Shown here: positions 1 through 15,321 of the stretch, one piece after another
Position numbering within the stretch: position 1 is the first letter of the stretch
How the letters are laid out: every line of letters begins with the position of its first letter
Origin: a virus
Lineage: Duplodnaviria; Heunggongvirae; Uroviricota; Caudoviricetes
Strand: one strand, 5' to 3'
Virus record (IMG/VR): IMGVR_UViG_2698536443_000012
Length of the DNA: 15,321 nt
The notes under the pieces: generated by a model
Seen by the model: only the letters and a program-made list of their open reading frames with translations
Told to the model about the DNA's origin: nothing
The model's database searches: none
Position numbers and translations under genes: made by a program

Positions 1-849
1 GTTGTCGATAACTTCATTTTTTGCCCAGCGATGGATGCTGCCGTCAATGTTTCCGGCATCCACATCACCAGGCCAGAGAGCGTAGGCCAGTTCTTCATCC
101 AGCGTTTTCCATGTCTGCTTGTATTCGCGACAAATGGCGGCAGTGACTGGGTTGATTTTTCCTGCTGAGTTTTCAGTGTTCTGTTGATTGACTCTGGCGC
201 TGGCGAGATCAACAACAGACGTGTATTTTCCAGTCTCTTTGCGCTCTGCGTCCTGCCGTTTTTTCCAGTTACGTAATTCAGCCTGAATTTCGGGCCATTT
301 GGCACCCGGATTACATTTGTGTTTAACCCATCCGATAGCGAACAGTTTGCGTTCCGGATACATAGCGTTAATTTCAGGCGTTTTCATCAGTGCTTCAACG
401 ATATGCCCGTCAAAGGTAGCAACGTCTTCCTGCAGTAATTCCTGCGCGTCAATCGCCATATCAACGGTGATGTTTTCACATGTACCGAACTTAACCAGGA
501 CCGCGTTCTGTACTTCAAGGGACAGCTTGTCAAAATTGACGTTCATCGGATCGGATTCTGGTTCGACCGGAATAAAGGAAGCGGATTCCTCATCCCAGCG
601 GTTTTCCTGCATATATTCAGCATCCCAGGAATCGAGGGCAGGGCGGGGTATACCGGGTTTATCCTCGCAGACAAGAAATTTATAAGCGCAGTCCTGAGCA
701 GCCGGATAATGTTCCAGGAATTGCCAGTGAAATTTTGCGCGGGCGCGACGTTCATCACCGGCTTCAATGGCAGTGGCTACAGCGACGGCACCTTCTTCCT
801 TTATTGCCTGTTCGTCCGGAATGGCGGCGCAAATAAAGACTTTACTCAT
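1..849 (-). CDS. Prophage protein, YdfE-like; start codon present, 3' end runs off the window
   Basis: Minus-strand frame open from ATG at 849-847 to position 1 (283 codons; hand-translated at both ends: MSKVFICAAIPDEQ ... HRWAKNEVIDN). GAGG Shine-Dalgarno about 8 nt upstream. Absent from the ORF track because no stop lies inside the window. Sits after dicB/ydfD as in Qin-type prophages. Confidence 0.6.
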   Translation of the reverse strand, partial: MSKVFICAAIPDEQAIKEEGAVAVATAIEAGDERRARAKFHWQFLEHYPAAQDCAYKFLVCEDKPGIPRPALDSWDAEYMQENRWDEESASFIPVEPESDPMNVNFDKLSLEVQNAVLVKFGTCENITVDMAIDAQELLQEDVATFDGHIVEALMKTPEINAMYPERKLFAIGWVKHKCNPGAKWPEIQAELRNWKKRQDAERKETGKYTSVVDLASARVNQQNTENSAGKINPVTAAICREYKQTWKTLDEELAYALWPGDVDAGNIDGSIHRWAKNEVIDN

Positions 850-944
850 TTTGTTTTAACCTCATTACAGATTTCAGGGTGAACGAATCCCTGCCATTGC
901 TGGCATTTTTAATCCGTTGGTATGGCGTTAATATGGCTGGCGGG

Positions 945-1133
945 TTATCCAGCCGGTATTTCGTTATTCAGGTTCAGCGATACTTTTTTTAACGGGAGGC
1001 ATTCACCGGGGATTTTTTGTTCGTCCCTTACCTGAATGCAGGATGACTTACTGTCATAAATTCCGGTAATCACATTTTGTGGCTCACCCGTTATAAGAAA
1101 AACGGTCATCACCAGTGCAAATGCTGAAGTCAC
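945..1133 (-). CDS. Small protein with hydrophobic N-terminus, YdfD-like (62 aa)
   Basis: GTG start overlaps the dicB stop (GTGA), suggesting translational coupling. N-terminal hydrophobic stretch SAFALVMTVFLITG. Size and position match the ydfD slot downstream of dicB. Confidence 0.5.
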   Translation of the reverse strand: MTSAFALVMTVFLITGEPQNVITGIYDSKSSCIQVRDEQKIPGECLPLKKVSLNLNNEIPAG

Positions 1134-1318
1134 TGCTGTTCTCCGATAATACCAAGTTCAAGAAGGGCAATTCTGGAAAGTATGGAATTATCATTGAGAA
1201 GATAAGGTTCATATTTTCTCATCTTAATGGCATCTTCCGTAAACTCCCGGTTACTGAGCAGAACACCAATATCAAAACAACCTTCAGACGTATTAACGTT
1301 TGGTAATAACGTTTCCAT
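1130..1318 (-). CDS. dicB: Cell division inhibitor DicB
   Basis: 62-aa ORF beginning METLLPNVNTSEGCF, matching my memory of E. coli DicB. AGGA RBS 7 nt upstream of the ATG at 1318. Lies just downstream of dicF. Confidence 0.8.
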   Translation of the reverse strand: METLLPNVNTSEGCFDIGVLLSNREFTEDAIKMRKYEPYLLNDNSILSRIALLELGIIGEQQ

Positions 1319-1487
1319 TATCGCGTCCTAAACAATGAATTTTGTGATGCGGTGCCTGGTGCCTCCAGGTGACGTTAACCAGTTAACAATTAACGCCGGA
1401 TACAGAGAATCCACCCATAACACTGTTTTTGGTTTTAACTGTTCCGCGTGCGCTCAGCCGCATTCACCACATCACAAAATTCACTTT

Positions 1488-1545
1488 AAAAAGGGCGGCA
1501 GAGCAGTCACGGAGTAAAACTGATACCGCCAAACGTCACCAGAAA
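1488..1545 (-). ncRNA. dicF: DicF small RNA (ftsZ-targeting antisense sRNA)
   Basis: Reverse complement of 1488-1545 reads TTTCTGGTGACGTTTGGCGGTATCAGTTTTACTCCGTGACTGCTCTGCCGCCCTTTTT, which matches the DicF sequence as I recall it and ends in a GC stem plus U-run. Exact processed ends cannot be set from sequence. Confidence 0.7.
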
Positions 1546-1878
1546 ATTGATAACAGAGGGCGTTGCAGCGGGGTTGTCACTTAAGCGTATGGTCAACCTG
1601 ACAACCCGGTGTCCTCAACGGGGAAGGAATAACCCCTCCATACTTACCGCCGCGCCATTTCGCGGATTGCCACAACCGGAAGCGCACGGTCGACGAAAAT
1701 TTAACGACAGGCTATCTATGAACCAGCTACCTCGCCGTGCGCTTTCGCGTTATGGTCTGACTTTTCAGAGAAATATCCTTTCAGTAAACTGTCAGTGCCG
1801 GATGTTCACCCGTGTCCGGCGCACGCACTCCACTTCACCCGTGGAGAACTCCTTAATTACCAACCCTCAGGAGGGTGA

Positions 1879-2112
1879 ATGTTAAAATCAACTCTTATTG
1901 CTAAATGCCTTTATCAAAATCGCATGGTAAGCAGCATTTCAATAGGCGAGTCTGCAGTTAAAAGTATTTTCGAAGAGTACTTTCCCGGGCATGATTTTAA
2001 TAAATGGAATACCAAATTACCGCCAGCAGTTTCAACGCGTATTCTGAAAGCAACCGAAAGAGCAAGTACAATTCGCGTTAACTATTTCATTAAAGATTTG
2101 TGGGATCTTTGA
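1879..2112 (+). CDS. Hypothetical protein (77 aa), AT-rich cargo gene
   Basis: ATG preceded by AGGAGG with 5-nt spacing (CTCAGGAGGGTGAATG). Protein-like composition. Markedly AT-rich relative to flanks. 3' end overlaps the convergent 135-aa ORF. Confidence 0.5.
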   Translation: MLKSTLIAKCLYQNRMVSSISIGESAVKSIFEEYFPGHDFNKWNTKLPPAVSTRILKATERASTIRVNYFIKDLWDL

Positions 2113-2497
2113 TATCCACAGAGCCTAAAGTATGTGCATATGGATGTGCTATTATGCGCCCTCGCAGATTTGCATCATTTTCTAAATTCACTGAACGAAA
2201 CAGGGCATCAACAAGGCTCTGTACAATGCAAAGGCAATCGAAGACTGTCGCCGTTTCTGTTTTGATTGATGAAAGAACATGGCCATTCACGCAAACAGAA
2301 ATTACCCGTTTATTAACATCGCTTTCCTGCTTTTGATTATCAGAACCATATAGCCCAGAAAAAGCATTGCGCACATTACGAACCATATTATCGATGGTTT
2401 CTTTTTCTGCGGTACTAAGGTCAAGAGTAGCCAGTTGTGAACGAACTATATTCGATGCCATTTCCTGTAATGGCGTTGGTAAATCTTTAAATTCCAT
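2090..2497 (-). CDS. Hypothetical protein (135 aa), AT-rich cargo gene
   Basis: ATG at 2497 with GAGG RBS about 7 nt upstream. No family recognised by eye. Downstream of the ydfC-like gene on the same strand. Confidence 0.55.
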   Translation of the reverse strand: MEFKDLPTPLQEMASNIVRSQLATLDLSTAEKETIDNMVRNVRNAFSGLYGSDNQKQESDVNKRVISVCVNGHVLSSIKTETATVFDCLCIVQSLVDALFRSVNLENDANLRGRIIAHPYAHTLGSVDIKDPTNL

Positions 2498-2519
2498 TAT
2501 TAGCCTCGTTGGTTAGCTA

Positions 2520-2738
2520 TTAACGTGGGTATGTAATCATTCTGGCAATGCTTAATGCCGCTGCTTTTTCCAGATTGGTGATATCCTGCTCCAGAGCGGA
2601 CAGATTTTCAGCCTGCTTAGCCCTGGCTTCATTGGCCCATTTCAGGTCCTGCACCGCCTTAATTTTCTGGTGCATCCACTCATAAAGTTCATCATCGGTA
2701 TAGTCTGGCGCGATGATGACGGGGTCTCGTTTCTGCAT
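2520..2738 (-). CDS. Small hypothetical protein (72 aa), YdfC-like by size and position
   Basis: ATG at 2738 with AAGGAG RBS about 6 nt upstream. Lies in the DicA-repressed leftward operon. The YdfC assignment rests on length and synteny only. Confidence 0.5.
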   Translation of the reverse strand: MQKRDPVIIAPDYTDDELYEWMHQKIKAVQDLKWANEARAKQAENLSALEQDITNLEKAAALSIARMITYPR

Positions 2739-2810
2739 GTCGGCTCCTTGTGGTTAGCGTTGCCTGCTTTTTAACCACGTCAGGCGAGGTGGTATCCTCT
2801 GAGGGGTCTG

Positions 2811-3167
2811 TTACTCGAGAGGAAATTGGTTATGAATACAATCAAGTTTTCTTGCCCAGAATGTGGTGGCTAAGTCTTTGACACATCCTTTAAGCCGCAG
2901 GGCTCTGACAGTTTCGCGGGAGCCATCTGCAAAAATTGTGGTCACCTTGTAACTGAAGATGAGTCCTCGCAGTTCGATGACGAAATCGTTGACAATATCT
3001 TCGGTGCACTCACCAGAGACTTTCTGAAGTAAAGGCGCATACCGCTTAGTTACCGCTCTGATAACTCTTACCTGTCCGGCAATGGCGCTGATATCAATAT
3101 AAAGCGCCATCGCTGTTTCTTTGCTGATCCCTGGACGCCTTCCATTCTGATGTTTGACTTCGCCCAC
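2811..3167 (-). CDS. Hypothetical protein (118 aa), first ORF of the leftward DicA-controlled operon
   Basis: GTG start at 3167 with GAGGA RBS about 7 nt upstream. About 75 nt downstream of a minus-strand promoter-like TTGACC-17-CTAAAT. No recognisable domain; could instead be two smaller genes (ydfA/ydfB-like). Confidence 0.4.
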   Translation of the reverse strand: MGEVKHQNGRRPGISKETAMALYIDISAIAGQVRVIRAVTKRYAPLLQKVSGECTEDIVNDFVIELRGLIFSYKVTTIFADGSRETVRALRLKGCVKDLATTFWARKLDCIHNQFPLE

Positions 3168-3239
3168 TGAGAAATCCTCTGCTTCCCCTTAACGCCGGGT
3201 AGCGGAACTGTTTGCTGAGAACACCGTGCGGTGTCTTGA

Positions 3240-3300
3240 TGAGTAGAATTTAGAATAGCCTAAGAGTTATGGTCAAGCTTTTTGTGTAGAAAAACCTAAG
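3240..3300 (-). promoter_or_regulatory. Candidate DicA-repressed leftward promoter (dicBp-like) with operator half-sites
   Basis: On the minus strand, -35 TTGACC (plus 3271-3276) and -10 CTAAAT (plus 3248-3253) with 17-bp spacer. Minus-strand CTTAGGTTTTTCTACA (plus 3285-3300) nearly repeats CTTAGGTTTCTCTACG in the dicA-dicC intergenic region. TTAG-N6-CTAA at 3250-3263. Confidence 0.4.
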
Positions 3301-3374
3301 CTTCTTGATGTAAAAAACACAAGTATTTGAAAGTTTGTGCTTTTTATTACAGAGAGTTGCGAAAAAAAGGGGGG

Positions 3375-3782
3375 TTATTTATTTGCGCTTCTTTTGCGAG
3401 CTTTGAGTAGTTCTTCAAAAAGTTTGTTGAAATTCTCAACTCGAGCACGCATCTCTGACAACAGAGCCTTTTGCTCTGACTCAGGCAGTGCGTCGAACAG
3501 TTGAAGCAACTCTTTTTGATCTTCTGTCAGATTGACTGGCTGATTATCTGGGATCGGTTCGCCTGGTTGCTTATCTTCATCTCCAAAAAGAAGCCAAGTC
3601 GGCGAGCACTGAAGCGCCTGGCTCAGTGCGAATAATCTCTTCCCCGCTGGCTGTGTTTCATCTCTTTCCCATTGAGAAATTGTTACGTGAGCCACTTTGA
3701 CCAGCTTACCTAATGCGGCCTGAGACAGTTTTAATTTTTTTCGCCTGTATAAGAGGCGAGCACCGAAGGTTTCGTTTTTCAT
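3375..3782 (-). CDS. dicA: Prophage repressor DicA (XRE-family HTH, cI-like)
   Basis: 135-aa ORF with HTH motif LSQAALGKLVKVAHVTISQWERDETQP and C-terminal ...ALPESEQ...EMRARVENFNKLFEELLKAR closely resembling E. coli DicA as I recall it. Divergent from dicC. Confidence 0.85.
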   Translation of the reverse strand: MKNETFGARLLYRRKKLKLSQAALGKLVKVAHVTISQWERDETQPAGKRLFALSQALQCSPTWLLFGDEDKQPGEPIPDNQPVNLTEDQKELLQLFDALPESEQKALLSEMRARVENFNKLFEELLKARKRSANK

Positions 3783-3850
3783 ATTAGGTAATTCTAATTT
3801 TTCTTGGCTTAGGTTTCTCTACGATCTAGTTTCCTTAGGAAAATCTAAGG
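3783..3850. promoter_or_regulatory. dicA-dicC intergenic operator/promoter region (three TTAGG-type sites)
   Basis: ATTAGGTAATTCTAAT (3783-3798), GCTTAGGTTTCTCTACG (about 3808-3825) and CCTTAGGAAAATCTAAGG (3833-3850). All share TTAGG/CTAA inverted half-sites and lie between divergent repressor and cro-like genes. Confidence 0.55.
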
Positions 3851-3858
3851 GGTTCGAT

Positions 3859-4086
3859 ATGTTGAAAATTGATGCTATAGCGTTTTTTGGCAGCAAAACA
3901 AAGCTTGCCAATGTCGCAGGAGTTAGGCTGGCAAGCGTTGCTGCATGGGGGGAACTGGTTCCTGAAGGTCGCGCGATGCGCCTGCAAGAGGCATCCGGCG
4001 GGGAACTTCAGTACGACCCCAAAGTTTATGACGAATATCGTAAGGCAAAGCGGGCGGGGCGGTTGAACAATGAAAATCACCACTGA
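3859..4086 (+). CDS. dicC: Cro-like regulator DicC
   Basis: 75-aa ORF MLKIDAIAFFGSKTKLANVAGVRLASVAAW...GRAMRLQEASGGELQYDPKVY, matching my memory of DicC. Divergent from dicA at the head of the rightward operon. Confidence 0.8.
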   Translation: MLKIDAIAFFGSKTKLANVAGVRLASVAAWGELVPEGRAMRLQEASGGELQYDPKVYDEYRKAKRAGRLNNENHH

Positions 4087-4621
4087 ACAGGTTTGTGAGG
4101 CTCTGGATACCTGGGTATGCCGACCAGGAATGACACAGGAGCAGGCGACGATATTAATCACGGAAGCATTCTGGGCTCTGAAAGAACGCCCGAACATCGA
4201 TGTTCAACGCGTCACGTTTAATGATGGCGAGGTTGATCAACGGGCGCTGGGCGTTAACCGGGTGAAGATATTCGAACGCTGGAAAGCTATCGACACCAGA
4301 GATAAGCGTGACAAATTCACGGCGCTGATTCCGGCAATTATGGAGGCTATCCGGATCAGCGATTTCAGATTGTATTGTGAAATTACTGACGGAAAAAGCA
4401 TTACGTACATGATCGCCGGGTTAAACAAAGAATATGGCGATGTGGTGGAGTCCGGGCTGCTTTTTGCGGATCCAGTTGTTGTGGAACGTGAGACTGACGA
4501 GCTTATAGAAAAAGCTATTGCTTTCAAGCACGCGTATCGTCAGCAATACCAATATTACTTTGCAGATAAACAAATGTCTGCCAGGGGTTCGTATGAGTAT
4601 CGATGCACTACGATGGGCTAA
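4070..4621 (+). CDS. YdaT-like (CII-like) regulatory protein
   Basis: 183-aa ORF overlapping the dicC 3' end by 17 nt. Segment TALIPAIMEAIRISDFRL resembles the YdaT family motif (KLIPAILAILPRELRHRL in Rac YdaT, from memory). Sits in the cII position. Confidence 0.55.
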   Translation: MKITTEQVCEALDTWVCRPGMTQEQATILITEAFWALKERPNIDVQRVTFNDGEVDQRALGVNRVKIFERWKAIDTRDKRDKFTALIPAIMEAIRISDFRLYCEITDGKSITYMIAGLNKEYGDVVESGLLFADPVVVERETDELIEKAIAFKHAYRQQYQYYFADKQMSARGSYEYRCTTMG

Positions 4622-5633
4622 AAAGGTGAAAACCGGCAGTTCATCCAGTAAGTCAGTATTGACCTGGCTTGCTGATATGTGCGGTGCCGATTTGTGTGCA
4701 TACCCGTCTGTATCTGCACTGGCAGAAGTAACGGAACTGAACAAAAAGACTGTGCAGGACAGCTTACGACACCTGATGGAGATTGGGTTAATTGTTGATA
4801 CCGGTGAGAGAAAAGGCAGAACAAAGCAAATTGTGGTGTACCGACTTATCGGTGTAGAAGAAAGTGTTGCCGAGCCTGAATACACCCAAAAACGGGAGTC
4901 TTTAAAGGTGGGTAAAATTGGTGCTGTTAATAAAAACAGTACCGAAAATGGTTATGTTTCAGCACAAAACAGACCCAAAAACAGAACTCTTAGCTGCATG
5001 GAAAATAACCAAAGACACCCAAATTTTCCATCAAAGACACCCAAAAACGGATCACGGAACCCAAAGGAACCCAAAGATCTAAACCCCACACATAACGCAC
5101 GCGAGAGTGCTCCGACCAGTGAGCAGGAAGTTTTGTCGTTACAGGCAGCCCCCCCTGTATTCCTGTATGGCCTGAGCGAACCCATCGGAAAATTCCCGAT
5201 GAGCGATAGCTGGTATCCGTCACGGGATTTTCGACGACGGGCTGCGTTGTGGGGGATGGCTTTGCCGGAGACAGAATTTACACCTGCTGAACTTGCCGCC
5301 TTCCGGGACTACTGGGCAGCGGAGGGGAAAGTGTTTACGCAGATTCAGTGGGAGCAGAAATTCGCCCGTCACGTAAATCACGTCAGGGCGCAGGTTAAAC
5401 CAGTCAGCAAAGGGGTAAACCATGCAGCAGCACCAGGTGGCACCGCATCACGGGCAGTTCAGGAAATTCGGGCAGCACGTGAGCAGTGGGAACGTGAAAA
5501 CGGATTTATCAGCGACGGAAACGGCCTGGAAGCTGTGGGAACTCATGGGGGTGGTTTATTCGAACCGCTGGATCCAGAAGAACGGGGCCGCACCTTCGAA
5601 GCTCTGGATTGCACAGATTGGCGCGATGACTGA
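4593..5633 (+). CDS. Phage replication initiator, lambda O-like (N-terminal winged helix)
   Basis: ATG at 4593 with AGGGG RBS. N-terminus SIDALRWAKK...SVSALAEVTELNKKTVQDSLRHLMEIGLIV is a winged-helix DNA-binding region typical of phage replisome organisers. Iteron-like repeats lie inside the coding region. Followed by a P-like gene. Confidence 0.65.
   Translation: MSIDALRWAKKVKTGSSSSKSVLTWLADMCGADLCAYPSVSALAEVTELNKKTVQDSLRHLMEIGLIVDTGERKGRTKQIVVYRLIGVEESVAEPEYTQKRESLKVGKIGAVNKNSTENGYVSAQNRPKNRTLSCMENNQRHPNFPSKTPKNGSRNPKEPKDLNPTHNARESAPTSEQEVLSLQAAPPVFLYGLSEPIGKFPMSDSWYPSRDFRRRAALWGMALPETEFTPAELAAFRDYWAAEGKVFTQIQWEQKFARHVNHVRAQVKPVSKGVNHAAAPGGTASRAVQEIRAAREQWERENGFISDGNGLEAVGTHGGGLFEPLDPEERGRTFEALDCTDWRDD
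4881..5076. repeat. Iteron-like direct repeats (putative origin) inside the O-like gene
   Basis: Repeated ACCCAAA(AAC) cores: ACACCCAAAAACGG at 4883, AGACCCAAAAACAG at 4971, AGACACCCAAA at 5013 and 5035, and tandem GGAACCCAAA at 5057 and 5067. Confidence 0.5.
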
Positions 5634-6087
5634 GCAGCAAATCCGGCAGGTCTGCCGCCAGTGCATGGACCGCTGCCGGGCGGGTGAAACATGGCCTCCG
5701 GACCTGGCTGAGTTTGTGGCACTGATTTCGAAAAGCGGAGCCAATCCATTCGGTCTGACGGTGGATGCTGTGATGGAGGAGTACCGCCGCTGGCGCAATG
5801 AGTCCTGGCGATACGACGGAAGTGATAAGTACCCGTGGTCTCAGCCTGTGCTGTATCACATTTGCCTCGAGATGCGTTCAAAGGGGATTGAGCGCCAGAT
5901 GACCGAAGGGGAATTAAAACGGCTTGCAGAACGGCAACTGACGAAATGGGCAAAGCATGTTAGTAACGGCCTGAGCGTTCCGCCAGTCCGGCGACAACTG
6001 GCGGCCCCCAAACGCCCGTCGGGGCCAACGCCAATTGAGTTGCTGAAACAGGAATATGAACGCCGGAAAGCGGCTGGTTTTGTTTGA
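5422..6087 (+). CDS. Replication protein P-like (helicase loader); start uncertain
   Basis: C-terminal two-thirds resemble lambda P (motifs TWPPDLAEFVAL and YPWSQPV versus lambda FLPSPGQFVAW and YPWKSNAHY, from memory). ATG 5422 has an AAGGGG RBS but overlaps the O-like gene by 212 nt out of frame; alternative starts are 5545 and 5626. Confidence 0.6.
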   Translation: MQQHQVAPHHGQFRKFGQHVSSGNVKTDLSATETAWKLWELMGVVYSNRWIQKNGAAPSKLWIAQIGAMTEQQIRQVCRQCMDRCRAGETWPPDLAEFVALISKSGANPFGLTVDAVMEEYRRWRNESWRYDGSDKYPWSQPVLYHICLEMRSKGIERQMTEGELKRLAERQLTKWAKHVSNGLSVPPVRRQLAAPKRPSGPTPIELLKQEYERRKAAGFV

Positions 6088-6120
6088 GTTGAGAAGTGAT
6101 TTTTTACCGGGAGGAAATTT

Positions 6121-6855
6121 ATGGAGACTGTTTTTGACGCACTGAAAGCGATGGGAAAAGCCACGTCGGTAGAGCTGGCTGCGCGACTTGATATCAGTCG
6201 TGAAGAAGTACTGAACGAGCTGTGGGAACTGAAAAAGGCTGGCTTCGTTGATAAAAGCGTATACACCTGGCGTGTGGCTGATAACAACGTTCAGCAGGAA
6301 CAGCCAGCGCCAGAAGAAACCACCACGGCAACAGAAGCGAAAATCTCAGAGTGCGATTTAACCGCGACGATTGAACAACGCGGACCACAAACGGCGGATG
6401 AACTGGCTACGCTGTTCGGTACAACATCCCGCAAAGTTGCTTCAACGCTGGCAATGGCAATCAGCAAAGGTCGTCTGATTCGCGTAAACCAGAACGGTAA
6501 AATTCGTTACTGCATACCAGGTGATAATTTACCAGCAGAGCCGAAAGTTGAATCGGTAGCGGAAACCGATGGTAAAGCCTTTCCTCAGCCAGCCGGTGTT
6601 GCGTTACCGGTACAGAAAGATGCAACACAGGAAGATATTAAAACAGAAACTGTGGCGGACATTGTGCAGTCGCTGCCATCGTTTACTGCAACGCGAGAAG
6701 ATGATTTGATTTTGCCATCGCTGCATATGGCAAATCGCGAACTGCGTAGGGCGAAGAATCATGTCCAGAAGTGGGAGCGAGTCTGCGCCGCGCTGCGGGA
6801 GCTGAACAAGCACCGGGATATGGTTGCCGGGATTTGTCGGAAGTCCGGGCAATGA
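6121..6855 (+). CDS. Hypothetical phage protein (244 aa), N-terminal winged-helix-like region
   Basis: Strong RBS GGGAGGAA 6 nt upstream of the ATG. N-terminus [38 protein letters not shown] looks like a winged-helix fold. No confident family assignment. Confidence 0.55.
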
Positions 6856-7522
6856 GCGGATGGTGCAGGCCTGAAATCATGATACTAACAATGAAGGTAA
6901 AATGCATCGGCAGTCTGATTGGTCGTAGTGAGGCGGCGGTCAGGATGAAAGCCCAGGTTAAGGGAATAAGCCTGATTCTGCGGGGTGATTTTCACCAGTC
7001 AACAAAATATCCGTAGCGCGATAACGGTCAAAAATTATGGCGCTGACACTTTTGTGCCACTGGAGATGACTGTACCTAAGTTCAGGGGAGAAGAACACGT
7101 CCGGTGGGATGGTCGGGCCAGATTTAAAGGGCAGGTCATGGCTCCAGCCTGTACGCTGGCAATGGAGGCTGCCTGGCGGGAAATTGATATGGGAACCACG
7201 CCACTCAGGGATTTACTGCCGGTCCAGAGAATAAATTCCTGTTACGGTTACACCACTGTGATCTTGCAAGTGCAGGAAAGTAGGTCTACACGGTAACGCG
7301 AGTGCGTGTAACTTTTGATGTCATTCCCGTAGAAACACCGGACAAATTTTCGCTGACAGGTCATGCAGAAGGTATAAATCTGCAGATTATGGACAATTAC
7401 GGATATCCGGCAAGAGCCGGAAAAAGCATGCCGCCTCTAATTCTCAGTGGAAGATGGACTTGATTATACTCATTGCATTGTCAGAAATAGTTATCCATTA
7501 AAGGCTGGCTATTCCAAACAGG

Positions 7523-7550
7523 ATGTTGATTACAAAAATGTAATCAACAT
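7523..7550. promoter_or_regulatory. Perfect 12-4-12 palindrome upstream of the binding-protein moron
   Basis: ATGTTGATTACA-AAAA-TGTAATCAACAT in an AT-rich intergenic region about 165 bp upstream of the ATG at 7715. A TATAAT hexamer lies at 7577-7582. Confidence 0.4.
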
Positions 7551-7714
7551 GTAAGGTTTATACTCTTCAATATGCGTATAATTTTCCTTATTTTGTTGAC
7601 TTTAAATAACAAGCTATGCACGAGGTAAAGTCGGATAAGTTTATCTGGATGTAATATATATTATTTGTAGTGTTTATAACTTTATTTCATGATAACCAAT
7701 AAAAGGAGTTTTTT

Positions 7715-8473
7715 ATGAGGAACATAATGGCAGGTTTTTTAATATTCCTGTCTTCTGCTGCTTATGCTGATATCAATCTGTATGGTCCTGGTGGCCCGCA
7801 TACAGCCTTGCTTGATGCAGCCAAACTTTATGCCGAAAAAACAGGTATTATAGTGAACGTTCATTACGGCCCACAGAACAAATGGAATGAAGATGCCAAA
7901 AAAAATGCAGATATCTTGTTTGGCGCATCAGAACAATCTGCTCTGGCTATCATTCGGGACCATAAAGACAGCTTCAGTGAAAAAGATATTCAGCCTCTTT
8001 ATCTGCGAAAAAGTATTTTACTGGTAAAGAAAGGTAATCCTAAAAATATCCGGAGTATTGACGACCTGACCAGACCTGGGATTGGCGTAATTGTTAATGA
8101 TGGTGGTGGTACCAGTAATACATCAGGCACTGGCGTCTGGGAAGATATTGCCGGACGTAAAGGGAATATAGAAACTGTCGCCGCAATCCGAAAAAATATT
8201 ATTTTATATGCGCCCAATAGCGGAACTGCACGTAAGGCTCTTGAGAATCAGCCTGGAGCAGATGTCTGGATAACCTGGGCTGACTGGGCAGCCAGTAATC
8301 CAGAAATTGGTGATGTCGTGGAAATAGCGCCAGACTACGTGATATGGCGTGATATGAACATTACAGTACGTCAGGATGCAAATGATGAAACCCGTCGATT
8401 TGCAGAATGGCTACAAACCGATGAAGCGGCGCCTGCATTCAAAAAATATGGCTGGACCAGGAAAGGCACTTGA
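7715..8473 (+). CDS. Secreted/periplasmic solute-binding protein, ModA-like (type 2 periplasmic binding fold), orphan
   Basis: AAGGAG RBS 6 nt upstream. N-terminal signal peptide MRNIMAGFLIFLSSAAYA then DINLY. C-terminal ...RRFAEWLQTDEAAPAFKKYGWT resembles the ModA C-terminus (...FYDYLKGPQAAEIFKRYGFT, from memory). AT-rich gene with no adjacent permease or ATPase genes. Confidence 0.7.
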   Translation: MRNIMAGFLIFLSSAAYADINLYGPGGPHTALLDAAKLYAEKTGIIVNVHYGPQNKWNEDAKKNADILFGASEQSALAIIRDHKDSFSEKDIQPLYLRKSILLVKKGNPKNIRSIDDLTRPGIGVIVNDGGGTSNTSGTGVWEDIAGRKGNIETVAAIRKNIILYAPNSGTARKALENQPGADVWITWADWAASNPEIGDVVEIAPDYVIWRDMNITVRQDANDETRRFAEWLQTDEAAPAFKKYGWTRKGT

Positions 8474-8479
8474 CATCCT

Positions 8480-8505
8480 CGTCCTTCAGGACGTGGATTC
8501 TTTTT
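8480..8505 (+). terminator. Weak terminator-like hairpin after the binding-protein gene
   Basis: CGTCC-TTCA-GGACG stem-loop followed within 6 nt by a T5 run. A second hairpin ATGCCGC-GCCA-GCGGCAT follows at 8510-8527 without a U-tract. Confidence 0.3.
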
Positions 8506-8808
8506 CCGGATGCCGCGCCAGCGGCATGTAGGGGCAGCTCACAAAACGGAAAAAATTGTACGCTAAGCCTCGCCAGGTGAACTGAATTCATTCCGATATG
8601 GGAATTCCCATATCGGGCGAAAACGGTTTGCTGTAACGGCAGAGTTAAGTAGGATTGCTGCGGGTGCTTGAGGCTATCTGCCTCGGGCATGAACACCAAC
8701 GGCAGATAGATAAAAGCCCCACCCGACTATAAATCGAAGTGAGGCCCCTATATGCTCGTCACATATAGATTGCCTCTTACGGACCGAAAGGTCAAGGAGA
8801 AGCAGGCT

Positions 8809-8964
8809 ATGAAGCAGCAAAAGGCGATGTTAATCGCCCTGATCGTCATCTGTTTAACCGTCATAGTGACGGCACTGGTAACGAGGAAAGACCTCTGCGA
8901 GGTACGAATCCGAACCGGCCAGACGGAGGTCGCTGTCTTCACAGCTTACGAACCTGAGGAGTAA
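8809..8964 (+). CDS. hokD: Hok-family membrane toxin (HokD/RelF-like), with in-frame upstream mok extension from 8752
   Basis: 51-aa ORF MKQQKAMLIALIVICLTVIVTALVTRKDLCEVRIRTGQTEVAVFTAYEPEE, the Hok family signature. The in-frame extension MLVTYRLPLTDRKVKEKQA with GAGG RBS fits a mok reading frame. Confidence 0.85.
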   Translation: MKQQKAMLIALIVICLTVIVTALVTRKDLCEVRIRTGQTEVAVFTAYEPEE

Positions 8965-9032
8965 GAGACCAGGCGGGGGAGAAATCCCTCGCCACCTCTG
9001 ATGTGTCAGGCATCCTCAACGCACCCGCACTT

Positions 9033-9060
9033 AACCCGCTTCGGCGGGTTTTTGTTTTTA
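9033..9060 (+). terminator. Rho-independent terminator (hok mRNA 3' end)
   Basis: AACCCGC-TTCG-GCGGGTT stem with UUCG tetraloop followed by TTTTTGTTTTT. Confidence 0.6.
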
Positions 9061-9184
9061 TTTTCAACGCGTTTGAAGTTCCGGACGGCGCCGGAATAGA
9101 ATCAAAAATACTTAAGTAGCGCGCAGGGAGAAGAGGGATGGACCCCGAACAGGGGAGTGCTATTTATCTGGAAGGATTCTGTTG

Positions 9185-9442
9185 ATGAGAATCGAAGAAT
9201 TACGTGAAATTTTTAGTGAAGATGGCCTCTATACTGTGCGCGTTGAGAAGGGCGCTATTGTCAGCCACTGCCGTATTAAATGTTTACAGTCTCAACAAAG
9301 GAAGAGTGGAGCTGCGTTAATTCATTTTGTGGATGGGCTTGTGACGGATGGTTTTATTTTGCGTGCAAATGAATTTGTCACATCGTTGCCGTCTCTGAAA
9401 GAAGCTGGGATTAAGGCTGGTTTTTCTGCTTTTGAAGATTAG
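9185..9442 (+). CDS. Small prophage protein, Rem-like by position (85 aa)
   Basis: ATG at 9185 (the track's TTG at 9182 is an alternative) with GGAAGGA upstream. Lies between hok and the DUF968 gene as rem does in Qin. Function unknown. Confidence 0.5.
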   Translation: MRIEELREIFSEDGLYTVRVEKGAIVSHCRIKCLQSQQRKSGAALIHFVDGLVTDGFILRANEFVTSLPSLKEAGIKAGFSAFED

Positions 9443-9511
9443 TGAATTCATCTACAATTCAGCGCAGGGCTGAACCCCTGTTGAGTAACACTGTGCCACC
9501 GGAGAAAGCCG

Positions 9512-9790
9512 ATGGCGCAAAATTCCAGACTACACAATTCTGATAATTCAGCCGTCTTTGCCAGCAGGCACGGGCGGCGTTCTCATGCATTCAAATCTGA
9601 CTGGTTCCGGCACGCCCCATGCACTGAAGAACAGGCCGAATGGCTGATTCAGAACTACCGCAGACGTGGGTATGAGTTTAGGAAAGCCCTCAGCCTCGAT
9701 TATCGTCACTGGATAATCTACGTCAGGCTGCCGTACTCCGAGCGCCCACCGCGTCCGTCCCGCACATTCCAGCAACGCATCTGGAGGTAA
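9512..9790 (+). CDS. Hypothetical protein (92 aa)
   Basis: ATG with GGAGA RBS about 6 nt upstream. Stop immediately precedes the GGAGG-GTG start of the next gene. Basic, Arg-rich composition. Confidence 0.45.
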   Translation: MAQNSRLHNSDNSAVFASRHGRRSHAFKSDWFRHAPCTEEQAEWLIQNYRRRGYEFRKALSLDYRHWIIYVRLPYSERPPRPSRTFQQRIWR

Positions 9791-9791
9791 C

Positions 9792-10847
9792 GTGCGGGTA
9801 TTACTTCGACCTGTTCCGGTACCGGAACTTGGGTTGGTGGTCCTTAAACCAGGCCGTGAATCCATGCAGGTATTCCATAACCCTCGAGTGCTTGTGGAGC
9901 CGGAACCGAAAAGCATGCGCGGTCTGCCGTCCGGCATCGTCCCTGCCGTTCGCCAGCCGCTAGCGGAGGATAAATCATTACTGCCGTTTTTCAGCAATGA
10001 GCGTGTGATTCGTGCTGTTGGTGGCGCTGGTGCACTGTCTGACTGGCTGTTGCGTCATGTCAAATCCTGCCAGTGGCCTCATGGTGACTATCATCACAGT
10101 GAAACCGTTATTCACCGTTATGGTACCGGCGCAATGGTGTTGTGCTGGCACTGCGACAACCAGCTGCGTGACCAGACATCCGAATCACTCGAGCAACTTG
10201 CTCATCAAAACCTGTCAGCATGGATGATTGACGTCATCGGTCACGCAATAAGCGGTACGCAGGAGCGTGAATTATCTCTGGCTGAATTATCCTGGTGGGC
10301 GGTCCGCAATCAGGTGGCGGACGCGCTACCGGAAGCGGTATTACGTCGTTCGCTGGGGTTGCGTGCGGAAAAAATCCGCTCAATGTACCGTGAAAGCGAC
10401 ATCGTACCGGGAGAGCAGACCGCCACCATCATACTGAAGCAGCGCACAAAAAATCTTGCGCCGCTGCCTCACGCCCACCAGCAAAACCCGCCACAGGAAA
10501 AGACGGTGGTCAGCATTGCCGTTGATCCGGAGTCACCGGCTCAGTATCTCCAGCGCCAGAAACCACAACGGGAAGAGATGCCTGTATACACGCGCTGGGT
10601 AAAAACGCAGAAATGCATGACGTGCGGTAATCAGGCAGATGATCCGCATCACATCATTGGTCATGGACTGGGAGGGATGGGAACAAAGGCTGATGATTTG
10701 TTTGTTATTCCGCTGTGCCGTAAATGTCATAACGAACTGCACGCTGGGGTAAAAGATTTTGAAGAAAAACACGGCAGCCAGCTGTTGTTGCTGATTCGTT
10801 TTTTAATGCACGCGAGAAATTCGGGTGTCCTGAAGTGGAAAGCATGA
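9792..10847 (+). CDS. DUF968-family protein (YdfU-like) with C-terminal Cys/His zinc-finger/HNH-like motifs
   Basis: GTG start with GGAGG RBS. 351 aa; C-terminus CMTCGNQADDPHHIIGHGLGG...CRKCHNELH. Immediately upstream of rusA and Q, as ydfU is in Qin. Confidence 0.7.
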   Translation: MRVLLRPVPVPELGLVVLKPGRESMQVFHNPRVLVEPEPKSMRGLPSGIVPAVRQPLAEDKSLLPFFSNERVIRAVGGAGALSDWLLRHVKSCQWPHGDYHHSETVIHRYGTGAMVLCWHCDNQLRDQTSESLEQLAHQNLSAWMIDVIGHAISGTQERELSLAELSWWAVRNQVADALPEAVLRRSLGLRAEKIRSMYRESDIVPGEQTATIILKQRTKNLAPLPHAHQQNPPQEKTVVSIAVDPESPAQYLQRQKPQREEMPVYTRWVKTQKCMTCGNQADDPHHIIGHGLGGMGTKADDLFVIPLCRKCHNELHAGVKDFEEKHGSQLLLLIRFLMHARNSGVLKWKA

Positions 10848-11213
10848 ATGACTGAACGGATAGAATTTGTTTTGCCTTACCCGCCGACGGTGAATACCTA
10901 CTGGCGACGTCATGGCAATACGTATTTCATCTCGGAAGCCGGAAAGCGTTATCGCCGTGATGTGGCGCTAATTGTTCGCCAGCAGCGGCTGAAATTAAAC
11001 CTGTCCGGAAGGCTGGTGATAAAGATTATTGCAGAGCCACCGGATAAGCGCCGTCGTGACCTGGACAATATCCTGAAAGCACCACTGGATGTGCTGACGC
11101 ATGCCGGACTTCTCATAGACGACGAGCAGTTTGATGAAATCAATATTGTGCGCGGTCAGCTCGTTCCTGGTGGGCGGCTGGGGATAAAAATCACAGAACG
11201 GGAGTGCGCATGA
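10848..11213 (+). CDS. rusA: Holliday junction resolvase RusA
   Basis: 121-aa ORF with YPPTVNTYWRRHG...RRRDLDNILKAPLDVLTHAGLLIDDEQ, matching conserved RusA motifs (compare E. coli RusA ...[22 protein letters not shown]). Start abuts the stop of the upstream gene. Confidence 0.85.
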   Translation: MTERIEFVLPYPPTVNTYWRRHGNTYFISEAGKRYRRDVALIVRQQRLKLNLSGRLVIKIIAEPPDKRRRDLDNILKAPLDVLTHAGLLIDDEQFDEINIVRGQLVPGGRLGIKITERECA

Positions 11214-11899
11214 ATAACCACTATTTACAGTTTGTGCGTGAGCAGCTCATTATCGCCACCGCTGATTTGAGTGGGGCAACAAAAGGTCAGCTTGAAGCCT
11301 GGCAGGAGAATGCCATGTTCGATACAGGGCGTTACAGGCGAAAAAAAATCCGGTACCGCGATGAAGTGACTGGAAAAATGATAACGCGGGATAATCCACC
11401 AATCCCGGGAAAGCAATCGCTGGCGAAGGTGACGTCAATTCCTCTGGTCAGTCCGGTTGAGTTTTCGACATCATCGTGGCGGCGGGCTGTTCTGTCTCTT
11501 GAAGAACATCATAAAGCCTGGTTGTTGTGGTGTTACAGCGGGAGTATTTGTTGGGAATATCAGATCGCGATAACACAGTGGGCGTGGAATGAATTTAATA
11601 CTCAATCCGGTACCAGAAAAATTGCTGGGAAAACGCAGGAACGCCTGAAAAAATTAATCTGGCTGGCGGCGCAGGCAGTAAAAGCAGAACTTTTTGGTGG
11701 GGAAGGTTATGAATATCAGGAGCTGGCATTACTGGCGGGAGTGACAACTAAAAACTGGTCCAAAACATTTACTCGTCACTGGGTTGCAATGAAACACATT
11801 TTTCACCGACTGGATAGTGAGGCTTTATTATTTGTAATGAGAACACGTTCAAAACAAAAGGCGGCATTTTCAAAGCAAAGTGTTGCAAAAGTAGATTGA
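11210..11899 (+). CDS. Late-gene antiterminator, Q-like
   Basis: ATG at 11210 overlaps the rusA stop (ATGA); the track's 11204 start is GTG. About 230 aa, located between rusA and the late promoter/tRNA region, the canonical Q position. Family assignment is from context plus general resemblance. Confidence 0.65.
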   Translation: MNNHYLQFVREQLIIATADLSGATKGQLEAWQENAMFDTGRYRRKKIRYRDEVTGKMITRDNPPIPGKQSLAKVTSIPLVSPVEFSTSSWRRAVLSLEEHHKAWLLWCYSGSICWEYQIAITQWAWNEFNTQSGTRKIAGKTQERLKKLIWLAAQAVKAELFGGEGYEYQELALLAGVTTKNWSKTFTRHWVAMKHIFHRLDSEALLFVMRTRSKQKAAFSKQSVAKVD

Positions 11900-11910
11900 A
11901 AGGCATATAT
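11882..11910 (+). promoter_or_regulatory. Candidate late promoter (pR'-like) overlapping the Q 3' end
   Basis: -35 TTGCAA (11882-11887), 17-bp spacer, -10 TATATT (11905-11910). A terminator lies about 55-80 nt downstream, as expected for a short Q-modifiable transcript. Confidence 0.3.
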
Positions 11911-11962
11911 TTCATGCAAATCTGATATTTTGCCGATTTTGTACGTGATGGCAAAAGCAAAC

Positions 11963-11990
11963 AAAACCCGCCCACAAGCGGGTTTTGTTG
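11963..11990 (+). terminator. Rho-independent terminator (tR'-like)
   Basis: AAAACCCGC-CCACAA-GCGGGTTTT stem-loop followed by a T-rich run. Confidence 0.55.
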
Positions 11991-12056
11991 TGCCACTTAT
12001 CTCGGATAGACATGGTGAATGCGCTGGTGGAGGAGATAAGGGTGATTTTTGTATGC

Positions 12057-12085
12057 TTGCAACATTGATTTCGTAACGTTATTAT
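12057..12085 (+). promoter_or_regulatory. Candidate sigma70 promoter for the tRNA cluster
   Basis: -35 TTGCAA (12057-12062), 17-bp spacer, -10 TATTAT (12080-12085), placing the start about 10 nt before tRNA-Ile. Confidence 0.4.
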
Positions 12086-12094
12086 CCTGCGCCC

Positions 12095-12170
12095 GGCCCT
12101 TTAGCTCAGTGGTGAGAGCGAGCGACTCATAATCGCCAGGTCGCTGGTTCAAATCCAGCAAGGGCCACCA
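12095..12170 (+). tRNA. ileZ: tRNA-Ile2 (anticodon CAU, lysidine type), ileZ-like
   Basis: Hand-folded cloverleaf: acceptor GGCCCTT/AAGGGCC, D-arm GCTC...GAGC, anticodon loop CTCATAA, T-loop TTCAAAT, encoded CCA. Close to E. coli ileX as I recall it. Confidence 0.85.
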
Positions 12171-12171
12171 A

Positions 12172-12247
12172 CCGCCACTAGCCATCAGGAAAGAGCGTCA
12201 ACCCTTTAAGTTGAGTGTGCGAGGTTCGAGTCCCCGGTGGTGGTCCA
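12172..12247 (+). tRNA. tRNA-like gene, atypical (possible argN-like); identity unresolved
   Basis: Acceptor CCGCCAC/GTGGTGG with one GU pair, T-arm CGAGG-TTCGAGT-CCCCG, anticodon stem TCAAC/GTTGA with loop CCTTTAA (C at position 33, anticodon UUU by position), degenerate D-stem, encoded CCA. Confidence 0.45.
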
Positions 12248-12260
12248 TTATCGGTATTCT

Positions 12261-12334
12261 GCGTTGTTAGCTCAGCAGGACAGAGCAATTGCCTTCTAAG
12301 CAATCGGTCACTGGTTCGACTCCAGTACAACGCG
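12261..12334 (+). tRNA. tRNA-Arg (anticodon UCU), argO-like
   Basis: Acceptor GCGTTGT/ACAACGC, D-arm GCTC...GAGC, anticodon stem ATTGC/GCAAT with loop CTTCTAA, T-arm ACTGG-TTCGACT-CCAGT. No encoded CCA (CTA follows). Confidence 0.8.
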
Positions 12335-12340
12335 CTACAC

Positions 12341-12415
12341 TTATTTTCCCGGCTCGCTTTTGCGGGCCTTTTTTGTATCTGCGCCACGCCCGGCGCATAC
12401 CAACCACAGAGCCTT
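12341..12415 (+). repeat. Copy 1 of a ~75-bp post-tRNA segment (terminator hairpin plus second hairpin), about 90% identical to 14106-14179
   Basis: Contains terminator GGCTCGC-TTTT-GCGGGCC plus T6 (12351-12374) and hairpin TGCGCC-ACGCCC-GGCGCA, then CAACCACAGAGCCTT. Aligned by eye to the second copy. Confidence 0.7.
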
Positions 12416-12481
12416 AATGAGGTAGCCTGAGTTTAACGGACACTCCTTCCTGAAATAGAATGGCATCAGAAGGAGCTAATA

Positions 12482-12784
12482 ATGAGCAGAAAAACCCAAC
12501 GTTACTCTAAAGAGTTCAAAGCCGAAGCTGTCAGAACGGTTCTTGAAAATCAACTTTCGATCAGTGAAGGCGCTTCCCGATTATCTCTTCCTGAAGGCAC
12601 TTTAGGACAATGGGTTACCGCCGCCAGAAAAGGGCTCGGTACTCCTGGTTCCCGCACGGTGGCTGAACTGGAATCTGAAATTCTGCAACTGCGTAAGGCG
12701 TTAAATGAAGCTCGCCTTGAGCGAGATATATTAAAAAAAGCAACTGCGTATTTTGCCCAGGAGTCGCTGAAAAATACGCGTTAA
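12482..12784 (+). CDS. IS600 transposase OrfA (HTH)
   Basis: MSRKTQRYSKEFKAEAVRTV...LRKALNEARLERDILKKATAYFAQESL, recognised as IS3-family OrfA (IS600). Confidence 0.85.
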   Translation: MSRKTQRYSKEFKAEAVRTVLENQLSISEGASRLSLPEGTLGQWVTAARKGLGTPGSRTVAELESEILQLRKALNEARLERDILKKATAYFAQESLKNTR

Positions 12785-12819
12785 TCGAACAATGGCGACA
12801 ACAATTCCCCATTGAAGCG

Positions 12820-13638
12820 ATGTGTCAGGTATTTGGTGTATCCAGGAGCGGTTATTACAACTGGGTACAGCATGAACACTCAGACAGAAAACAAAGTGAT
12901 GAGCGGCTAAAACTGGAGATTAAGGTGGCACATATCCGCACTCGCGAAACATATGGAACCCGGCGGCTCCAGACGGAGCTGGCAGAGAATGGCATCATCG
13001 TTGGTCGTGACCGACTGGCACGTCTTCGTAAGGAGCTAAGGCTACGCTGTAAGCAGAAACGCAAGTTCAGAGCGACTACGAACTCGAACCACAATCTGCC
13101 AGTTGCGCCAAATCTGCTGAACCAGACGTTCGCTCCTACAGCACCAAATCAGGTCTGGGTGGCGGACCTGACGTATGTTGCCACACAGGAGGGATGGTTG
13201 TACCTCGCTGGCATCAAAGATGTTTATACGTGCGAAATTGTCGGCTACGCCATGGGAGAGCGCATGACAAAAGAGCTGACAGGTAAAGCCCTGTTTATGG
13301 CGCTCAGGAGCCAGCGCCCACCTGCCGGGCTAATCCACCACTCCGATCGAGGTTCACAGTACTGCGCATACGATTACCGGGTCATACAGGAGCAGTTTGG
13401 TCTGAAAACATCAATGTCGCGTAAAGGTAACTGTTACGACAACGCTCCGATGGAAAGCTTCTGGGGAACGCTGAAAAATGAGAGCCTGAGCCACTATCGT
13501 TTTAAGAGCCGGGATGAGGCCATCTCAGTAATACGGGAATACATTGAGATTTTCTACAATCGTCAGCGTCGTCACTCTCGTCTGGGGAATATCTCCCCGG
13601 CAGCCTTCAGGGAAAAATATCATCAGATAGCTGCTTAA
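12820..13638 (+). CDS. IS600 transposase OrfB (DDE integrase core); expressed as OrfAB by -1 frameshift
   Basis: DDE motifs in VWVADLTYV, HHSDRGSQY and MESFWGTLKNE. The frame overlaps the orfA 3' end after the AAAAAAG slippery site. Confidence 0.85.
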   Translation: MCQVFGVSRSGYYNWVQHEHSDRKQSDERLKLEIKVAHIRTRETYGTRRLQTELAENGIIVGRDRLARLRKELRLRCKQKRKFRATTNSNHNLPVAPNLLNQTFAPTAPNQVWVADLTYVATQEGWLYLAGIKDVYTCEIVGYAMGERMTKELTGKALFMALRSQRPPAGLIHHSDRGSQYCAYDYRVIQEQFGLKTSMSRKGNCYDNAPMESFWGTLKNESLSHYRFKSRDEAISVIREYIEIFYNRQRRHSRLGNISPAAFREKYHQIAA

Positions 13639-13681
13639 AAAAAGAACAAATGGTAGTGTCCGCTATTGTCAGTACACCTCA

Positions 13682-13814
13682 GGATGCTAAGTACGGGAAA
13701 TGGAGAGCAAGAATTAATGCGTCTGGAAAGTGTATTAACCTTGGATACCATGACACTGCCGAACTTGCCGCTGCGGCTTTTGAGGCAGCCAGAATGAAAT
13801 ATCATACCGTTTAA
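13682..13814 (+). pseudogene. 3' remnant of an HNH homing endonuclease (AP2-like C-terminal domain), truncated by IS600
   Basis: Frame ending at 13814 encodes ...DAKYGKWRARINASGKCINLGYHDTAELAAAAFEAARMKYHTV, typical of the AP2-type C-terminus of phage HNH endonucleases. The 5' part is missing and the frame runs into the IS600 right end. Confidence 0.45.
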
Positions 13815-13868
13815 AGATGTAAGCTGCCGTTAGTGACTCTTAAGTTGCAACGGTGGCTTTTTTTATTT

Positions 13869-13943
13869 GGGTCAGTCGTATAAAGGTCATTACGGAAGGC
13901 TGTTAACCTTCTTATCGTGGTTCGAGTCCACGCTGTCCCGCCA
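13869..13943 (+). tRNA. tRNA-Asn-like (anticodon GUU)
   Basis: Acceptor GGGTCAG/CTGTCCC (one T-T mismatch), anticodon stem GAAGG/CCTTC with loop CTGTTAA, T-arm CGTGG-TTCGAGT-CCACG, encoded CCA. D-arm is weak (3 bp). Confidence 0.55.
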
Positions 13944-13948
13944 AACAT

Positions 13949-14024
13949 GCTGGTTTAGCTCCAATGGTAGAGCAACTGACTTGTAATCATCAGGTCGCCA
14001 GTTCGATTCCGGTAGCCGGCACCA
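13949..14024 (+). tRNA. tRNA-Thr-like (anticodon UGU), thrU-like with weakened anticodon stem
   Basis: Near-identical to E. coli thrU as I recall it, except the 3' anticodon-stem strand (TCATC instead of TCAGT) leaves only 3 canonical base pairs. Anticodon loop CTTGTAA, T-loop TTCGATT, encoded CCA. Confidence 0.55.
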
Positions 14025-14027
14025 TAT

Positions 14028-14102
14028 GCGGGTACCGTATAATGGCTATTACCTCAGCCTTCCAGGCTGATGATGCGGGTTCGATTCCCGCTACCCGCTC
14101 CA
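14028..14102 (+). tRNA. tRNA-Gly (anticodon UCC), glyT-like
   Basis: Sequence GCGGGTACCGTATAATGGCTATTACCTCAGCCTTCCAGGCTGATGATGCGGGTTCGATTCCCGCTACCCGCTCCA differs from E. coli glyT (from memory) at only a few positions. Perfect acceptor stem, encoded CCA. Confidence 0.8.
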
Positions 14103-14105
14103 GAT

Positions 14106-14179
14106 TTATTATCAGGCTCGCTTCGGCGGGCTTTTTTTGTATCTGCGCCACGCCCGGCGCATATCAACCACAGAGCCTT
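14106..14179 (+). repeat. Copy 2 of the ~75-bp post-tRNA segment, including a terminator
   Basis: Terminator GCTCGC-TTCG-GCGGGC plus T7 (14115-14138), hairpin TGCGCC-ACGCCC-GGCGCA, then CAACCACAGAGCCTT; about 90% identical to 12341-12415. Confidence 0.7.
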
Positions 14180-14270
14180 TCGGGGGTGAGCTTACGGAGT
14201 GGTCAGTGTGACTTTCTCTGTGGGCAGATCGCTCCCGGGCGTTGGCTCACCCACCCAAAGGAACGTCACG

Positions 14271-14702
14271 ATGTTTGGTATTTTTGGTAAAAAAGCCCGC
14301 AGAGCAGCAACTGAAATTAAAAAGTTTGAGAAACGCGATCTGGCACAGGCGGTTATTAATGCTGCCTACCTGGTGGCCTATGCAGATGGTGAATGTGAGA
14401 CTTCAGAGAAAGCGAAGATCGAACAGGTATTACGTAACCAGCCAGCATTGTCCGCATTTACGTCAGAAATTAATGCCATCAGTGCCACGATCACAGGTCA
14501 GCTTGACACCAATTTTAAAATTGGTCGTCGTGCAGCGTTGCGTGAAATTGAAGATGTGAAACACGATACGCGTGAAGCGGAAGATGTGCTGGATGTGGCG
14601 GTGGCCATTGCTGAAGCAGATGGTGAAATTGAGCCGGAAGAGCGTAAGGTTCTGGAAGAGATTGCTGGTGTTCTTGGCCTGCGACTGGAGAACCACCTGT
14701 GA
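14271..14702 (+). CDS. TerB-like (tellurite-resistance TerB domain) protein
   Basis: 143-aa ORF from ATG 14271 (AGGAA upstream); the track's longer version starts at 14199. Two A-x-ADG-E-x-E repeats (AYLVAYADGECETSEKAKIEQVL and VAIAEADGEIEPEERKVLEEIAGVLG) typical of TerB-family proteins. Confidence 0.65.
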   Translation: MFGIFGKKARRAATEIKKFEKRDLAQAVINAAYLVAYADGECETSEKAKIEQVLRNQPALSAFTSEINAISATITGQLDTNFKIGRRAALREIEDVKHDTREAEDVLDVAVAIAEADGEIEPEERKVLEEIAGVLGLRLENHL

Positions 14703-14866
14703 CGGTAAAACTGCGTCTGGCCGCTGTGGCACTCCTGCTGTTTCTGGTGGTGATGGTGGATTTCACCAGCAGGATCATGTCGGTGCTGGCGGATGGAGTG
14801 CTGGTCTGCGGCATTGTGGTATTGCTGTGGCCGGTGATAAAAAGAAACAGCCTGCATAATGCTTGA
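14699..14866 (+). CDS. Small hydrophobic protein (55 aa), probably translationally coupled to the TerB-like gene
   Basis: GTG at 14699 overlaps the upstream stop (GTGA), with GGAG 8 nt upstream. Predicted sequence VTVKLRLAAVALLLFLVVMVDFTSRIMSVLADGVLVCGIVVLLWPVIKRNSLHNA has two hydrophobic segments. Below the track's length cutoff. Confidence 0.4.
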   Translation: MTVKLRLAAVALLLFLVVMVDFTSRIMSVLADGVLVCGIVVLLWPVIKRNSLHNA

Positions 14867-15180
14867 TTTTTTTGTTTGCTGTTTATTAAAAACACTTCTG
14901 CATGGTGAATCCCCCTGTGCGGAGGGGCGATCAGCAACCAGGTATATGGGATAATCGCGGATTCAGGTGCTGATACTGAATTCACCGGGAGGCACCCGGC
15001 ACCATGCTTTGCCACAAAAGTGTTGTTTCTGTTTTTCTCAAACTATCATCATTATCCCTTTATTTCCGGCTGCGCATGGCGTGGCCTTTTTTTTACGACC
15101 AGCCACTGGCAGATGGCCATCCTGTAATTTGATTCCGGTTCCGGCTTTTTAACTCTGTTCCTGTACACGGGAGAAATTCG

Positions 15181-15321
15181 ATGTCGATTAAACATTATGA
15201 TGTTGTCAGGGCGGCGTCGCCGTCAGACCTTGCGGAAAAGCTGACACATAAACTGAAAGAGGGCTGGCAGCCGTTTGGTAGTCCGGTGGCCATAACCCCT
15301 TATACCCTGATGCAGGCGATT
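15181..15321 (+). CDS. Small late-region phage protein (N-terminal 47 codons; continues beyond the window)
   Basis: ATG with GGGAGAA RBS 7 nt upstream. MSIKHYDVVRAASPSDLAEKLTHKLKEGWQPFGSPVAITPYTLMQAI resembles a short conserved family I associate with the Q-to-lysis interval of lambdoid prophages (possibly DUF1737); uncertain. Confidence 0.5.
   Translation, partial: MSIKHYDVVRAASPSDLAEKLTHKLKEGWQPFGSPVAITPYTLMQAI

Follow-up and report, generated by a model that had tools for sequence, protein, structure and literature searches.

Which function is carried by the AT-rich block between ydfC and the small RNA gene dicF in a prophage with a dicB-type early operon, and do its two small open reading frames (ORFs) belong together? 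The window analysed here is the whole 15,321-nt stretch of DNA of a Caudoviricetes virus (IMG/VR record IMGVR_UViG_2698536443_000012). A first-pass annotation had described the block as roughly 1 kb of AT-rich cargo next to the immunity region, with a 77-aa ORF behind AGGAGG and a 135-aa ORF behind GAGG, the 3′-ends of which overlap by 23 bp at positions 2090-2112. Both ORFs, the overlap and both ribosome binding sites were found in the sequence, and the position adjoining the immunity switch was confirmed. The ORFs are named gene A and gene B here, and the features of the locus are as follows.

1130-1318, minus: dicB (Pfam DicB, E 4e-38, and annotation)
1493-1544, minus: dicF sRNA, following the cassette in the direction of the operon (Rfam RF00039, 76.7 bits with a gathering score of 48)
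1762-1790, plus: candidate weak promoter of gene A (TTTTCA, 17 nt, TAAACT), putative, read from the sequence
1866-2499: cassette of 634 bp with 39.1% GC, present here and absent from K-12 Qin (BLAST)
1869-1874, plus: Shine-Dalgarno sequence AGGAGG of gene A, 4 nt before the ATG
1879-2112, plus: gene A, 77 aa, start codon ATG, phrog_10348, antisense inside the early-left (dicB-type) operon
2090-2112: overlap of the 3′-ends of A and B, 23 bp, TTAAAGATTTGTGGGATCTTTGA, encoding both C-termini
2090-2497, minus: gene B, 135 aa, start codon ATG behind GAGG at a spacing of 6 nt, in the operon and on its strand
2093-2320, minus: conserved B domain (residues ~60-135)
residues 51-61 of B, minus: disordered linker
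~2348-2497, minus: N-terminal helical-hairpin domain of B (residues 1-50)
2520-2738, minus: ydfC, directly upstream of gene B in the operon (RefSeq annotation)
2811-3167: 118-aa ORF read, which contains the 99-aa gene of RefSeq
3247-3276, minus: promoter-like site of the early-left operon (TTGACC, 18 nt, TAAATT)
3375-3782, minus: gene of a DicA-like HTH repressor (Pfam HTH_3, E 4e-14, and annotation)

The extent of the cassette was determined by BLAST against the K-12 genome (NC_000913). The K-12 sequence is contiguous exactly where the window holds positions 1866-2499, with K-12 locus positions 3062 and 3063 corresponding to window positions 2500 and 1865. The indel foreseen at this junction is therefore a clean polymorphism, but it amounts to 634 bp and not to roughly 1 kb. 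The close spacing of ydfC and dicF in K-12 Qin was borne out as well, the distance being 340 bp there and 975 bp in the window. With a GC content of 39.1% compared to 48-49% in flanks of equal length and 48.4% in the whole window, the cassette is indeed AT-rich and falls into the lowest 3.4% among windows of 634 bp.

The surroundings are those of a Qin/dicB-type early-left region: the genes of the DicA-like repressor and ydfC, dicF and dicB were found in that order on one strand, and the operon runs from the promoter over the 99-aa ORF, ydfC, B and dicF to dicB. The K-12 Qin dicB operon (ydfA-ydfB-ydfC-dicF-dicB under DicA) likewise has ydfC, dicF and dicB in this order and on one strand. The flanks in the window are 95-96% identical to it and the promoter region is common to both, a segment at 3183-3241, located 6 nt downstream of the promoter-like site, matching the K-12 dicA-ydfA intergenic region at 95% identity. 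The two differ in that K-12 Qin is without the 634-bp cassette between ydfC and dicF, and in that the positions of ydfA and ydfB are taken by other sequence in the window. A hok/sok locus was detected with Rfam elsewhere in the window.

Searches of A, B and their neighbours against Pfam, NCBIfam and PADLOC gave no family match for A or B, and PADLOC-DB 2.0 (library of 2023) contained no family for A, B, YdfC or the 118-aa ORF read at 2811-3167. Neither protein had a sequence (profile) match or an informative fold match in the PDB, and nothing was recorded by Rfam within 1866-2499. Literature searches with the RefSeq protein accessions returned nothing, those on recent prophage-defence screens returned nothing relevant, and the cassette is not mentioned in the papers found for dicF and ydfC.

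Protein A belongs to phrog_10348 (PHROG E 1e-47), a family of 33 clusters with 55-96% identity in Enterobacterales and of 160 representatives (50% clustering) reaching as far as Colwellia and Burkholderia. The dN/dS ratio of gene A in the annotated frame, calculated outside the overlap, was 0.04-0.31 and mostly ~0.13-0.2, while pN exceeded pS in the shifted frames, so that gene A is evidently under purifying selection as a protein. Within E. coli the polymorphism of gene A gives no sign of constraint, with 7 nonsynonymous and 3 synonymous sites, which are small numbers. Hundreds of genomes carry an intact copy with 100% identity; frameshifted copies were seen in P0153 and L055. Its Shine-Dalgarno sequence is stronger than those of its relatives. 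The AlphaFold2 (AF2) model of protein A is helical and of high quality (pLDDT 97.2, pTM 0.86), and a soluble, all-helical protein is predicted. The fold has no relative in the PDB, a Foldseek search of BFVD gave only its own family, and a Pfam search with 74 diverse members of the A family found no family. The GRAVY values are ~-0.1 to -0.2 for both A and B, and neither is a small hydrophobic peptide.

Protein B matched phrog_1363 over its full length and phrog_23433 over residues 55-128. The N-terminal domain is common to E. coli proteins with unrelated C-termini, while homologues of the B domain are stand-alone proteins of 75-86 aa in other genera and form a family of 115 clusters with the motifs VNG, T..AVAADY and LE.EAN.SG.TI.H. 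Protein B is thus a fusion of an Escherichia-type, slot-specific N-terminal domain with a conserved B domain of ~75 aa. Its AF2 model is of moderate confidence (overall pLDDT 73) and consists of two domains joined by a linker with pLDDT below 50. The N-terminal fusions vary, and comprise the E. coli N-terminal domain, a YdfC-like segment and a ClpX zinc finger; the N-terminal part of a 191-aa B protein from Yersinia has 35% identity to YdfC over 60 aa (BLASTP with YdfC, E 1e-10). The polymorphic sites of the B domain in E. coli are 8 nonsynonymous and 8 synonymous. Two assignments were rejected. A P-loop at EANASGKT would need one more residue to make up Walker A, and the motif lies in a domain of 75 aa; an N-like antiterminator is contradicted by the missing arginine-rich motif and the predicted folding. 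Based on the dN/dS of ~0.13-0.2, the pLDDT of 97 and the 160 representatives of A, and on the 115 clusters of the B domain, A and B are real genes.

Both genes were present in 78 of the 88 loci that hold either one, with 33 distinct pairs, and were convergent with overlapping 3′-ends in all 78 paired loci. These were found in Serratia, Klebsiella, Salmonella, Citrobacter, Yersinia, Proteus, Dickeya and Xenorhabdus as well as on one high-GC phage contig. Scans of genome contigs yielded no locus in one case and five loci in the other (two from Proteus and one from a contig mis-binned as 'Collinsella', which is 99% identical to E. coli), and a scan of viral contigs using distant A members yielded two loci. 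As in the window, the pair adjoins the immunity switch elsewhere, where B is usually the first early-left gene. Divergent B subfamilies are partnered with divergent A subfamilies, and the co-diversification is strong (Mantel r 0.78, or 0.67 when the E. coli type is excluded; reached in 0 of 2000 permutations), although this is expected for any two tightly linked genes and therefore is not evidence of an interaction. B without A occurs in 201-aa variants of E. coli, whereas A without B was seen in one case, in which the C-terminus of A has decayed. As a pair, A and B are an old and widespread element of temperate phages in Enterobacterales and beyond.

An overlap of 23 bp is shared by 66 loci, and the others have 26 bp (8 loci), 51 bp (3 loci) or 38 bp (1 locus). 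In the window it codes for the end of A (...IKDLWDL*) on one strand and the end of B (...KDPTNL*) on the other, and it results from two conserved C-termini that are encoded on a near-palindrome. The antisense coupling proposed from this overlap has accordingly to be placed differently: since A lies on the opposite strand within the operon, an operon transcript has to run through the whole of A in antisense before it arrives at dicF and dicB, which is the larger antisense relationship. By the same layout, the description of both genes as cargo in the operon applies to B, which is an in-operon gene on the operon strand, while only A is antisense to the operon.

The promoters were compared across loci. 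Strong promoter-like sites next to CI, with B as the first gene, were read in two of them (L011, TTGACC-18-TATTAT; L016, TTGACA-16-CATAAT). Outside E. coli, A is preceded by a promoter of TTTTCA or TTTTAA, an 18-nt spacer and a TGnTAY extended -10. Every non-E. coli locus in Enterobacterales has the TGnTAY 39-42 nt ahead of the start codon of A, a distance that stays fixed even where the leaders differ. The fixed distance fits a promoter better than a minus-strand RNA hairpin, for which no consistent covariation was visible by eye. The conserved TGnTAY was not found upstream of A in the window, and a consensus promoter scan gave none directly upstream of the gene. The candidate at 1762-1790 would give a leader of ~80 nt with two hairpins. 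Window positions 1737-1768 resemble the segment that ends at the -35 of the A promoter in two other loci (L071 and L075), with a similarity score of 27 vs 15.8 ± 2.2 for shuffles. The conserved A promoter is thus degenerate in the window, which makes the expression of A uncertain there; in this lineage A is perhaps weakly expressed or silent.

Among 5426 complete E. coli genomes the cassette was present in 646 (~12%), including O157:H7. The ydfC-dicF slot of other E. coli prophages holds alternative pairs: the N-terminal domain recurs in three other alleles, where it is joined to another C-domain, and each of these has an unrelated convergent small ORF of its own (phrog_2605, phrog_18692 or phrog_4274). 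These ORFs were rejected as remote homologues of A (hhalign probability below 1%). The slot would accordingly be a polymorphic site for pairs of an in-operon gene and a small gene embedded antisense. The flank shared with K-12 retains similarity to the sequence that precedes A in other phages, and for this reason the cassette was more likely lost from K-12. Together with the spread of the pair beyond one E. coli prophage, this speaks against the acquired cargo of the first-pass annotation. Its proposal of an undescribed module holds insofar as the genes are paired and co-diversifying and have no match in Pfam, NCBIfam, PADLOC or the PDB, but not as a novelty of one E. coli prophage; defence or toxin-antitoxin cargo is plausible by architecture only, as no known toxin, antitoxin or defence family was matched.

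The explanation we tentatively prefer, although its probability stays well below even, is that the cassette represents, in E. coli, a two-gene module that is conserved among temperate phages and organised as a noncontiguous operon, in which A acts in lysogeny and B neutralises it upon induction. B lies in the repressor-controlled early-left operon and elsewhere is mostly the first gene after the CI-proximal promoter. In lysogeny the operon would be repressed and A would be transcribed from its own promoter, most likely as an effector of immunity or exclusion directed against incoming phages, which could also harm the lytic growth of its own prophage. Upon induction or infection, the strong operon promoter would produce B and silence A by convergent transcription, and B would be the cognate, early-expressed neutraliser of A, probably acting by direct binding. 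The assignment of effector to A and antidote to B draws on few orphan cases: B is seen without A, and A without B only once and decayed, which fits a B that is harmless alone and an A that needs B.

These orphans also bear on the reverse polarity, in which B would be the effector of the lytic phase (an early protein for host takeover or with mild toxicity) and the constitutively transcribed antisense gene A would neutralise leaky B in lysogeny. The anatomy of the genes would be equal to that of the preferred explanation, in Tha/Ith it is the small antisense gene, embedded and driven by a constitutive promoter, that encodes the inhibitor, and varied N-terminal fusions might be expected of an effector retargeted by adaptor domains. 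However, B occurs without A in E. coli prophages, which is awkward if it needs an antidote, a position at the head of the early genes suits an antidote that has to act at once, and B matches no toxin family; we regard this polarity as unlikely. Equally improbable in our assessment is that A and B are independent accessory genes which travel together only because their 3′ overlap blocks harmless recombination. In favour of it, the Mantel correlation is accounted for by linkage alone, the near-palindrome of the overlap carries both conserved C-termini, and lambdoid early-left regions are rich in small unrelated accessory genes. Against such independence, the pairing is kept despite high divergence and overlaps of 23, 26, 38 and 51 bp, including the high-GC phage, the junction can be remodelled, as seen in the 201-aa variants, and the other slot alleles repeat the two-gene design with unrelated proteins.

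That A of E. coli is a decaying remnant after promoter loss, leaving only B (with ydfC) functional as an ordinary gene of the dicB operon, is quite unlikely. The missing TGnTAY -10 and the rearranged promoter-homologous region would agree with decay, as would the frameshift variants and the 7:3 ratio of nonsynonymous to synonymous sites, compared to 8:8 for the B domain, but such counts are not decisive given the young age of the cassette in E. coli. Moreover, the identical intact copies in hundreds of genomes, the strong Shine-Dalgarno sequence and the candidate promoter at 1762-1790 argue against decay. A pair resembling type I toxin-antitoxin systems, in which one of the ORFs would be a regulatory RNA complementary to the 3′-end of the other, is extremely unlikely: some type I systems typically have convergent genes with overlapping 3′-ends, and the hok/sok locus elsewhere in the window might be counted in its favour, but both genes are conserved as proteins (dN/dS of A well below 1; families with conserved motifs), 1866-2499 has no Rfam match and neither product is a small hydrophobic peptide.

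The wider reading, that A and B form a new and widespread immunity/self-antidote pair of temperate phages in Proteobacteria, made up of two families for which no fold or domain is known and controlled through antisense embedding in the early-left operon, and that ydfC-dicF is a hotspot, is doubtful as a whole, though possible. The hotspot part proposes that at least four unrelated pairs of this design are exchanged behind a shared N-terminal domain, with the ompW prophage of O157:H7, O26 and O145 among the putative carriers. If the proposed mode of action of A and B were correct, an early-operon, convergent version would join a recently recognised class, in which antisense embedding pairs a prophage immunity gene with a self-antidote. 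Hypothetical proteins in ~12% of complete E. coli genomes, major Shiga-toxin-producing lineages among them, and in prophages of Klebsiella, Salmonella, Serratia, Yersinia and other genera would obtain names and a testable function, and ydfC-to-dicF would be a defined and easily scanned hotspot for further pairs. The cassette may also influence the expression of DicF and DicB, which are cell-division and phage-resistance factors, because it is located on their precursor transcript.

Known systems resemble the module to different degrees. With type II toxin-antitoxin systems it shares two small, tightly linked and co-diversifying proteins that are borne by a mobile element beside a regulatory region, but membership was rejected, as A and B are convergent in every locus instead of forming a co-directional autoregulated bicistron, and match no toxin or antitoxin family. 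The type I systems hok/sok and RalR/RalA were set aside given the conservation of A and B as proteins and the empty Rfam search. SieB/Esc of P22 and lambda consists of an early-left exclusion gene that is expressed by the prophage and countered by a phage-made product during the phage's own lytic growth. The SieB protein (~190 aa) resides in the membrane, unlike A, which is small and predicted to be soluble, and the Pfam model SieB (PF14163) gave nothing at E ≤ 1 for A and B. A separate SieB-family ORF adjoins the A/B module in one Salmonella prophage.

In Tha/Ith of Staphylococcus aureus prophages, a small protein inhibits its partner Tha, a HEPN RNase (PMC11087260). A small overlapping antisense gene adjoins the lysogeny switch there, too, but it is embedded in the lysogenic cI operon and the inhibitor is made in the lytic cycle, while A is embedded in the lytic early-left operon, so that the timing is inverted. 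The host phylum differs as well, and neither HEPN nor another known Pfam domain is present in A or B. Tai/Ati of phi80 and its relatives is a prophage-borne tail assembly inhibition gene with an anti-immunity gene, inherited as a pair; lysogens express the immunity gene, and production of the antidote is confined to the lytic cycle (PMC11364771). BLASTP and profile searches with A, B and their family profiles gave no homology to TaiEcA (PHI80_63) or AtiEcA (PHI80_64), with a best BLASTP E of 0.39 and hmmsearch scores of at most about 3 bits, and membership in the Tai/Ati family was rejected. TaiEcA has 204 aa compared to the 77 aa of A, Tai/Ati belongs to the Q-dependent late operon and A/B to the early-left operon, and the Tai/Ati genes are divergent with overlapping 5′-ends (phi80 44365-44979, minus, and 44960-45190, plus), while A and B are convergent with overlapping 3′-ends. 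The likeness lies in the noncontiguous operon, in which one gene runs antisense within a lytic-programme operon and its partner is a neighbouring member of the same operon: A lies on the plus strand between B and dicF/dicB on the minus strand, and the same layout was found in 78 loci.

The window belongs to a lambdoid prophage integrated beside ompW and, over positions 1400-2800, matches E. coli O26:H11 11368 as well as numerous O145, O103, O111 and O157:H7 genomes at 100% identity. A Qin-type early-left operon is located on the minus strand, where the segment 3183-3241 is 95% identical to the dicA-ydfA intergenic region of K-12. The operon and the small ORFs A and B are organized as follows:

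3375-3782, minus strand: DicA-like HTH repressor
3247-3276, minus strand: promoter-like site, 6 nt upstream of the segment 3183-3241
2811-3110, minus strand: 99-aa hypothetical gene (RefSeq annotation)
2520-2738, minus strand: ydfC
2090-2497, minus strand: B, 135-aa ORF
1879-2112, plus strand: A, 77-aa ORF
1493-1544, minus strand: dicF (Rfam, 76.7 bits)
1130-1318, minus strand: dicB

Antisense to the 99-aa gene lies a zinc-ribbon ORF of 66 codons (2832-3032, plus strand; CPECGG...CKNCGH) with a GAGG Shine-Dalgarno sequence. It matches phrog_4852 (E 1e-9) and weakly a Lar-like protein (E 0.01), with all Pfam zinc-ribbon matches below threshold. Codon 14 is a TAA stop in the window (2871-2873) and GAA in the related IMG/VR prophage loci L036, L026, L037 and L038, where the ORF is unbroken. 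It may represent a second antisense-embedded small gene of the early-left operon, pseudogenised in the lineage of the window, and the annotated 99-aa ORF may be a shadow. Elsewhere on the plus strand, the prophage carries the virulence gene paa (AcfC-family adhesin, 7715-8473), which adjoins a frameshifted fimbrial gene, and a hok/sok-type type I toxin-antitoxin locus (8662-8811 and 8752-8964), in which the sok RNA (Rfam, 103.9 bits) overlaps a 70-aa ORF (8752-8964) at the position of a shorter hokD annotated by RefSeq in a related genome. Five phage-borne tRNA genes in two groups (12095-12334 and 13869-14099) are followed by an STnc100 sRNA match (14871-15043, 104.7 bits), all on the plus strand.

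The two ORFs, the 23-bp overlap of their 3′ ends and their ribosome-binding sites are present as the first-pass annotation described them, and the AT-rich block noticed there has a GC content of 39.1% versus 48-49% in the flanks, within the lowest 3.4% of equal-sized windows. By BLAST, K-12 Qin is collinear with the window at 95-96% identity on either side of 1866-2499 and contiguous exactly at this interval, which gives a clean indel at the ydfC-dicF junction. The indel, put at roughly 1 kb in the first-pass annotation, comprises 634 bp; it contains only the A and B ORFs and the Shine-Dalgarno sequence of A, and similarity between its junctions is limited to a few bases (GCTAA / GGTTGGTAATTAAGG). 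In a correction to the first-pass annotation, B has the operon's own orientation, and A alone is antisense to the operon.

Both A and B are genuine genes. A is a member of phrog_10348, with full-length relatives of 77 aa (55-72% identity) in Klebsiella, Raoultella, Serratia, Dickeya, Xenorhabdus, Yersinia, Morganella and Salmonella. An exhaustive profile search yielded 160 cluster representatives, nearly all stand-alone proteins of 74-80 aa, reaching Colwellia and Burkholderia. The dN/dS of A was 0.04-0.31, mostly about 0.13-0.2, for unsaturated pairs outside the overlap, and pN exceeded pS in the two shifted frames. AlphaFold predicted a compact five-helix protein (pLDDT 97.2, pTM 0.86), for which Foldseek against BFVD returned only its own family. 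For both proteins, no match was found in Pfam, NCBIfam or PADLOC, or in the PDB by sequence search, in line with the initial failure to recognise either. The candidate module of the first-pass annotation is real and previously uncharacterised, but instead of being an insertion specific to one lineage it is old and widely shared. On a contig labelled as a Collinsella sp. MAG (JAIJJM010000357.1, locus L092), the A gene has 99% identity to that of E. coli; this is almost certainly an E. coli prophage contig mis-binned into that MAG.

B was predicted to have two domains, a helical hairpin (residues 8-47) and, after a disordered linker (51-61), a beta-hairpin-plus-helices domain (65-124). Its N-terminal ~50 residues are shared by many E. 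coli proteins with entirely different C-termini (124, 133, 137 and 208-212 aa), while its C-terminal ~75 residues (the B domain) have stand-alone homologues of 75-86 aa in other genera. The B-domain family comprises 115 clusters with the invariant motifs VNG, T..AVAADY and LE.EAN.SG.TI.H. Fusions occur to an 'LLEDAKRLQQ' domain and, in a Citrobacter freundii prophage (L089, 3001-3420; also P0178 and P0234-P0239), to a ClpX-type C4 zinc finger (PF06689, E 6e-9); the convergent A-family ORF at L089 was missed by the gene caller. In a Yersinia frederiksenii prophage (L015, 4212-4787), one protein joins the B domain to an N-terminal segment homologous to the YdfC of the window (BLASTP, 35% identity over 60 aa, E 1e-10), which hints that ydfC, located directly before B in E. 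coli, is functionally part of the module.

In every examined context of an A homologue (Serratia, Klebsiella, Dickeya, Yersinia, Salmonella and Xenorhabdus), a B-domain gene converges on it with overlapping stop regions. A-family ORFs also converge on B subfamilies with other C-terminal tails and on the ClpX-zinc-finger fusion; two of these ORFs were mis-called or missed by gene callers. An HMM census of all loci holding either gene found both in 78 of 88, always convergent and representing 33 distinct protein pairs, with overlaps of 23 bp (66 loci), 26 bp (8), 51 bp (3) and 38 bp (1), the last on a high-GC phage contig where the pair adjoins a divergent HTH switch. The overlap encodes the invariant termini ...FIKDLW.L* (A) and ...K(D/G)L* (B) on a near-palindrome (AAAGATCTTT in Serratia). 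A-A and B-B distances are correlated (Mantel r 0.78 overall, 0.67 without the E. coli type, reached in 0 of 2000 permutations); this is supporting evidence only, because tight linkage alone would produce it as well. Nine loci hold B only, namely seven with a 201-aa E. coli variant, one rearranged copy and one contig ending ~330 bp past B; the single A-only locus has a decayed A C-terminus.

In prophages of Klebsiella, Serratia, Dickeya, Salmonella and Citrobacter, gene B comes first after the CI repressor gene and is preceded by a strong promoter-like site (TTGACC-18-TATTAT in the Klebsiella locus L011, TTGACA-16-CATAAT in the Salmonella locus L016). In all non-E. coli Enterobacterales loci, A is preceded by a TTTTCA/TTTTAA (-35-like) element, a spacer of 18 nt and an extended -10 TGnTA(T/C) whose distance to the ATG is constant (39-42 nt), also in a divergent A subfamily with a different leader. 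This element is probably A's own promoter, and therefore A would form an independent transcription unit, antisense-embedded in the early-left operon, whose downstream genes (here dicF and dicB) are reached only by a transcript crossing all of A in antisense. At L011, A/B is closely followed in the operon direction by a weak DicF-like match (4874-4922, minus strand; 29.9 bits, under the gathering score of 48) that has a terminator-like hairpin and mirrors E. coli dicF in its position. At L016, a SieB-family ORF (PF14163; 3195-3677, plus strand) beside the module has A's orientation, antisense to the early-left operon, which suggests a cluster of prophage-expressed genes in this orientation.

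No TGnTAY element was found upstream of A in the window. The K-12-shared region at the equivalent position (~1800-1865) contains an 18-nt internal duplication and seems to be a rearranged remnant. A weak candidate promoter (TTTTCA, 17 nt, TAAACT) is located at 1762-1790, and the 32-nt stretch up to its -35 is similar to the matching segment in two other phages (score 27 versus 15.8 +/- 2.2 for shuffles). Because the K-12-shared flank keeps sequence resembling the A-upstream region, loss of the cassette from Qin appears more likely than recent insertion in the lineage of the window. The E. coli copy of A may be poorly expressed; its Shine-Dalgarno sequence (AGGAGG) is stronger than in its relatives, frameshifted copies exist, and nonsynonymous versus synonymous polymorphic sites within E. 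coli are 7:3 for A and 8:8 for the B domain, numbers too small to decide.

Of 5426 complete E. coli genomes, 646 contain the cassette, with the ompW prophage of O157:H7 among its carriers; the isolated phage Evi has it too. Across the carriers, A and the B domain show 97-100% identity, whereas the N-terminal domain has two alleles only 62-64% identical, which places a recombination joint within gene B. In other E. coli prophages, the interval from ydfC (or ydfA) to dicF encodes the B-type N-terminal domain with other C-terminal domains, each allele with its own convergent small ORF: a 201-aa protein (B domain plus a 66-aa extension) overlaps a 63-aa phrog_2605 ORF by 23 bp, a 133-aa protein overlaps a 64-76-aa phrog_18692 ORF by 41 bp, and a 208-aa protein abuts a 69-aa phrog_4274 ORF. 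None of these partners is detectably homologous to A.

By its anatomy, A/B is a noncontiguous operon, and by analogy with known examples A would be made while the early-left promoter is repressed; upon induction, B would be made first and A shut off by convergent transcription, with the two proteins antagonising each other. Within this scheme, A is tentatively assigned as the effector and B as its antidote, since A is almost never found without B, whereas B does occur on its own, and since an antidote should be the earliest lytic product. The reverse polarity, against which the same two arguments speak, is unlikely. That A and B lack any functional partnership is likewise improbable.

Two recent studies show prophages that use such an operon to keep an immunity gene and its self-antidote from being expressed at the same time (PMC11364771, PMC11087260). 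Membership of A/B in the Tai/Ati family was rejected, as was membership in any toxin-antitoxin or defence family tested. The architecture is already known and the proteins are new. Tai/Ati of phi80 has its immunity gene antisense to the late operon and its antidote within that operon (PMC11364771). In Tha/Ith of S. aureus phages, the opposing operon silences a small, overlapping antisense gene that is transcribed from a constitutive promoter (PMC11087260). A/B shares the layout of both but differs from Tai/Ati in that its operon is the early-left rather than the late one.

Follow-up and report, generated by a model that had tools for sequence, protein, structure and literature searches.

Which gene opens the early operon of this phage, predicted to be under DicA-type repression, and does the strand opposite to it carry a second one? 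The DNA analysed, here called the window, is a stretch of 15,321 nt from the caudoviricete record IMGVR_UViG_2698536443_000012. A sequence-only reading had put a 118-aa ORF that it could not place at the head of the operon, and a 13-codon micro-ORF with a strong ribosome-binding site on the opposite strand, and had left it undecided whether this was a novel early gene or a mis-framed region. Neither alternative fits on its own, because the minus-strand ORF belongs to a conserved family and the plus strand is conserved too. From the comparison of related sequences, we consider it probable that the locus is a new and unusually well-conserved antisense overlapping gene pair, with both strands coding for protein.

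A probable early gene in the ydfA-ydfB slot

The features of the minus strand are as follows.

3240..3276 (-): early-left (dicB-type) promoter, with -35 TTGACC at 3276-3271, -10 TAAATT at 3252-3247 and TSS at 3240
3175..3180 (-): SD AGAGGA of the 118-aa form, 7 nt before the GTG, conserved in E. coli-type haplotypes
2811..3167 (-): minus-strand ORF, longest form, 118 aa, from GTG 3165-3167 to the TAA stop 2811-2813
2811..3110 (-): conserved 99-aa core of the minus gene, from ATG 3108-3110, the form given by PGAP, phrog_21318 and distant homologues

The 118-aa ORF is present as first described, with its GTG start and good ribosome-binding site, and its position as first gene of a dicBF-type operon was borne out by the surrounding genes. 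The order in the window is that of such operons (for background, see PMC5069750): a DicA-like repressor gene (3375-3782(-), 135 aa, 63% identical to K-12 DicA), a divergent Cro/DicC-like gene with a P22_Cro domain (3859-4086; Pfam), the promoter, ydfC (2520-2738(-)), the DicF RNA (1493-1544(-), 76.7 bits) and, further left, dicB; genomes identical to the window carry annotations for both ydfC and dicB. The ORF also lies directly downstream of a promoter, as had been proposed. A promoter scan found a sigma-70 match at 3276-3247(-) with an 18-nt spacer between TTGACC and TAAATT, and Cappable-seq of strain EDL933 under 8 culture conditions gave, in every one of them, a gene-specific TSS of EDL933_RS09595 at 1848930(-) (PMC10469882, Table S5). 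This gene is the 99-aa form of the minus ORF (WP_001240336.1), and its TSS maps to position 3240(-) of the window, seven bases past the -10 element.

In the Qin prophage of K-12, the corresponding slot, between the DicA-controlled promoter and ydfC, is occupied by ydfA and ydfB. The minus ORF shares with them this slot and the operon strand; however, BLASTP gave no alignment between K-12 YdfA and the 118-aa product, and YdfB is set apart by K-12-type DNA matching the window only in the flanks, at 2761-2798 and 3183-3241. The protein is unlike those of the K-12 slot, which the sequence-only reading had taken to be shorter, and the slot in the window appears to hold another, dual-coding cassette.

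The view that the protein cannot be placed held for Pfam and NCBIfam, which assign nothing to the 118-aa product, and for PDB sequence profiles, which gave no match either; it did not hold for PHROGs. The minus ORF matched phrog_21318 over the full length of the profile (E = 8.6e-67, residues 20-118 against profile positions 1-99 of 99) and belongs to that family. In genomes identical to the window, PGAP calls the same 99-aa form from ATG 3110 as WP_001240336.1, a "hypothetical protein". Homologues of the minus protein are 93-128 aa long, with identity down to 56%. Unlike the phrog_21318 and WP_001240336.1 forms, the longest ORF of the window has 19 extra N-terminal codons, beginning at a GTG with a better SD than ATG 3110 in E. 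coli-type sequences. The 118-aa form is not universal, because a single nucleotide of this extension (codons 1-19) is deleted in nine IMG/VR loci and in EDL933/TW14359-type genomes, and the distant homologues, each of which has an SD of its own, begin where ATG 3110 lies. In the window, translation may start either at GTG 3167, with its better SD, or at ATG 3110, the start of the distant homologues.

An AlphaFold2 model of the minus protein, built from 13 sequences, gave a helix-helix-hairpin-helix arrangement with a pLDDT of 72.5. The ORF is co-oriented and tightly spaced with the neighbouring operon in each context, which is either early-left, beside the repressor gene, or early-right, directly after cro. 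The module is always at the edge of the immunity region, where the neighbours in relatives include SieB, HigBA, ParE/PaaA2 and an HSDR_N protein. In two lineages the minus gene directly follows cro, the place that cII occupies in lambda. The idea, raised by this position, of an N-like antiterminator or a CII-like protein was dropped, there being no such match in Pfam, NCBIfam or PHROGs. Overall, it is most probable that the 118-aa ORF is a real early gene.

A nonsense allele of a zinc-ribbon gene on the opposite strand

The plus strand of the same segment contains the following features, identified from the sequence, its alignment with relatives, and family profiles.

2817..2826 (+): SD GAGAGGAAA of the plus gene; a strong SD lies 6-9 nt before the ATG in every lineage, despite diverged surroundings
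2832..2873 (+): micro-ORF, 13 codons (MNTIKFSCPECGG) followed by TAA
2871..2873 (+): nonsense codon TAA, GAA (Glu14) in intact alleles; on the opposite strand TTC becomes TTA, Phe99 to Leu
2832..3032 (+): ECs_2282-family zinc-ribbon gene (NCBIfam NF047912; called by PGAP in relatives), 66 codons, CPEC...CKNC, a pseudogene in the window

The micro-ORF exists, with 13 codons, a CxxC pair and GAGAGGAAATTGGTT directly upstream of MNTIKFSCPECGG, although it lies at 2832-2873, 13 nt to the left of the 2845-2886 first given for it. It is not a gene of its own. Read through the TAA, the frame continues as MNTIKFSCPECGG, stop, VFDTSFKPQGSDSFAGAICKNCGHLVTEDESSQFDDEIVDNIFGALTRDFLK, making 66 codons that end at 3030-3032 and include a second CxxC pair. 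With the stop masked, the ORF of the window scored 55.7 bits against NF047912, compared with 57.3 bits for an intact relative (L002) and a cutoff of 37. All four Cys codons are present, and the uninterrupted ORF of about 66 codons typical of the family is missing from the window, where codon 14 is TAA. The micro-ORF is the first 13 codons of a truncated ECs_2282-family gene, a nonsense pseudogene broken in the window because GAA became TAA at codon 14; this in-frame TAA is also the reason why the longer gene had been overlooked. Comparative genomics did not recover two conserved ydfA/ydfB-like frames in this region, and the micro-ORF is kept across relatives, as the start of a 66-codon gene with four cysteines in ten lineages.

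The plus ORF resembles annotated ECs_2282 members in length, in its CxxC...CxxC pattern and in its place between the repressor region and ydfC, and is 98% identical to them; the copy in the window differs by the TAA at codon 14, which leaves only 13 translatable codons. PGAP annotates the ORF in relatives at 95-98% identity. The type locus, ECs_2282 of the Sakai prophage Sp12, is likewise antisense to a CI...ydfC-dicB operon. Pfam, NCBIfam and PDB sequence profiles yielded only generic zinc-ribbon matches for the plus protein, all sub-threshold; in PHROGs it is similar to the N-terminal zinc-ribbon part of phrog_4852 (E = 1e-9), a phage family distinct from its own. Its AlphaFold2 model was poor (pLDDT 58). 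The Lar family of restriction alleviation proteins, whose members are likewise small, prophage-encoded, early-region CxxC...CxxC zinc ribbons, was considered and rejected, with 14.4-15.7 bits for TIGR03655 against a cutoff of 39.6 and a PHROGs E of about 0.01 for phrog_6422. A scan of genome contigs returned just two zinc-ribbon matches, both unrelated, and a literature search on ECs2282 or ECs_2282 returned nothing.

Two independent nonsense alleles of the plus frame occur in E. coli: E14*, that of the window, and E44* (locus L085), which leaves the minus protein unchanged (CTC to CTA, Leu). The exact TAA-bearing 57-mer was found in 516 of 5426 complete E. coli genomes, largely of O157:H7, O55:H7, O145, O103, O26, O111 and O121. 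With two such alleles, one of them in 516 genomes, the plus gene is dispensable in those E. coli hosts, many of which carry a second copy of the module. The 384-bp module of the window is 100% identical to that of PPompW-type prophages.

Each strand's product is already a database family without an assigned function, and in none of the records examined were both genes annotated together. The base at plus codon 14 decides which strand is annotated: in TAA-allele genomes, identical to the window, PGAP calls the 99-aa minus ORF, and in GAA-allele relatives (95-98% identity) it calls an "ECs_2282 family putative zinc-binding protein" and leaves the minus strand empty. Embedded antisense ORFs are missed by annotation pipelines because these allow one gene per locus, and the practical consequence is considerable here, as the whole module is carried by 937 of the 5426 complete E. 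coli genomes. The complete overlap is not stated in the phrog_21318 and WP_001240336.1 records, the description of NF047912 is silent on the conserved ORF of the opposite strand, and no mention of the locus was found in the overlapping-gene papers searched in full text.

Conservation of two opposed frames

The two ORFs are opposed codon for codon, position 1 pairing with position 3 and position 2 with position 2, and the plus gene lies wholly inside the minus gene, with about 200 bases shared. The directly opposed antisense register is a known source of long "shadow" ORFs. By length alone, the minus ORF and the micro-ORF are unremarkable, and it is their conservation that raises both above chance.

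Both families have very few members (9 clusters among 1.84 billion representatives, and 18 proteins), and homologues of both proteins were found down to about 45-60% protein identity. We retrieved DNA for ten deep lineages, not fully independent of one another, from Escherichia, Citrobacter, Klebsiella, Enterobacter, Serratia and metagenomes. In ten divergent lineages both ORFs were open, and each ORF had an SD and a start codon of its own. The lineages to which the plus protein led (Citrobacter, Klebsiella, C. freundii, Enterobacter and Serratia) constitute an unbiased sample for the minus frame, which was open in all of them (93-174 aa); in those found through the minus protein (L096, L098, L099, L101 and L102), the plus ORF was always intact, with its four Cys. 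The sole exception among the retrieved loci was a metagenomic contig, L100, in which indels break both frames. Neither gene was found without the other among the retrieved loci of deeper homologues.

In the opposed register, the codons that give rise to stops are TCA, TTA and CTA. When synonymous codons were resampled with the codon usage of the window, each lineage had a probability of 0.04-0.24 of keeping the opposite frame open by chance; for five lineages together this comes to about 1e-5, whichever of the two frames is taken as the opposite one. With an approximate genome-wide E. coli codon usage instead, the chance was still about 2e-4. Analytically, the chance of an open minus frame in the plus-found lineages was 1e-4 to 1e-7. 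When tree simulations applied selection to the plus frame alone, the minus frame was open in all 7 lineages in 0 of 400 runs, and in 2 of 400 once the estimated neutral divergence was halved; when they applied it to the minus frame alone, the plus frame was open in 0 of 400 runs at both divergences. The integrity of both ORFs in ten lineages, set against these single-strand simulations, points to both frames being kept by selection. The accompanying constraint is significant for the plus frame; for the minus frame it is present outside the overlap and weak inside.

Beyond the plus stop, the minus frame was the only open one of the six in 9 of 9 lineages over 27 codons (81 nt). Outside the overlap it also had the lowest pN/pS (0.65, CI 0.51-0.85), and parsimony changes fell there 69, 28 and 43 times at minus codon positions 3, 2 and 1, respectively. 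Within the overlap, both Arg88 and Arg91 are retained despite the use of two to five different codons and a varying plus residue opposite (S/P at plus codon 25, P/S/T at plus codon 22), and TGT GGT CAC (VTT on the minus strand) is identical in all ten lineages. Plus-synonymous sites in the overlap diverged by 0.548, compared with 0.633 for the neutral proxy, a difference that was not significant (bootstrap 0.16). Since plus-synonymous divergence is not significantly reduced, the argument for the last two thirds of the minus protein, towards its C terminus, draws mainly on the intact ORFs rather than on substitution rates, and selection at the amino-acid level on this part is only weakly indicated. 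OLGenie-type ratios dNN/dSN and dNN/dNS (0.21 for plus, 0.40 for minus) were discarded as evidence for two frames, because simulated selection on the other strand alone gives equal values.

These results bear on a first alternative, in which only the plus zinc-ribbon gene was ever real and the 118/99-aa minus ORF is an antisense shadow, called only where the plus ORF is broken. It would account for the pattern of PGAP calls, on the plus ORF wherever that is unbroken and on the minus ORF in those TAA-allele genomes that were examined, for the lack of a significant reduction at plus-synonymous sites, and for the omega estimate of the minus frame, which equals the null expectation under plus-only selection, all in a register prone to stay open. 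We nevertheless regard it as unlikely. Under plus-only selection, a minus frame open in every plus-found lineage would be a rare outcome by both the analytic and the simulated estimates, and this frame runs at least 27 codons past the plus gene, where it is the sole open frame with the lowest pN/pS. In each lineage the minus ORF comes with an SD and start codon of its own; it runs in the direction of the flanking operon throughout and encodes a protein with a moderately confident predicted fold; without it, the first 350-430 nt of the operon transcript past the TSS would be non-coding in every context.

The plus frame is better supported than the minus frame inside the overlap. Minus-synonymous sites diverged by p = 0.374 inside the overlap, compared with p = 0.633 in the 27 minus codons outside it (bootstrap 0.001). 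The four plus Cys codons are TGY in every lineage, and consequently the opposed Ala/Thr codons always end in A. The plus ATG and a strong SD are conserved in all lineages, even where the minus ORF has ended opposite plus codon 2.

The converse alternative, that only the minus early gene is real and the plus "ECs_2282" ORF is a shadow with fortuitous cysteines, mistaken for a gene by NCBIfam and the Sakai annotators, appears quite improbable on the same data: it has to explain four cysteines, an ATG and a strong SD conserved in ten lineages, including an SD that lies outside the minus ORF, together with constraint at minus-synonymous sites that is marked inside the overlap only. The simulations under minus-only selection, in which the plus frame never stayed open, and the resemblance to the zinc-ribbon region of phrog_4852 also weigh against it. 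On its side are the orientation of the plus ORF, antisense to the operon in every context, its poor AlphaFold2 model, and the distribution of nonsense alleles, two independent ones in the plus frame, one of them very common, and zero in the minus frame, which is never broken in this way.

Predicted transcription of the pair and its possible role

If, as we favour, both strands code for protein, the minus gene (99-aa core, 118 aa from the GTG) would be the first cistron of the early-left operon, which starts at TSS 3240 and is predicted to be under DicA-type repression. The plus gene would encode a 66-aa four-cysteine zinc-ribbon protein from its own SD and ATG, pointing at the early promoter, and both products would be made and functional in intact modules. 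In the window, the plus gene is dead from codon 14 and the minus protein intact, altered only by Phe99 to Leu. We infer that the plus gene may be transcribed from a promoter of its own (TGnTATCYT) while the early promoter is repressed; convergent transcription would then make the products mutually exclusive, with the zinc-ribbon protein in the lysogen and the minus protein after derepression.

More tentatively, and with the odds rather against it, the module might serve temperate enterobacterial phages as a two-strand switch cassette with obligate linkage, the overlap itself being what is selected; this would explain why the two genes are never apart. In the lysogen, the zinc-ribbon protein, made from its own promoter, would play a moron-like part in exclusion, defence or regulation, and the early protein would appear only after derepression, convergent transcription and full antisense complementarity forcing an either/or outcome. 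Antisense and convergent arrangements occur in phage switches, as with the OOP RNA opposite cII in lambda and the face-to-face pR and pL of coliphage 186. By analogy, opposed transcription beside the immunity region could separate lysogenic from lytic products here; in those systems, however, the antisense partner is a non-coding RNA or a promoter, whereas here it is the gene of a conserved protein, and no similarity of the minus protein to CII was detected.

In the reports on ano/ECs2385, asa and olg1/olg2 from E. coli O157:H7 and Pseudomonas, the ORFs are likewise embedded in antisense and unannotated, ano being a 186-bp ORF inside the transpeptidase gene ECs2385, and olg1/olg2 evolutionarily novel ORFs inside annotated genes (PMC5960689, PMC6294744, PMC8850804, PMC9927249). 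The present pair differs from them in that both partners are small, the shorter gene is wholly overlapped, the opposition is exact to the codon and several genera are involved; conversely, ano, asa and olg1/olg2 have expression data, whereas the proteins of this pair are known from sequence alone. To our knowledge, antisense overlapping ORFs of the ano/olg kind are generally taxonomically narrow, and most proposed antisense overlapping genes are young. Well-supported antisense overlapping protein genes are few in bacteria and phages, according to PMC9927249, and the functionality of such genes is debated (PMC7457138). Keeping both frames and both sets of translation signals across genera, the pair would rank among the cleaner comparative cases. 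It should also be easy to test, because natural alleles break the plus frame with a conservative (E14*/F99L) or silent (E44*) change in the minus frame.

Signals for transcription of the plus gene may lie on both sides of it.

2771..2798 (+): candidate promoter of the plus gene, TTAACC, 16-nt spacer, TGgTATCCT (extended -10 type)
3083..3109 (no strand assigned): conserved hairpin GGCGCT-N13-AGCG(C/T)C, 51 nt 3' of the plus stop, over codons 1-9 of the 99-aa form

In most lineages, a TGnTAT(C/T)(C/T)T-like element precedes the plus ATG by 31-38 nt; its counterpart in the Citrobacter/Klebsiella lineage is GGTATATCCT, which lacks the TG. A simple promoter scan did not call the candidate at 2771-2798. 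RNAalifold predicted 7 pairs for the hairpin at 3083-3109, two of them with compensatory changes, and the equivalent hairpin of Serratia is a further compensated variant. In 7 of 11 sequences it contains G.U pairs when formed by the plus-strand RNA, at places where the minus-strand RNA would have A.C mismatches. The T-rich stretch after it is the complement of the minus SD. This hairpin may serve as a weak 3' end of the plus transcript.

Conserved structure raises one further alternative, to which we give hardly any weight: that neither ORF is translated, and that the segment is a structured non-coding leader or an antisense-RNA element of the early operon. The hairpin at 3083-3109, and the small conserved hairpin and -10-like element upstream of 2832, would suit it. 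However, the hairpins span only a small part of the conserved stretch, Rfam gave no match in the region of the two ORFs, substitutions are codon-periodic in both frames, two ORFs are held open with SD sites and start codons, and the one four-codon deletion, in Serratia, is in frame.

Ahead of the plus SD, the small hairpin forms in all lineages and its arms covary, with folding energies no better than those of shuffled sequence; it would fall outside the RNA if the TGnTATCYT element is the promoter.

Nonsense and frameshift alleles in the antisense pair

In the IMG/VR locus L085, codon 44 of the plus-strand zinc-ribbon gene is changed from GAG to TAG, constituting a second, independent nonsense allele of this gene. 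Read in the minus frame, the substitution leaves Leu unchanged (CTC to CTA, a synonymous change), and this allele is therefore a natural frame-specific knockout. A 1-nt deletion polymorphism lies at about 3156-3164 (gacttcgcc to gactcgcc) and is found in EDL933, in nine loci from IMG/VR, and in TW14359 and other sequences matching at 700 of 701 bases. This deletion causes a frameshift within the 19 codons by which the 118-aa ORF is longer at its N-terminus, leaving the 99-aa form unaffected.

Hairpins near the plus gene and upstream of ydfC

Two hairpin-forming stretches lie in this region:
2796-2822, and equivalent positions in the loci L087-L105: small hairpin adjoining the Shine-Dalgarno site of the plus gene, with arm covariation between lineages
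2771-2794: AACCAC-N10-GTGGT stretch, upstream of ydfC

The arms of the first are CCTCT/AGAGG in E. coli versus CTTGG/CCAAG in other lineages. Its folding energies were no better than those of shuffled sequence, and the hairpin conflicts with the start predicted from the candidate plus-gene promoter. The second stretch is also present in ydfA/ydfB-type genomes devoid of the module (matches at query 62-99, corresponding to window 2761-2798), and therefore belongs to the conserved operon backbone and not to the cassette.

Other genes and transcripts of the operon and its surroundings

Besides the zinc-ribbon gene, the minus-strand operon contains another plus-strand ORF, convergent with a minus-strand gene whose last 23 bp it overlaps; both are annotated by PGAP:
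1879-2112, plus strand: 77-aa ORF, phrog_10348, WP_000920491.1
2090-2497, minus strand: 135-aa gene, phrog_1363

A plus-strand transcription start in EDL933, at about window position 1762, has been attributed to the 77-aa ORF. Further downstream on the minus strand is the DicF RNA (1493-1544, 76.7 bits), directly followed by an STnc100-like match (1286-1495) whose 39.2 bits fall short of the gathering score, 47.

Accessory genes adjoin the module in relatives (L004 3746-4410, L097 2031-2509, L093 2323-2823 and L092 3930-5084). Genes for HigB/HigA, PaaA2/ParE and an HSDR_N protein separate the module from the repressor gene, and SieB is encoded on the opposite side of the module, suggesting that the edge of the immunity region is a hotspot for accessory genes.

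Mapping of EDL933 Cappable-seq data (PMC10469882) onto the window placed the transcription start of the Cro-like gene at 3839/3840 (+), 19-20 nt ahead of its ATG, and that of the repressor at 3784 (-). Because the latter is just 2 nt ahead of the ATG, the repressor mRNA is almost leaderless. The lambda cI mRNA from pRM is likewise almost leaderless.

Downstream of the YdaT-like gene, an IS1203 insertion truncates the replication gene in O157:H7 strain PV15-279 (L001, 4894-6701); at the equivalent place in the window, a 371-aa ORF (4518-5633) is open.

Follow-up and report, generated by a model that had tools for sequence, protein, structure and literature searches.

A Qin-like immunity module with predicted DicA/DicC operators at both early promoters of an EHEC-type Escherichia coli prophage

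Introduction

Bejar, Bouche and Bouche are said to have described K-12 Qin in 1988 as a lambdoid-type immunity locus. Operators in this Escherichia coli prophage lie in the dicA-dicC intergenic region and at the leftward dicB-operon promoter, dicBp, where three are stated, and DicA and DicC form a bistable switch (PMC10448788). Deletion of dicA derepresses dicBp 22-fold, deletion of dicC does not derepress it, and Rem derepresses it 165-fold (PMC10448788). Silencing in K-12 is leaky, with about 1% of cells switching on spontaneously and DicF detectable in stationary phase (PMC10448788). The intergenic sites have been named Oc, Om and Oa; of these, Oc alone was bound by DicA when operators were assayed in vivo, Om and Oa being left unbound when cloned alone, and the same work has DicA activating its own gene and Cnu/H-NS influencing the dicA-dicC locus (PMC3441716). 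ChIP-seq of K-12 DicC gave its strongest signal to both sides of dicA and a TT(A/C/T)G...C(G/A/T)AA motif, and YjdC was found to repress DicA targets when DicA is absent (PMC11430063). Differential RNA-seq shows the K-12 dicA mRNA to lack a leader (PMC4681348), and a DicA site at dicB appears in the Reg-Seq paper as low-evidence and of unknown location (PMC7567609). In O157:H7, over-expression of DicA lowers dicB mRNA, and over-expression of DicC lowers dicA mRNA and raises dicB (PMC6915034); since O157:H7 carries several dicB copies, this qPCR is not locus-specific. In the related P22 system, the operator consensus ATTTAAGATATCTTAAAT consists of TTAAG half-sites around a centre of four bases left uncontacted by the protein (PMC5175364), and the repressor touches positions 2-7 and 12-17 of the 18-mer (PMC4267663).

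Here we have analysed a 15,321-base stretch of phage DNA (the window), for which an initial annotation had proposed an immunity switch with repeated operators at two promoters. Our reading, to which we give a probability of roughly 0.87, is that positions 3242-3950 form an exchangeable Qin-like immunity module with operators shared by DicA and DicC and with a Rem-like inducer.

Results

The window belongs to a Qin-like lambdoid prophage of EHEC-type E. coli. Over positions 2000-4700 it differs by a single mismatch from chromosomes of O55:H7, O145:H28, O26 and O103, and the "PPompW" prophages of Shiga-toxin strains carry the same immunity region, annotated there as dicA/dicC. Of 5,426 complete E. 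coli genomes, about 750 carry the window allele. Furthermore, the published O157:H7 dicA and dicC primers (PMC6915034) match the window exactly at both gene ends, so this allele is one that has already been studied genetically in O157:H7. The gene identities given in the initial annotation hold (Table 1); dicA, dicC, rem, DicF and dicB are all intact, and pseudogenes are present elsewhere in the prophage.

Table 1. Genes and regulatory features of the window (operator, promoter and terminator assignments are predicted)
Feature	Position	Strand	Remarks
DUF1482/ydfD-like gene	945-1133	-	
Operon under the leftward promoter	945-3110	-	99-aa ORF, ydfC, 135-aa ORF, DicF, dicB, DUF1482/ydfD-like gene
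dicB	1130-1318	-	Pfam DicB; downstream on dicA strand
DicF	1493-1544	-	Rfam, 76.7 bits; downstream on dicA strand
77-aa ORF	1879-2112		opposite strand to dicB operon
135-aa ORF before DicF	2090-2497	-	
ydfC	2520-2738	-	
99-aa ORF	2811-3110	-	first gene of leftward operon
5' leader of dicB operon	3150-3241	-	left boundary of exchangeable immunity module; 5' hairpin 3219-3235
dicB-operon promoter (PL equivalent)	3247-3276	-	-35 TTGACC 3276-3271, 18-bp spacer, -10 TAAATT 3252-3247
OL-proximal operator	3250-3263	-	TTAGGCTATTCTAA; full core match, inside promoter spacer, overlaps -10
OL-distal operator	3286-3299	-	TTAGGTTTTTCTAC; begins 23 bp upstream of -35 start; site of the initial annotation
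Terminator-like A/U-rich hairpin with U run	3311-3346	-	inverted repeat between dicA stop codon and leftward promoter
dicA-like immunity repressor	3375-3782	-	135 aa, HTH_3; 63% identity to K-12 DicA over 131 aa
Oa-equivalent operator (OR3-like)	3784-3797	+	TTAGGTAATTCTAA; ends 1 base from dicA ATG
dicC promoter (PR equivalent)	3804-3832	+	-35 TTGGCT 3804-3809, 17-bp spacer, -10 TAGTTT 3827-3832
Om-equivalent operator	3809-3822	+	TTAGGTTTCTCTAC; inside dicC promoter spacer, overlaps last base of -35
Oc-equivalent operator, best dyad	3835-3848	+	TTAGGAAAATCTAA; just downstream of dicC promoter -10
dicC-like Cro-type regulator	3859-4086	+	Pfam P22_Cro, 3e-13; 83% identity to K-12 DicC; divergent from dicA
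YdaT-family gene after dicC	4070-4621		cII position
Rem homologue, candidate antirepressor	9182-9442	+	73% identity to K-12 Rem

The likeness to K-12 Qin extends across the whole module. The two share gene order and orientation, three intergenic sites corresponding to Oc, Om and Oa, a leaderless-type dicA start and, downstream of dicA, a TTGACC promoter that has one site upstream of it and another within its spacer; the operon has the same leader, and ydfC, DicF, dicB, a ydfD-like gene and a Rem homologue are common to both. The immunity allele is nevertheless a different one, with a DicA that is diverged to the extent given in Table 1, a different DicC helix-turn-helix, and TTAGG/TTAGA half-sites in place of TTAGT/TTAGC. 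In the operon, the 99-aa ORF replaces ydfA/ydfB and two extra ORFs precede DicF, and the prophage retains replication and late-regulation genes, unlike K-12 Qin. We considered the 99-aa product as an N-like antiterminator and rejected this assignment: it has no arginine-rich N-terminus, no Pfam match, and matches only a PHROG of unknown function.

The DicA of the window consists of a P22 C2-like helix-turn-helix N-terminal domain followed by a short C-terminal helical part. A search of the PDB aligned its first 68 residues to the P22 C2 repressor, in the N-terminal domain (E = 1e-21), and the recognition helices read AHVTISQWERD in the window and SNVAISQWERS in P22 C2. A Pfam search of the protein returned HTH_3/helix-turn-helix families only and no Peptidase_S24 self-cleavage domain, which sets it apart from the 216-aa P22 C2 (PMC10448788). 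In DicC, changes relative to K-12 are concentrated in the N-terminal helix-turn-helix, with the C-terminal 45 aa common to all alleles.

Comparison with other lambdoid switches places the locus among Qin-type modules. P22 immC resembles the window in its homologous repressor N-terminal domain, its P22_Cro-family Cro and its 5-bp half-sites around 4 bases, but the half-site sequence differs, and the tandem leftward array of P22 contrasts with two window sites split by the -35 element. Lambda cI/cro likewise has the repressor and leftward early promoter co-directional with a divergent Cro-type gene, operators shared at both early promoters, a leaderless repressor mRNA and bistable behaviour, but its operator sequence is unrelated and its repressor carries a self-cleavage domain. 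In the racR/ydaS/ydaT region of Rac, too, the repressor is short and has no cleavage domain, its mRNA is leaderless (PMC4681348), and the divergent gene is Cro-like, with one of the YdaT family after it; the repressor family and operators of that region differ from those of the window. Thus, of the traits of classical lambda/P22 switches, the window has the same operator family at both early promoters, and has neither three tandem leftward operators nor an S24 domain in DicA; of the Qin-type traits, it has the short repressor, divergent dicC, three intergenic sites, PL-like promoter and Rem homologue.

The operator motif itself is sharply confined. The core TTAGG-N4-TCTA(A/C), or TTAGGNNNNTCTAM, occurs exactly five times in the 15,321 bases, where 0.02 copies are expected, and none of 200 shuffles reached five. 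A motif search had been proposed in the initial annotation, and its outcome is clear: all five copies fall in two regulatory regions, three between dicA and dicC and two at the promoter downstream of dicA, and chance can be excluded as the origin of this cluster. These five sites have 0-1 mismatch; every other match in the window carries at least two. One such two-mismatch copy lies a short way upstream of the dicB ATG, at 1318-1331; because four unrelated two-mismatch copies occur in the window, we judged it to be due to chance.

All five sites have a 5+4+5 geometry, with TTAGG/TTAGA half-sites around four central bases. The three inverted-repeat sites that the initial annotation had described between the divergent dicA and dicC are present within 1-2 bases of where it placed them (as 18-mers, 3782-3799, 3807-3824 and 3833-3850), and the starts of the cores are spaced by 25 and 26 bp. 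The strongest symmetry is found next to dicC, where a perfect dyad with 6-bp arms at 3833-3850 (CCTTAG-N6-CTAAGG, in extended form CCTTAG-GAAAAT-CTAAGG) encloses the Oc-equivalent; this site occupies the same position as K-12 Oc, covers the expected dicC start site and the ribosome-binding site, and has an A-tract centre, the type to which the P22 repressor binds best (PMC4267663). The Om-equivalent fits the motif, yet its dyad symmetry is poor, with three of five symmetric pairs and one degenerate half-site; it is unchanged across seven distinct window-type sequences of the dicA-dicC region. The Oa-equivalent covers a TAGAAT -10-like hexamer on the minus strand (3796-3791).

At the leftward promoter, the near-identical minus-strand element noted previously at 3285-3300 is also borne out, with 15 of 16 bases (3286-3301) identical to the middle intergenic site (3807-3822) in a search for inverted repeats. 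The corresponding core at 3286-3299 is real, and is unchanged across 13 distinct window-type leftward-region sequences, but the better site, at 3250-3263, had been missed. It is this second site, rather than 3286-3299, that is probably the main site of repression at the leftward promoter. The two lie 36 bp apart (about 3.4 helical turns) on either side of the -35 element, a distance with no obvious cooperative spacing, and a mismatch search of the leftward promoter found no third operator, even at 2-3 mismatches.

The promoters into which these sites are set are likewise predicted, as are the start sites and the assignment of proteins to individual operators. For the leftward promoter, proposed earlier as TTGACC-17-CTAAAT, the TTGACC stands; for the -10 element, a consensus promoter scan picks TAAATT at 18 bp, which we prefer for its A at position 2 and its alignment with the TAATCT of K-12 dicBp, CTAAAT with a 17-bp spacer being kept as possible. 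The dicC promoter would lie at 3804-3832, in alignment with K-12 TTGACT-17-TATCTT, and all other loci of the window allele have TTGACT as its -35 element. No Shine-Dalgarno sequence precedes dicA, which fits the leaderless dicA mRNA of K-12 (PMC4681348); by analogy, the window dicA mRNA is expected to be leaderless and to start at 3782.

Between dicA and the leftward promoter, the hairpin at 3311-3346 has a predicted RNA fold of -12.5 kcal/mol (z = -3.1), and other alleles have hairpins of their own at the matching position; it probably terminates dicA transcripts ahead of the leftward promoter. Downstream, the dicB-operon leader is identical or nearly identical across four immunity types including K-12, and the promoter and operators differ. 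As a whole this leader folds no better than shuffled sequences (z = -0.12), and Rfam gave no match in 3050-3900, leader included, at E up to 1. A simple scan found no minus-strand terminator between the leftward promoter and dicB, so transcripts may plausibly run on into DicF and dicB, as they do in K-12 (PMC10448788).

An exact 35-base stretch of this leader, used as a pattern, retrieved 120 IMG/VR loci, among which only one genome occurs twice, with the same allele both times. Four DicA alleles stand behind the one leader: the window type, the K-12 type, and types whose DicA starts with MDTRTLGQRV or MNEKTLGQRIR. The layout is alike in all four. Each has a good dyad adjoining dicC, a weaker site in the spacer of the dicC promoter, a site that stops 1-2 bases short of a dicA ATG lacking a Shine-Dalgarno sequence, a hairpin after dicA, and two sites bracketing the leftward -35, which is itself conserved in three of the alleles and reads TTGCCT in the fourth. 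The proximal leftward site always lies at +12 or +13 from the -35 start, and the two leftward sites are always 35-36 bp apart, start to start.

The half-sites change with the allele within this fixed layout: TTAGR-N4-YCTAA in the window and MDTRTLGQRV types, TTAG(T/C)-N4-(G/A)CTAA in the K-12 type, and TTGAG-N4-CTCAA in the MNEKTLGQRIR type. At both promoters these operator classes track the DicA recognition helix and the DicC helix-turn-helix; indeed, the two alleles that have the same operators also have the same recognition helix, AHVTISQWERDE, and the same DicC helix-turn-helix. We further used the dicC-proximal dyad (Oc) of each allele as a probe against the leftward regions, counting positions from the -35 start and comparing with 5,000 shuffles. 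In their own leftward regions, the window-type probe found its best matches at +13 and -23 (0 and 1 mismatches), the MDTRTLGQRV type at -24 and +12 (0 and 1), and the MNEKTLGQRIR type at -23 and +13 (1 and 2), with no shuffle as good in any of the three. The K-12 probe found only the site at +12 (1 mismatch), its second best being an unrelated site at -51 (4 mismatches), and 38 of 5,000 shuffles did as well; the recognisable distal site of K-12, TTAGCTATAGCATA at -23, has a degenerate right half. On foreign alleles the Oc probes met 2-4 mismatches; the pair of alleles with a common helix was the exception. The 13 distinct window-allele leftward sequences do not vary in either operator, the -35 or the -10, and are hypervariable over the seven bases that separate the -35 from the proximal operator. 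Fixed positions, co-variation with the allele and invariant islands together therefore support the view that the module's allele-specific proteins recognise the sites at both promoters, as judged from sequence comparison.

Rem showed no such co-variation with the DicA allele, both Rem types occurring with several alleles. Allele-specific antirepression by Rem was for this reason rejected.

Separately, the window and the PPompW_14040 prophage differ at 2 of 951 positions, both of which fall in -35 hexamers. One is G3807, which gives the dicC promoter TTGGCT instead of TTGACT; the other is C3274, where the leftward promoter reads TTGACC in the window and TTAACC in PPompW. In exact 80-mer counts over the 5,426 complete E. 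coli genomes, the window form of the dicC promoter occurs in none and TTGACT in 684, and the leftward TTGACC and TTAACC forms occur in 419 and 29, respectively. Weaker early promoters may be under selection in resident prophages, which could account for these -35 differences; the private G3807 may also be a sequencing error.

Discussion

The proposed mechanism for this module is that of a Qin-type switch. The short, P22 C2-type DicA would bind as a dimer to operators of 14-18 bp with the core TTAGR-N4-YCTAA. At Oc it would block the dicC promoter at its start site, and Om would place a second dimer in the spacer of that promoter; Oa overlaps the predicted promoter of the leaderless dicA mRNA, and would serve both negative autoregulation and repression by DicC. 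On the other side of dicA, the two sites bracketing the -35 would keep the dicB operon off, including its ORFs, DicF and DicB. Since 3250-3263 overlaps the -10 element, DicA bound there would exclude RNA polymerase. DicC, as the Cro analogue, very likely uses the same sites as DicA, and through them would shut off dicA to yield a bistable switch.

As for induction, DicA lacks a self-cleavage domain, a Rem homologue is present, and the Rem of K-12 derepresses dicBp 165-fold, which makes antirepression the likely route. The inducer would then be the Rem-like product of 9182-9442 rather than RecA-driven cleavage; induction is thus expected to follow the style of Gifsy-type prophages (PMC10448788), not that of lambda.

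Control by DicA of both its divergent partner and the co-directional operon, as the initial annotation had it, is supported by the co-variation described above and by the over-expression results for the window allele in O157:H7, as well as, by analogy, by the 22-fold effect of dicA deletion in K-12. Its further statement that the cargo genes, dicF and dicB would be held silent fares well as regards repression, but silence is too strong a word given the roughly 1% of K-12 cells that switch on (PMC10448788).

Which of the five sites DicA occupies is a finer question. DicA binding is predicted from sequence at all of them, with the greatest reserve for the weaker, TCTAC-type sites at 3809-3822 and 3286-3299; because K-12 Om and Oa alone were left unbound by DicA in vivo, these may not be occupied alone. 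A tentative alternative, which we hold to be unlikely though the most serious of those considered, is that only the good dyads work for DicA (Oc at 3835-3848, the site at 3250-3263, and perhaps Oa). DicA alone would then not bind the TCTAC elements, which could be auxiliary sites filled cooperatively, sites preferred by DicC, or a promoter element, e.g., an upstream A/T-rich one. The K-12 assay, in which Oc was bound and Om and Oa were not (PMC3441716), points this way, as do the degenerate half-site in each of the TCTAC copies and the distal leftward site, which in every allele is either a poorer match to its own Oc or half degenerate. However, the TCTAC elements are invariant (across the 7 dicA-dicC and 13 leftward variants) where their flanks vary, the two copies are nearly identical to each other, and their positions are fixed in four alleles with a sequence that shifts with the allele. 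Together, these observations argue for recognition by a protein over a generic promoter element.

It is also conceivable, although improbable, that the sites are mainly targets of DicC and that the dicB operon is silenced chiefly by H-NS/Cnu or the host regulator YjdC. This would accommodate the K-12 DicC ChIP-seq signal, strongest on both sides of dicA, and the repression of DicA targets by YjdC when DicA is missing (PMC11430063), along with the influence of Cnu/H-NS on the locus (PMC3441716). It is at odds with the effects of deletion in K-12, where loss of dicA raises dicBp 22-fold and loss of dicC does not derepress it (PMC10448788). Moreover, the half-sites change in step not only with DicC but also with the DicA recognition helix. 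In lambdoid switches the repressor and the Cro-type protein share operators, so that binding by DicC is no argument against binding by DicA. That the repeats are mere relics of descent or recombination between promoter regions in a decaying prophage, with no regulatory role, is barely credible: the pseudogenes elsewhere in the prophage and the private down-type change from TTGACT to TTGGCT in the dicC -35 would suit it, but none of dicA, dicC, rem, DicF and dicB is disrupted, about 750 E. coli genomes and the IMG/VR loci keep the operators as conserved islands, and the window allele responds when DicA and DicC are over-expressed in O157:H7 (PMC6915034).

The model of a DicA/DicC switch acting at both promoters is thus right, and it is already known, both for the family and for the window allele; the accepted picture of the dicA/dicC system is unchanged by our results. 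Our additions are modest, namely an explicit operator set that includes the promoter-internal site, and the four-allele co-variation. By the latter, the DicA/DicC site at dicBp, whose location was unknown in Reg-Seq (PMC7567609), is located by sequence.

More speculative, and in our view rather doubtful, is the combined proposal that the two leftward sites act as a clamp across the -35 and that the repressor of one prophage silences the dicB operons of co-resident prophages in EHEC. With its two sites 35-36 bp apart, the leftward promoter departs from the tandem OL arrays found in lambda and P22. If true, the clamp would be a distinct geometry, in which DicA dimers trap or wrap the -35 region, or in which DicA and DicC have separate roles at the two sites. 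Cross-silencing among co-resident prophages might occur, since the window and MDTRTLGQRV types share recognition helix, DicC helix-turn-helix and operators.

Exact operators for a common allele ease the design of reporter, EMSA and cross-immunity experiments. The switch that they serve decides whether the division inhibitors DicB and DicF are expressed in a pathogenic E. coli cell, and DicB and DicF also touch phage resistance, metabolism and, in EHEC, virulence regulation.

Edges of the immunity module

We find that the exchangeable immunity module has a sharp left edge, marked by the dicB-operon 5' leader, a stretch that is identical in four different immunity alleles. This leader, which starts with a hairpin, might act as a signal for RNA processing or for antitermination; an Rfam search of the leader returned no match, and the fold of the leader as a whole was no better than those of shuffles. 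The right edge lies within dicC, at about position 3950 of the window: the first ~30 codons, which encode the helix-turn-helix, are allele-specific, and the last 45 codons are common to all four alleles.

Coordinates of features discussed in the text
Feature	Position (nt)	Strand
Operator-core copy with two mismatches, TTAGGACGCGATAA	1318-1331	-
77-aa ORF	1879-2112	+
dicB-operon leader	3150-3241	-
Hairpin GACACCGCACGGTGTTC at start of leader	3219-3235	-
A/U-rich hairpin	3311-3346	-
Operator nearest dicA	3784-3797	
TAGAAT hexamer	3796-3791	- (dicA strand)
Adhesin gene paa	7715-8473	
hok/sok toxin-antitoxin locus (sok RNA)	8662-8811	
Rem homologue	9182-9442	+
tRNA genes (n=5)	12095-12334 and 13869-14099	
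sRNA STnc100	14871-15043	

Promoters and operators

Between the window and PPompW_14040, a prophage carrying the same immunity region, only 2 of 951 bases differ (positions 3807 and 3274), and both fall inside -35 hexamers. G3807 gives the dicC promoter of the window a -35 of TTGGCT, where every other locus of this allele has TTGACT; across 5,426 complete E. coli genomes, the 80-mer containing TTGGCT has no exact copy, and its TTGACT version is found exactly in 684. At position 3274 the window retains TTGACC, and TTAACC is found at the dicB-operon promoter in 29 genomes. These differences may reflect selection favouring weaker early promoters; alternatively, G3807 may be a sequencing error.

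The operator nearest dicA ends 1 base from the ATG, whose A is at 3782, and a Shine-Dalgarno sequence is absent before this ATG; both features recur in all four alleles. This arrangement fits the report of a leaderless dicA mRNA in K-12 (PMC4681348). The stretch separating dicA from the leftward promoter holds an A/U-rich hairpin (z = -3.1) bordered by runs of A and of U, which is likely a terminator that keeps dicA transcription out of the dicB operon; in the other alleles, different hairpins occupy the equivalent position. The degenerate operator-core copy directly upstream of the dicB start codon is probably a chance occurrence, since four unrelated copies with two mismatches are found in the window.

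Cargo and the Rem homologue

Running against the otherwise leftward dicB operon, between a 135-aa ORF and DicF, is a 77-aa ORF that overlaps the end of the former, is annotated in RefSeq and belongs to a PHROG of unknown function. Elsewhere in the window, paa, hok/sok, the five tRNA genes and STnc100 constitute cargo typical for EHEC lambdoid prophages. Directly past hokD/sok, the window encodes a Rem homologue that is 73% identical to the K-12 antirepressor. Across related loci we observe two Rem sequence types, each with several DicA alleles; judging from these pairings, Rem therefore appears not to be allele-specific, and its target may be the conserved C-terminal half of DicA.

Follow-up and report, generated by a model that had tools for sequence, protein, structure and literature searches.

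A lambdoid prophage replication module with a probable iteron origin inside the initiator gene and a conserved overlap between initiator and loader genes

The stretch of DNA analysed here (the window, 15,321 nt) carries, at 4593-6087, the DNA-replication module of an Escherichia coli O157:H7 lambda-like (lambdoid) prophage. The module region matches O157:H7 chromosomes at 100% identity and the PPompW prophages at 99.8%. It includes two plus-strand genes, an O-like replication initiator gene (4593-5633; ATG at 4593, stop at 5631-5633; 346 aa) and a P-like helicase loader gene (5422-6087; first ATG at 5422, stop at 6085-6087; 221 aa at full length). A cluster of short repeats at 4881-5076 lies inside the initiator gene. 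ORFs are also present on the minus strand here (4421-4885 and 5543-5953, among others); these were set aside because the two plus-strand frames account for all of the conservation signal. A promoter scan of 3700-6300 gave no promoter-like site and nothing exceeding expectation, and the only plus-strand terminator-like hairpin in this interval is at 6062-6078, at the end of the P-like gene. No RNA families were found in 4593-6087 by an Rfam scan of the window.

The initiator comprises an N-terminal winged helix, a disordered linker, a DnaT-like domain, a C-terminal helix and a disordered acidic tail. In the AF2 model, helices and strands occupy aa 3-85, disorder aa 89-194 (pLDDT ~30) and the DnaT-like domain aa 195-266, while the tail (aa 306-346) has a pLDDT of 32-40. 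The winged-helix, or origin-specificity, domain (aa 1-88, encoded by 4593-4856) is defined by this model and by PHROG: families labelled 'replication initiation O-like' match the N-domain (aa 1-92, 1e-8 to 1e-12), and phrog_1032, 'replication initiation protein', matches the protein at 8.8e-91. The DnaT-like domain (aa 195-267, encoded by 5175-5393) is identified by Pfam DnaT (PF17948; aa 201-267, 61 bits with a cut-off of 25), by PDB entry 6aep (primosomal protein 1), whose DnaT C-terminal domain matches at E=1.7e-19, and by the AF2 model. Within 5175-5393 the most variable codon position is the third position of the O frame. The NCBIfam DnaT model gives 93 bits, which is under its equivalog cut-off of 201 bits, so that the protein is a relative of DnaT in this domain and not DnaT itself. 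RefSeq labels 4593-5633 'DnaT-like ssDNA-binding domain-containing protein'. A Pfam scan of the 346 aa gave no match to lambda O, and weak matches to HTH_36, RP-C and HVO_A0114. By analogy the protein would be O-like in its working, yet it falls outside the lambda O family. The lambda-like arrangement proposed in the preliminary description stands for the position of the repeats, inside the initiator gene, but not for the initiator, which is of the winged-helix plus DnaT-like type.

The same description had noted the cluster of ACCCAAA-core repeats in the initiator gene, and this is statistically real. ACCCAAA occurs eight times in the window and six of these copies, all on the plus strand, lie within 192 nt (4884-5075), at 4884, 4973, 5017, 5039, 5059 and 5069. 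Whole-window shuffles contain a mean of 2.67 copies and never reached eight (0/200). First-order Markov simulations with the composition of 4850-5100 contain a mean of 0.30 and a maximum of 4, with six or more in 0/10,000; any 7-mer at all reached six copies in 8/10,000 of them. The full repeat unit is about 15 bp, with the consensus ACCCAAAAACGGGAC, and the 11-mer CCCAAAAACGG is present, with at most one mismatch, in three copies (at 4885, 4974 and 5040). Four of the repeat copies in the cluster are short (three) or degenerate (one) and just three are full length. Copy 1 is ACCCAAAAACGGGAG (4884-4898), read as T-Q-K-R-E. It is followed by the degenerate copy ACCGAAAATGG (4941-4951), which has three core mismatches and is weak taken alone; it aligns with ACCGAAAACGG copies in the related loci L008, L009 and L016. 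The next full copy, ACCCAAAAACAGAAC (4973-4987), lies 66 nt upstream of the copy at 5039, and this spacing of the last two copies listed is also seen in L009, L020, L016 and L044. A short copy (5017-5023, within CAAAGACACCCAAA) precedes ACCCAAAAACGGATC (5039-5053), which is read as P-K-N-G and is the best conserved in orthologues, and a pair of short copies 10 nt apart (5059-5075) forms the right edge of the cluster. A search of the whole window with the 12-mer ACCCAAAAACGG, allowing three mismatches, gave no enrichment (17 found, 16 expected); for this 12-mer the informative copies are those with 0-1 mismatch.

The repeats encode aa 97-161 of the initiator and so lie in its linker, which joins the N-terminal DNA-binding domain to the C-terminal domain. 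The possibility raised in the preliminary description, that they are not conserved in related initiator genes, was examined: six other loci, belonging to five genera (Enterobacter, Scandinavium, Kluyvera, Klebsiella and Salmonella), have orthologous initiators in which the repeat unit occupies the same positions in the gene. These carry CCNAAAACGG copies at matching positions and in two reading phases. Copy 1 is at gene nt 292 in all but one of the seven orthologous genes, and the copy in the last position is also kept. Core positions 2-4, 8, 11 and 12 are invariant in the 20 copies compared. Where the N-domain is of another type, the initiator gene carries a different set of repeats in the same place (GTAGTGCACCAG in eight copies, ATGTCACGAC in six and CGTCACG in seven), and ydaU of strain K-12 has copies of the AGATGTTCAA type at the corresponding position. 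Among relatives, the N-domain and the repeats are exchanged together as a module. The junction of this module is at 5067-5093 (AAAGATCTAAACCCCACACATAA, encoding KDLNPTH), where similarity to initiators with unrelated N-domains starts: megablast matches of these relatives begin at query positions 475-488 (window 5067-5080), and the LNPTH motif is common to them. Neither CACACATAA nor its complement, in the conserved junction, fits the DnaA box TTATNCACA when compared by eye.

The repeats therefore have the distribution and the location proposed for iterons, and they probably represent an iteron origin within the initiator gene, as in lambda. We suggest that they would be bound by the initiator's own N-terminal domain, which would place the origin inside the initiator gene. 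The search for an adjacent AT-rich unwinding element, also suggested in the preliminary description, gave nothing convincing. The least stable 40-mers of the module (4900-4959, z ~ +1.6 to +1.8 relative to the window) are situated between iteron copies; this segment is not among the most AT-rich stretches of the window, and rightward of the cluster the GC content is ~55%.

The second gene specifies a lambda-P-type helicase loader, as judged from its sequence and predicted fold, with a probable full length of 221 aa. Pfam Phage_lambda_P (PF06992) matches at 61.2 bits (cut-off 26; aa 60-188 on profile positions 32-161) and phrog_109, 'P-like helicase loader', at 1.3e-61 (aa 19-220). The top Foldseek hits of the AF2 model are the lambda P chains of 9oa1. 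Chain 9oa1_Z, full-length lambda P, gives 219 aligned columns with a probability of 1.00 and a TM-score of 0.47-0.48, the low value being due to the domain arrangement; residue 86 of the P-like protein aligns with residue 94 of lambda P. Alignment with lambda P had been proposed as a check on the start of the loader, and it is the 221-aa form that matches the full-length protein. By homology, the P-like protein would be expected to bind and load DnaB. In the model, aa 1-26 are disordered and a helix at aa 29-46 has a pLDDT of 88.

The P frame is open from 5419 and contains four candidate ATGs. Those at 5422, 5545 and 5626 are as given in the preliminary description, which left the choice between them open; a further ATG at 5665 is used in GenBank LC567818. 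Starts at 5422, 5545 and 5626 would give proteins beginning with MQQHQVAPHHGQFRK..., MGVVYSNRW... and MTEQQIRQ..., respectively. Comparative evidence favours the longest form, and the start is most likely 5422. A Shine-Dalgarno (SD) sequence, AAGGGG, is located at 5410-5415, inside the O-like gene; it is weaker than the GGAGGT found in many relatives. The calculated anti-SD duplex energy is -8.0 kcal/mol for 5422, the best of the candidates, and -4.2 and -3.1 kcal/mol for 5545 and 5626. The reference point for comparison between loci is the conserved P motif AW.LWE.MGEIYSNRW..KNG..PS.LWIAQIG, encoded by 5524-5625. An ATG lies 69-108 nt upstream of this motif in 33/33 loci with an upstream initiator frame, a G-rich SD-like stretch precedes it in nearly all related loci, and in several it is the sole possible start upstream of the motif. 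The O codon that contains the 'AT' of this ATG is always NAT (H, N, D or Y). Gene calls in Klebsiella and Salmonella give P products of 223 aa, with an overlap of 215 nt. The open frame itself proved too weak to be used as support for the long form: when the O protein is kept and its codons are reshuffled synonymously, the P frame of the window remains open over 5422-5523 with a frequency of 0.97 (the median over all loci is 0.71). Since an open frame is unsurprising, the case for 5422 rests on the conserved ATG and SD and on the loci without alternative starts.

With the SD and ATG 5422 inside the O-like gene, the two genes overlap by 212 nt (5422-5633) in different frames, P being +1 relative to O. 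The overlap proposed in the preliminary description is therefore confirmed in its coordinates, and it is conserved: it measures ~170-220 nt in the 33 comparable loci, which include 16 named genera, and in these the O stop lies 70-142 nt downstream of the P motif. The overlap is made up of two halves. In the first, 5451-5498 encodes a helix of the O-like protein (aa 287-302, RAVQEIRAAREQWERE; AF2) and also a portion of the P leader (aa 1-26), which is disordered. In the second, 5506-5625 encodes the P helices at aa 29-67, including the conserved motif (pLDDT ~88), and also the disordered O tail (aa 306-346). The disordered end of each protein thus overlies a structured element of the other. The codon signature of mainly one frame is seen in each half: that of O peaks at 5440-5469, and the most variable codon position changes from the third position of O to the third position of P at ~5500-5525. 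Selection would thus act on the O frame in the first half, through helix aa 287-302, with P as a disordered leader, and on the P frame in the second, through helices aa 29-67, with O as a disordered tail.

The overlap has the two properties expected of a genuine pair, both frames being open in divergent relatives and the start signal of the downstream gene being conserved. The O frame is open through the P-constrained part in 33/33 loci, whereas with synonymous reshuffling of P it stays open in only ~23% of trials per locus; as the loci are related by descent, these probabilities do not multiply freely. In the single orphan P locus without any trace of an O gene, the O frame is interrupted by stops. 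Variability at the 'free' codon position is slightly lower in the overlap than outside it (0.42 vs 0.53 and 0.40 vs 0.50). In the second half, the constraint on P confounds any reading of O-tail conservation.

A later start of the loader, at 5626 or 5545, would make the open frame to 5422 a by-product of the O amino-acid sequence. The version from 5626, used by RefSeq here and in relatives, has an 8-nt overlap (ATGACTGA) and would suggest termination-reinitiation coupling, and NCBI forms of 177-181 aa that begin at the equivalent of 5545 are found in many genera. The 5545 Met is kept in nearly all homologues, the long form opens with 26 poorly conserved residues of predicted disorder, and the frame upstream stays open in 97% of the window reshuffles mentioned above. 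We nevertheless consider a later start distinctly unlikely. Conserved and confidently folded helices lie upstream of the later candidate starts: 5626 would lose the three at aa 29-67 together with the whole conserved motif, while 5545 falls within the motif and would cut into the first helix. Matches obtained by tblastn in distant genera start at P query residues 30-38 and the P-frame codon signature is present from ~5500-5525, both upstream of 5545. In addition, the SD duplexes at 5545 and 5626 are weak, and an upstream ATG, nearly always with an SD-like stretch, is kept at every locus even though the O residue at that point varies over the four NAT amino acids. Orphan P genes, which in Erwinia have starts 78 and 30 nt upstream of the motif, also begin before it, and the full-length match to lambda P is obtained with the 221-aa form alone. 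With the 5545 Met conserved and forms of ~180 aa annotated, this codon may be an extra internal start. Structure-based translational coupling is not indicated, since predicted RNA structure at the P start (5380-5470) is no better than in shuffles (z +0.87).

Two further readings concern the frames and the repeats. Because P is read in +1 relative to O, the overlap could serve a programmed +1 ribosomal frameshift that yields an initiator-loader fusion. Indeed, phrog_15931 (482 positions) matches the C-terminal half of O together with P, and one database protein, P0107 (385 aa), runs from the O domain into P; the latter changes frame a second time near its 3' end and probably results from an assembly error. 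No shift site, slippery or stop-codon, was identified near the internal SD, the conserved SD and ATG favour independent initiation and orphan P genes work without an upstream O gene, all of which makes such a frameshift exceedingly improbable. It is also very unlikely that the ACCCAAA repeats are simply a low-complexity P-K-N-G peptide repeat with no role as DNA, even though they lie in the region for a disordered linker rich in Asn, Lys and Pro and most copies are translated as PKNG or TENG. The first copy is read out of phase with the others, as TQKRE and not PKNG, with its DNA unchanged and its gene position kept in orthologues; the same DNA in two reading phases indicates a DNA element and not a peptide repeat. 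Moreover, amino acids vary within the copies (P/T, K/E) while synonymous third positions are nearly fixed (AAA not AAG, AAC not AAT, CCC/ACC), and unrelated initiator types have unrelated repeats in the same place that change with the N-terminal domain.

The module resembles the lambda O/ori-lambda/P region in several ways. An initiator gene is followed by a helicase loader gene, direct repeats occupy the linker of the initiator gene between the N-terminal DNA-binding and C-terminal domains, the N-domain and repeats swap as one specificity module while the C-terminal part follows the loader, and the window loader belongs to Pfam Phage_lambda_P with a model that matches lambda P over its full length. 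There are also differences. The window initiator does not match the lambda O family and has a DnaT-like C-terminal domain; its repeats are ~15-bp A-tract units, whereas those of lambda are palindromic 19-mers; no adjacent AT-rich block of ~40 bp is evident in the module; and the O-like and P-like genes overlap by 212 nt, while lambda O and P overlap by just a few bases. The pair can also be compared with overprinted genes of phages and viruses, in which two long ORFs in different frames are likewise open across many taxa and the constraint of one frame dominates each region, the other product being disordered there, as products of overlapping genes often are. Unlike these, the window genes extend into each other reciprocally and their products are presumed to be binding partners.

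Two systems are closer in protein architecture or in gene order. In the DopC/DopE pair (Brezellec et al. 2017, PMC5509034), DopC joins HTH_36 to a DnaT C-terminal motif and DopE is P-like, so that the two-protein architecture is that of the window pair. They are described as domesticated chromosomal genes, and its authors found nothing resembling iterons in the dopC locus (PMC5509034), whereas the window pair is in a prophage and has repeats; the same paper makes no mention of an overlap. The Rac ydaU-ydaV region has the same gene order, with a dicA/racR-like repressor, ydaS/ydaT-like genes, the initiator, the loader and a ydaW/DUF1627 gene, and with Rac-SA53 there is 93% identity over the P gene and the initiator's C-terminal half. 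Activity has been reported for oriJ, the Rac origin (PMC3945230). Rac initiators differ in having a DUF1376 N-domain and different repeats, and in K-12 Rac the loader (YdaV) is, in addition, DnaC-like, the initiator tail is of the DnaT type and the two genes do not overlap, ydaU ending 6 nt before ydaV starts.

The O C-terminal tail is found on initiator bodies that are unrelated to one another, and it always occurs with this type of P; where the loader is DnaC-like, a DnaT-type tail is found instead. YdaU of K-12, which has the same N-module as the Rac-SA53 initiator, has a DnaC-like loader and a DnaT-type tail ending in ...PPGFRG. The O C-terminal helix may therefore be a loader-contact element that moves together with the P gene in a single recombination module. 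By analogy with the way in which lambda O recruits lambda P, the iteron-bound initiator would recruit the P-DnaB complex. We regard the explanation as a whole (a prophage module with an iteron origin inside the initiator gene, a loader read from ATG 5422, a 212-nt overlap and recruitment of this kind) as likely to be correct.

The module is of an ordinary type, and the findings leave the lambda paradigm intact. The conserved initiator/loader overlap, however, is undescribed and mis-annotated. We found no description in the literature searched of such an overlap or of the origin of this type of initiator, nor of a reciprocal overlap for any initiator/loader pair. Annotations place the start of the loader gene at no fewer than four positions, with products of 140, 153, ~180 and 221 aa, and, as the likely start is 212 bases before the end of the O-like gene, the loader is cut short in public annotations. 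The RefSeq form is without the conserved N-terminal domain, and expression or modelling based on it would use a truncated loader. This affects a prophage family that is found in more than 1,000 complete E. coli genomes and also in many Enterobacterales.

The reciprocal overlap of ~200 nt may also be a selected device and not an accident, a suggestion that we put forward tentatively and consider unlikely. In such a case, the O loader-contact helix and the P N-terminal domain, the presumed halves of one interface, would share the same DNA, and mosaic recombination between lambdoid phages would be unable to separate matched initiator and loader partners. Ribosomes translating the initiator would also cross the loader start and so hold down the ratio of loader to initiator. 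Whatever the reason for the overlap, the module provides a clean natural case of a three-part mosaic, with a junction between an origin-specificity and a loader-specificity module, in which partner proteins share coding DNA with complementary ordered and disordered segments.

E. coli O157:H7 chromosomes (for example, ATCC 43894 and Xuzhou21) contain a prophage with 100% identity to the region 4593-6087, and 'PPompW' prophages deposited alongside Stx2a phages match 4400-6300 at 99.8% identity. The genes, in the order dicA-like repressor, cro-like gene, YdaT-like gene, initiator, loader and DUF1627 gene, make up the early-right operon of a Rac-like lambdoid prophage. The end of the YdaT-like gene (4070-4621) overlaps the initiator start by 29 nt (4593-4621), a second out-of-frame overlap in this operon. 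Elsewhere, Rfam identifies DicF (1493-1544, minus strand, 76.7 bits) and, on the plus strand, a sok antitoxin RNA beside a hok/gef-type gene (8662-8811, 103.9 bits) and the sRNA STnc100 (14871-15043, 104.7 bits). Five plus-strand tRNA genes in two groups (12095-12167, 12261-12334, 13869-13940, 13949-14021 and 14028-14099) lie downstream of the Q-like antiterminator region. The least stable and most AT-rich DNA of the window (7430-7700, reaching 85% AT at 7651-7690) is directly upstream of the paa adhesin gene (7715-8473), and the two together look like a foreign insertion in the prophage.

The initiator (4593-5633, 346 amino acids) carries a DnaT C-terminal domain (61 bits in Pfam; E=1.7e-19 against the PDB DnaT domain). 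Its N-terminal domain matches the PHROG 'replication initiation' and 'O-like' families; the lambda O family itself is not among the Pfam matches. An AF2 model predicts a winged-helix domain (residues 3-85), a disordered linker (89-194, pLDDT ~30) and a DnaT-like domain (195-266). The following frame, 5422-6087, matches Pfam Phage_lambda_P (61 bits). This two-protein architecture equals that of DopC/DopE, for which a protein combining HTH_36 and a DnaT C-terminal motif was described together with a P-like partner (PMC5509034). A DnaT-like initiator with a P-like partner is already known; what may be new here is a conserved, reciprocal overlap of ~200 nt between the two genes. Two database entries join the proteins: phrog_15931 (482 positions) matches both the C-terminal half of the initiator (residues 161-345) and the loader (residues 4-221), and the 385-residue protein P0107 runs from the DnaT-like domain directly into P and changes frame a second time at the 3' end. 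Both are probably fused or mis-assembled.

The preliminary description had noted a cluster of ACCCAAA repeats within the initiator gene, in a lambda-like layout. Six of the eight copies in the 15.3 kb fall within 4884-5075, a number never reached in 10,000 simulations of the A/C-rich local composition (mean 0.30, maximum 4); any 7-mer attained six copies in 8 of 10,000. The full 11-mer CCCAAAAACGG occurs three times with 0-1 mismatch (4885, 4974 and 5040), accompanied by a degenerate copy at 4941 and short copies at 5017, 5059 and 5069. The cluster thus exceeds local chance and, as in lambda, occupies the linker between the N-terminal DNA-binding and C-terminal domains, here the predicted disordered linker between the winged-helix and DnaT-like domains. 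It differs from lambda in having no clear AT-rich unwinding block next to the array: the lowest duplex stability of the module (4900-4959, z ~+1.6 to +1.8) falls between copies, and rightward of the array the GC content is ~55%.

The repeats are kept in all six related loci with the same N-terminal domain (two Enterobacter, and one each from Scandinavium, Kluyvera, Klebsiella and Salmonella). Five of the six have a copy at gene nt 292, every array ends in a strong copy, and further copies lie at 26-33-nt steps. In L009, L020, L016 and L044 a distance of 66 nt separates the last two listed copies, equal to that between 4974 and 5040 in the window. The core hardly varies across 20 copies, with positions 2-4, 8, 11 and 12 fixed; encoded residues differ (P/T, K/E) and synonymous third positions are unchanged. 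We considered whether the copies simply encode a peptide repeat. Such a repeat would not account for the same DNA being read in two phases, as T-Q-K-R-E in copy 1 and P-K-N-G in the others. Initiators with unrelated N-domains carry unrelated repeats at the equivalent relative position: GTAGTGCACCAG (eight, ~23-nt spacing), ATGTCACGAC (six) or CGTCACG (seven). In ydaU of the E. coli K-12 Rac prophage (L043, 1972-2063), AGATGTTCAA-type repeats, three of them at 33-nt spacing, occupy the equivalent linker position, making them candidates for the iterons of oriJ, the Rac origin.

Both the placement of an origin within the initiator gene and the mosaic exchange of modules are well established for lambda. 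Relatives share the sequence from ~5067-5080 onward (86-93% identity) and have unrelated N-domains and repeats. The initiator tail (…ASRAVQQIRAAREQWE…EPLD.EER…) is found on several initiator bodies of unrelated type; the P gene that comes next is of the window's type in every such locus. K-12 YdaU shares its N-module with Rac-SA53, but the gene after it encodes a DnaC-like loader; the YdaU tail differs, ending …VNTVSLPDSAIPPGFRG, and aligns with the E. coli DnaT C-terminus (…PDS.IPPGFRG). The N-domain is therefore paired with the iterons, and the C-terminal part and tail are paired with the loader, in keeping with the classical picture of lambda O, whose N-terminus sets origin specificity and whose C-terminus sets P specificity. 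Similarity to initiators with unrelated N-domains begins at AAAGATCTAAACCCCACACATAA (5067-5093, encoding KDLNPTH), directly after the last repeat. Since an (L)NP(T/S)(H/L) or TPH motif recurs at this boundary in almost every initiator type, the sequences suggest a recombination junction between the two modules.

Where the loader starts had been left open. RefSeq places it at 5626 (153 amino acids, 8-nt overlap) and GenBank LC567818 at 5665 (140 amino acids); NCBI calls forms of ~180 amino acids in many genera, equivalent to 5545, and there are also forms of 221-223. Six lines of evidence favour 5422. The strongly conserved segment AW.LWE.MGEIYSNRW..KNG..PS.LWIAQIG, common to homologues from many Enterobacterales, corresponds to 5524-5625, entirely upstream of 5626 and straddling 5545; in the most distant genera tblastn matches start at query residues 30-38. 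Codon-position variability in an alignment of 16 loci is greatest at the O-frame third position up to ~5500 and at the P-frame third position from ~5500-5525 on, the latter being precisely the pattern where P alone is encoded. In each of the 33 loci that have an initiator frame upstream, an ATG lies 69-108 nt ahead of the motif; a Shine-Dalgarno-like stretch (GGAGGT in many) precedes it in nearly every case, and in several loci this ATG is the sole ATG, GTG or TTG upstream of the motif. The O codon supplying its 'AT' is always NAT while the residue varies (H, N, D, Y), so conservation falls on the ATG and not on the amino acid in O. Shine-Dalgarno pairing in the window is stronger at 5422 (-8.0 kcal/mol) than at 5545 (-4.2) or 5626 (-3.1). 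The AF2 model of the 221-residue P predicts disorder at residues 1-26 and helices at 29-46, 48-54 and 60-67 (pLDDT ~88). The structure that it matches best is the full-length lambda P chain of the DnaB-lambda P complex (219 aligned columns, P residue 86 aligning with lambda P residue 94), and only this long form reaches the length of lambda P. The open frame upstream of the motif is uninformative in itself, since it stays open in 97% of synonymous reshuffles given the O protein.

The sixth line of evidence for 5422 comes from two Erwinia loci (L031, 3492-4118; L039, 3471-4040), whose stand-alone P-like genes adjoin host genes, lack an upstream initiator and begin ahead of the motif, by 78 and 30 nt. 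By eye only, the upstream ORF of L031 (297 amino acids) is TtcA-like and that of L039 (a 532-residue membrane protein) resembles a PTS transporter.

The long out-of-frame overlap that had been proposed is thus borne out at ~200 nt. Across 33 loci (16 named genera), the reading frame of the initiator continues 70-142 nt beyond the P motif. It stays open in only ~23% of trials per locus when synonymous P codons are reshuffled, and further downstream it contains 0.03-0.10 stops per codon. In L039, the only orphan locus in which nothing of an initiator is left, the equivalent frame contains stops at +32, +68 and +71; in L031 this frame is still open to +107, like a recent remnant. Support for a maintained extension is good but not conclusive, because the loci are related and the per-locus odds not independent. 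Predicted order and disorder are complementary between the two frames: 5451-5498 is a predicted helix with an O-frame codon signature in O (residues 287-302) and a disordered, poorly conserved leader in P, while 5506-5625 forms conserved helices in P (residues 29-67) and a tail of pLDDT 32-40 in O.

From this anatomy and its conservation we infer that the winged-helix domain would bind the phased A-tract repeats inside its own gene, and that the C-terminal helix of the initiator would recruit a P-DnaB complex through the N-terminal domain of P, which would bring DnaB to DNA that has opened within or close to the array. Translation of P would be independent, with its ribosome-binding site lying within the initiator gene; neither a frameshift site nor RNA structure suggesting O-P coupling was found at the P start. 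A literature search returned no description of the conserved reciprocal overlap of ~200 nt or of its probable consequence, a loader cut short in reference annotations.

Follow-up and report, generated by a model that had tools for sequence, protein, structure and literature searches.

The core of a perfect palindrome upstream of the prophage gene paa appears to be an HprR/CusR-type activator site of a paa promoter that has no -35 element, so that paa would answer to oxidant or copper stress; we put the probability of this reading at roughly 80%. It draws on sequence match, spacing, conservation, recurrence of the box at other promoters and co-expression; from these we infer that a regulator binds and activates the paa promoter, which signal induces it and where transcription begins. 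The type of element is known, and paa as its target is new: no earlier report was found in the searchable literature, and searches on paa with CusR, copper or promoter found no account of paa regulation.

In the mechanism we propose, the core would be a binding site for OmpR-type response regulators of the heavy-metal/oxidant kind, namely CusR and HprR (YedW/HypW) of E. coli, to which proteins such as Legionella LciR are related. A dimer of the phosphorylated regulator would occupy the inverted repeat ATTACA-N4-TGTAAT; a third repeat, TGTAAGG, stands at the position usual for a -35 element. Dimer site and third repeat together would recruit RNA polymerase to the -35-less promoter, from whose -10 hexamer (TATAAT, 7577-7582) transcription would proceed into paa and probably on into hokD/ckf and Z2055. 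As the prophage carries no such regulator, the moron would rely on chromosomal two-component systems.

The palindrome and the predicted paa promoter

The whole stretch of DNA analysed (15,321 nt, hereafter the window) is a lambdoid EHEC prophage, which occurs in 623 of 5426 complete E. coli genomes, including those of O157:H7, O26, O103, O111, O121 and O145; the same prophage has also been deposited as 'PPompW' prophage records. Since paa lies between replication genes and hokD/rusA, the label 'moron' used in the original prediction is a fair one. The features on which the argument turns are as follows.

7021 to 7509, + strand: papH/sfpH-like fimbrial gene remnant to the left of the paa module, frameshifted and missing ~38 nt at its end (annotation and DNA homology)
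7510 to 7527, no strand assigned: junction segment TATTCCAAACAGGATGTT(G), weakly resembling the flank (a truncated Tn3-family tnpA) that precedes the box in a Shigella flexneri plasmid
7523 to 7550, no strand assigned: perfect 12-4-12 palindrome ATGTTGATTACA-AAAA-TGTAATCAACAT (sequence and shuffle test)
7528 to 7545, + strand: core box GATTACA-AAAA-TGTAATC (7-4-7), predicted HprR/CusR-family response-regulator dimer site (consensus match, likeness to hiuH, conservation)
7550 to 7558, + strand: third, direct repeat TGTAAGGTT, 5 nt past the box at about -39 to -31 (identical 9-mer at the same spacing in K-12 hiuH)
7577 to 7582, + strand: predicted -10 hexamer TATAAT (spacing to the box, invariance)
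7589, + strand: predicted transcription start, placed from the position of the -10 alone
7703 to 7708, + strand: ribosome-binding site AAGGAG, read from the sequence and kept in homologues
7715 to 8473, + strand: paa (adfO, Z2053), encoding an AcfC/PEB3-family periplasmic solute-binding protein annotated as an adhesin (NCBI annotation, Pfam SBP_bac_11, PDB relatives PEB3 and AcfC)
8480 to 8493, + strand: weak terminator-like hairpin after paa (terminator scan)

The 28-bp palindrome is exactly as had been claimed, as are its position upstream of TATAAT at 7577-7582 and its distance to the ATG, the 252-aa open reading frame starting at 7715, 165 nt past the end of the palindrome. To judge its chance occurrence we scored perfect inverted repeats whose arms measure 12 nt or more and whose loop does not exceed 10 nt. 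Such a repeat turned up in 5 out of 300 dinucleotide-preserving shuffles when the whole window was randomised; for the AT-rich surroundings alone (7400-7720), the figure was 2 out of 5000 shuffles. The palindrome at 7523-7550 is real, and a chance origin is unlikely. It had also been described as lying in the AT-rich leader of the gene; it does not belong to the transcribed leader, as it sits upstream of the predicted promoter.

In the NCBI annotation, a frameshifted 'fimbrial protein' pseudogene (7021-7554) spans the palindrome, with its TAA at 7552-7554. DNA homology to intact papH/sfpH-like genes nevertheless stops at about 7509-7513, and the intact genes end in 38 nt of different sequence. 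It follows that the palindrome does not belong to the fimbrial coding sequence and that the last ~40 nt of the pseudogene are misassigned. The junction segment 7510-7527 matches the tnpA flank at 11 of 21 positions in register, a likeness that is suggestive only.

As a binding site, the predicted unit is smaller than the palindrome. Positions 7529-7544 read ATTACAAAAATGTAAT, which agrees with the consensus ATTACAAnnTTGTAAT at 13 of its 14 specified positions (one mismatch); that consensus is matched once in the window, where 0.07 matches would be expected even with up to two mismatches allowed. The sequence has the form by which we define this class of box, an inverted repeat like ATTACAAnnTTGTAAT with half-sites AT[T/G]ACA and TGT[A/C]AT and a 4-bp spacer. 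The first base of the right half is A in the paa box and T in the consensus, and the same A recurs in the plasmid DUF305, bhsA-like and Desulfuromonadaceae sites described below. Beyond the inverted repeat, the third repeat TGTAAGGTT gives the predicted site its direction. The suggestion of a regulator-type site thus stands, while its extension over the whole 28 bp does not: the predicted unit comprises ~16-18 bp plus the third repeat.

Counted from the middle of the box, the -10 hexamer begins after 40.5 nt in paa, against 41.5 nt for both hiuH and cusC; although 1 nt shorter, the paa spacing keeps the precise box-to--10 distance of copper-box promoters. By hand count, the value is again 40.5 or 41.5 at four of the further boxes introduced below (L023 2520, L024 1399, L005 616 and L009 3381). 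A simple sigma-70 scan found no -35 matching TATAAT 7577-7582, as expected of an activator-dependent promoter. A start at 7589 would place the box centre near -52.5 and leave a leader of ~126 nt.

Several other elements were seen in the window. Directly downstream of paa lie the sok antitoxin RNA at 8662-8811 (Rfam RF01794, 103.9 bits) and hokD (ckf, Z2054) at 8809-8964, with Z2055 at 9182-9442. Between paa and sok/hokD there is a second perfect palindrome, CCGATATGGGAA/TTCCCATATCGG, at 8593-8616; it is 24 bp long, has no spacer and contains an EcoRI site. Of the 5426 E. coli genomes, 580 contain the 121 nt around it, a count close to that for paa. At 11960-11989 there is a third perfect inverted repeat, AACAAAACCCGC-CCACAA-GCGGGTTTTGTT, with 12-bp arms; it looks like a bidirectional intrinsic terminator.

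Relatives of the box and its spread

The published HprR/CusR box in the hiuH-hprR intergenic region is CATTACAAAATTGTAATG (PMC9302797; HypVW preprint). Aligned over the box and third repeat, K-12 hiuH reads CATTACAAAATTGTAATG-CTGC-TGTAAGGTTA and paa reads GATTACAAAAATGTAATC-AACA-TGTAAGGTTT. The two have in common, at the same spacing, the half-sites ATTACA/TGTAAT, an A/T spacer of 4 bp, the third repeat TGTAAGGTT after 5 nt, and GGTT. In both cases the box points toward a gene for a periplasmic protein, and the distances to the -10 agree to within 1 nt. There are also differences. The hiuH box is CATTACA-AAAT-TGTAATG and that of paa GATTACA-AAAA-TGTAATC, so that the flanking pair is C...G rather than G...C and the spacer AAAT rather than AAAA. 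The arms reach 12 bp in the paa palindrome, unlike those of the hiuH box; the leader would be ~126 nt in paa and ~25 nt in hiuH when the same start rule is applied; and hiuH is divergent from hprRS, whereas paa lies in a prophage with no regulator gene adjacent.

A similar architecture is found at cusC, in the intergenic region between cusC and cusR (copper/silver efflux in E. coli), where ATGACA-ATTT-TGTCAT-TTTTC-TGTCAC has the same 6-4-6-N5-6 layout as paa and a similar distance to a -10-like hexamer, although with half-sites ATGACA/TGTCAT and third repeat TGTCAC. CusR and HprR have been reported to share a common recognition sequence. Linsky et al. 2020 (PMC6989116) describe a LciR element with the consensus ATTACAAnnTTGTAAT upstream of the Legionella pneumophila effector gene lciE. 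According to that study, short conserved elements stand at a precise distance before the -10, every part of the element is required for copper induction, and lciE is induced in E. coli through CusRS. The third repeat of paa may correspond to the 4-bp elements given there. Like the paa box, the lciE element is unique in its genome and puts a virulence gene gained by horizontal transfer under the control of a two-component system of the copper family, which in paa is a prediction. In lciE, the regulator and kinase lie in the same island as the target and copper induction is experimental; paa has no linked regulator, and its induction is predicted.

Besides the prophage, plasmid homologues of paa (86-89% DNA identity) occur in four further contexts, which are an ETEC plasmid, a Shigella plasmid beside IS1 and STa, an IncI plasmid beside IS21, and pSTEC299_1 beside DUF305/YncE genes. 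The five left flanks are mutually unrelated, and homology starts at 7510-7529, in or just before the left arm and no more than ~20 bp ahead of the box; on the right, the borders are ragged, from ~8462 to 8540. Across the five leader variants, the box (16/16 positions), GTAAGGT (7/7) and TATAAT (6/6) are invariant, and the remaining leader is invariant at 58%. The longest invariant run is the box itself, a 19-nt block ATTACAAAAATGTAATCAA at 7529-7547 (permutation p = 0.011 for the five variants). Related by descent as these leaders are, we regard their invariance as only moderately strong evidence. The end of the box and TATAAT are separated by 32 nt in all five variants with no indel between them, while the distance from the box to the ATG ranges from 186 to 204 nt, the visible indels falling downstream of the -10.

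The outer parts of the palindrome behave differently from its core. Only the inner 7-4-7 core (7528-7545) is kept in related loci, so the 28-bp palindrome exists as described but is not conserved as one unit. The outer 5 bp of each arm are lineage-specific, with arm lengths of 12 bp here, 10 bp in the ETEC plasmid and 6 bp in each of the remaining three. A perfect extension by 5 extra bp per side has a chance probability of ~1e-3; it is partly shared with the ETEC plasmid and absent elsewhere. The HprR/CusR model leaves these perfect outer arms unexplained.

In Paa homologues of 74-87% protein identity (from E. albertii, Salmonella/E. coli plasmids, Yersinia, Raoultella, Edwardsiella and Enterobacter) no box was found, and their leaders are unrelated. 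Orthologous loci thus give a divided answer, the core being present in all five leader variants and missing from the more distant paa orthologues with unrelated leaders. The box belongs to one mobile paa lineage, as far as these comparisons indicate, and not to the gene family. We had considered that it might be an ancestral feature of the paa family, and rejected this since homologues 74-87% identical do without it.

The palindrome had been expected to mark a regulon elsewhere in host genomes. BLAST of a 40-nt paa site against 5426 E. coli genomes, with E up to 10, gave matches beside paa only, so the exact 28-mer is not a shared operator; a regulon appears instead at the level of the motif, with hiuH and cusC. 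We also scanned 185,579 species genomes for ACAAAAATGTAATCANNNNGTAAGG, the conserved core followed by GTAAGG. There were two matches, which is about chance level, both of them intergenic. One, in a Desulfuromonadaceae genome, directly follows a pair of genes that encode a response regulator of the cztR_silR_copR family (327.8 bits, cutoff 279.2) and a sensor kinase of the heavy-metal type. It was the position of this match beside a heavy-metal regulator pair that pointed to the CusR/HprR box of E. coli.

On plasmids of E. coli and E. albertii, box, third repeat and -10 are also found ahead of CopM-like DUF305/YncE genes and of bhsA-like genes, where the surrounding sequence is unrelated. These promoters have the same type of box, the same spacing and a TATAAT-type -10 as paa, and differ in half-site variants (ATGACA or TGCAAT) and in the genes downstream. 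On pSTEC299_1, one DUF305/YncE-type box promoter lies ~1.9 kb upstream of the box of the paa-like gene itself.

Further observations concern the surroundings of such boxes. A virulence-plasmid cluster of E. coli and E. albertii comprises bhsA-like DUF1471, CopM-like DUF305 and YncE-like beta-propeller genes, sometimes with a paa-like gene, and each unit has its own box promoter (loci L005 at 616-645, L023 at 2520 and 4922, L024 at 1399 and 2520, L025 at 2555); no regulator is nearby. In the Desulfuromonadaceae metagenome-assembled genome (L009), two tandem boxes at 3291-3306 and 3381-3396 lie downstream of the CusRS-like pair, and the genes after them encode an NHL beta-propeller, a multihaem cytochrome and a YncE-like protein, so that YncE-like propellers stand behind this type of box in two distant phyla. 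In Bacillus bingmayongensis (L010), the motif CTTACAAAA[AC]TGTAAT-N5-[TC]GTAAG[CG]TAATTCGATAGT occurs at 753, 3315 and 6620 as three very similar promoter-like copies within 8 kb, one of them after genes that by eye are modAB-like.

Host regulators and expression of paa

Counted over the whole set of complete E. coli genomes, hprR-hiuH is present in 5413 of 5426 and cusR in 5334 of 5426; on these species-wide counts, a cognate regulator and kinase should be available in cells that carry paa. The regulator pair usually, if not obligatorily, sits beside its target, and in this respect paa departs from the rule: the annotation shows no gene for a response regulator or kinase in the ~8 kb to the left or right in the prophage, nor within 2.5 kb in the plasmid contexts.

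Published expression data bear on the choice between the two systems. HprSR has been described as a sensor of HOCl/H2O2 and CusSR as a sensor of copper/silver. In an independent-component analysis of EHEC RNA-seq data (PMC9263587), modulon 16 contains ten genes, among them hiuH (weight 0.216), msrP (0.183), Paa/Z2053 (0.147), msrQ (0.082), Z2054 (0.074), Z2055 (0.072) and hprR (0.071), together with cadB, yeeE and cysD; hiuH, HprR and Z2053 are not mentioned in the main text of that article. The cus genes form a separate modulon (31) without Z2053 (PMC9263587). In bovine rumen content, EDL933 shows Z2053 up (log2FC 2.4) alongside cusC (3.5) and cusF (4.0), and in rectum content Z2053 is up and the cus genes are not. 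Since Z2053 falls outside the cus modulon and is induced without cus in rectum content, copper may not be the main signal. The presence of Z2054 and Z2055 with paa in modulon 16 suggests read-through from the paa promoter.

On the basis of this co-expression, HprSR (HOCl/H2O2) is more likely than CusSR (Cu/Ag) to provide the input, a preference tempered by the reports that both recognise the same box. Co-membership in an independent component is a correlation, and modulon 16 also holds cadB, yeeE and cysD. The earlier proposal of a dimeric-regulator site that gives the moron its own transcriptional control is supported by the consensus match, the hiuH-like layout, the conservation and the co-variation with hiuH-msrPQ-hprR.

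Other readings of the palindrome, and what the promoter would mean

The alternative that fares best, although we consider it improbable, is that the box is a relic inherited from a copper/oxidant locus and has no function in EHEC, or is bound by another OmpR-family protein such as CpxR. CpxR sites are direct repeats of the form GTAAA-N5-GTAAA, and GTAAT-N6-GTAAG at 7540-7555 is loosely CpxR-like, but with a spacing of N6 where CpxR sites have N5. Distant paa orthologues manage without the box, and the AT-rich leader could undergo silencing by other means, both points in favour of this alternative. A relic would hardly have kept its three repeats, GGTT and the -10 invariant although ~40% of the leader columns have diverged, and the specific co-variation of paa with hiuH, msrPQ and hprR argues against both versions. 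Other known sites, including those of FNR (TTGAT-N4-ATCAA), TyrR (TGTAAA-N6-TTTACA), Fur, Zur and CpxR, Xer/dif and the ToxT toxbox, presumably misfit the palindrome in spacing or orientation.

It is considerably less probable that the palindrome is a recombination site, a mobile-element end or a hairpin hot spot at the left border of a mobile paa cassette. The idea gains from the onset of homology among the five loci at 7510-7529, within ~20 bp of the palindrome, and from the Tn3-family sequence that comes close to the core in two plasmids: a 38-bp inverted repeat 5 bp from it in the IncI plasmid and a truncated tnpA abutting it in the Shigella plasmid. The 28-bp, 11-6-11 geometry superficially recalls Xer sites, whose dif/cer consensus we take to be unlike the palindrome arms. 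Left borders spread over 7510-7529, however, with no fixed breakpoint, are not the pattern of a recombination site; the ragged right borders (~8462 to 8540) offer no partner repeat, the core occurs once per paa locus, and the Tn3 repeat is found at one end only and in just two of the five contexts. Promoters of the DUF305 and bhsA-like genes likewise show homology from just upstream of the box, as expected if selection keeps whole promoters, and a known transcription-factor site accounts for the sequence in full.

The Tn3-family sequences themselves were located as follows. Upstream of the plasmid paa genes, the terminal inverted repeat of 38 bp (GGGGACAGTTTGGATATCGAAAATTATTGTACGTCAAG) is found at 2063-2100 in the Shigella plasmid (L003) and at 2458-2495 in the IncI plasmid (L004), in the latter 5 bp from the box. 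In L003, manual translation of 2100-2530 gives a tnpA 3' remnant that runs from the repeat to the box.

An RNA hairpin, acting as a terminator or insulator against upstream prophage read-through or as a stabilising stem-loop, is a still poorer account, and we give it very little credence. The 12-bp stem does fold at -13.8 kcal/mol (centroid), with z = -3.1 against shuffles. It is an AT-rich stem without a U-tract and went unreported by the terminator scan, which is not what an intrinsic terminator looks like. The palindrome moreover lies upstream of the predicted paa start, its outer stem is not conserved, three homologues retaining a 6-bp AT-rich stem only, and the palindrome region has no Rfam match. 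Finally, a chance palindrome or leftover coding sequence of the fimbrial pseudogene, which the NCBI pseudogene drawn to 7554 and the AT-richness of the region might suggest, has next to no probability given the shuffle tests (5/300 and 2/5000), papH-like homology that ends at ~7509-7513 where the natural 3' end is different, and a core kept in non-fimbrial contexts.

With an HprR/CusR-type activator site as the preferred reading, a wider and distinctly tentative idea can be formulated, which we hold to be less likely than its negation. The genes for Paa, CopM-like DUF305, YncE-like beta-propeller and BhsA-like proteins may form a mobile set of periplasmic and outer-membrane functions with a common HprR/CusR-type promoter on prophages and virulence plasmids, using the HOCl/H2O2 and copper sensors of the host cell to recognise a gut that is inflamed or rich in copper. 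In that case Paa might serve mainly in envelope protection or in sensing under oxidant/copper stress, and not in adhesion, and EHEC would step up a colonisation factor, along with the hokD/ckf toxin gene downstream of it, specifically on meeting neutrophil-derived oxidants. The promoter type common to paa and to copper/stress genes calls into question the adhesin role of this solute-binding-protein homologue.

The paa gene (adfO) is in wide use as a virulence marker for EHEC, EPEC and porcine ETEC. If the site works as proposed, its expression would be tied to host signals, namely the oxidants of inflamed tissue, and copper, which is supplied at high doses in pig feed. A direct connection from HprSR/CusSR to a prophage moron would represent a horizontally acquired colonisation factor plugged into a core stress two-component system, for which the only reported parallel we found is Legionella lciE.

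Follow-up and report, generated by a model that had tools for sequence, protein, structure and literature searches.

Background

The adfO gene (z2053), which is the same gene as paa, is paired with the hok-type gene ckf (z2054) on O-island 57 (PMC8565820), and the island is itself part of prophage CP-933O, integrated at ompW (PMC8565820, PMC9144400, PMC10562709). Reviews report, second-hand, that an adfO mutant adheres more weakly to HeLa cells and that Paa is implicated in attaching-effacing (A/E) lesions (PMC8565820, PMC9144400, PMC10562709). In EDL933 the gene, under the name 'acfC', is transcribed in bovine gut contents, at a higher level in rectum content (PMC8524897). Known as a virulence-associated gene in attaching-and-effacing as well as Shiga-toxin-producing E. 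coli, paa is a recognised marker of O-island 57, and it is the island that has been associated with the STEC seropathotypes of severe disease. The primary papers on Paa and AdfO are those of Batisson in 2003 and Ho in 2008.

Two relatives of the protein have been assigned other roles. AcfC of Vibrio cholerae is a periplasmic protein with affinity for heparin, chondroitin sulfate and mucin; it influences chemotaxis to mucin and intestinal distribution and has no role as an adhesin (PMC5976639). PEB3 of Campylobacter jejuni is required for normal gut colonisation and binds 3-phosphoglycerate (3-PG) and PEP. The family thus formed has a strictly conserved ligand pocket and lacks transporter partners, yet its members have been given the conflicting roles of adhesin, chemotaxis factor and 3-PG uptake protein.

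In this study we examine the open reading frame (ORF) at positions 7715–8473 of a 15,321-nucleotide stretch of viral DNA (IMGVR_UViG_2698536443_000012), the whole of which is referred to below as the window. An initial annotation of the window had stated that such a gene has no described function in lambdoid phages, a statement that does not hold for a gene matching exactly the published adherence and colonisation factor paa/adfO. Judged by its sequence, the ORF is paa (alias adfO / z2053), a gene that already has a name and is not a new find. We regard it as very probable that the account presented here is right as a whole, namely that the gene is paa/adfO, that it is moron cargo of its prophage and that its product is an anion-binding protein with a role in adherence and colonisation. 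Recognising paa matters to annotation rather than to discovery, and the interest that remains lies in the biochemistry of a family that mobile elements have repeatedly carried.

Identity of the gene at 7715–8473

The coding sequence (CDS) of paa/adfO lies on the plus strand, starts with an ATG at 7715, ends at 8473 and encodes a protein of 252 amino acids that belongs, by its predicted features, to the exported class II binding-fold proteins of the AcfC/PEB3 family. A Shine-Dalgarno sequence, AAGGAG (7703–7708, plus strand), stands 6 nt before the ATG and is kept in both plasmid alleles. By megablast, the DNA of the window from 7400 to 9000 is 100% identical in many EHEC/STEC chromosomes, where it is annotated as paa followed by hokD, and several O157:H7 strains are among those carrying the identical paa DNA. 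PGAP labels the identical chromosomal copies 'paa: AcfC family adhesin Paa' (WP_001449026.1), the best protein match is 100% identical and is likewise named 'AcfC family adhesin Paa', and the PPompW prophage records, also identical in DNA, name the product 'Paa/adherence factor AdfO'. With the CDS alone as query, paa was found in 611 of 5426 complete E. coli genomes, at 582 chromosomal and 36 plasmid placements, with 564 records at least 99% identical. In the phage collection, the only records encoding a family member were 11 PPompW records. PHROGs assigns window positions 7715–8470 to phrog_11834, 'unknown function' (E 4e-176), and a gap in annotation is apparent here, phage-centred resources giving 'unknown function' where PGAP and the pathogen literature name Paa/AdfO.

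The annotated start codon differs between sources, being 7715 in PGAP and 7727 in the LC5678xx phage records; we favour 7715 because the homologues begin MKK... and align to M1. A comparison of the prophage paa with the plasmid alleles gives dN/dS values of 0.07–0.13, which points to purifying selection and to far more than a chance ORF. The opposite strand holds only short, unsupported ORFs (7999–8217 and 8439–8699), and Rfam gave no match inside paa.

The first 18 residues (7715–7768, plus strand) form a predicted signal peptide, called by a rule-based reading of the sequence together with hydropathy. The N-terminus reads MRNIMAGFLIFLSSAAYA up to the predicted cleavage site (AYA before it, DI after it) and DINLYG beyond, and comprises a basic n-region (R2), a hydrophobic core with a Kyte-Doolittle maximum of 2.83 (residues 4–12) and a signal-peptidase-I site in which A-Y-A precedes D. 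The N-terminus has no lipobox Cys, and the mature protein, predicted at 234 amino acids and 25.8 kDa, contains 0 Cys. The constructs used for the PEB3 and AcfC crystals begin at an A-D that aligns with the predicted cleavage site, and residues 1–14 of the AlphaFold2 (AF2) model have a pLDDT below 50. The description of the product in the initial annotation as an exported orphan binding protein is borne out by a real ORF at 7715–8473, its AAGGAG, the predicted signal peptide and the class II fold.

Family membership and the ligand pocket

The Pfam family SBP_bac_11 matches Paa over its full length (E 5.5e-34). A phmmer search against the PDB returned PEB3 (E 1.2e-81, Paa residues 11–248) and AcfC (E 3.5e-81, residues 16–248), with sulfate-binding proteins (E about 1e-4) and ModA (E 0.13) at lower ranks. 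The initial annotation had suggested structure prediction as a check, and the AF2 model obtained (pLDDT 91.9, pTM 0.85; input of 47 homologues, 51–92% identical to Paa) superposes on AcfC and PEB3 at TM 0.95–0.96. In the Foldseek search with this model, AcfC (4jb7) matched at a TMt of 0.96 and an rmsd of 1.3 Å and PEB3 (3fj7) at a TMt of 0.95, the rmsd to AcfC/PEB3 being 1.3–1.8 Å, while ModA structures formed a second tier (TM 0.72–0.79, 12–19% identity to Paa) and sulfate-, iron- and sugar-phosphate-binding proteins ranked below ModA.

As judged by sequence and model, the true family of Paa is AcfC/PEB3/Paa. The protein combines full-length similarity to PEB3 and AcfC and identity to Paa with a class II fold, a predicted Sec signal and the pocket motif of the family. 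The term 'ModA-like' used in the initial annotation is fair at the level of the fold only, since ModA appears only in the second structural tier; at the level of the family it fails, with 12–19% identity and a score of 18.3 bits against the ModA (TIGR01256) cut-off of 62.5, over residues 212–246 alone. Membership of the sulfate/thiosulfate-binding proteins (Sbp/CysP models TIGR00971, NF008022 and NF008106) was likewise rejected under the curated NCBIfam cut-offs, with scores of 21.5 against 155.5, 22.6 against 288 and 19.0 against 308 and matches restricted to about residues 93–146. We also looked for the modB permease and modC ATPase that a ModA would be expected to accompany, and neither is present in the window or in the identical loci.

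The family pocket motifs GPG, S-N-T136-S137-G-T-G, PNSG and W-x-TW-x-DW are all intact in Paa, and the residues invariant in the 47 homologues include G24-P-G26, S134, T136-S137-G-T-G140, E143-D144, G170 and W185/T187/W188/D190/W191. The S-N-T-S-G-T-G motif aligns with residues 136–142 of PEB3, so that T136 and S137 of Paa correspond to T138 and S139 of PEB3. The latter two are ligand-contact residues of PEB3; Min et al., in 2009, reportedly found that mutating T138/S139 of PEB3 abolishes binding of 3-PG and PEP.

The paa cassette

The initial annotation had noted that the gene is more AT-rich than its neighbours, which is correct: the GC content of the paa CDS is 0.439 (GC3 0.348) and that of the 191-bp region upstream 0.257, compared with 0.52–0.53 in the flanks. 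Along the sequence, GC dips to 0.32–0.40 over 7350–8100 and is about 0.51 on either side. The upstream region (7524–7714, plus strand), presumably comprising the regulatory region and 5' UTR, travels with the gene, its homology to the plasmid copies beginning at 7511–7527 with 74–81% identity. The plasmid alleles share 7511/7521–8533 with the prophage, at 86–89% identity in DNA and 92% in protein, and nothing beyond, which delimits a cassette of about 1 kb with an overall GC of 0.41 against 0.52–0.53 in the flanks. This self-contained unit is made up of an AT-rich leader, a ribosome binding site, the CDS and a terminator-like hairpin.

The further claim that the gene has its own AT-rich promoter region is sustained as to the AT-richness upstream and not as to the promoter, a sigma-70 consensus scan having returned 2 sites where 3.3 were expected, neither of them well placed. 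That scan did not report a perfect -10-like TATAAT (7577–7582, plus strand) which stands without a good -35, is conserved in all three allele groups, plasmid copies included, and is a candidate promoter element. At the left edge of the cassette is a perfect palindrome, TTGATTAC-N6-GTAATCAA (7526–7547, no strand assigned), found once in the window where 0.09 matches were expected by chance. This 8+6+8 palindrome, TTGATTACAAAAATGTAATCAA, sits where the homology to the plasmid copies begins, about 50 bp upstream of the TATAAT. It is present in three of the loci compared (L001, L002 and L004), and L003, a plasmid allele, has a degenerate left arm. An operator is one possible meaning of the palindrome and a recombination scar another; because of the degenerate arm in the plasmid allele, we do not claim an operator.

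The 3' end of the cassette is formed by a terminator-like hairpin at 8472–8500, which begins within the stop codon and is followed by U5 at 8501–8505 (plus strand). The terminator scan matched 8480–8493, and the RNA folds at -29.7 kcal/mol (z -2.9). A second hairpin (8504–8534, plus strand) comes after the U5, and the homology to the plasmid cassette ends at 8533.

Prophage context

According to the annotation of the identical locus, the window represents the early part of a Qin-like prophage. Genes for dicB, DicF and a dicA-like repressor lie on the minus strand. On the plus strand a cro-like gene comes first; a YdaT-family gene, a DnaT-like gene, P-like replication genes and DUF1627 follow, then a fimbrial pseudogene and paa, and after these hokD, rem, ydfU, rusA, Q and tRNAs. 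Homology to K-12 Qin breaks off at window position 4349 and is found again from 8795 on, 14 bp before hokD, and K-12 Qin has relB-relE directly upstream of hokD, where the prophage in the window has paa; the initial annotation, which had the gene occupying the place of relBE upstream of hokD, was right on this point. The position of paa between the replication genes and hokD/rem/ydfU/rusA/Q, in the place of relBE in K-12 Qin, and the composition of its cassette, distinct from that of the flanking phage DNA, are those of a moron. As to its expression, the cassette holds the terminator-like hairpin with U5 and the conserved TATAAT, the consensus promoter scan is not above chance, and transcription is reported for EDL933 in gut contents (PMC8524897). 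We conclude that paa is a moron, a cargo gene of lysogenic conversion, in the early-right region of the lambdoid, Qin-like prophage that is integrated at ompW and goes by the names OI-57 / CP-933O / PPompW.

The cassette abuts a degraded gene for a Pap-type minor fimbrial subunit (7021–7554, plus strand), which PGAP describes as 'fimbrial protein, frameshifted; internal stop', and the junction between pseudogene and cassette is visible in the alignment. Intact copies (588 bp) are about 86% identical, with DNA homology from window position 7057 to about 7516; some 260 E. coli genomes have them, as the second gene in Pap-like chaperone-usher operons regulated by PapB. A Pfam search of the three ORF fragments of the pseudogene returned nothing, and the fimbrial identity is based on the PGAP call and the intact DNA homologues of about 86% identity. 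The presence of this scrap of a fimbrial operon next to paa indicates that the cargo region of the prophage is a mosaic.

On the other side of paa is hokD (8809–8964, plus strand), the ckf of OI-57, called hokD by PGAP and matching Pfam HOK_GEF (E 2.9e-23). Rfam finds sok at 8662–8811 (103.9 bits), and a mok-like ORF of 70 amino acids overlaps at 8752–8964, which completes a hok/sok-type locus spanning 8662–8964. Since relBE has taken the place of the leader in K-12 Qin, the locus is retained there only from a point 14 bp upstream of hokD. Elsewhere in the window, Rfam-type RNA features include DicF (1493–1544, minus strand, 76.7 bits), an STnc100 sRNA match (14871–15043, 104.7 bits) and two tRNA clusters downstream of Q, one of 2 genes (12095–12334) and one of 3 genes (13869–14099). 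A locus identical in other respects (L001) lacks the second cluster and carries TerB-family and DUF3927 genes in its place.

Transporter partners in the family

The initial annotation had remarked on the lack of a permease or ATPase partner, and none is annotated in the identical prophage region within about 8 kb on either side of paa. The same holds for the ETEC plasmid copies and for 11 of 12 sampled homologue contexts, which show no adjacent permease or ATPase. The absence of a transporter partner is normal for the AcfC/PEB3/Paa family. The homologue stands alone in Edwardsiella, Francisella, Campylobacter sp., Helicobacter, a metagenome genome, Salmonella and Citrobacter; in V. cholerae it lies in a TCP-like island, flanked by a toxT-like gene and tagA, in Aeromonas it is carried by a P2-like prophage, with gpA and ogr on either side, and it is found in Raoultella adjoining type 2 secretion remnants and in E. 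albertii inside the aga PTS locus. Only the homologue of Enterobacter bugandensis is near ABC genes, being located 688 bp downstream of an Afu/Fbp-type ABC operon on the same strand, and that operon has a binding protein of its own.

The Aeromonas copy (contig from Logan SRR25820356, L014 5001–5774) encodes a Paa homologue 54% identical and lies between gpA and ogr/portal. With this copy in a P2-like prophage, phages of at least two unrelated types carry the family as cargo. The E. bugandensis operon (L008/L009, 313–5750) encodes a 362-aa binding protein, a 589-aa fused permease and a 356-aa ATPase, and is a possible lead to a partner transporter.

A further candidate, put forward in the initial annotation as what would overturn its reading, was that the gene is a fragment of an ABC transporter operon. 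This is ruled out by the identical prophage loci, the 2 plasmid contexts and the 12 homologue contexts, so that the orphan status proposed there stands.

Function of Paa

The published role in adherence and colonisation is the best-supported overall description of Paa. Under it, the protein would cross the inner membrane by Sec and be cleaved after Ala18, and its interdomain cleft would bind a small anionic group, either of the phosphate type, as in PEB3, or of the sulfate type, as proposed for AcfC. Ligand-bound Paa would then help the lysogen to adhere and to colonise the intestine, in line with what is published for Paa/AdfO, acting either as a surface adhesin for sulfated host glycans/mucin or indirectly as a ligand sensor, and it would do so without a dedicated ABC permease or ATPase. 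By analogy with its relative, the case for direct adhesion is weak, because AcfC (52% identical) is periplasmic rather than surface-located and has no role in adhesion (PMC5976639). A conserved pocket for a small ligand is easier to reconcile with sensing or uptake than with adhesion.

One possibility, which we put forward tentatively and consider less probable than its opposite, is that Paa is not an adhesin at all: it may be an orphan periplasmic sensor of a host-derived phospho- or sulfo-metabolite that works through a chromosomally encoded partner. The partner might be an ABC permease, for instance an Afu-type sugar-phosphate importer, or a chemoreceptor. If this were true, AcfC/PEB3/Paa would be a portable 'gut-sensing' module repeatedly picked up by phages and plasmids, the family being found in E. 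coli on a lambdoid prophage, in Aeromonas on a P2-like one, and further on IncF plasmids and on the TCP island.

Binding proteins need not have a permease to themselves; in the sulfate/thiosulfate uptake of E. coli, two binding proteins share one permease. Orphan Paa might in this manner serve nutrient uptake, capturing phosphorylated C3 acids (3-phosphoglycerate, PEP) or similar host-derived anions and handing the ligand to a chromosomally encoded ABC transporter, with the adherence phenotype an indirect effect. The pocket residues, invariant from PEB3 to Paa, and the E. bugandensis homologue 688 bp downstream of a same-strand Afu/Fbp-type ABC operon speak for such a function. We nevertheless think it rather unlikely, both in the capture of these anions and in their transfer to a chromosomal transporter: a neighbouring permease or ATPase is missing from 11 of the 12 contexts and from every E. 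coli copy, whether on prophage or plasmid, no member of the family has a known partner transporter, and the E. bugandensis operon is already equipped with its own binding protein.

Less likely again, and in our estimation distinctly doubtful, is a function in chemotaxis, by which periplasmic Paa would bind a sulfated or anionic mucus ligand, dock on a chemoreceptor and steer the lysogen to the mucosa. Such a mechanism has been suggested for AcfC of V. cholerae, together with the chemoreceptor-like AcfB, and Paa has the same fold and pocket as AcfC, a periplasmic protein whose binding of sulfated glycans and mucin and effect on mucin chemotaxis are on record (PMC5976639). However, no chemoreceptor gene lies beside paa in the prophage or the plasmids, many of the paa-carrying EHEC lineages are non-motile (O157:H-, O111:H-, with O111:H- among the listed carriers), and what was scored for Paa/AdfO was adherence, on cells or explants, rather than motility.

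The remaining proposals, which go back to the initial annotation, are a ModA-like scavenger of oxyanions (molybdate, tungstate, sulfate) or metal and a receptor-masking or superinfection-exclusion factor benefiting the phage, and they are very improbable: Paa and ModA do share SBP_bac_11, and ModA and the sulfate-binding proteins are the next-best structural matches (TM 0.72–0.79), but Paa falls far below the modA and sulfate/thiosulfate cut-offs given above and is 12–19% identical to ModA, nothing was found in support of masking or exclusion, no defence-system model matched (PADLOC, 0 families at E <= 0.01), and a gene that thrives on plasmids and at chromosomal non-phage sites across genera is for that reason not expected to serve a phage-directed function.

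Comparison with known systems

The most distant of the systems considered are the ModA and Sbp-CysP proteins of ABC importers, which resemble Paa in their class II fold, in SBP_bac_11 and in a mature size of about 230 residues; they differ from it in sequence, with 12–19% identity and scores below the family cut-offs, and in that Paa has no modBC or cysUWA-type neighbours. PEB3 of C. jejuni (2hxw, 3fj7, 3fir) is 52–55% identical to Paa, has the same fold (TM 0.95) and is likewise encoded by an orphan gene. Unlike Paa, it is the product of a chromosomal core gene and is an N-glycoprotein, and its glycan-proximal K135 corresponds to Thr133 in Paa.

AcfC of V. cholerae (4jb7) is 52% identical over the full length and shares with Paa the signal peptide, the pocket motifs and the absence of ABC partners, and both are encoded on mobile virulence DNA. 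The acfC gene is part of the TCP island, where it follows the chemoreceptor-like acfB and is controlled by ToxT, whereas paa is without such neighbours.

Closer still are the porcine ETEC-type IncF plasmids (NZ_CP097214.1, NZ_CP043824.1), which carry the same cassette as a single gene without transporter partners. In contrast to the prophage copy, the plasmid paa is flanked by IS1 and lies beside an STa enterotoxin gene and IncF replication genes, has no fimbrial remnant upstream and is labelled by PGAP only as 'substrate-binding domain-containing protein'. The adfO(paa)-ckf locus of OI-57 / CP-933O, finally, has the same gene with ckf/hokD downstream and replication genes upstream, as in the window, and from the OI-57 and PPompW records the locus differs detectably only in the annotated start codon.

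What the first reader, a model, noticed from the sequence alone, without database searches (positions are those of the whole stretch)
8474..9060. Stand-alone mok/hok toxin locus without relBE, with a perfect 24-bp palindrome in its leader
Hok is intact with an in-frame mok extension and a UUCG-tetraloop terminator. The roughly 330-bp leader contains a perfect palindrome CCGATATGGGAA-TTCCCATATCGG (8593-8616). A sok-like antisense RNA would be expected on the minus strand across the mok start (about 8700-8790), but I cannot define its promoter. Whether this copy is regulated, and by what, is open.
Basis: partly seen in the sequence, partly recalled or inferred. Interest (0 to 1): 0.4.

Follow-up and report, generated by a model that had tools for sequence, protein, structure and literature searches.

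The report
Intact prophage hok/sok; palindrome is foreign
This is an ordinary, complete hok/sok toxin-antitoxin locus on an EHEC prophage, but the 24-bp palindrome beside it is not part of the hok RNA: it is a leftover of a phage-defence (BstA-like) gene in which this palindrome is preserved across bacterial phyla by compensating codon changes, which appears undescribed.

Summary
Hok (8809-8964), the in-frame mok start (8752), the UUCG-loop terminator (9033-9050) and the perfect palindrome (8593-8616) are all present.

The hok mRNA starts at about 8660-8662, not 8474. The leader is therefore about 148 nt, and the palindrome lies 45-68 nt upstream of the start, outside the hok cassette.

The locus has every hok/sok hallmark:
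- Rfam RF01794 scores 103.9 bits.
- The 5'/3' fbi pairing is present, with fold z = -7.4.
- A Sok antisense RNA (about 8760 to 8708) has its promoter at the position validated experimentally in the close paralog hokW-sokW.

K-12 hokD is a 5'-truncated copy of this locus.

The palindrome plus 10 nt (8583-8616) is a relic of a KilA-N/BstA-like gene in antisense orientation. In such genes, across many phyla, the palindrome encodes D-M-G-I-P-I-S and is maintained by compensatory codon covariation. Copies also occur outside these genes in other mobile elements.

About 88 of 150 hok loci with the same promoter lack the palindrome, including the functional hokW-sokW unit, so hok does not need it. Its function is unknown. 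A cognate DNA site of BstA-like defence proteins is the most interesting reading still open.

The parts
7715..8473 (+). paa (AcfC-family adhesin Paa), the upstream moron gene. It is context and not part of the hok locus.
   Evidence: ORF; RefSeq annotation of identical sequence.
8475..8503 (+). Terminator-like hairpin of paa (CGTCCTTCAGGACG, then TGGATTCTTTTT).
   Evidence: stem 8480-8493; repeat I6 (8475-8498).
8583..8616 (-). 34-nt relic of a KilA-N/BstA-like gene in antisense orientation relative to hok. It reads ...DMGIPISE*IQ on the minus strand.
   Evidence: blastn aligns window 8583-8616 at 91-94% to the bstA-like genes of Proteus phage vB_BPM-V3 and E. coli phages 666R9, 673R7, 613R10 and PhiR5_2. 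Flank comparison. No further protein similarity in the window.
8593..8616 (.). Perfect 24-bp palindrome CCGATATGGGAA|TTCCCATATCGG, at -68 to -45 relative to the hok transcription start.
   Evidence: DNA hairpin -10.2 kcal/mol, z = -3.9. Exact copies in 17 genomes of many phyla and 52 viral contigs.
8627..8655 (+). hok promoter (inferred): -35 TTTGCT/TTGCTG at 8627-8633 and -10 TAGGAT at 8650-8655.
   Evidence: The -10 position is conserved in relatives (TAGAAT, TACAAT), 6-7 nt before the conserved 5' end. The consensus scan did not list it, consistent with a weak promoter.
8661..9054 (+). hok mRNA, about 393 nt, from the 5' end GGGUGCUUGAGG to the intrinsic terminator.
   Evidence: Fold -165.3 kcal/mol, z = -7.41, with the 5' end paired to the 3' region. 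Consensus fold of 4 relatives has 95 pairs, 17 with compensatory changes. 87.8% identical to the validated hokW-sokW unit.
8662..8811 (+). hok mRNA leader, matched by Rfam RF01794 ('sok'). The model matches the hok-sense strand and ends at the hok AUG.
   Evidence: 103.9 bits against a gathering score of 59, E = 4e-23.
8662..8673 (+). 5' element (tac / fbi partner), GGGUGCUUGAGG.
   Evidence: Pairs with 9014-9026 in the full-length fold ([I9], 9, 71). Pairs with AAGCCCC at 8713-8720 once the 3' end is removed.
8752..8964 (+). mok reading frame (70 codons). It starts 57 nt before hok and is in frame with it.
   Evidence: The in-frame 57-nt spacing is the majority state in this clade, including hokW.
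8809..8964 (+). hok toxin gene (51 aa, MKQQKAMLIALIVICLTVIVTALVTRKDLCEVRIRTGQTEVAVFTAYEPEE), with SD AAGGAG at 8794-8799.
   Evidence: Coding sequence identical to K-12 hokD. 42% identical to R1 Hok. Annotated HokD in RefSeq.
8708..8760 (-). Predicted Sok antisense RNA (about 53 nt): a 9-nt single-stranded 5' tail covering the mok AUG, a long hairpin, and a U-tail.
   Evidence: Fold -21.4 kcal/mol, z = -4.66. Its position matches the sokW probe region.
8767..8795 (-). sok promoter: -35 TTGACC (8795->8790), 17-nt spacer, -10 CAATCT (8772->8767).
   Evidence: Homologous to the sokW -10 (TAACCT), whose mutation abolished antitoxin activity (primers YO-421/422; PMC8621323). Alignments. The window has lost the first T of the -10 through a 1-nt deletion.
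9014..9029 (+). 3' fbi (fold-back inhibition) element, CCUCAACGCACCCGCA.
   Evidence: (I9, 9/9 complementary to 8659-8667). Identical in hokW.
9033..9060 (+). Intrinsic terminator with a UUCG loop and a T-run.

Best explanation
The region 8620-9060 is a complete hok/sok-type type I toxin-antitoxin cassette of the HokD/HokW clade. It lies in the nin region of a lambdoid EHEC prophage (PPompW type).

How it most likely works:
1. A weak promoter (-10 at 8650-8655) makes a roughly 393-nt hok mRNA starting at about 8661.
2. In the full-length RNA the 5' end pairs with the 3' fbi element (9014-9029). This keeps the RNA untranslatable.
3. Slow 3' trimming frees the 5' end. The RNA refolds and exposes the mok start (8752), whose translation is coupled to hok (8809).
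4. A short unstable antisense RNA, Sok (about 8760 to 8708, promoter 8795-8767), pairs across the mok start and blocks or destroys the processed mRNA.
5. When Sok is lost, Hok is made and damages the inner membrane.

What is shown here: the sequence features, the predicted folds and the homology. Steps 2-5 are inferred from plasmid R1 hok/sok (my own knowledge of that system) and from the close paralog hokW-sokW.

The 24-bp palindrome is not part of this RNA. Together with 10 nt to its left (8583-8616) it is a relic of a KilA-N/BstA-like gene lying antisense at the left boundary of the cassette. It is dispensable for hok/sok function.
For: Identity of the locus:
- Rfam RF01794 scores 103.9 bits at 8662-8811.
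- 8659-8667 is perfectly complementary to 9021-9029.
- The full-length fold has z = -7.41 with 5'/3' closure; the 3'-trimmed RNA refolds.
- The consensus fold of 4 relatives has 17 compensated pairs.
- The Sok candidate has a tail-hairpin-U-tail architecture, z = -4.66.
- The sok -10 is homologous to the site whose mutation made hokW-sokW toxic. hokW primer YO-351 is identical to window 8660-8709.
- The locus is 87.8% identical to the functional 607-bp hokW-sokW unit.
- K-12 hokD is identical from about 8790 onward, with relE replacing everything upstream.

The palindrome lies outside the cassette:
- Homology to P1-like plasmid hok loci starts at 8654-8659.
- Homology to hokW starts at 8620.
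- Of 150 hok loci found through the promoter/5'-end pattern, about 88 have no palindrome and a few have decayed copies.

The palindrome comes from a bstA-like gene:
- blastn aligns 8583-8616 to such genes at 91-94%; flank comparison.
- The genes are identified by Pfam KilA-N (E about 1e-25) and PADLOC BstA (E about 1e-16).
Against: - No transcript data were available, so the start sites of hok mRNA and Sok are inferred.
- The sok -10 (CAATCT) matches the consensus at only 2 of 6 positions. The promoter scan listed neither the hok nor the sok promoter.
- The window's Sok hairpin is 21 nt shorter than in hokW.
- Chromosomal hok loci of K-12, E. coli C and ECOR24 failed to mediate post-segregational killing in earlier work, as summarised in the paper read. 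Activity cannot be assumed.
- Read-through from paa across the palindrome cannot be excluded, because the paa terminator has only a 5-bp stem.
- The exact palindrome persists in at least three hok-linked lineages whose flanks have diverged. This could mean it is more than a neutral relic.
Confidence: 0.82

Rival explanations
1. The palindrome is kept by selection as a functional DNA site: the cognate ligand of KilA-N/BstA-like defence proteins, analogous in role to the aba self-immunity element of BstA. The orphan copy in this prophage would then act as a decoy or immunity site. It would let the prophage replicate in cells that express such a protein.
For: - In bstA-like genes the palindrome is preserved by compensatory codon changes in four perfect variants (ATG/CAT, ATC/GAT, ACC/GGT, GCG/CGC). 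89.7% of cells are paired in register against 26-48% when slid, and 0 of 500 shuffles reach the covariation score.
- Exact 24-mers occur in 17 genomes of many phyla. My own arithmetic gives a chance expectation of about 0.002 in 596 Gb.
- Copies of three variants occur outside such genes. Some are in frame in linkers of primase-helicase or polyvalent proteins, once with a second degenerate copy 120 nt away.
- The E. coli orphan matches the variant carried by E. coli bstA-like genes.
- One hok-linked orphan (L162) has a compensated A-T to G-C change.
- For BTP1, BstA is suppressed by a short DNA element in its own locus, and moving that element into phage P22 confers immunity (PMC8585504).
Against: - BTP1's mapped aba is an unrelated 63-bp sequence at the gene start with CCCGCC direct repeats. 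BTP1 bstA has no palindrome at the homologous site.
- No binding or immunity data exist for the palindrome-bearing subfamily.
- hok-linked copies decay in some lineages: a 1-nt deletion, loss of one arm, a centre mutation.
- The window copy still carries 10 nt of gene flank, as expected of a passive remnant.
- Genomes with the orphan (about 580, mostly EHEC) and genomes with the E. coli bstA-like gene (137, mostly other lineages) are largely different sets.
- A few G-T pairs fit an mRNA hairpin as well as they fit a DNA site.
Confidence: 0.2
2. One reading: the hok transcript begins just after paa (about 8474-8500), so the palindrome is a structured element of a roughly 330-nt leader and takes part in hok regulation.
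For: - The paa terminator is weak (5-bp stem), so some read-through RNA may cross the palindrome.
- As RNA, the palindrome would form a stable hairpin.
Against: - The promoter -10 position and the 5' end are conserved at 8650-8662 in all relatives.
- The Rfam model starts at 8662.
- The fbi pairing uses 8659-8673 as the 5' end.
- Most homologous loci, and the functional hokW-sokW fragment, lack the palindrome.
- The sequence left of 8617 is unrelated among lineages.
Confidence: 0.04
3. The locus is a decaying or silent copy. The 1-nt deletion in the sok -10 and the 21-nt deletion in the Sok hairpin have weakened or abolished the antitoxin. The toxin side is therefore also silent, or is controlled in trans by Sok RNAs from the other hok copies in the genome.
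For: - The sok -10 CAATCT matches 2 of 6 consensus positions, against 3-4 of 6 in relatives.
- Sok is shorter than in hokW.
- Genomes that have any match to the query (which includes the hok locus) carry a median of 2 matching places and up to 10. Cross-acting Sok RNAs are therefore conceivable.
- Earlier work found chromosomal hok loci inactive in killing assays (as summarised in the paper read).
Against: - Every structural element is intact and the hok coding sequence is undamaged.
- The same sequence is kept unchanged in hundreds of genomes.
- The -35 is near-consensus (TTGACC), the spacer is 17 nt, and the two most important -10 positions (A2, T6) are retained.
- A locus with a dead antitoxin and a live toxin would be counter-selected.
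Confidence: 0.12
4. The palindrome works as an operator at -45 to -68 of the hok promoter. A dimeric DNA-binding protein, for example a KilA-N protein from a co-resident or incoming phage, binds it and changes hok transcription.
For: - Its position just upstream of the -35 is the same in at least three lineages, though the spacing differs by 18 nt in one of them.
- Perfect dyad symmetry suits a dimeric binder.
Against: - Spacing to the -35 is not conserved (18-nt indel).
- Most hok loci with the same promoter lack the palindrome.
- The same palindrome occurs in many contexts with no hok nearby.
- hok control is known to be post-transcriptional (my own knowledge of the R1 system).
Confidence: 0.05

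Closest known systems
hokW-sokW of Sakai prophage 5 (E. coli O157:H7), PMC8621323
   Same: - Same clade and the same kind of host element (a lambdoid prophage).
- 87.8% identical over the mRNA.
- The first ~53 nt of the mRNA (8659–8711) and the 3' fbi element are identical; the promoter -10 differs at one base (TAGGAT against TAGAAT).
- In-frame mok 57 nt upstream of hok.
- The sok promoter is at the homologous position.
   Different: - The Hok C-terminus differs (...FTAYEPEE against ...FVDYESEK).
- The window's Sok hairpin is 21 nt shorter.
- The sok promoter is TTGACC-17-CAATCT instead of TTGCCT-17-TAACCT.
- The terminators differ.
- hokW follows a small MTWPEA... ORF and has no palindrome, whereas the window locus follows paa and the palindrome relic.
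- hokW-sokW has been tested experimentally; this copy has not.
hokD (relF) of E. coli K-12, Qin prophage, third gene of relBE-hokD
   Same: - Identical hok coding sequence, 3' fbi element and terminator, with two substitutions in the 3' UTR, and similar downstream flank.
- Same position in the prophage, ahead of the DUF968 and Q genes.
   Different: K-12 keeps only the part from the hok Shine-Dalgarno onward (window about 8790 onward). The hok promoter, 5' tac/fbi partner, mok start and sok are replaced by relE. The window carries the full-length form.
hok/sok (parB) of plasmid R1, the founding member
   Same: The overall architecture is shared: a roughly 390-430-nt mRNA with 5'/3' fold-back, mok overlapping hok, an antisense Sok across the mok start, and a matching Rfam model.
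   Different: - Hok is 42% identical.
- The setting is a prophage rather than a plasmid.
- In the R1-type IncFII copy examined here, mok is also in frame. In pO111_2 it is out of frame. The frame is therefore not a family constant.
BstA abortive-infection protein and its aba self-immunity DNA element (phage BTP1), PMC8585504
   Same: - The genes that carry the palindrome have a KilA-N N-terminus and a C-terminal domain that matches the PADLOC BstA model.
- In PhiR5_2 and the Proteus phage they sit immediately after cI, as bstA does.
- Both cases involve a short DNA element inside the defence gene's own locus.
   Different: - aba is 63 bp at the gene start, with direct repeats and no dyad symmetry.
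- The palindrome is 22-24 bp with perfect dyad symmetry, at about codons 55-120 inside the KilA-N coding region.
- BTP1 bstA lacks it.
- No function has been shown for the palindrome.
- The window contains no BstA-like gene at all.

Membership tests
[quoted passage not shown] | Small (about 50 aa) hydrophobic Hok-family toxin ORF. | tested here: met
   51-aa ORF at 8809-8964. Coding sequence identical to K-12 hokD. 42% identity to R1 Hok, E = 7e-16. Annotated HokD.
[quoted passage not shown] | mok reading frame that starts upstream of hok and overlaps it. | tested here: met
   ATG at 8752, 57 nt upstream, in frame. The same arrangement is found in most clade members, including hokW.
[quoted passage not shown] | Conserved hok mRNA leader sequence and structure. 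| tested here: met
   Rfam RF01794: 103.9 bits against a gathering score of 59, full-length match at 8662-8811.
[quoted passage not shown] | Long-range 5'/3' fold-back (fbi) pairing in the full-length mRNA. | tested here: met
   8659-8667 pairs 9/9 with 9021-9029. The MFE closes 8662-8673 onto 9014-9026, z = -7.41. The pairing is kept in three relatives.
[quoted passage not shown] | cis-encoded antisense Sok RNA with its own promoter, complementary to the mok start region. | tested here: inconclusive
   The promoter is homologous to the experimentally validated sokW promoter, and the RNA has the expected architecture. The -10 is a weaker variant, and expression could not be tested.
[quoted passage not shown] | Toxicity of Hok and its neutralisation by Sok. 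| not testable with these tools
   Shown only for the paralog hokW-sokW (PMC8621323).
BstA / aba phage-defence system (considered for the palindrome) | A BstA protein (KilA-N-like N-terminus plus BstA C-terminal domain) encoded at the locus. | tested here: not met
   No such ORF lies around 8593-8616. tblastn similarity is limited to about 10 residues on either side of the palindrome. The annotation of the identical prophage shows none in the region shown, about 7 kb on each side of the locus.
BstA / aba phage-defence system (considered for the palindrome) | Sequence features of the mapped aba element: 63 bp spanning the gene start, with terminal CCCGCC direct repeats. | tested here: not met
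   The aba sequence is unrelated. The palindrome-bearing genes have no such repeats at their 5' ends.
BstA / aba phage-defence system (considered for the palindrome) | The DNA element suppresses the cognate defence protein. | not testable with these tools
   This needs phage infection or induction assays.
KilA-N/BstA-C gene family (source of the relic) | Homology of the window segment to the palindrome region of such genes. | tested here: met
   blastn aligns 8583-8616 at 91-94% to five phage genes. The genes match Pfam PF04383 and PADLOC PDLC02356.

The most novel reading that the evidence does not exclude
The GGAATTCC-centred palindrome is a portable functional DNA site: the cognate recognition or self-immunity element of a widespread KilA-N/BstA-like subfamily of phage-defence proteins. 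It is embedded in their own coding sequence, so that the DNA site and the peptide D-x-G-I-P-x-S co-vary. Orphan copies in other mobile elements would serve as decoys or immunity sites against that defence. These orphans include the one beside hok in this EHEC prophage and those written in frame into linkers of replication proteins.
Probability: 0.2. Interest if true: 0.8.

Novelty: new member of a known kind. Interest (0 to 1): 0.45.

Why it matters
**The hok/sok locus.** The result is housekeeping. It shows that the K-12 'hokD' textbook gene is a truncated copy of a full cassette that survives intact in EHEC prophages. It also gives exact coordinates for the promoter, Sok and the fbi element in this uncharacterized copy.

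**The palindrome.** This is the more valuable by-product. BstA-type defence is known to be switched off by a short DNA element in its own locus, but how the protein and the DNA interact is an open question (Discussion of PMC8585504).

What this work adds is a 22-24-bp dyad inside the KilA-N coding region. It is preserved from cyanobacteria to spirochaetes by compensatory codon changes and is copied into unrelated mobile elements. That makes it a concrete, cheaply testable candidate for such a DNA partner in a large unstudied subfamily.

If the idea is wrong, the palindrome is still an unusually clear case of nucleic-acid-level selection overriding synonymous codon choice.

Tried and rejected
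1. **Is the palindrome the published aba element?** Rejected. aba of BTP1 is a different 63-bp sequence with direct repeats, and BTP1 bstA has no palindrome at the homologous site.
2. **Is there a longer decayed BstA-like pseudogene around the palindrome in the window?** tblastn found nothing beyond about 10 residues on either side. Only 8583-8616 is homologous.
3. **Is the palindrome a hok-family element?** Rejected. 25 of 26 non-window-type palindrome loci have no hok, and most hok loci have no palindrome.
4. **Is the palindrome an intrinsic terminator?** No T/U run follows it on either strand (read from the sequence), and the terminator scan did not list it.
5. **Does any Rfam family match the palindrome region?** None, even at E <= 1.
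6. **Is it in the literature?** A search for the palindrome sequences and for BstA plus palindrome found no paper that holds the sequence or appears to link BstA with a palindrome.
7. **Search for hokW in Sakai 1,252,000-1,270,000.** Not found there. The hokW type was identified instead from the paper's primers in IMG/VR loci.
8. **** aligned the wrong strand of L183 and is void. One search replaces it.
9. **PDB sequence search with the E. coli BstA-like protein** gave only weak Mbp1/APSES matches (E about 0.3), too weak to place the palindrome-encoded peptide on a structure.
10. **Co-occurrence of the orphan and the bstA-like gene in the same E. coli genomes** could not be computed from the capped listings. 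Only the totals are known: about 580 against 137 genomes.
Full report
**1. Where the window comes from.**
The 951 bases around the finding are 100% identical to chromosomes of many non-O157 and O157 EHEC strains. There the genes are annotated paa (AcfC-family adhesin), hokD and a hypothetical protein. The surrounding annotation shows dicB, ydfC, cI/Cro-like genes, replication genes, paa, hokD, DUF968, RusA, Q and tRNAs. This is the early-right/nin region of a lambdoid prophage. The phage collection names this prophage PPompW.

**2. Checking the observation.**
- The palindrome CCGATATGGGAATTCCCATATCGG is at 8593-8616 and is perfect. None of 200 shuffles gave a match, even with 3 mismatches allowed.
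- hok is 8809-8964 (51 aa). An in-frame ATG at 8752 gives a 70-codon mok.
- The terminator at 9033-9050 has a TTCG loop and a T-run.
- No relBE is present.

These parts of the observation are correct.

**3. The leader is not 330 nt.** Five independent lines place the hok mRNA 5' end at about 8660-8662.
- (a) The Rfam model RF01794 matches 8662-8811 end to end at 103.9 bits (gathering score 59), beginning GGGUGCUUGAGG. The model matches the hok-sense strand and ends at the hok AUG.
- (b) 8659-8667 is 9/9 complementary to 9021-9029. The 393-nt RNA 8662-9054 folds at -165.3 kcal/mol (z = -7.41), with its 5' 12 nt closed onto 9014-9026. This is the fold-back-inhibition arrangement that defines hok mRNAs.
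- (c) Homology to hok loci on P1-like plasmids runs from 8654-8659 to 9026 only.
- (d) In an alignment with three relatives, a -10 hexamer (TAGGAT here; TAGAAT and TACAAT elsewhere) sits 6-7 nt before the conserved 5' end.
- (e) Primer YO-351 of the hokW-sokW study is identical to window 8660-8709.

The true leader, from the start to the hok AUG, is about 148 nt. The palindrome lies at -68 to -45. The hairpin at 8475-8498 just after paa is the paa terminator.

**4. The rest of the hok/sok anatomy.**
- When the last 44 nt are removed, the 5' end repairs with AAGCCCC at 8713-8720, as in the first helix of the Rfam model.
- A consensus fold of the window RNA with pSTEC1024_3, pO111_2 and an R1-type IncFII copy has 95 pairs, 17 of them with compensatory changes.
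- On the minus strand the sok promoter can be read by homology: -35 TTGACC (8795->8790), a 17-nt spacer, and -10 CAATCT (8772->8767).
- In the hokW-sokW paper, the 'promoter-less' mutant changes exactly the homologous hexamer (TAACCT). This made the cloned locus toxic. The position is therefore validated in a paralog that is 87.8% identical over the mRNA.
- The predicted Sok (8760->8708) has a 9-nt free 5' tail covering the mok AUG, a long hairpin and a U-tail (z = -4.66).
- Two features are peculiar to this copy. A 1-nt deletion removes the first T of the -10, and a 21-nt deletion shortens the Sok hairpin.
- In-frame mok is not unusual. A 57-nt in-frame spacing is the majority state among 119 clade members, hokW included. 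pO111_2 is out of frame.

**5. Relation to K-12.**
K-12 hokD is identical to the window from about 8790 (the hok Shine-Dalgarno) to beyond 9200. Upstream of that point K-12 has relE instead. The window therefore holds the full-length cassette of which K-12 hokD is a 5'-truncated remnant. 'Without relBE' describes the intact state rather than a loss.

**6. The palindrome is not a hok element.**
I collected hok loci from IMG/VR through their conserved promoter and 5' end, without reference to the palindrome. This gave 150 loci with at least 140 nt of upstream sequence.
- 44 have the exact 24-mer.
- 14 have the 22-nt core with one outer mismatch. They lie behind a different upstream gene but share the left flank GAACTGAATTCATT.
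- A few are decayed: a 1-nt deletion, loss of the left arm, a centre mutation, or a diverged copy.
- About 88 have nothing. In those, homology to the window begins at GGGGATAAAAACGGTTTGCGG, which is the -35 region.

The functional 607-bp hokW-sokW amplicon has no palindrome within it or within 300 nt upstream. Its homology to the window begins at 8620. The palindrome therefore sits just outside the left boundary of the cassette.

**7. What the palindrome is.**
The exact 24-mer occurs in 17 genome contigs from cyanobacteria, Dehalococcoidia, Saccharibacteria, spirochaetes, Bacteroidota, Rhodothermales and alpha-, beta- and gamma-proteobacteria. It also occurs in 52 viral contigs. My own arithmetic gives a chance expectation of about 0.002 in 596 Gb.

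In most of the non-E. coli cases it lies at one fixed place in a 250-320-aa ORF. There it encodes D-M-G-I-P-I-S, about 15 codons before Q-G-T-W-V-H-P. These proteins have a Pfam KilA-N domain (E about 1e-25) and a C-terminal domain that matches the PADLOC BstA model (E about 1e-16). In E. coli phage PhiR5_2 and Proteus phage vB_BPM-V3 the gene follows cI directly, as bstA does in BTP1.

**8. Selection acts on the nucleic acid.**
In 80 family loci retrieved by amino-acid patterns, the codons co-vary so that the dyad is kept:

| Peptide | Codons |
|---|---|
| DMGIPIS | GAT ATG GGA ATT CCC ATA TCG |
| DIGIPIS | GAT ATC GGA ATT CCG ATA TCG |
| DTGIPVS | GAT ACC GGA ATT CCG GTA TCG |
| DAGIPAS | GAT GCG GGA ATT CCC GCA TCG |

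Each of these is a perfect palindrome.

On 26 distinct sequences, 89.7% of cells pair in register against 26-48% when the partner is slid by 1-3 columns. Two pairs are fully compensated (UA 18 / CG 8, and GC 17 / CG 9, with none unpaired). None of 500 shuffles reaches the observed covariation score. A synonymous proline codon tracking the residue three codons upstream has no protein-level explanation.

BTP1 bstA is only distantly related in its N-terminal half and has no palindrome at this site. Its mapped aba element is an unrelated 63-bp sequence at the gene start. The palindrome-bearing genes lack aba-like repeats at their 5' ends. I found no paper that holds the sequence or that appears to connect BstA with a palindrome. 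No Rfam family matches it.

**9. The window copy is a relic.**
No KilA-N/BstA-like ORF surrounds it. blastn nevertheless aligns window 8583-8616 at 91-94% to the bstA-like genes of five phages, on the strand opposite to those genes. The minus-strand reading ...DMGIPISE*IQ... matches ...DMGIPISELIQ.... So 34 nt of such a gene, in antisense orientation, abut the hok cassette. A second hok-linked lineage (L024, L039, L050, L054) has the same palindrome with 18 more nucleotides before the -35 and a different far flank.

**10. Orphan copies elsewhere.**
Three palindrome variants also occur outside bstA-like genes.
- Some are intergenic.
- Some are in frame in Pro/Ala/Glu/Gln-rich linkers of large ORFs. 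By my reading of their sequences, these are primase-helicase-type and giant polyvalent-type proteins; no domain search was run on them.
- In L268 and L278 a second, degenerate copy lies 120 nt downstream in the same linker.

This suggests a DNA site carried wherever the peptide it encodes can be tolerated, but it does not prove function.

**11. Weighing the readings of the palindrome.**
For a passive relic:
- The retained gene flank.
- Decayed copies in some lineages.
- Absence from most hok loci.
- Genomes with the orphan (about 580) and genomes with the E. coli bstA-like gene (137) are largely different sets.

For a selected site:
- The strength and breadth of the covariation in the parent genes.
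- Repeated orphan copies in unrelated mobile elements.
- The match between the E. coli orphan and the variant carried by E. coli bstA-like genes.
- One compensated change in an orphan (L162).

I put about 0.2 on a defence-related DNA-site function for the window copy. I put most of the remaining weight on a relic at a mosaic joint.

**12. Verdict.**
The hok/sok locus is a canonical, complete, already-annotated member of a well-known family. The palindrome is foreign to it. The notable result is incidental: a cross-phylum, covariation-supported intragenic palindrome in KilA-N/BstA-like defence genes, with orphan copies elsewhere, which I could not find described.

Noticed in passing
L077-L159 (IMG/VR and phage loci), L003-L019 (genomes); motif about 15 codons upstream of QGTWVHP in each gene: KilA-N/BstA-like genes across many phyla carry a 22-24-bp GGAATTCC-centred palindrome encoding D-x-G-I-P-x-S. 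It is kept perfect by compensatory codon changes, in four variants. This appears undescribed.
   Followed up: yes
L268 7067-7088 and about +120 nt; L278; L291; L295; L012/L067; L056; L320: Copies of the palindrome variants lie in frame in low-complexity linkers of large ORFs that look like primase-helicase-type and polyvalent-type proteins (judged from sequence; no domain search run). L268 and L278 have a second, degenerate copy (CCGATAAGGGAATTCCCGTTTCGG) 120 nt downstream, which is reminiscent of iterated binding sites.
   Followed up: partly
L002 (E. coli STEC299 chromosome) about 3001-3042: The same ~42-bp module (left flank plus palindrome, 95% identical) occurs in another prophage next to IbrB-like and PAPS-reductase genes, with no hok nearby.
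   Followed up: partly
window 8662-8811 (+): The Rfam family named 'sok antitoxin' (RF01794) matches the hok-mRNA sense strand and ends at the hok AUG. On the antisense strand it scores only 15.2 bits. A hit to this family therefore marks the hok leader, not the strand of Sok.
   Followed up: yes
window 8726 and 8770 regions: Relative to hokW and other relatives, this copy has a 21-nt deletion in the Sok hairpin region. It also has a 1-nt deletion that removes the first T of the sok -10.
   Followed up: partly
window 8973-9054 (+): The hok 3' UTR and terminator give a sub-threshold match to the isrK Hfq-binding RNA family (24.9 bits against a gathering score of 50, E = 0.003). True isrK and C4 elements occur near hok in related prophages (L024, L039, L050).
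   Followed up: no
window 1493-1544 (-); 14871-15043 (+); 12095-12167, 12261-12334, 13869-13940, 13949-14021, 14028-14099 (+): DicF sRNA, STnc100 sRNA and five tRNA genes are present, as is typical of lambdoid EHEC prophages.
   Followed up: no
window 9073-9102 (+): The only sigma-70-like site reported in 8400-9200 (TTGAAG-18-TAGAAT) lies just after the hok terminator, upstream of the 86-aa ORF at 9182-9442.
   Followed up: no
L001 4823-6255 (= window about 6120-7550): In the RefSeq annotation of the identical prophage, the genes just upstream of paa are frameshifted pseudogenes (a DUF1627 protein and a fimbrial protein). The paa segment therefore sits in a decaying patch.
   Followed up: no
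L266-L315 (IMG/VR contigs of 200-400 kb): About two dozen very large viral contigs (jumbo-phage size) share an identical KilA-N ORF with the DIGIPIS variant of the palindrome (SIDIGIPISELIVVIKGG...QGTWMH).
   Followed up: no

Follow-up and report, generated by a model that had tools for sequence, protein, structure and literature searches.

Two lambdoid late-leader tRNA modules placed side by side across an assembly gap at IS600 in a draft prophage contig

The window analyzed here, which is the entire 15,321-bp draft contig CYFN01000078.1 (assembly GCA_001283445.1), carries two sets of tRNA genes separated by an IS600 element (Table 1). Five tRNAs clear the Rfam gathering score of 29 by a wide margin and flank the IS, with Ile2 and Arg in set 1 to its left and Asn, Thr and Gly in set 2 to its right, as a previous sequence-only reading of two different sets had it. 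When both sets were checked with ARAGORN, four of the five were called (Met/Ile2-CAT, Arg-TCT, Asn-GTT and Gly-TCC), along with a 'Lys-TTT' at the middle position of set 1; the one missed was tRNA-Thr(UGU), which has two mismatches in its anticodon stem. RefSeq labels the sequence identical to the first tRNA of set 1 in E. coli O26 as tRNA-Ile, and the O26 sequence identical to the upstream Q gene is annotated 'bacteriophage antitermination protein Q'.

Table 1. Features of the late region around IS600 in the window
Feature	Position	Strand	Basis
Late antiterminator Q, 229 aa, PF06323 (Phage_antiter_Q), PPompW-type	11210-11899	+	Called gene, Pfam match
Promoter-like site TTGCAA-17-TATATT (11883-11911), then strong hairpin terminator (11960-11989)	11883-11989	+	Consensus scan
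Promoter-like site TTGCAA-17-TATTAT, 3' end 9 nt upstream of tRNA-Ile	12057-12085	+	Consensus scan
tRNA-Ile2, anticodon CAU, ileZ type	12095-12170	+	Rfam 72.5 bits (match 12095-12167); ARAGORN label Met
tRNA-like element, argN-derived, decayed, probable pseudogene	12172-12247	+	No Rfam match, non-cloverleaf fold
tRNA-Arg, anticodon UCU, argO type	12261-12335	+	ARAGORN; Rfam 68.1 bits (match 12261-12334)
Boundary segment copy 1: predicted intrinsic terminator 12351-12368 with U run, second hairpin 12380-12397	12349-12415	+	
Unclosed assembly gap	12416-12417	.	NN in CYFN01000078.1, AA in window
IS600 (IS3 family), 1264 bp; orfA 12482-12784, orfB 12820-13638	12418-13681	+	
HNH-AP2 endonuclease 3' remnant, 43 codons and stop of a 170-aa gene, HNH part absent	13682-13814	+	
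Phage-21-type late terminator tR' (predicted)	13821-13868	+	Homology to phage 21, whose record annotates the terminator
tRNA-Asn, anticodon GUU	13869-13943	+	ARAGORN; Rfam 55.3 bits (match 13869-13940)
tRNA-Thr, anticodon UGU	13949-14024	+	Rfam 49.0 bits (match 13949-14021), non-canonical pairs marked
tRNA-Gly, anticodon UCC	14028-14102	+	ARAGORN; Rfam 55.4 bits (match 14028-14099)
Boundary segment copy 2: predicted terminator 14114-14133, hairpin 14144-14161	14113-14179	+	
TerB-family protein, tciA-like, 143 aa	14271-14702	+	Pfam match on called gene
DUF3927	14699-14866	+	Pfam match on called gene
DUF1737/nanS-p esterase gene, start only	15182-15321	+	Pfam match on called gene

The middle element of set 1 had earlier been described as tRNA-like between intact Ile and Arg genes, and that caution was apt: both neighbors are intact, and the element itself gives no Rfam match at E<=1, is unannotated by RefSeq in the identical O26 sequence and folds into something other than a cloverleaf (z = -1.4). 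Aligned to the argN(TCG) gene of phi330, it shows a 1-nt deletion in the D-arm and an altered anticodon loop, with the UCG anticodon lost, and is probably an argN-derived pseudogene. The tRNA-Lys offered by ARAGORN was rejected, as both Rfam and the argN alignment point to decay. Upstream of the set, the first promoter-like site may be the late promoter and the hairpin after it the first terminator, in a region with only weak sub-threshold isrK/OrzO-P matches in Rfam. The second promoter-like site travels with the set-1 module, as the homology of the window to the modules of phi330 and CFSAN027346 starts at 12056/12057.

Set 2 opens with a terminator (fold -20.2 kcal/mol, z = -4.2) whose homology to phage 21 starts at position +2 of that phage's late transcript, and the succession tR', tRNA-Asn(GUU), tRNA-Thr(UGU) is that of the phage 21 record (positions 39542-39748, 91.8%). 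Upstream of it, the HNH-AP2 remnant and IS600 take the place of the pR'21 promoter and Q-binding element, and the Q of the window is of the PF06323 type rather than Q21. By alignment, the tRNA-Thr is a chimera, its first 26 nt matching the phage 21 tRNA-Thr and the remainder being thrU-like. Each set is followed by a shared segment, previously put at about 75 bp and 90% identity, which on alignment spans 67 nt with 62/67 identical positions and in each copy combines an intrinsic terminator with a further hairpin. The terminators of the two copies, together with tR', are GC-rich hairpins with a trailing U run (fold energies between -20 and -25 kcal/mol, z between -2.4 and -4.2) and are predicted to be intrinsic, Rho-independent terminators.

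IS600, as a member of the IS3 family, has imperfect terminal inverted repeats and, linked through a programmed -1 frameshift, an orfA (HTH) and an orfB (DDE rve), and generates a 3-bp target-site duplication upon simple insertion. The copy in the window has TG...CA termini and 99.1% (99.13%) identity to five annotated IS600 copies; its called gene matches the Pfam HTH_Tnp_1 and rve domains, and RefSeq IS600 copies are annotated with the programmed frameshift. With the same end calls, a perfect 3-bp duplication was recovered in 4/5 of these control copies. To its right, the sequence from 13682 onward matches intact HNH-AP2 genes at their 3' end with 100% identity, and one such intact gene is present in the E. 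coli UTME-3 prophage. These genes belong to a class of free-standing, homing-type endonucleases whose full-length product has 170 aa, with an HNH motif and an AP2 domain at the C terminus. The window retains only codons 128-170; the 54-aa ORF that starts within IS600 is a fusion artefact. The abutment of IS600 on a truncated HNH/AP2 gene, noticed earlier, is thus borne out, and the junction (IS600|GGATGC...) recurs in independent assemblies; contigs of other assemblies begin 1-12 nt from it or extend just 76-137 nt into IS600. This right junction is real and part of a phage-21-type module (Q21, HNH, Asn/Thr/Gly, TerB). The sequence right of IS600 is 91% identical to PPompW and 95.8% to a prophage with precisely that module (99.3% over the first 597 bases), and the exact TerB allele of the window occurs in 11 contigs only.

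The structure of the right flank bears directly on the simplest account of the locus, namely that IS600 inserted into a phage with tandem cassettes and that the duplication only seems to be missing owing to a misplaced boundary. Mixed tRNA cassettes free of an IS do exist, as in phage vB_EcoS-689R5, but here the flank begins in mid-gene, at codon 128 of 170 with the 5' 381 nt missing, and the ends of IS600 are verified by the four control copies with perfect duplications. Furthermore, a concatenated IS-less query against E. coli genomes and phages returned no tandem cassettes within ~1 kb spacing, so that the same arrangement without IS600, which the sequence-only reading had proposed as counter-evidence, was sought and did not turn up. 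It is the absence of the HNH-AP2 5' half that excludes a simple insertion, whatever the left flank, and we regard this explanation as very improbable.

On the left side, positions 12416-12417 are NN in the public CYFN01000078.1 and are displayed as AA in the window, the sole two differences across 9,051 aligned bases. The NN lies exactly at the left terminus of IS600, with ...CTTNN as the source left flank and GGA as the right. The 'TAA' left flank is therefore an artefact, and the target-duplication test is inapplicable to that side; the earlier argument from differing triplets (TAA versus GGA) does not survive, and neither does the placement of IS600 exactly at the end of copy 1, where there is an assembly gap. 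The join between set 1 and IS600 is an unclosed gap rather than sequence, and continuity from one backbone through a single IS copy to the other is interrupted by it. Two candidate sources of the AA had been tried: a native '...cagagccttaa' variant, which matched only two unrelated viral contigs and became moot since the AA proved to be NN, and a deletion from the left flank of the O26 PPompW IS600, ruled out by its ATA. Gapped exact patterns for the left junction, allowing 0-30 nt of gap, gave 0 matches, whether among complete E. coli genomes or among contigs from metagenomes, genomes and viruses.

Left of the gap, the contig matches PPompW, a defective prophage of E. coli O26, at 99.8-99.9% (99.92%) identity, reaching 100% across 11900-12415, and the homology stops at 12415, directly before a 'tc' and G-run found in all relatives. 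The DUF968 allele was too widespread as a lineage marker (indexed in 5,198 collection blocks) and a rare RusA allele, present in 23 contigs in all, served instead. Contigs with this allele have the order set 1, a 7-18-G tract and TerB without IS600, for example CYDC01000074.1, whose accession lies in the same range as CYFN01000078.1; CYCZ01000098.1, of the same range and allele, terminates in a garbled G-run. The single other assembly with both markers breaks inside Q, and its set-1 flank is not visible. Comparison with related prophages, as previously advised, thus recovered the native single cassette but not the left junction elsewhere. A search of 5,426 complete E. coli genomes and 50,697 phage records returned neither of the junctions and no case of the two cassettes next to each other.

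With roughly even confidence, we conclude that the draft scaffold places two standard lambdoid late-leader tRNA modules side by side and that their adjacency is not established. The first, comprising Q, the promoter-like site, tRNA-Ile2, the decayed argN, tRNA-Arg(UCU) and the terminator segment, is that of the defective PPompW prophage; the second, with tR'21, tRNA-Asn, tRNA-Thr, tRNA-Gly, the terminator segment and TerB, is that of a phage-21/JLK-2012-type prophage in which IS600 has cut an HNH-AP2 gene inserted behind pR'21. The left contig would halt at the poly-G tract, to be tied to the IS600-led contig solely through the 2-N scaffold gap. Short-read assemblies break down at poly-G tracts, and this lineage carries IS600 in multiple copies. 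The 'missing target duplication' would then amount to NN displayed as AA and, possibly, a false join across a multicopy IS. Of the proposed fusion of two cassettes, the two phage lineages stand (99.8-99.9% against 91% identity to PPompW on the two sides), but no read-through links the cassettes.

If the flanks belong to two loci, one would expect 'cagagcctttcGGGG...agcttacgg', and the 5' half of the HNH-AP2 gene (...GTGTCTTGGGA) joined to TGAGGTAGCC. Gapped exact patterns for this reciprocal junction of the HNH 5' part with the IS600 left end gave 0 matches in metagenome, genome and viral collections; the predicted truncated HNH protein, in three allelic versions, was absent from the protein collection, and the HNH cluster listing held no fragment of ~131 aa. 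This missing product, although it speaks against a scaffold artefact, is a weak result because the lineage is barely sampled. A read-pair scaffolder also requires pairs from the end of the set-1 contig to the left end of IS600, which implies a real IS600 nearby, and the join is perfectly collinear, with the same orientation and a homologous site upstream of TerB, as would be rare for a random false join among many IS600 flanks.

These observations bring us to the possibility, to which we accord somewhat less than an even chance, that the arrangement is real, with one IS600 copy between PPompW set 1 (its G-run hidden in the NN gap) and the truncated HNH-set 2. PPompW is known to host other prophages, and the join could have come about through an IS600-adjacent deletion inside a tandem or nested prophage cluster, or through recombination of two IS600 copies in two prophages, resulting in inversion or deletion. 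The halves are collinear, the backbone switches exactly at IS600, and the HNH 5' half and pR'21 are gone; the IS600 of the O26 11368 PPompW likewise has no duplication and borders a deletion. The G-run is itself a rearrangement hotspot, being a deletion endpoint in L026 and the site of an IS110-family insertion in L030, and a poly-G tract would account for a nearly closed gap left unfilled. Moreover, Nakamura et al. 2021 (PMC8112680) report that every PPompW is defective and that these prophages show deletions mediated by IS elements as well as recombination between prophages. Against a real join, the left junction is unsequenced and was found nowhere else in the searched genomes and contigs, the nearest PPompW relatives keep the native order, and short reads do not allow an assembler to say for certain that the two flanks of a 1.26-kb IS present in multiple copies belong to a single copy.

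Judging from known families, the tRNAs would lie in the leader of the Q-antiterminated late operon and supplement decoding of AUA, AGA/AGG, ACA, GGA/GGG and AAY codons in lytic growth, and the hairpin/U-run elements would stop polymerase not modified by Q. Were the join real, the defective prophage would be a hybrid whose five tRNA genes (Ile2, Arg, Asn, Thr, Gly) are functional and in which set 2, its own promoter lost, would be transcribed only via Q-modified read-through across the complete IS600, and a prophage tRNA array would have been enlarged by IS elements rather than by homologous boundary sequences. The side-by-side placement in the scaffold also counsels caution, in that finding an entire multicopy IS within one short-read contig is no proof that its flanks are linked, and the no-duplication argument had rested on two draft-scaffold N bases displayed as A.

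The nearest precedent for the gap itself is technical: pipelines of the SSPACE/GapFiller type put N gaps at read-pair joins, and false joins are possible according to their authors (PMC5320598). The likeness is one of gap pattern, an N gap exactly at a multicopy IS end beside a homopolymer tract. The rearrangements of PPompW (PMC8112680) resemble the window in having an IS3-family element at the point where the late region switches backbone or has a deletion, but one window junction is an assembly gap, and the event here is only a possible one.

As for the modules, set 1 has the order and position of the ileZ-argN-argO cluster downstream of Q in Stx-converting prophages and their lambdoid relatives (933W type), including PPompW of O26/O111/O103/O145, and its tRNA-Ile2(CAU) and tRNA-Arg(UCU) are essentially identical to the phi330 (Stx2) and PPompW records. 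In contrast to the complete cluster (CAU, UCG, UCU), its middle tRNA is decayed and no stx genes follow, making it a degraded member; native PPompW continues from the cluster into the G-run and TerB, whereas the window has the gap and IS600. Stx2 phages with one 'Met' and two Arg tRNAs near stx2a have been described (PMC7946995), and phi330 combines Q21 with Ile/Arg/Arg and stx2. Set 2 has the terminator-tRNA order of the Asn-Thr pair after pR'/tR' in phages 21, Sf6, SfI, ST64T and BTP1, and Asn(GUU) and Thr(UGU) downstream of Q are on record (PMC3636060). It is 91.8% identical to phage 21, and it differs from leaders of this type in being without pR'21 and the Q-binding element, in that only the 3' quarter of HNH-AP2 is left upstream, and in its Thr, a phage 21/thrU-like chimera. 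Its closest counterparts are the Asn-Thr-Gly variants of phage JLK-2012 and the E. coli UTME-3 prophage, which are 99.3-99.8% identical, with TerB/tciA next. The mixed complement, earlier deemed unusual, is not so, as phi330 and the isolated phage vB_EcoS-689R5 carry mixed sets; the latter has the same Q type and the same Ile2 and argN-like elements, then a thrU-like Thr and Gly(UCC), but in one compact cassette with no IS600, HNH remnant or duplicated terminator segment. It is well known that lambdoid prophages have interchangeable late-operon leader tRNA modules bounded by a conserved terminator segment, and equally that, as PPompW decays in EHEC/EPEC lineages, breaks often fall at IS600 and at the poly-G tract. 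Every component and process at this locus is already known, and a real fusion would be one more IS-mediated prophage rearrangement.

An exact-protein look-up identified the window as contig CYFN01000078.1 in its entirety (15,321 bp), part of draft assembly GCA_001283445.1. Bases 6271-15321 of the public record differ from the window at exactly two positions, 12416-12417, which are NN where the window has AA; it seems that A was substituted for ambiguous bases in the window sequence. The left "junction", at which IS600 had been read as sitting exactly at the end of the first terminator segment, is an unclosed gap that coincides with the left end of IS600, itself a multicopy element. Because these positions are NN in the record, the "TAA" triplet that had been set against GGA does not exist as sequence, so that this flank argument fails on the left, and set 1 (the three tRNA-like elements left of IS600) is tied to IS600 at the scaffold level only. 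N-to-A replacement can produce false junction sequences, and the main value of our analysis lies in this caveat, together with that on IS-spanning joins in draft contigs.

Over 1-12415 the window shares 99.92% identity with the Paa/NleA-carrying prophage found in E. coli O26:H11 11368, and the same left-half module has been deposited under the name "PPompW", a defective O26 prophage. Homology to the relatives ends at 12415, directly before a poly-G tract: in all of them "...cagagcctt" is followed by "tc", 7-18 G, "agcttacgg..." and then TerB. The RusA allele of the window is rare (23 contigs in the collection), and contigs that carry it (CYDC01000074.1, with an accession in the same range as the window contig, and the related stretches L038, L039 and L040) have set 1, the G-run and TerB without IS600; this is the ancestral order in this PPompW lineage. 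The tract plausibly breaks short-read assemblies; CYCZ01000098.1, again with an accession in this range, terminates in a garbled G-run. It is also a rearrangement hotspot, serving as a deletion endpoint in the relative L026 and as an IS110-family insertion site in L030. The tract lies just right of the equivalent of 12415 (L005:6078-6095; L006:15414-15430, in the O26:H11 11368 PPompW; and L026-L041), coincides with a garbled contig end in L041, and is hypervariable between the terminator segment and TerB, reading G5TG in 21-type phages as against 7-18 G in PPompW relatives; it could be slipped-strand or phase-variable. Elsewhere in this half, a DUF1627 gene (6121-6855) is intact in the window (244 aa) and frameshifted in O26:H11 11368 by loss of one G (position 6601), and a Paa adhesin gene (7715-8473) and hokD are present.

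Features of the two tRNA sets and the intervening IS600
Feature	Coordinates	Support
tRNA-Ile2 (CAT)	12095-12170	ARAGORN; Rfam tRNA model 72.5 bits
argN-like element (ARAGORN label "Lys-TTT")	12172-12247	ARAGORN only; Rfam without match
tRNA-Arg (TCT)	12261-12335	ARAGORN; Rfam 68.1 bits
IS600	12418-13681	1264 bp; TG...CA ends; 99.13% identical to five annotated copies
tRNA-Asn (GTT)	13869-13943	ARAGORN; Rfam 55.3 bits
tRNA-Thr (UGU)	13949-14024	Rfam 49.0 bits; missed by ARAGORN
tRNA-Gly (TCC)	14028-14102	ARAGORN; Rfam 55.4 bits

On the right, the sequence from 13682 matches intact 170-aa HNH-AP2 endonuclease genes with 100% identity over their 3' end; the truncated endonuclease noticed beside IS600 indeed consists of codons 128-170 only. 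The missing 5' 381 nt exclude a simple IS600 insertion, as the sequence-only reading had held, and we accord that process a negligible probability. Control IS600 copies with the same ends show perfect 3-bp duplications in four of five cases (AGG, GGT, TGG, CAT). The window copy differs from each of five O26-type copies at an equal number of positions (11/1264) and may be a distinct variant or reflect several copies collapsed into one consensus. In the O26:H11 11368 PPompW, an IS600 (L006:20356-21619) flanked by ATA and ATT connects part of an antirepressor gene with the C-terminus of a tail fibre, and so marks a deletion in which the morphogenesis region was lost next to the IS.

The right junction, by contrast with the left, is genuine: contigs of other assemblies and of one metagenome match the window around it with 100% identity. 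Two of the related stretches (L016, L009) extend 76-137 nt into the right end of IS600, and four (L015, L017, L021, L022) begin at window 13684-13694, 3-13 nt past the junction on its downstream side; such contig ends are expected where short-read assembly meets a multicopy IS. Only 11 contigs carry the exact TerB allele, all below 2 kb except the window. A search of 5,426 complete E. coli genomes found neither junction, and in none of the genomes or phage records searched do the two cassettes lie less than ~1 kb apart. Gapped exact patterns for the left junction and for the reciprocal one (the HNH-AP2 5' part fused to the IS600 left end) gave 0 matches in the metagenome, genome and viral collections, and the protein collection does not contain the protein predicted for the reciprocal product.

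We consider the chances about even that the linkage of the two cassettes is a scaffolding artefact or unproven: the set-1 contig would have halted at the homopolymer tract and been joined across the N gap to IS600-led sequence, its native continuation being the G-run and TerB of its closest relatives. In favor of this reading, the N gap coincides exactly with the end of the IS, the contig breaks off at a homopolymer tract, the native order is kept in the closest relatives and IS600 is multicopy in this lineage; the authors of one widely used SSPACE/GapFiller pipeline describe greedy scaffolders as placing N gaps at read-pair joins and as capable of joining falsely (PMC5320598). A real IS600-mediated hybrid of two prophage modules is a serious possibility that falls somewhat below even. 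The two halves run collinearly and join at homologous positions, scaffolding by read pairs requires genuine links to the left end of an IS600, and the G-run would account for the gap left unclosed; moreover, PPompW typically shows IS-bordered deletions and inter-prophage recombination (PMC8112680), and the O26 11368 PPompW IS600 likewise lacks a duplication. Of the fusion first proposed, the different origin of the two cassettes stands, the left half being PPompW and the right half UTME-3-like, and the link between the cassettes does not reach beyond the scaffold level. The observation is partly confirmed, and its interpretation finds partial support at best; all the components and candidate processes were already known.

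Five of the supposed tRNAs score far above the Rfam threshold of 29 bits. The middle element of set 1, which has no match to that model, aligns with argN (TCG) of the Stx phage phi330 with a 1-nt D-arm deletion and an altered anticodon loop, has a predicted fold that is not a cloverleaf and lacks RefSeq annotation in the identical O26 sequence; it is a decayed argN. The tRNA-Thr gene is itself recombinant, aligning with phage 21 tRNA-Thr over its first 26 nt and beyond them with thrU, the thrU reference used being identical to the gene of phage vB_EcoS-689R5. The same chimeric gene is present in JLK-2012 and UTME-3; it has one compensating acceptor-stem change and two anticodon-stem mismatches and, being passed over by ARAGORN, may not be functional. 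Together the sets would decode AUA, AGA/AGG, AAY, ACA and GGA/GGG.

The similar segments reported after each set were recovered at 62 of 67 identical positions (12349-12415 and 14113-14179), both with a terminator hairpin and U run plus a second GC hairpin. In CFSAN027346 small cargo genes sit inside the segment, 3' of 'ttttttgtatctgcg', and it appears to behave as a module boundary. Set 1 has its own promoter-like site (TTGCAA-17-TATTAT, 12057-12085), which moves with the module into other phages. At 11883-11989 another promoter-like site, overlapping the 3' part of Q, precedes ~70 nt that close with a strong hairpin terminator acting in both directions by prediction, with weak sub-threshold Rfam matches to isrK and OrzO-P; this could be a small RNA, or the short transcript of the late promoter that stops at the terminator.

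The right half (13682-15321) shows 91% identity to PPompW as against 95.8% to the E. coli UTME-3 prophage, in which Q21, the HNH endonuclease, tRNA-Asn, tRNA-Thr, tRNA-Gly, TerB, DUF3927 and an esterase follow one another; phage JLK-2012 has this order without the HNH gene. At the same position the curated phage 21 record has the late promoter, Q-binding elements, transcription start, tR' terminator, tRNA-Asn and tRNA-Thr. Since homology to phage 21 begins at +2 of its late transcript, the window keeps tR'21 (13821-13868) and lacks pR'21. In UTME-3 the HNH-AP2 cassette is located between the transcription start and tR'21. Comparison of the related stretches L003:8399-9136 and L008:1159-1250 places a 170-aa HNH-AP2 cassette with its own upstream terminator between the pR'21 start and tR'21. 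Of the 5,426 complete E. coli genomes, 479 have an HNH 3' end that matches, and Salmonella enterica records also name close relatives; the cassette looks like a free-standing homing-type insertion in the late leader.

By analogy with known families, both tRNA sets would lie in a late-operon leader under Q antitermination, where the hairpin/U-run elements would stop unmodified polymerase and be read through by the Q-modified enzyme. Asn and Thr tRNAs are located downstream of Q in SfI, Sf6, ST64T and p21 (PMC3636060), and in Stx2 phages a "Met" tRNA and two Arg tRNAs lie near stx2a (PMC7946995). Cassette shuffling probably needs no IS, because mixed combinations are found in both phi330, with Q21 followed by Ile/Arg/Arg and stx2, and vB_EcoS-689R5 (L025:2695-3001), with the Q type of the window followed by Ile2(CAT), the argN-like element, thrU-like Thr and Gly(UCC). 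The compact cassette of the latter phage shows that the two tRNA sets have exchanged members without any IS.

Follow-up and report, generated by a model that had tools for sequence, protein, structure and literature searches.

For about 25 years, tRNA genes located beside the late promoter of Stx and lambda-like phages have been explained by the supply of tRNAs for rare codons, while work from 2023 to 2025 showed that virulent phages, as well as phage 21, rely on tRNAs of their own to survive tRNA-cutting nucleases of the host. Here, we ask what function can be assigned to two structurally atypical tRNA genes in a 15,321-nt stretch of Caudoviricetes DNA (IMG/VR record IMGVR_UViG_2698536443_000012; this whole stretch is referred to as the window). 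One of them, at positions 12172 to 12247, is the middle gene of a first set of three tRNA genes, and the other, at positions 13949 to 14024, is a tRNA-Thr(UGU) gene in a second set. An initial annotation had proposed that they may be pseudogenes or variants with altered decoding. From sequence comparisons, the best reading is that the Thr gene and the lysine-like middle gene are putative new alleles within the already known class of nuclease-evading phage tRNAs.

Organization of the tRNA cassettes

The features of the locus, with the basis for each in parentheses, are as follows.

11204 to 11899, + strand: late antiterminator Q gene, 5' of the tRNA cassettes (Pfam PF06323 Phage_antiter_Q, E = 1e-90)
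12057 to 12085, + strand: promoter-like site TTGCAA-17-TATTAT, directly 5' of the first tRNA gene (consensus scan)
12095 to 12170, + strand: ileZ-like tRNA gene, anticodon CAU (ARAGORN; Rfam, 72.5 bits; PGAP tRNA-Ile on identical sequence)
12172 to 12247, + strand: middle tRNA gene, argN family, anticodon UUU (ARAGORN Lys(ttt); alignments; Rfam tRNA model silent)
12261 to 12335, + strand: argO-like tRNA-Arg(UCU) gene (ARAGORN; Rfam, 68.1 bits; comparison with 77-nt relatives)
12351 to 12415, + strand: terminator-like hairpin plus 40 nt, the first of two copies of a 65-nt direct repeat (terminator scan; repeat D1)
12418 to 13680, + strand: IS600, IS3 family (Pfam HTH_Tnp_1 and rve; ends from sequence)
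13681 to 13814, + strand: C-terminal remnant of an AP2-domain ORF interrupted by the IS (Pfam AP2, E = 4.2e-05, under the curated cut-off)
13820 to 13868, + strand: homologue of the phage 21 terminator just past the late promoter start site (phage 21 annotation)
13869 to 13943, + strand: tRNA-Asn(GUU) gene (ARAGORN; Rfam, 55.3 bits; same sequence as in phage 21 and JLK-2012)
13949 to 14024, + strand: tRNA-Thr(UGU) gene (Rfam, 49.0 bits; ARAGORN only at -ps90; PGAP tRNA-Thr on identical sequence)
14028 to 14102, + strand: tRNA-Gly(UCC) gene, like host glyT (ARAGORN; Rfam, 55.4 bits; alignments)
14114 to 14179, + strand: second terminator-like hairpin plus copy 2 of the 65-nt repeat (terminator and repeat scans)
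14199 to 14702, + strand: TerB-family gene, 3' of the cassette (Pfam TerB, E = 4.9e-16)

The window has three tRNA genes in the order ileZ-argN-argO between Q and the late promoter and the late genes, and the order of Q followed by tRNA genes is also found in prophage PPompW. Because the placement of the site at 12057 to 12085 agrees with that of pR' in phage 21, we take it as the probable counterpart of this late promoter. The anticodons called by ARAGORN include UUU, UGU, and GUU. Both cassette segments are joined by an insertion sequence, 99%-identical copies of which are named "IS3-like element IS600" by PGAP, and the two copies of repeat D1 (12351 to 12415 and 14115 to 14179) are 94% identical. 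The AP2-remnant sequence also lies 5' of tRNA-Asn in 5 IMG/VR contigs. Matches to phage 21 and JLK-2012 start at position 13820, and the phage 21 late promoter and its Q-binding element are absent 5' of set 2. In JLK-2012 a TerB-family gene, named tciA, likewise lies 3' of the cassette (the O55:H7 annotation was also used). The arrangement of set 1, IS600, and set 2 was found in none of the complete E. coli genomes searched, and a literature search on ileZ/argN/argO and on the Ile-Lys-Thr-Gly cassette returned nothing relevant in the library searched.

The neighboring tRNA genes also differ from their relatives. The 3' end of the argO-like gene is GCUA and not GCCA, as in its 77-nt relatives that end in CCA, so the CCA is not encoded. 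The tRNA-Gly(UCC) gene differs from host glyT by C6U together with its partner (C-G to U-A, compensated), U8C, and A38G, and tRNA-Asn(GUU) has UAACCU at positions 36 to 41 compared to UAAUCC in host asnT. The prophage has a degraded look, with an IS600 that lacks a 3-bp target duplication (its flanks are TAA and GGA), an argO gene without CCA, and a second set severed from its own late promoter.

The middle gene and its UUU-anticodon family

ARAGORN at its default threshold called the middle gene tRNA-Lys(ttt), with a 7-bp acceptor stem that includes a G3·U70 wobble, a D stem with just two real pairs (four in a canonical cloverleaf), a 5-bp anticodon stem, and a T stem with an A·C mismatch. 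This fold bears out the cloverleaf, the C at position 33, the degenerate D stem, and the UUU anticodon that had been described from hand folding, as the anticodon arm is UCAAC-CCUUUAA-GUUGA, with the anticodon UUU and C33 in the loop CCUUUAA. Like the Thr gene, the middle gene has U8, the GG at positions 18 and 19, and a T loop of the UUCRANY type. The suggestion that the gene is possibly argN-like was also correct, since it aligns end to end with argN of Stx2 phages, with 12 differences in 77 columns. The window copy has a 1-nt deletion that removes U12 from the D stem. When compared to the Rfam tRNA model RF00005 (gathering threshold, 29 bits), the middle gene gave no match at the gathering score or at an E value of ≤10, its sole Rfam match at E ≤ 10 being tRNA-Sec (15.7 bits), and it is left without RefSeq/PGAP annotation in genomes with the identical sequence. 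The identity set of E. coli tRNA-Lys consists of U34, U35, U36, and A73. The middle gene has the UUU anticodon, but its discriminator is U73 and not A73, the near-universal U33 is replaced by C33, its body is Arg-like, with A20, and its 3-70 pair is G3·U70, the alanine identity pair.

The 77-nt relatives of the middle gene score 44.4 and 33.1 bits on RF00005, with 44.4 bits for the 77-nt UUU allele compared to 43.0 bits for argN, and PGAP annotates the 77-nt versions as tRNA-Lys. Across 35 distinct family alleles, 96% of the pair cells are paired, and between the Arg clade and the UUU clade three pairs have both members changed (7-66, UA to CG; 27-43, CG to UA; 30-40, GC to AU). Because the 77-nt alleles score like argN, are annotated as tRNA-Lys, and carry these three compensated pairs, we judge that the UUU family is functional and does not consist of pseudogenes. 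The term pseudogene is plausible only for the window copy, given its deletion, its lack of an Rfam tRNA match, and its absence from annotation, and this copy is probably impaired or inactive. Altered decoding, for its part, applies to the middle gene only in that an Arg anticodon, UCG, has given way to UUU, by position that of Lys.

The UCAAC-CCUUUAA-GUUGA arm was found in 749 of 5,426 complete E. coli genomes (~14%). Hundreds of E. coli and phage records contain near-identical relatives of the middle and Thr genes, so neither gene is a chance match. A likely precursor allele has the identical stem with the loop CUUCUAA. The intact UUU allele in IMG/VR is nearly always within Ile-Lys-Thr-Gly cassettes, in which the number of segregating sites per site is 0.065 for the UUU gene and 0.067 for the adjacent Gly gene. 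Only this gene-to-gene comparison was kept; gene-versus-flank diversity was dropped as a selection test because it is confounded by flanks that are mosaic and non-homologous between phages. The scaffold in the middle slot bears UCG, UCU, GCG, and UGG arms, UUU with C33, and one 6-nt loop, always with paired stems. The slot neighboring the middle gene can bear damage to the anticodon, as one Stx phage has a plain C35G change there. Other lineages of the UUU allele are hit at conserved positions (U8C, A9G, or C25A), which we note as signs of relaxed constraint.

Some of these observations fit the explanation that the two genes are relics decaying within a defective prophage, with odd features that are neutral lesions without function. 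This reading would account for the state of the window middle gene, the argO gene without an encoded CCA, the C8 of the Gly gene, the splitting of the region by IS600 without target duplication, the lesions in other lineages, and a middle slot in Stx2c_PV98-693 that is truly dead, with its anticodon arm deleted. However, we consider it unlikely as an explanation of both genes, as the UUU and Arg clades are separated by fully compensated pairs and the UUU gene is no more variable than the adjacent Gly gene; the distribution of the Thr variant, described below, also argues against it.

A recurrent anticodon-stem variant in tRNA-Thr(UGU)

The Thr gene scored 49.0 bits on the Rfam tRNA model (E = 4.5e-08), above the 29-bit threshold, with non-standard pairs flagged at the top of the anticodon stem, and it was missed by ARAGORN at the default setting and called Thr(tgt) at a 90% threshold. 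In the anticodon stem of the Thr gene, ACUGA/UCAUC, A27·C43 and C28·U42 are unpaired and 3 pairs remain. The earlier description of two changes that break two of five anticodon-stem pairs therefore stands, as G42U and U43C unpair 28-42 and 27-43, but the claim of near-identity to the host gene outside these changes does not, since 11 of 76 positions (3, 5, 6, 14, 15, 16, 17, 42, 43, 49, and 68) differ between the Thr gene and thrU of E. coli K-12. Positions 40 to 42 are CAU compared to CAG in the host, with C28 unpaired and the 5' CUG kept. Within the D loop, A16 replaces U16, and C14 is found at the near-invariant A14. The anticodon and all remaining stems are intact, and the gene has G1-C72 and C2-G71, which are threonine identity elements.

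The 5' 25 nt of the Thr gene are identical to those of the phage 21 tRNA-Thr gene, and the remainder is thrU-like. Import of both stem changes from phage 21 was rejected, because the 3' stem strand of the phage 21 gene is GCGAA, and direct capture of the host thrU-tyrU-glyT operon was rejected as the source of the arrangement because of the 3-nt Thr-Gly spacer and the lack of tyrU in the cassettes. We found the UCAUC arm in 28 IMG/VR contigs, in the complete phage JLK-2012, and in one O55:H7 genome, on at least seven tRNA backbones and in at least six cassette layouts, with the other stems all intact. A pure thrU with G42U and U43C alone exists in other prophage contigs. Of the 30 alleles that carry the UCAUC stem, 28 have lost U16, compared to none of the 23 prophage alleles in which the stem is wild type. 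The Thr copy of most Ile-Lys-Thr-Gly cassettes matches host thrU exactly, and therefore cassette membership alone is no sign of resistance. Mismatches at 27-43 and 28-42, as well as arms of the T5 and Thr6 types, recur in an IMG/VR-wide survey of Thr(UGU) arms, which mixes phages of unrelated hosts and is unreadable against E. coli nuclease specificity.

The occurrence of the unchanged stem variant on these backbones and layouts and in a complete phage speaks against relics in a defective prophage. Together with the intact anticodon and the fit of the stem change to published determinants of nuclease resistance (PMC12445682), it also leads us to reject both pseudogene and altered decoding as descriptions of the Thr gene.

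Minimum-free-energy folding fails to give cloverleaves even for host tRNAs, so we used it only to compare named structures. By nearest-neighbor energies, a slipped helix in the Thr gene (C28-G45 to A31-U42) is favored over the canonical stem of 3 bp by 2.9 kcal/mol, and this register would restore a paired CUG/CAG motif, which speaks against escape from cutting. The favored slipped register, along with the G3·U70 pair of the window, Evi, and F349 alleles, could point to changed decoding by both RNAs, in which the UUU tRNA would be mischarged (for example, with alanine through G3·U70) and a Thr tRNA with a slipped 10-nt loop would cause frameshifting. We regard this as very improbable: G3-C70 is found in most members of the clade, mistranslating the abundant Lys codons would be deleterious, and frameshifting has no other support.

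Anticodon-arm nucleases and the possible role of the cassettes

Nuclease P2 Old cleaves thrU at paired CNG motifs, after C28 and after C40 (Govande et al. 2025, PMC12445682), and phage tRNA-Thr(UGU) species, including that of phage 21, are resistant to Old only if an altered CNG motif is combined with a shortened stem (PMC12445682). In the Thr gene, all of these determinants are present, as it is a phage-encoded UGU tRNA gene in which the CNG at 28 to 30 and 40 to 42 is altered and the 27-43 pair is lost. The phage 21 tRNA-Thr, which has an identical C14 D loop, was reported to be functional (PMC12445682). The CNG motif is absent from both anticodon-stem strands of the middle gene.

The main targets of the PARIS nuclease AriB are Lys(UUU), Thr(UGU), and Asn(GUU), and U16C impairs its cleavage of tRNA-Lys (PMC12409363). 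In the window, the U16 contact in the D loop is replaced by A16 in the Thr gene and by C16 in the Lys-like family (numbered on the 77-nt allele). At the AriB site, positions 36 to 41, the Lys-like gene has UAAGUU compared to UAAUCA in the host (U39, C40, and A41 altered), and Asn, with UAACCU, is also changed. The site U36AAUC|A41 is retained in the Thr gene (UAAUCA), which is changed only from position 42 on, so its escape from AriB is uncertain. The nuclease PrrC cleaves 3' of U33 (PMC2610378), and C33 of the middle gene falls at this position.

These correspondences suggest that both genes are nuclease-evading replacement tRNAs of lambda-like prophage cassettes, a reading to which we give about an even chance. 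The cassettes 3' of Q and the late promoter would then hold phage-owned copies of tRNAs that are destroyed by anticodon-arm nucleases, countering P2 Old, PARIS AriB, and PrrC. In a copy derived from thrU, G42U and U43C would unpair the top two pairs and turn the 3' CAG (CNG) into CAU, giving a tRNA that presumably still takes threonine, reads ACA, resists cleavage, and sustains late translation once host thrU is cut. In the argN family, an anticodon arm originally of the Arg type (UCG or UCU) would have been remade into one with UUU and C33, and the intact 77-nt form could be a cleavage-resistant lysine tRNA. The aminoacylation, decoding, cleavage resistance, and expression of both genes are in each case predictions from their sequences.

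The classical explanation is that the cassettes top up tRNAs for codons more common in phage late genes than in the host, with the oddities being tolerated. The Ile(CAU), Arg(UCG), and Arg(UCU) tRNAs of Stx phages do read codons that are rare in E. coli, which favors it, and thrU and glyT, single-copy genes in K-12, each occur once in the K-12 thrU-tyrU-glyT-thrT operon that we examined. Phage SfI, in which the Asn-Thr pair is found, is also enriched in ACA codons (PMC3636060). However, codon supply is doubtful as the reason because K-12 already has at least five tRNA-Lys(UUU) and four tRNA-Asn genes, and the authors of the SfI study found no codon bias that explains tRNA-Asn (PMC3636060). This account also leaves unexplained the clustering of changes at positions 42, 43, and 16 of Thr and at 39 to 41 of the Lys-like and Asn genes, and we rate it as rather unlikely, somewhat below the reading as relics.

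The RNAs might instead be non-decoding. With their tRNA shape, they could divert or competitively inhibit anticodon nucleases, or they could mark processing sites in the late transcript. Such a role is in line with the many anticodon arms borne by the middle-slot scaffold while its stems stay paired, with the CUG/CAG motif that the slipped Thr register would display, and with the idea of Belukhina et al. that viral tRNAs, when overexpressed, may be in competition with those of the host for AriB (PMC12409363). The phage 21 tRNA-Thr was reported to replace thrU and not to protect it (PMC12445682), and the Thr gene retains its anticodon and both threonine identity pairs; we therefore hold a non-decoding role to be improbable.

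More generally, the cassettes behind a lambda-like late promoter might be modular counter-defense islands and not codon suppliers. Copies of host thrU and glyT would be taken up there and altered at a few positions of the arm, an Arg scaffold would be repeatedly re-armed (C33 UUU, 6-nt-loop forms), and some RNAs would perhaps be nuclease decoys. We offer this broader proposal tentatively and think it has well under an even chance of being right. For nuclease evasion by phage tRNAs, the alleles identified here provide natural tests among the temperate phages of pathogenic E. coli: one is a copy of thrU set apart from the host gene only by the two bases predicted to block cutting, and the other is a putative lysine-reading tRNA on an arginine scaffold that annotation has missed in part of the carrier genomes. 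If evasion is confirmed, cassette content would help to predict prophage induction and spread in hosts with P2-like prophages, PARIS, or PrrC, and this prediction would extend to toxin-carrying phages.

Comparison with known systems

The closest known parallels of the Thr gene are tRNA-Thr21 of phage 21 and tRNA-Thr6 of a coliphage, both able to rescue cells from the toxicity of P2 Old (PMC12445682). They have the same anticodon and share with it the loss of the 27-43 pair and an altered CNG motif, and tRNA-Thr21, like the window gene, lies 3' of Q in a lambda-like phage. Unlike the phage 21 gene, with its GUCGC/GCGAA stem, the window gene keeps the thrU 5' stem strand and loop and breaks two pairs, not one, by way of the adjacent changes G42U and U43C. 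Compared to host thrU, 65 of 76 positions match, and the anticodon loop, discriminator, and T arm (except position 49) are identical; the acceptor and T-stem differences keep pairing, while those at 42 and 43 break it and D-loop positions 14 to 17 are replaced.

The tRNAs of phage T5 include the same three anticodons as the window, and T5 tRNA-Thr is among three T5 tRNAs that suffice to block PARIS. T5 tRNA-Thr and the window Thr gene share C40-A41-U42-C43 (CAUC) and the 28·42 mismatch, T5 tRNA-Asn and the window Lys-like gene share the 3' stem strand GUUGA and UAAGUU at 36 to 41, and U16 is replaced in tRNAs of both phages. In contrast, the tRNA bodies are unrelated, T5 is virulent and the window phage is temperate, the window Thr gene keeps UAAUC|A, and T5 tRNA-Lys has a normal U33, whereas the window Lys-like gene has an Arg scaffold with C33 and U73.

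The middle gene shares its slot, between ileZ and argO and 3' of Q, with argN of the Stx2-phage ileZ-argN-argO cassette, and it matches argN of Stx2a_F349 at 65 of 77 positions. The argN anticodon is UCG (F349, EH2201, and PA18), while the window gene has UUU and C33 and lacks U12. Relative to F349 argN, pair 30-40 is switched from G-C to A-U, and relative to the main Arg(UCG) clade, 7-66 and 27-43 are also switched on both sides. In remolded tRNA genes of bacteria and organelles, a body of one identity gains the anticodon of another through point changes. The shift in the window differs from these in that it is found inside a phage cassette and is accompanied by a rebuilt stem and C33, and its new identity is putative.

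tRNA sets of the late-control region

The window corresponds to the late-control region of a lambda-like prophage and contains, in plus-strand order, two tRNA sets separated by IS600 (tRNA calls from ARAGORN except where stated).

Features of the late-control region
DUF968 gene, RusA and Q antiterminator, upstream of set 1
12057-12085, promoter-like site, between Q and set 1
12095-12170, tRNA Met(cat), ileZ-like (set 1)
12172-12247, tRNA Lys(ttt), the middle gene (set 1)
12261-12335, tRNA Arg(tct), argO-like (set 1)
Terminator-like hairpin, between set 1 and IS600
12418-13680, IS600
13650-13814, remnant of an AP2-domain ORF truncated by IS600 (E=4.2e-05, below the Pfam cut-off)
Stretch homologous to the terminator after the phage 21 late promoter, preceding set 2
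13869-13943, tRNA Asn(gtt) (set 2)
13949-14024, the Thr gene (set 2); Rfam tRNA model match at 13949-14021, 49.0 bits, E=4.5e-08
14028-14102, tRNA Gly(tcc) (set 2)
Second hairpin, then the TerB gene

We found that set 1 is matched at 100% identity by PPompW prophages and at 94.5% by Stx2 phages, whose three genes are called ileZ, argN, and argO. Phage JLK-2012 matches set 2 at 99.7% identity, and phage 21, Sf6, and BTP1, which have only the Asn and Thr genes there, match it at ~92%. A 65-nt repeat follows each set (copies 94% identical), and IS600 is flanked in the sequence by TAA and GGA, with no 3-bp target duplication. We infer that two alternative cassettes of different prophages were joined via IS600 copies; the set 1-IS600-set 2 arrangement occurred in 0 complete E. 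coli genomes of the collection searched.

In PPompW prophages, a different element, ISEc20, lies after the terminator within ~4 nt of the IS600 site, which may be an insertion hot spot. Sequence of the AP2 remnant is directly 5' of tRNA-Asn in five IMG/VR contigs, and thus some prophages have an AP2-domain ORF between late promoter and cassette. The argO-like gene ends in ...ACAACGC G CUA, with no encoded CCA; its relatives, from Stx phages and IMG/VR contigs alike, have GCCA at the 3' end. tRNA-Gly(UCC) departs from host glyT in U8C, which affects a near-invariant residue, in A38G, and in one acceptor-stem pair that has gone from C-G to U-A with compensation. Four further elements were observed.

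Other elements in the window
1493-1544, minus strand, DicF antisense RNA (76.7 bits, full length)
7715-8473, plus strand, 252-aa ORF with solute-binding domain SBP_bac_11; PPompW counterpart annotated as Paa/AdfO adherence factor
8662-8964, plus strand, sok antitoxin RNA match (103.9 bits), overlapping a 70-aa hok/gef-type ORF (8752-8964) whose PPompW counterpart is annotated gef
14871-15043, plus strand, STnc100 sRNA match (104.7 bits), 3' of the TerB gene; the family also occurs downstream of stx2 in Stx2a_F349

Two atypical tRNA genes

The initial annotation had described the middle gene and the Thr gene as structurally atypical from folds made by hand, and the standard predictors disagree on both. 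Like ARAGORN, the Rfam tRNA model finds five genes in the window, but without 12172-12247 and with 13949-14021, so that each of the two genes is detected by just one predictor. Even at permissive settings, the middle gene has no tRNA-model match in Rfam, its sole match being tRNA-Sec (15.7 bits, E=1.9); the Thr gene was recovered by ARAGORN when the threshold was lowered to 90%. The drawn folds agree with the hand-folds, placing C33, anticodon UUU, and a degenerate D stem (two real pairs) in the middle gene and the two broken anticodon-stem pairs of the Thr gene at A27.C43 and C28.U42. A suggested kinship of the middle gene to argN was borne out by full-length alignment with argN of Stx2a_F349, but the Thr gene, said to be nearly identical to thrU except for two changes, differs from K-12 thrU at 11 positions.

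The middle gene and the argN family

Compared to argN of Stx2a_F349, the middle gene has U7C, loss of U12, and two D-loop changes in the acceptor/D region; G30A with C40U, plus G43A, in the anticodon stem; U33C, C35U, and G36U in the loop; and two changes in the variable loop. Phage Evi and the E. coli strains 94EC and OkiPb01701 carry 77-nt versions whose D stem is intact. Among 120 IMG/VR contigs, each with an argN-family gene whose D arm is intact, the commonest single allele (19 contigs) has the arm UCAAC-CCUUUAA-GUUGA, which is found in ~25 contigs altogether; all others are Arg(UCG) apart from a few that have UCU or GCG. When 35 distinct alleles were aligned, 96% of pair cells were paired, and the Arg and UUU clades differed on both sides of three pairs (7-66, 27-43, and 30-40). 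Since all three changed on both sides, the UUU arm was rebuilt with pairing retained, which would not be expected of a decaying gene. We also found a likely precursor that has the identical stem but CUUCUAA as its loop (Arg UCU, U33), from which just U33C and C35U would be required to reach UUU/C33. The 77-nt UUU allele scores 44.4 bits in Rfam compared to 43.0 for argN and is annotated as tRNA-Lys in RefSeq.

The UUU/C33 arm was found in 749 of 5,426 complete E. coli genomes and, among 185,579 species representatives, is confined to E. coli and Shigella flexneri. With a 58-nt query from the 5' two-thirds of the middle gene, the genomes fall into three classes of identity relative to the window.

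Identity classes of the UUU/C33 arm in complete E. coli genomes
At least 99%: 221 genomes, the window's 76-nt form; no tRNA annotation among the matches listed
95-99%: 338 genomes, the intact 77-nt form
90-95%: 190 genomes, further damaged forms (e.g., JS316 with C4U, U8C, and C11U)

Judged from these sequences, the UUU/C33 family appears to behave like a real tRNA, and the window copy, with its extra lesion, is probably impaired. The missing CCA of argO is consistent with a cassette under relaxed constraint in the window's lineage.

G3.U70, the main alanine identity element of tRNA, is present as a wobble in the window, Evi, and Stx2a_F349 alleles, and most family alleles have G3-C70. In two IMG/VR sequences (L294 and L300), the scaffold of the window's middle gene (CCGCCAC...AUCAGGAA) directly precedes tRNA-Thr and carries the arm ACAAC-CACGGU-GUUGU, with a 6-nt loop and an anticodon that ARAGORN leaves undefined. 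The middle gene of phage TL-2011c (L306:9181-9257) is PA18 argN with the single change C35G, giving anticodon UGG and, by position, a tRNA-Pro. In the argN position of Stx2c_PV98-693 (L028:1603-1682), the anticodon arm is deleted (12-nt gap), and this gene is a clear pseudogene derived from the window-type allele. That so many arms, including UGG and the 6-nt loop, occur on this scaffold leaves room for drift or a non-decoding role of the middle slot.

The Thr gene and the spread of its anticodon arm

Positions 1-25 of the Thr gene are identical to phage 21 tRNA-Thr, and positions 26-76 are those of thrU with four changes (G42U, U43C, A49G, and U68C). The acceptor- and T-stem changes all preserve pairing (U3.G70, G5-C68, U6.G67, and G49.U65), while both anticodon-stem changes abolish it. 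Prophage cassettes contain a graded series of Thr alleles, from E. coli 94EC, where both Thr and Gly match the host genes thrU and glyT exactly, through OkiPb01701 (A14C the sole change from thrU) to the most derived, those of the window and JLK-2012. RefSeq annotates a sequence identical to the Thr gene as tRNA-Thr. The arm ACUGA/UCAUC was found in 28 IMG/VR contigs, in at least six cassette layouts and on at least seven backbones.

Backbones of the ACUGA/UCAUC arm
Pure thrU with G42U and U43C only
thrU with D loop AGCAGGCA, AGCAGGUA, or AUCAGGUA
5' half of phage 21 type, U68C present or absent

U16 is lost in 28 of 30 alleles with the UCAUC arm, compared to 0 of 23 Thr alleles from prophages whose stem is wild-type; these counts are of non-independent events, with at least three different D-loop solutions among the alleles. 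In 21 of 29 cases, the Gly gene beside the variant Thr has A38G, which recurs on several Gly backbones, and host glyT has paired CNG motifs of its own (CAG/CUG).

Decay of the window's own cassette is favoured by the U12 deletion, the lost argO CCA, C8 in the Gly gene, and the presence of IS600. Pure decay is opposed by the fact that the Thr arm persists on different backbones and by the compensation of pairs in the UUU clade.

Relation to anticodon nucleases

As the most likely reading, the cassettes would provide replacement tRNAs able to withstand nuclease attack while late genes are expressed. P2 Old kills by cleaving thrU after C28 and C40, in paired CNG motifs; cells are rescued by phage-encoded tRNA-Thr(UGU), that of phage 21 among them, and resistance requires alteration of the CNG motif together with shortening of the stem (PMC12445682, Govande et al.). 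In the Thr gene, G42U converts C40-A41-G42 to CAU and leaves C28 unpaired, and U43C removes the 27-43 pair, so these two adjacent substitutions would provide both published features of resistance. G42U and U43C also create UCAUCAGG (window 13975-13993, Thr positions 27-45), in which a slipped helix of 4 bp (C28-G45, U29-A44, G30-C43, and A31-U42) with a 10-nt loop is possible. Nearest-neighbour energies are -20.5 kcal/mol for the slipped stem and -17.6 kcal/mol for the canonical 3-bp stem (2.9 in favour of the slipped form), and by this model the slipped helix would restore a paired CUG/CAG motif.

The PARIS nuclease AriB targets tRNAs Lys(UUU), Thr(UGU), and Asn(GUU), cutting between 40 and 41 of U36AAUC|A41; U39A, A41C, and U16C protect tRNA-Lys, and three T5 tRNA variants in combination neutralise PARIS (PMC12409363, Belukhina et al.; PMC11464382, Burman et al.). 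All three target anticodons are present in the window.

Positions 36-41 of the window tRNAs
Lys-like gene: UAAGUU (host UAAUCA), identical to T5 Asn there; C16; no CNG motif
Asn gene: UAACCU (host UAAUCC)
Thr gene: UAAUCA, unchanged from host; A16

The Thr gene has 40-43 CAUC and the 28.42 mismatch in common with T5 Thr. PrrC cuts tRNA-Lys 3' of U33 (PMC2610378), and the Lys-like gene has C at this position; C33 may block PrrC.

Codon supply, as another role for the cassettes, cannot account for Lys and Asn because K-12 already has at least five Lys and at least four Asn tRNA genes; for the SfI genome, its authors found no codon bias accounting for tRNA-Asn (PMC3636060). Under the replacement-tRNA reading, we consider it fairly probable that the Thr gene is a nuclease-surviving replacement allele, and we propose the UUU/C33 family more tentatively as a candidate lysine replacement tRNA.

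Nuclease evasion by phage tRNAs with altered anticodon arms is already published, and phage 21 tRNA-Thr, a relative of the Thr gene, has been tested experimentally (PMC12445682). Judged by the searchable literature, three things are new: the thrU variant with two changed bases, together with its spread; the argN-family tRNA that has C33 and is recoded from Arg to Lys, together with how often it occurs in E. coli; and the Ile-Lys-Thr-Gly cassette.

Follow-up and report, generated by a model that had tools for sequence, protein, structure and literature searches.

A TerB-fold gene coupled to a DUF3927 mini-protein gene (tciAB) in the Shiga toxin slot of a lambdoid prophage late operon

Since the 1990s, the TerB domain has been associated with resistance to tellurite, colicins and phages. 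The TerB protein of the ter operon, which is 153 aa long and has been solved for K. pneumoniae (2jxu), is reported to be membrane-associated. The domain is also part of Shango and Bunzi, two validated defence systems for which a role in membrane surveillance was proposed by the authors; in Bunzi the domain carries transmembrane helices, and both systems bring along helicase, ATPase or other partner genes and reside in host defence islands. Among the host inner-membrane proteins, a TerB-like domain is present in YebE/DUF533 and in DjlA, the latter being described as a transmembrane helix combined with a TerB-like domain.

The closest described phage system is the tci cassette of P1 and of D6-like phage-plasmids; in P1, tciA and tciB are followed by tciC, which encodes a 35-aa peptide with a single transmembrane segment. 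The P1 genes share their strand with ban, which follows them, and are preceded by the C1-controlled Pban promoters. In P1vir, the tciA and tciB/C transcripts were quantified by RNA-seq at both sampled lytic time points, and a CRISPRi study scored tciA, tciB and tciC as non-essential, their knock-down having no fitness effect. The operon is often missing from P1-like elements, in which the tciABC region is variable, and a study on D6-like phages calls the ter operon incomplete.

The stretch of DNA analysed here (the window, 15,321 nt) carries such a cassette close to its end. An earlier note, made from the letters of the window, had pointed to two open reading frames at 14199–14702 and 14699–14866 and read them as a TerB-domain protein with a small membrane partner. 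Both frames are present, and by homology the pair is the known phage cassette tciA/tciB, to use the P1 names, i.e., a TerB-fold protein followed by a tiny membrane protein. It is not new: the two families are catalogued as Pfam TerB and DUF3927 and as PHROG 632 and 1470, and the NCBI PGAP annotation routinely lists a TerB family protein and a DUF3927 family protein throughout E. coli. The pair was found in 1145 of 5426 complete E. coli genomes (about a fifth), often in several copies, with up to 10 per genome and near-identical alleles across the copies of one genome; annotated tciA and tciB are also present in the phages JLK-2012 and P1. Prophage-rich pathogenic E. coli frequently carry the pair. 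The literature search returned no experiment on any tciAB, and no known, unrelated function of the TerB gene, which the earlier note had named as grounds for dropping its reading, came to light.

Compared with P1, the TciA proteins are homologous over their full length (tblastn against the P1 record, E 1e-38, with 40% identity in the alignment), the TciB proteins are homologous members of DUF3927, and tciB comes right after tciA in both phages. In P1 a single base belongs to both the tciA stop and the tciB start, and the overlap here is 4 nt. In both, tRNA genes adjoin the cassette, with Asn and then Thr preceding it, and in both the function of tci has been assigned by homology only. The surroundings differ: the P1 genes lie behind Pban, while those described here appear to belong to a Q-dependent late operon, and on the 3′ side the tRNA-Ile and ban genes of P1 contrast with an STnc100 sRNA gene in the window. 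For tciC there is no counterpart; P1 TciC gave no significant tblastn match to the window, and the frame that overlaps the tciB stop (14859–14954) is not hydrophobic.

TciA is soluble, has an all-helical TerB fold and carries two acidic ADGE...E motifs. The most likely start of its gene is ATG 14271 (14271–14702, plus strand, as are all features given here), which is preceded by AAGGA and yields 143 aa, as in the annotated homologs. The conserved MFG N-terminus of the homologs begins at this ATG. The longer start at GTG 14199 was rejected on the grounds that the form with 143 aa and the conserved MFG is the one found in the homologs and in PGAP annotation, and that the longer ORF calls in databases have N-terminal extensions that are unrelated. 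The TerB domain that the earlier note had proposed was recovered by Pfam above the cut-off (PF05099, E 2.1e-16, 60.7 bits against 24.4, residues 26–138), and the protein also matched PHROG 632 (E 4e-69). A profile of nine TciA homologs aligned with the solved TerB 2jxu over residues 13–137 (E 1.9e-16). The AlphaFold2 (AF2) model is all-helical with a pLDDT of 86.7, and its Foldseek search against the PDB gave no match below E 1e-3, the TerB-like matches being weak: 2h5n, a TerB-like protein of unknown function, was found with E 0.016 and TM 0.55–0.64, and 2ou3 ranked 11th. The fold assignment therefore rests on the sequence profiles. The acidic motifs occupy residues 38–41 and 116–119, and the duplication is visible in the DNA as a direct repeat (14382–14408 and 14616–14642); E46, D117 and E124 are invariant across nine diverse homologs. 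The frame is under purifying selection, with a pN/pS of 0.049 compared with values above 1.2 in the off frames. A profile search of genome contigs with a narrower TciA alignment returned 8 loci.

With TerB of the ter operon, TciA shares the Pfam family, similarity over nearly the whole protein and the acidic repeat motifs, at a slightly smaller size. It differs in being phage-encoded and paired with a DUF3927 mini-protein that is absent from the ter operon; the neighbours of tciA in the window are tRNAs, the DUF3927 gene, STnc100 and an esterase gene. As the other ter genes (terZ, terA, terC, terD and terE) were absent from the window and from all related loci examined, TciA is a stand-alone TerB. 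It has the TerB-like domain in common with DjlA and YebE/DUF533, but both matches remained below threshold (DUF533 in Pfam, E 2.3e-5, 24.5 bits against a cut-off of 29.6; DjlA in NCBIfam, E 7.3e-7, 29 bits against 162), so TciA belongs to neither family. In contrast to DjlA, the membrane segment and the TerB domain of TciAB are separate polypeptides, and a J domain is lacking.

The partner gene, tciB (14699–14866), starts with GTG and encodes 55 aa that match Pfam DUF3927 (PF13064, E 1.7e-16, 60.3 bits with a cut-off of 25) and PHROG 1470 (E 2.7e-29). The protein has two hydrophobic stretches, at about residues 7–20 and 33–47, and a conserved polar stripe, D21-S24-S28-D32 (D-S-S-D). That this reading frame might lack conservation had been named in the earlier note as a reason to discard it; the frame is conserved and under purifying selection (pN/pS 0.325, the off frames exceeding 1.2). 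AF2 modelled TciB alone as one long helix of 53 residues, a model that is uninformative as to topology. TciB also occurs apart from TciA in 434-type prophages, where it follows an unrelated 247-aa membrane protein, and is thus not merely a TciA anchor. The possibility that the 247-aa protein of phage 434 is a hidden TerB was rejected, hhalign giving a probability of 0.1%.

The two genes overlap. The tciA stop codon TGA (14700–14702) overlaps the tciB start codon GTG (14699–14701), so that the genes share the 4 nt GTGA, and tciB follows directly in 80 of 80 close relatives, which bears out the proposed coupling, a translational one, to a conserved small membrane protein. In a wider set of 183 TciA loci (27 clusters), which includes virulent N4-like and jumbo phages, an ORF for a small membrane protein starts between −17 and +4 nt from the TciA stop in 177. 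The co-occurrence check that the earlier note had called for gave a DUF3927-like ORF after TciA in 166 of the 183 loci, and in 11 others the partner belongs to PHROG 27356, an unrelated family of small membrane proteins of which the window has no member. TciA is, in other words, nearly always coupled at once to a small membrane protein, in very different phages and with two unrelated families in this role. In Vibrio phage K480, TciA has no small membrane ORF after it. Proteins in which TerB and DUF3927 are fused (P0127, P0186, P0250 and others) were considered as Rosetta-stone evidence and rejected, as the junctions look frameshifted or chimeric and the fusions look like frameshift artefacts. 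A functional link to tRNAs was likewise rejected: tRNA genes lie within 1.5 kb of TciA in only 6 of the 27 clusters, and the linkage is for this reason read as a shared cargo location.

The cassette is embedded in a lambdoid prophage late operon with the order Q, pR′/tR′, tRNAs, tciAB, STnc100 sRNA, nanS-p and lysis genes. The late antiterminator gene Q is of the Q82-type family (11204–11899; Pfam Phage_antiter_Q PF06323, E 1e-90). A consensus scan and reading of the sequence revealed a candidate late promoter (TTGCAA-17-TATATT, 11883–11911), followed at about 11961–11990 by a tR′-like G+C hairpin with a T-rich tail; by analogy with the lambdoid pR′/tR′, the segment 11883–11990 would act as promoter and terminator. 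The first tRNA cluster (12095–12335) was called by ARAGORN as a tRNA(CAT, Ile2-like), a doubtful middle tRNA and tRNA-Arg(TCT), of which Rfam supports the first and third only; the CAT tRNA aligned with P1 trnI at a mean column identity of 89% over 87 columns that include short flanks. There follows a 65-nt segment (12351–12415) with a terminator-like hairpin (12351–12368), which a repeat search identified as the first copy of the direct repeat D1, the second copy (14115–14179) being 94% identical. The tRNA region is split by an IS3-family insertion sequence (12482–13638, with orfA at 12482–12784 and orfB at 12820–13638; Pfam HTH_Tnp_1 and rve), presumably an IS600-like element. The second cluster (13869–14102; ARAGORN and Rfam, the Thr gene being added by Rfam) comprises Asn(GTT) at 13869–13943, Thr(TGT) at 13949–14021 and Gly(TCC) at 14028–14102, and the same Asn-Thr-Gly trio precedes tciA in phage JLK-2012.

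Right after tRNA-Gly, the repeat and terminator scans placed a terminator-like hairpin with a T run together with the second repeat copy (14114–14179). No sigma-70-like site was found by a crude consensus scan between this terminator and tciA, and expression from the late promoter, as envisaged in the earlier note, is plausible; the lack of a promoter-like site before tciA and the terminator-like hairpins upstream are in line, indirectly, with a possible Q dependence of tciAB transcription.

Downstream of tciB, a spacer of 315 nt had been described as about 300 bp of structured non-coding DNA. It is structured but not anonymous, consisting of a gene for an STnc100/PasD-family sRNA (14871–15043), which is separate from the protein pair, and an intrinsic-terminator-like hairpin (15068–15086) with a T8 run that was found by the terminator scan (15068–15094 in all). 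The sRNA matched Rfam RF02076 over the full model span of 1–206 with 104.7 bits, compared with a gathering score of 47, and is a shortened variant with 173 nt as against 206 model positions; the published STnc_100 primer CATGGTGAATCCCCCTGTGC matches exactly at 14901–14920. The sRNA gene begins 5 nt downstream of the tciB stop, as against a distance of 75 nt from stx2B in Stx2 phages, and among the 20 related loci scanned every STnc100-positive one had the sRNA after either tciB or stxB. TerB, RusA and DUF1627 have been reported as typical neighbours of the PasA/PasC sRNAs, and all three are encoded in the window. Beyond the terminator lies the 5′ end of a nanS-p-type esterase gene (15181–15321; DUF1737 N-terminal domain, Pfam E 2e-16), cut by the end of the window and annotated in homologous loci as a SASA family carbohydrate esterase.

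This arrangement confirms the placement in the slot of the Shiga toxin genes: tciAB lies between Q/pR′/tRNAs and the STnc100–nanS-p–lysis block, and like stxAB it comes after Q and tRNAs and directly before an STnc100-like element and nanS-p. The Stx1 phage 75/02 has the order Q, stx1A, stx1B, STnc100-like element, esterase and holin, so that in the window tciAB stands in for stxAB ahead of the same element. The cargo itself is unrelated, and tciAB is not a toxin. Among the phage records matching the region, only 4 of 148 contain tciAB, and the Stx phages match in the downstream element only.

What such a pair might do has been approached through its name, its layout and its position. The name tci would suggest a lysogenic-conversion moron, expressed in the lysogen and conferring resistance to tellurite, oxidative stress or colicins, and this would fit the homology to the ter operon, database labels that say tellurite resistance, the spread through prophage-rich pathogenic E. 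coli and a slot that also hosts stx and other conversion genes; it is nevertheless distinctly improbable, as the remaining ter genes are absent, tciA lies behind a terminator-like hairpin with no promoter-like site, and homologs occur in strictly virulent phages, where conversion is meaningless. The P1 cassette, moreover, being downstream of C1-repressed Pban promoters, should be silent in the lysogen. The late-operon position also bears on abortive infection, which the earlier note had proposed and in which TciA would sense an infection and TciB would depolarise the membrane in the manner of lambda RexA/RexB: with no promoter of its own, the pair would be absent when a superinfecting phage reaches the lysogen. 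The layout of a soluble protein with a small membrane protein does resemble such systems, TerB domains are part of Shango and Bunzi, the Q-to-lysis slot can elsewhere carry a DNA methyltransferase and a RelE toxin-antitoxin pair, and the P1-like tciABC region is variable, as is often the case with defence cargo. Yet the search of PADLOC-DB 2.0 gave nothing for TciB and for TciA only a non-significant best match to PDC-S48 (E 0.003, 14.7 bits, 35 residues), no Shango/Bunzi-type partner genes are located next to tciAB here or in related annotated loci, the cassette is present in virulent N4-like and jumbo phages, and strong purifying selection with near-identical alleles in up to 10 copies per genome also speaks against a defence role in the prophage, which is thus rather improbable.

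The earlier note had also raised an accessory role in lysis timing; in such a role TciB would modulate the holin or serve as an antiholin, and TciA would regulate TciB from the cytoplasm. Holin or endolysin genes directly follow tciAB in prophages of Klebsiella, Pantoea and Franconibacter; TciB is holin-like in size and hydrophobicity, and co-transcription with the lysis genes may be expected in lambdoid phages. These points are offset by the lack of any Pfam match of TciB to holin or antiholin families, by the STnc100 gene, the terminator and the 1.9-kb esterase gene that lie between tciAB and the lysis cassette (in homologous phages, too, the esterase gene and further elements intervene), by the P1 copy, which is in the Pban-ban region, and the Pollock copy, neither of which adjoins lysis genes, and by the P1 CRISPRi result; a lysis-timing role is very unlikely. 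The retention of the cassette by both virulent and temperate phages would fit a counter-defence or host-signalling mimic, in which a free TerB at the membrane competes with host TerB proteins (Shango/Bunzi-type sensors, DjlA, YebE) and blunts immunity or envelope-stress signalling. The resemblance to the TerB-like region of DjlA, below the NCBIfam cut-off, and the adjoining phage tRNA clusters in lambdoid, P1-like and Erwinia jumbo phages could be cited in favour, but this is guilt by association only, the tRNA linkage being confined to few clusters, TciA being distant from the defence-system TerB proteins with no PADLOC match, and no target being known; the mimic is accordingly given very little chance.

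The pattern of TciA with a membrane ORF, together with the absence of a dedicated promoter, favours a module of the inner membrane in the lytic cycle over abortive infection or tellurite resistance in the lysogen. Also in favour of the lytic cycle are the copies in virulent phages, the position of the P1 genes behind Pban, the P1vir transcripts and the order Q, tciAB, lysis genes, which Pantoea and Franconibacter keep with two different Q families; a link to the membrane is suggested by the sub-threshold DUF533 and DjlA matches and the reported membrane association of TerB. Such a lytic-phase accessory cassette in the late-operon cargo slot, acting as a guard at the membrane level, is given about an even chance of being the correct reading. 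In this reading TciB, or its alternative from PHROG 27356, would serve TciA as an anchor or partner on the cytoplasmic side of the inner membrane, and the two would rebuild in two pieces the DjlA-like layout of a transmembrane helix and a TerB-like domain. Transcription would require Q to carry the polymerase from pR′ past the tRNA terminators and would so be confined to lytic growth, and the pair would act as a non-essential guard in the infected cell. Its likeliest job would be to keep the membrane or the proton-motive force intact until lysis, or to shut out competitors such as a superinfecting phage or pore-forming colicins; the lysogen would gain neither tellurite resistance nor abortive infection from it.

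A broader proposal, which we regard as unlikely, is that TciA and its mini membrane partner (DUF3927 or PHROG 27356) form a minimal, self-contained TerB module, used in infection by temperate and virulent phages, that neutralises membrane-directed attack or hijacks DjlA/Rcs-type envelope signalling. The attack meant here would come from host abortive-infection effectors, pore-forming colicins or superinfecting phage. Were this so, it would be the first defined molecular function for the TerB fold, and its ion- or ligand-binding core would be made up of the acidic TciA motifs and the TciB stripe D-S-S-D.

The locus as such is ordinary, the pair and the sRNA being catalogued and abundant in the prophages of pathogenic E. 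coli. The role is narrowed by the coupling to a tiny membrane protein, the retention in virulent phages and the position in the late-operon slot of the Shiga toxin genes, and with 143 and 55 aa tciAB is a very small system that offers a directly testable handle on the TerB domain. No resistance phenotype should be deduced from the label "tellurite resistance" on such prophage genes. The cassette was also found in the virulent N4-like phage Pollock, where it is located among dUTPase, replication-initiation and N4 gp24-like genes, in Erwinia jumbo phages and in the Pseudomonas N4-like phage Zuri. The timing of tciAB expression varies between the phage groups, and this fits, without proving it, a general role at the time of infection.

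The two open reading frames that the earlier note had placed behind Q and the tRNA genes were confirmed 3′ of the second tRNA cluster, with corrected coordinates. The GTG at 14199, taken there as the start of the TerB frame, was replaced by the ATG at 14271, the most likely start of tciA judging from the sequence, because it is preceded by AAGGA, gives a protein of 143 aa (equal to the homolog annotations in GenBank and PGAP) and begins an MFG-KK N-terminus conserved in all lineages. The TerB domain itself was borne out by a Pfam match (60.7 bits, cut-off 24.4), and TciA also matches PHROG 632 (labelled tellurite resistance) with an E value of 4e-69, while a profile of its homologs aligns over nearly the full length with the solved K. 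pneumoniae TerB structure 2jxu (E 1.9e-16). The AlphaFold2 model is all-helical and confident (pLDDT 86.7); Foldseek returned only weak matches to it (2h5n and 2ou3, none below E 1e-3), and the fold assignment therefore rests on sequence profiles. As had been noticed, the tciA stop (TGA, 14700–14702) overlaps the GTG start (14699–14701) of a 55-aa frame, and this GTG is conserved. Its product, TciB, matches Pfam DUF3927 (60.3 bits versus 25) and PHROG 1470 (labelled TciB-like), and the two hydrophobic segments ascribed to it are both seen, on either side of a polar segment. Among E. coli prophage alleles both frames are under purifying selection, with a pN/pS of 0.049 for TciA and 0.325 for TciB, against 1.2–2.8 in the other frames.

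The tciA/tciB cassette, like the small RNA adjacent to it, is already known, and it is very common. PGAP names the pair “tellurite resistance TerB family protein” and “DUF3927 family protein”, and in phage JLK-2012, where tciA and tciB are annotated, the order is that of the window: Q, tRNA Asn-Thr-Gly, tciA, tciB, yjhS and S-R-Rz. Of 5426 complete E. coli genomes, 1145 carry the 596-nt cassette, at a median of 4 and a maximum of 10 places per positive genome, and the database clusters of TciA and TciB each represent hundreds of member sequences.

The survey of TciA relatives covered 183 loci in bacterial genomes, annotated phages and viral contigs of IMG/VR, and these fall into 27 clusters at about 90% identity. 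A DUF3927-like frame starts between −17 and +4 nt from the TciA stop at 166 loci; at 11 others, forming 5 clusters made up of metagenomic contigs and the Pseudomonas phages AF and Zuri, a different small protein takes its place. Three loci reach a contig edge, and the small membrane frame is absent from the remaining three, of which one is frameshifted, one belongs to Vibrio phage K480 and one has no more than a hydrophobic peptide of 26 aa. The alternative partner, PHROG 27356, is a protein of 67–73 aa that has a transmembrane helix at its N-terminus and a domain with the conserved motif CxWYGYQTER...GCMV...W.PR.E.R, no Pfam family and a PHROG function label of unknown; it lies at 1932–2153 in locus L006, at 1943–2146 in L009, and at about 2441–2644 or 2429–2632 in L120, L153 and L154. 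The cassette is carried by the virulent N4-like phages Pollock, FSL SP-058, FSL SP-076 and Zuri, as well as by Erwinia jumbo phages, P1-like phage-plasmids and lambdoid prophages. With 113 clusters at 50% identity in a set of 1.84 billion proteins, the TciB family is small; its members are almost without exception stand-alone proteins, and a polar stripe, D21-S24-S28-D32, is conserved in helical spacing between the hydrophobic stretches. TciB is found without TciA in 434-type prophages (phage 434, L003, 2112–3099; L186, 2163–3150), where it again occupies the slot from Q to the esterase and starts 85 nt behind the gene of an unrelated polytopic membrane protein of 247 aa (PHROG 1521), which has no Pfam family and is not TerB-like by hhalign.

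The earlier note had equated this slot with that of the Shiga toxin genes, and rightly so: in Stx1 phage 75/02, Q is followed by stx1A, stx1B, an STnc100-like element, esterase and holin. Only 4 of 148 phage records matching the region contain tciAB, and many Stx phages match the downstream element alone. A prophage of E. coli 14EC047 (L187) carries in succession Q, a DNA methyltransferase and a RelE/HTH toxin-antitoxin pair (these two at 1827–3694), tciAB, STnc100, AgvB and the esterase. The slot acts as a multi-cargo hotspot that can hold several cargoes together. In Pantoea and Franconibacter prophages, tciAB lie between Q, of two different families, and the holin or endolysin genes.

The DNA behind the pair, described before as structured and non-coding, is not anonymous, as it holds the known sRNA STnc100 (Rfam RF02076; 14871–15043, plus strand; 104.7 bits, gathering score 47), which begins 5 nt past the tciB stop, and a terminator-like hairpin with T8 (15068–15094); a nanS-p-type esterase gene with a DUF1737 start follows at 15181. 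A published qPCR primer for STnc_100, which its authors located 75 nt 3′ of the stx2 operon, matches exactly at 14901–14920. According to a preprint of 2026, STnc100 is related to the PasD sRNAs, and the typical neighbours of PasA and PasC are TerB, RusA and DUF1627; all three are present in the window. When 20 related loci were scanned, each STnc100 match sat 3′ of tciB or of stx1B, the former in Klebsiella phage 1 LV-2017 and in 12 prophage or phage loci of the E. coli type, the latter in Stx1 phage 75/02. Besides the window, the loci with a match are L001, L008, L015, L019, L026, L029, L037, L038, L044, L058, L071, L078, L090 and L187; there was none in the 434-type loci or in those of Pantoea, Pseudescherichia and Franconibacter. 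AgvB (anti-GcvB) lies just beyond STnc100 on the opposite strand in L038, L058, L090 and L187, and was not called in the window.

Translational coupling and joint inheritance across distant phages connect the soluble TerB-fold protein with the small membrane protein, and the latter would be the partner of TciA at the inner membrane. Below the family thresholds, TciA matches DjlA and DUF533; host DjlA combines a transmembrane helix with a TerB-like domain, a layout that TciA and its membrane protein would reproduce in two pieces, and TerB has been reported to be membrane-associated. No sigma-70-like promoter was found in the window between the tRNA-Gly terminator and tciA, so transcription should depend on Q-modified polymerase from pR′, i.e., on lytic growth. 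The P1 cassette is located 3′ of the C1-controlled Pban promoters and 5′ of ban, on the same strand, and in P1vir its transcripts were quantified by RNA-seq at each of the two lytic time points sampled.

Its presence in virulent phages fits this lytic-growth picture, and we therefore favour a non-essential role at the membrane during infection, either guarding the envelope or proton-motive force of the infected cell or excluding competitors; Iyer and colleagues made a similar suggestion for the Ter components of jumbo phages. In P1, tciA, tciB and tciC were non-essential in a CRISPRi screen, and the tci operon is often missing from P1-like phage-plasmids. A literature search for an experiment on tciAB function found none. 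The idea that tciAB confer tellurite resistance on the lysogen was argued against; the studies of P1-like and D6-like elements explicitly call their own predicted resistances untested. The earlier note was upheld in the TerB domain, the coupled small membrane protein and the stx slot, but not in its proposal of abortive infection or lysis timing: a RexAB-like system expressed from the prophage is disfavoured, as PADLOC gave no significant match, and so is lysis timing, as tciAB do not adjoin the lysis genes in P1 or N4-like phages. Counter-defence or a signalling mimic is possible but likewise less favoured than the infection-time membrane role.

Clusters of tRNA genes enclose or adjoin tciAB in P1 (L002, 1131–2791), in Erwinia jumbo phages (ChrisDB, L005, 886–3277) and in E. 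coli lambdoid prophages (window, 13869–14866), and in P1 as in the window Asn and Thr tRNA genes lie upstream. Since only 6 of the 27 TciA clusters show this linkage, it probably reflects a shared cargo region rather than a functional link. In the first cluster of the window (12095–12335), the “tRNA-Met(CAT)” called by ARAGORN at 12095–12170 shows a close alignment to P1 trnI (mean column identity 89%) and probably represents tRNA-Ile2. A tRNA-Lys(TTT) called by ARAGORN at 12172–12247, with no Rfam support, may be degenerate. In the second, Asn-Thr-Gly (13869–14102), the tRNA-Thr(TGT) at 13949–14021 was found by Rfam and missed by ARAGORN. Behind each cluster stands one copy of a 65-nt direct repeat with a terminator-like hairpin (12351–12415 and 14115–14179, 94% identical). 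An IS3-family insertion sequence (orfA/orfB, 12482–13638) follows the first copy almost immediately, and appears to join two alternative tRNA modules. Between it and the second cluster, a 54-aa frame (13650–13814, plus strand) matches the AP2 domain below threshold (E 4.2e-5; 24.2 bits, cut-off 33.3) and may be the remnant of an AP2-domain gene, e.g., a homing endonuclease.

The window as a whole is the early-right and late-left portion of a lambdoid prophage, with genes for replication protein P, RusA, DUF1627 and DUF968 and a hok/sok module. At 8662–8964 on the plus strand a sok antitoxin RNA (103.9 bits) overlaps a Hok/Gef-family frame (8752–8964), and a DicF antisense RNA lies at 1493–1544 on the minus strand (76.7 bits). 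Amid the early-region genes, a 252-aa frame (7715–8473, plus strand) encodes a bacterial periplasmic solute-binding domain (SBP_bac_11, E 5.5e-34), a cargo unusual for this region. The Q antiterminator (PF06323 family, 11204–11899) is followed by a promoter-like site (11883–11911) and a G+C hairpin that ends in a T-rich tail (about 11961–11990), which by analogy look like pR′ and tR′. Just past this hairpin, 19 nt at 12011–12029 (CATGGTGAATGCGCTGGTG) are 79% identical to the conserved STnc100 core at 14901–14919, which may be chance or the remnant of a related sRNA beside Q.
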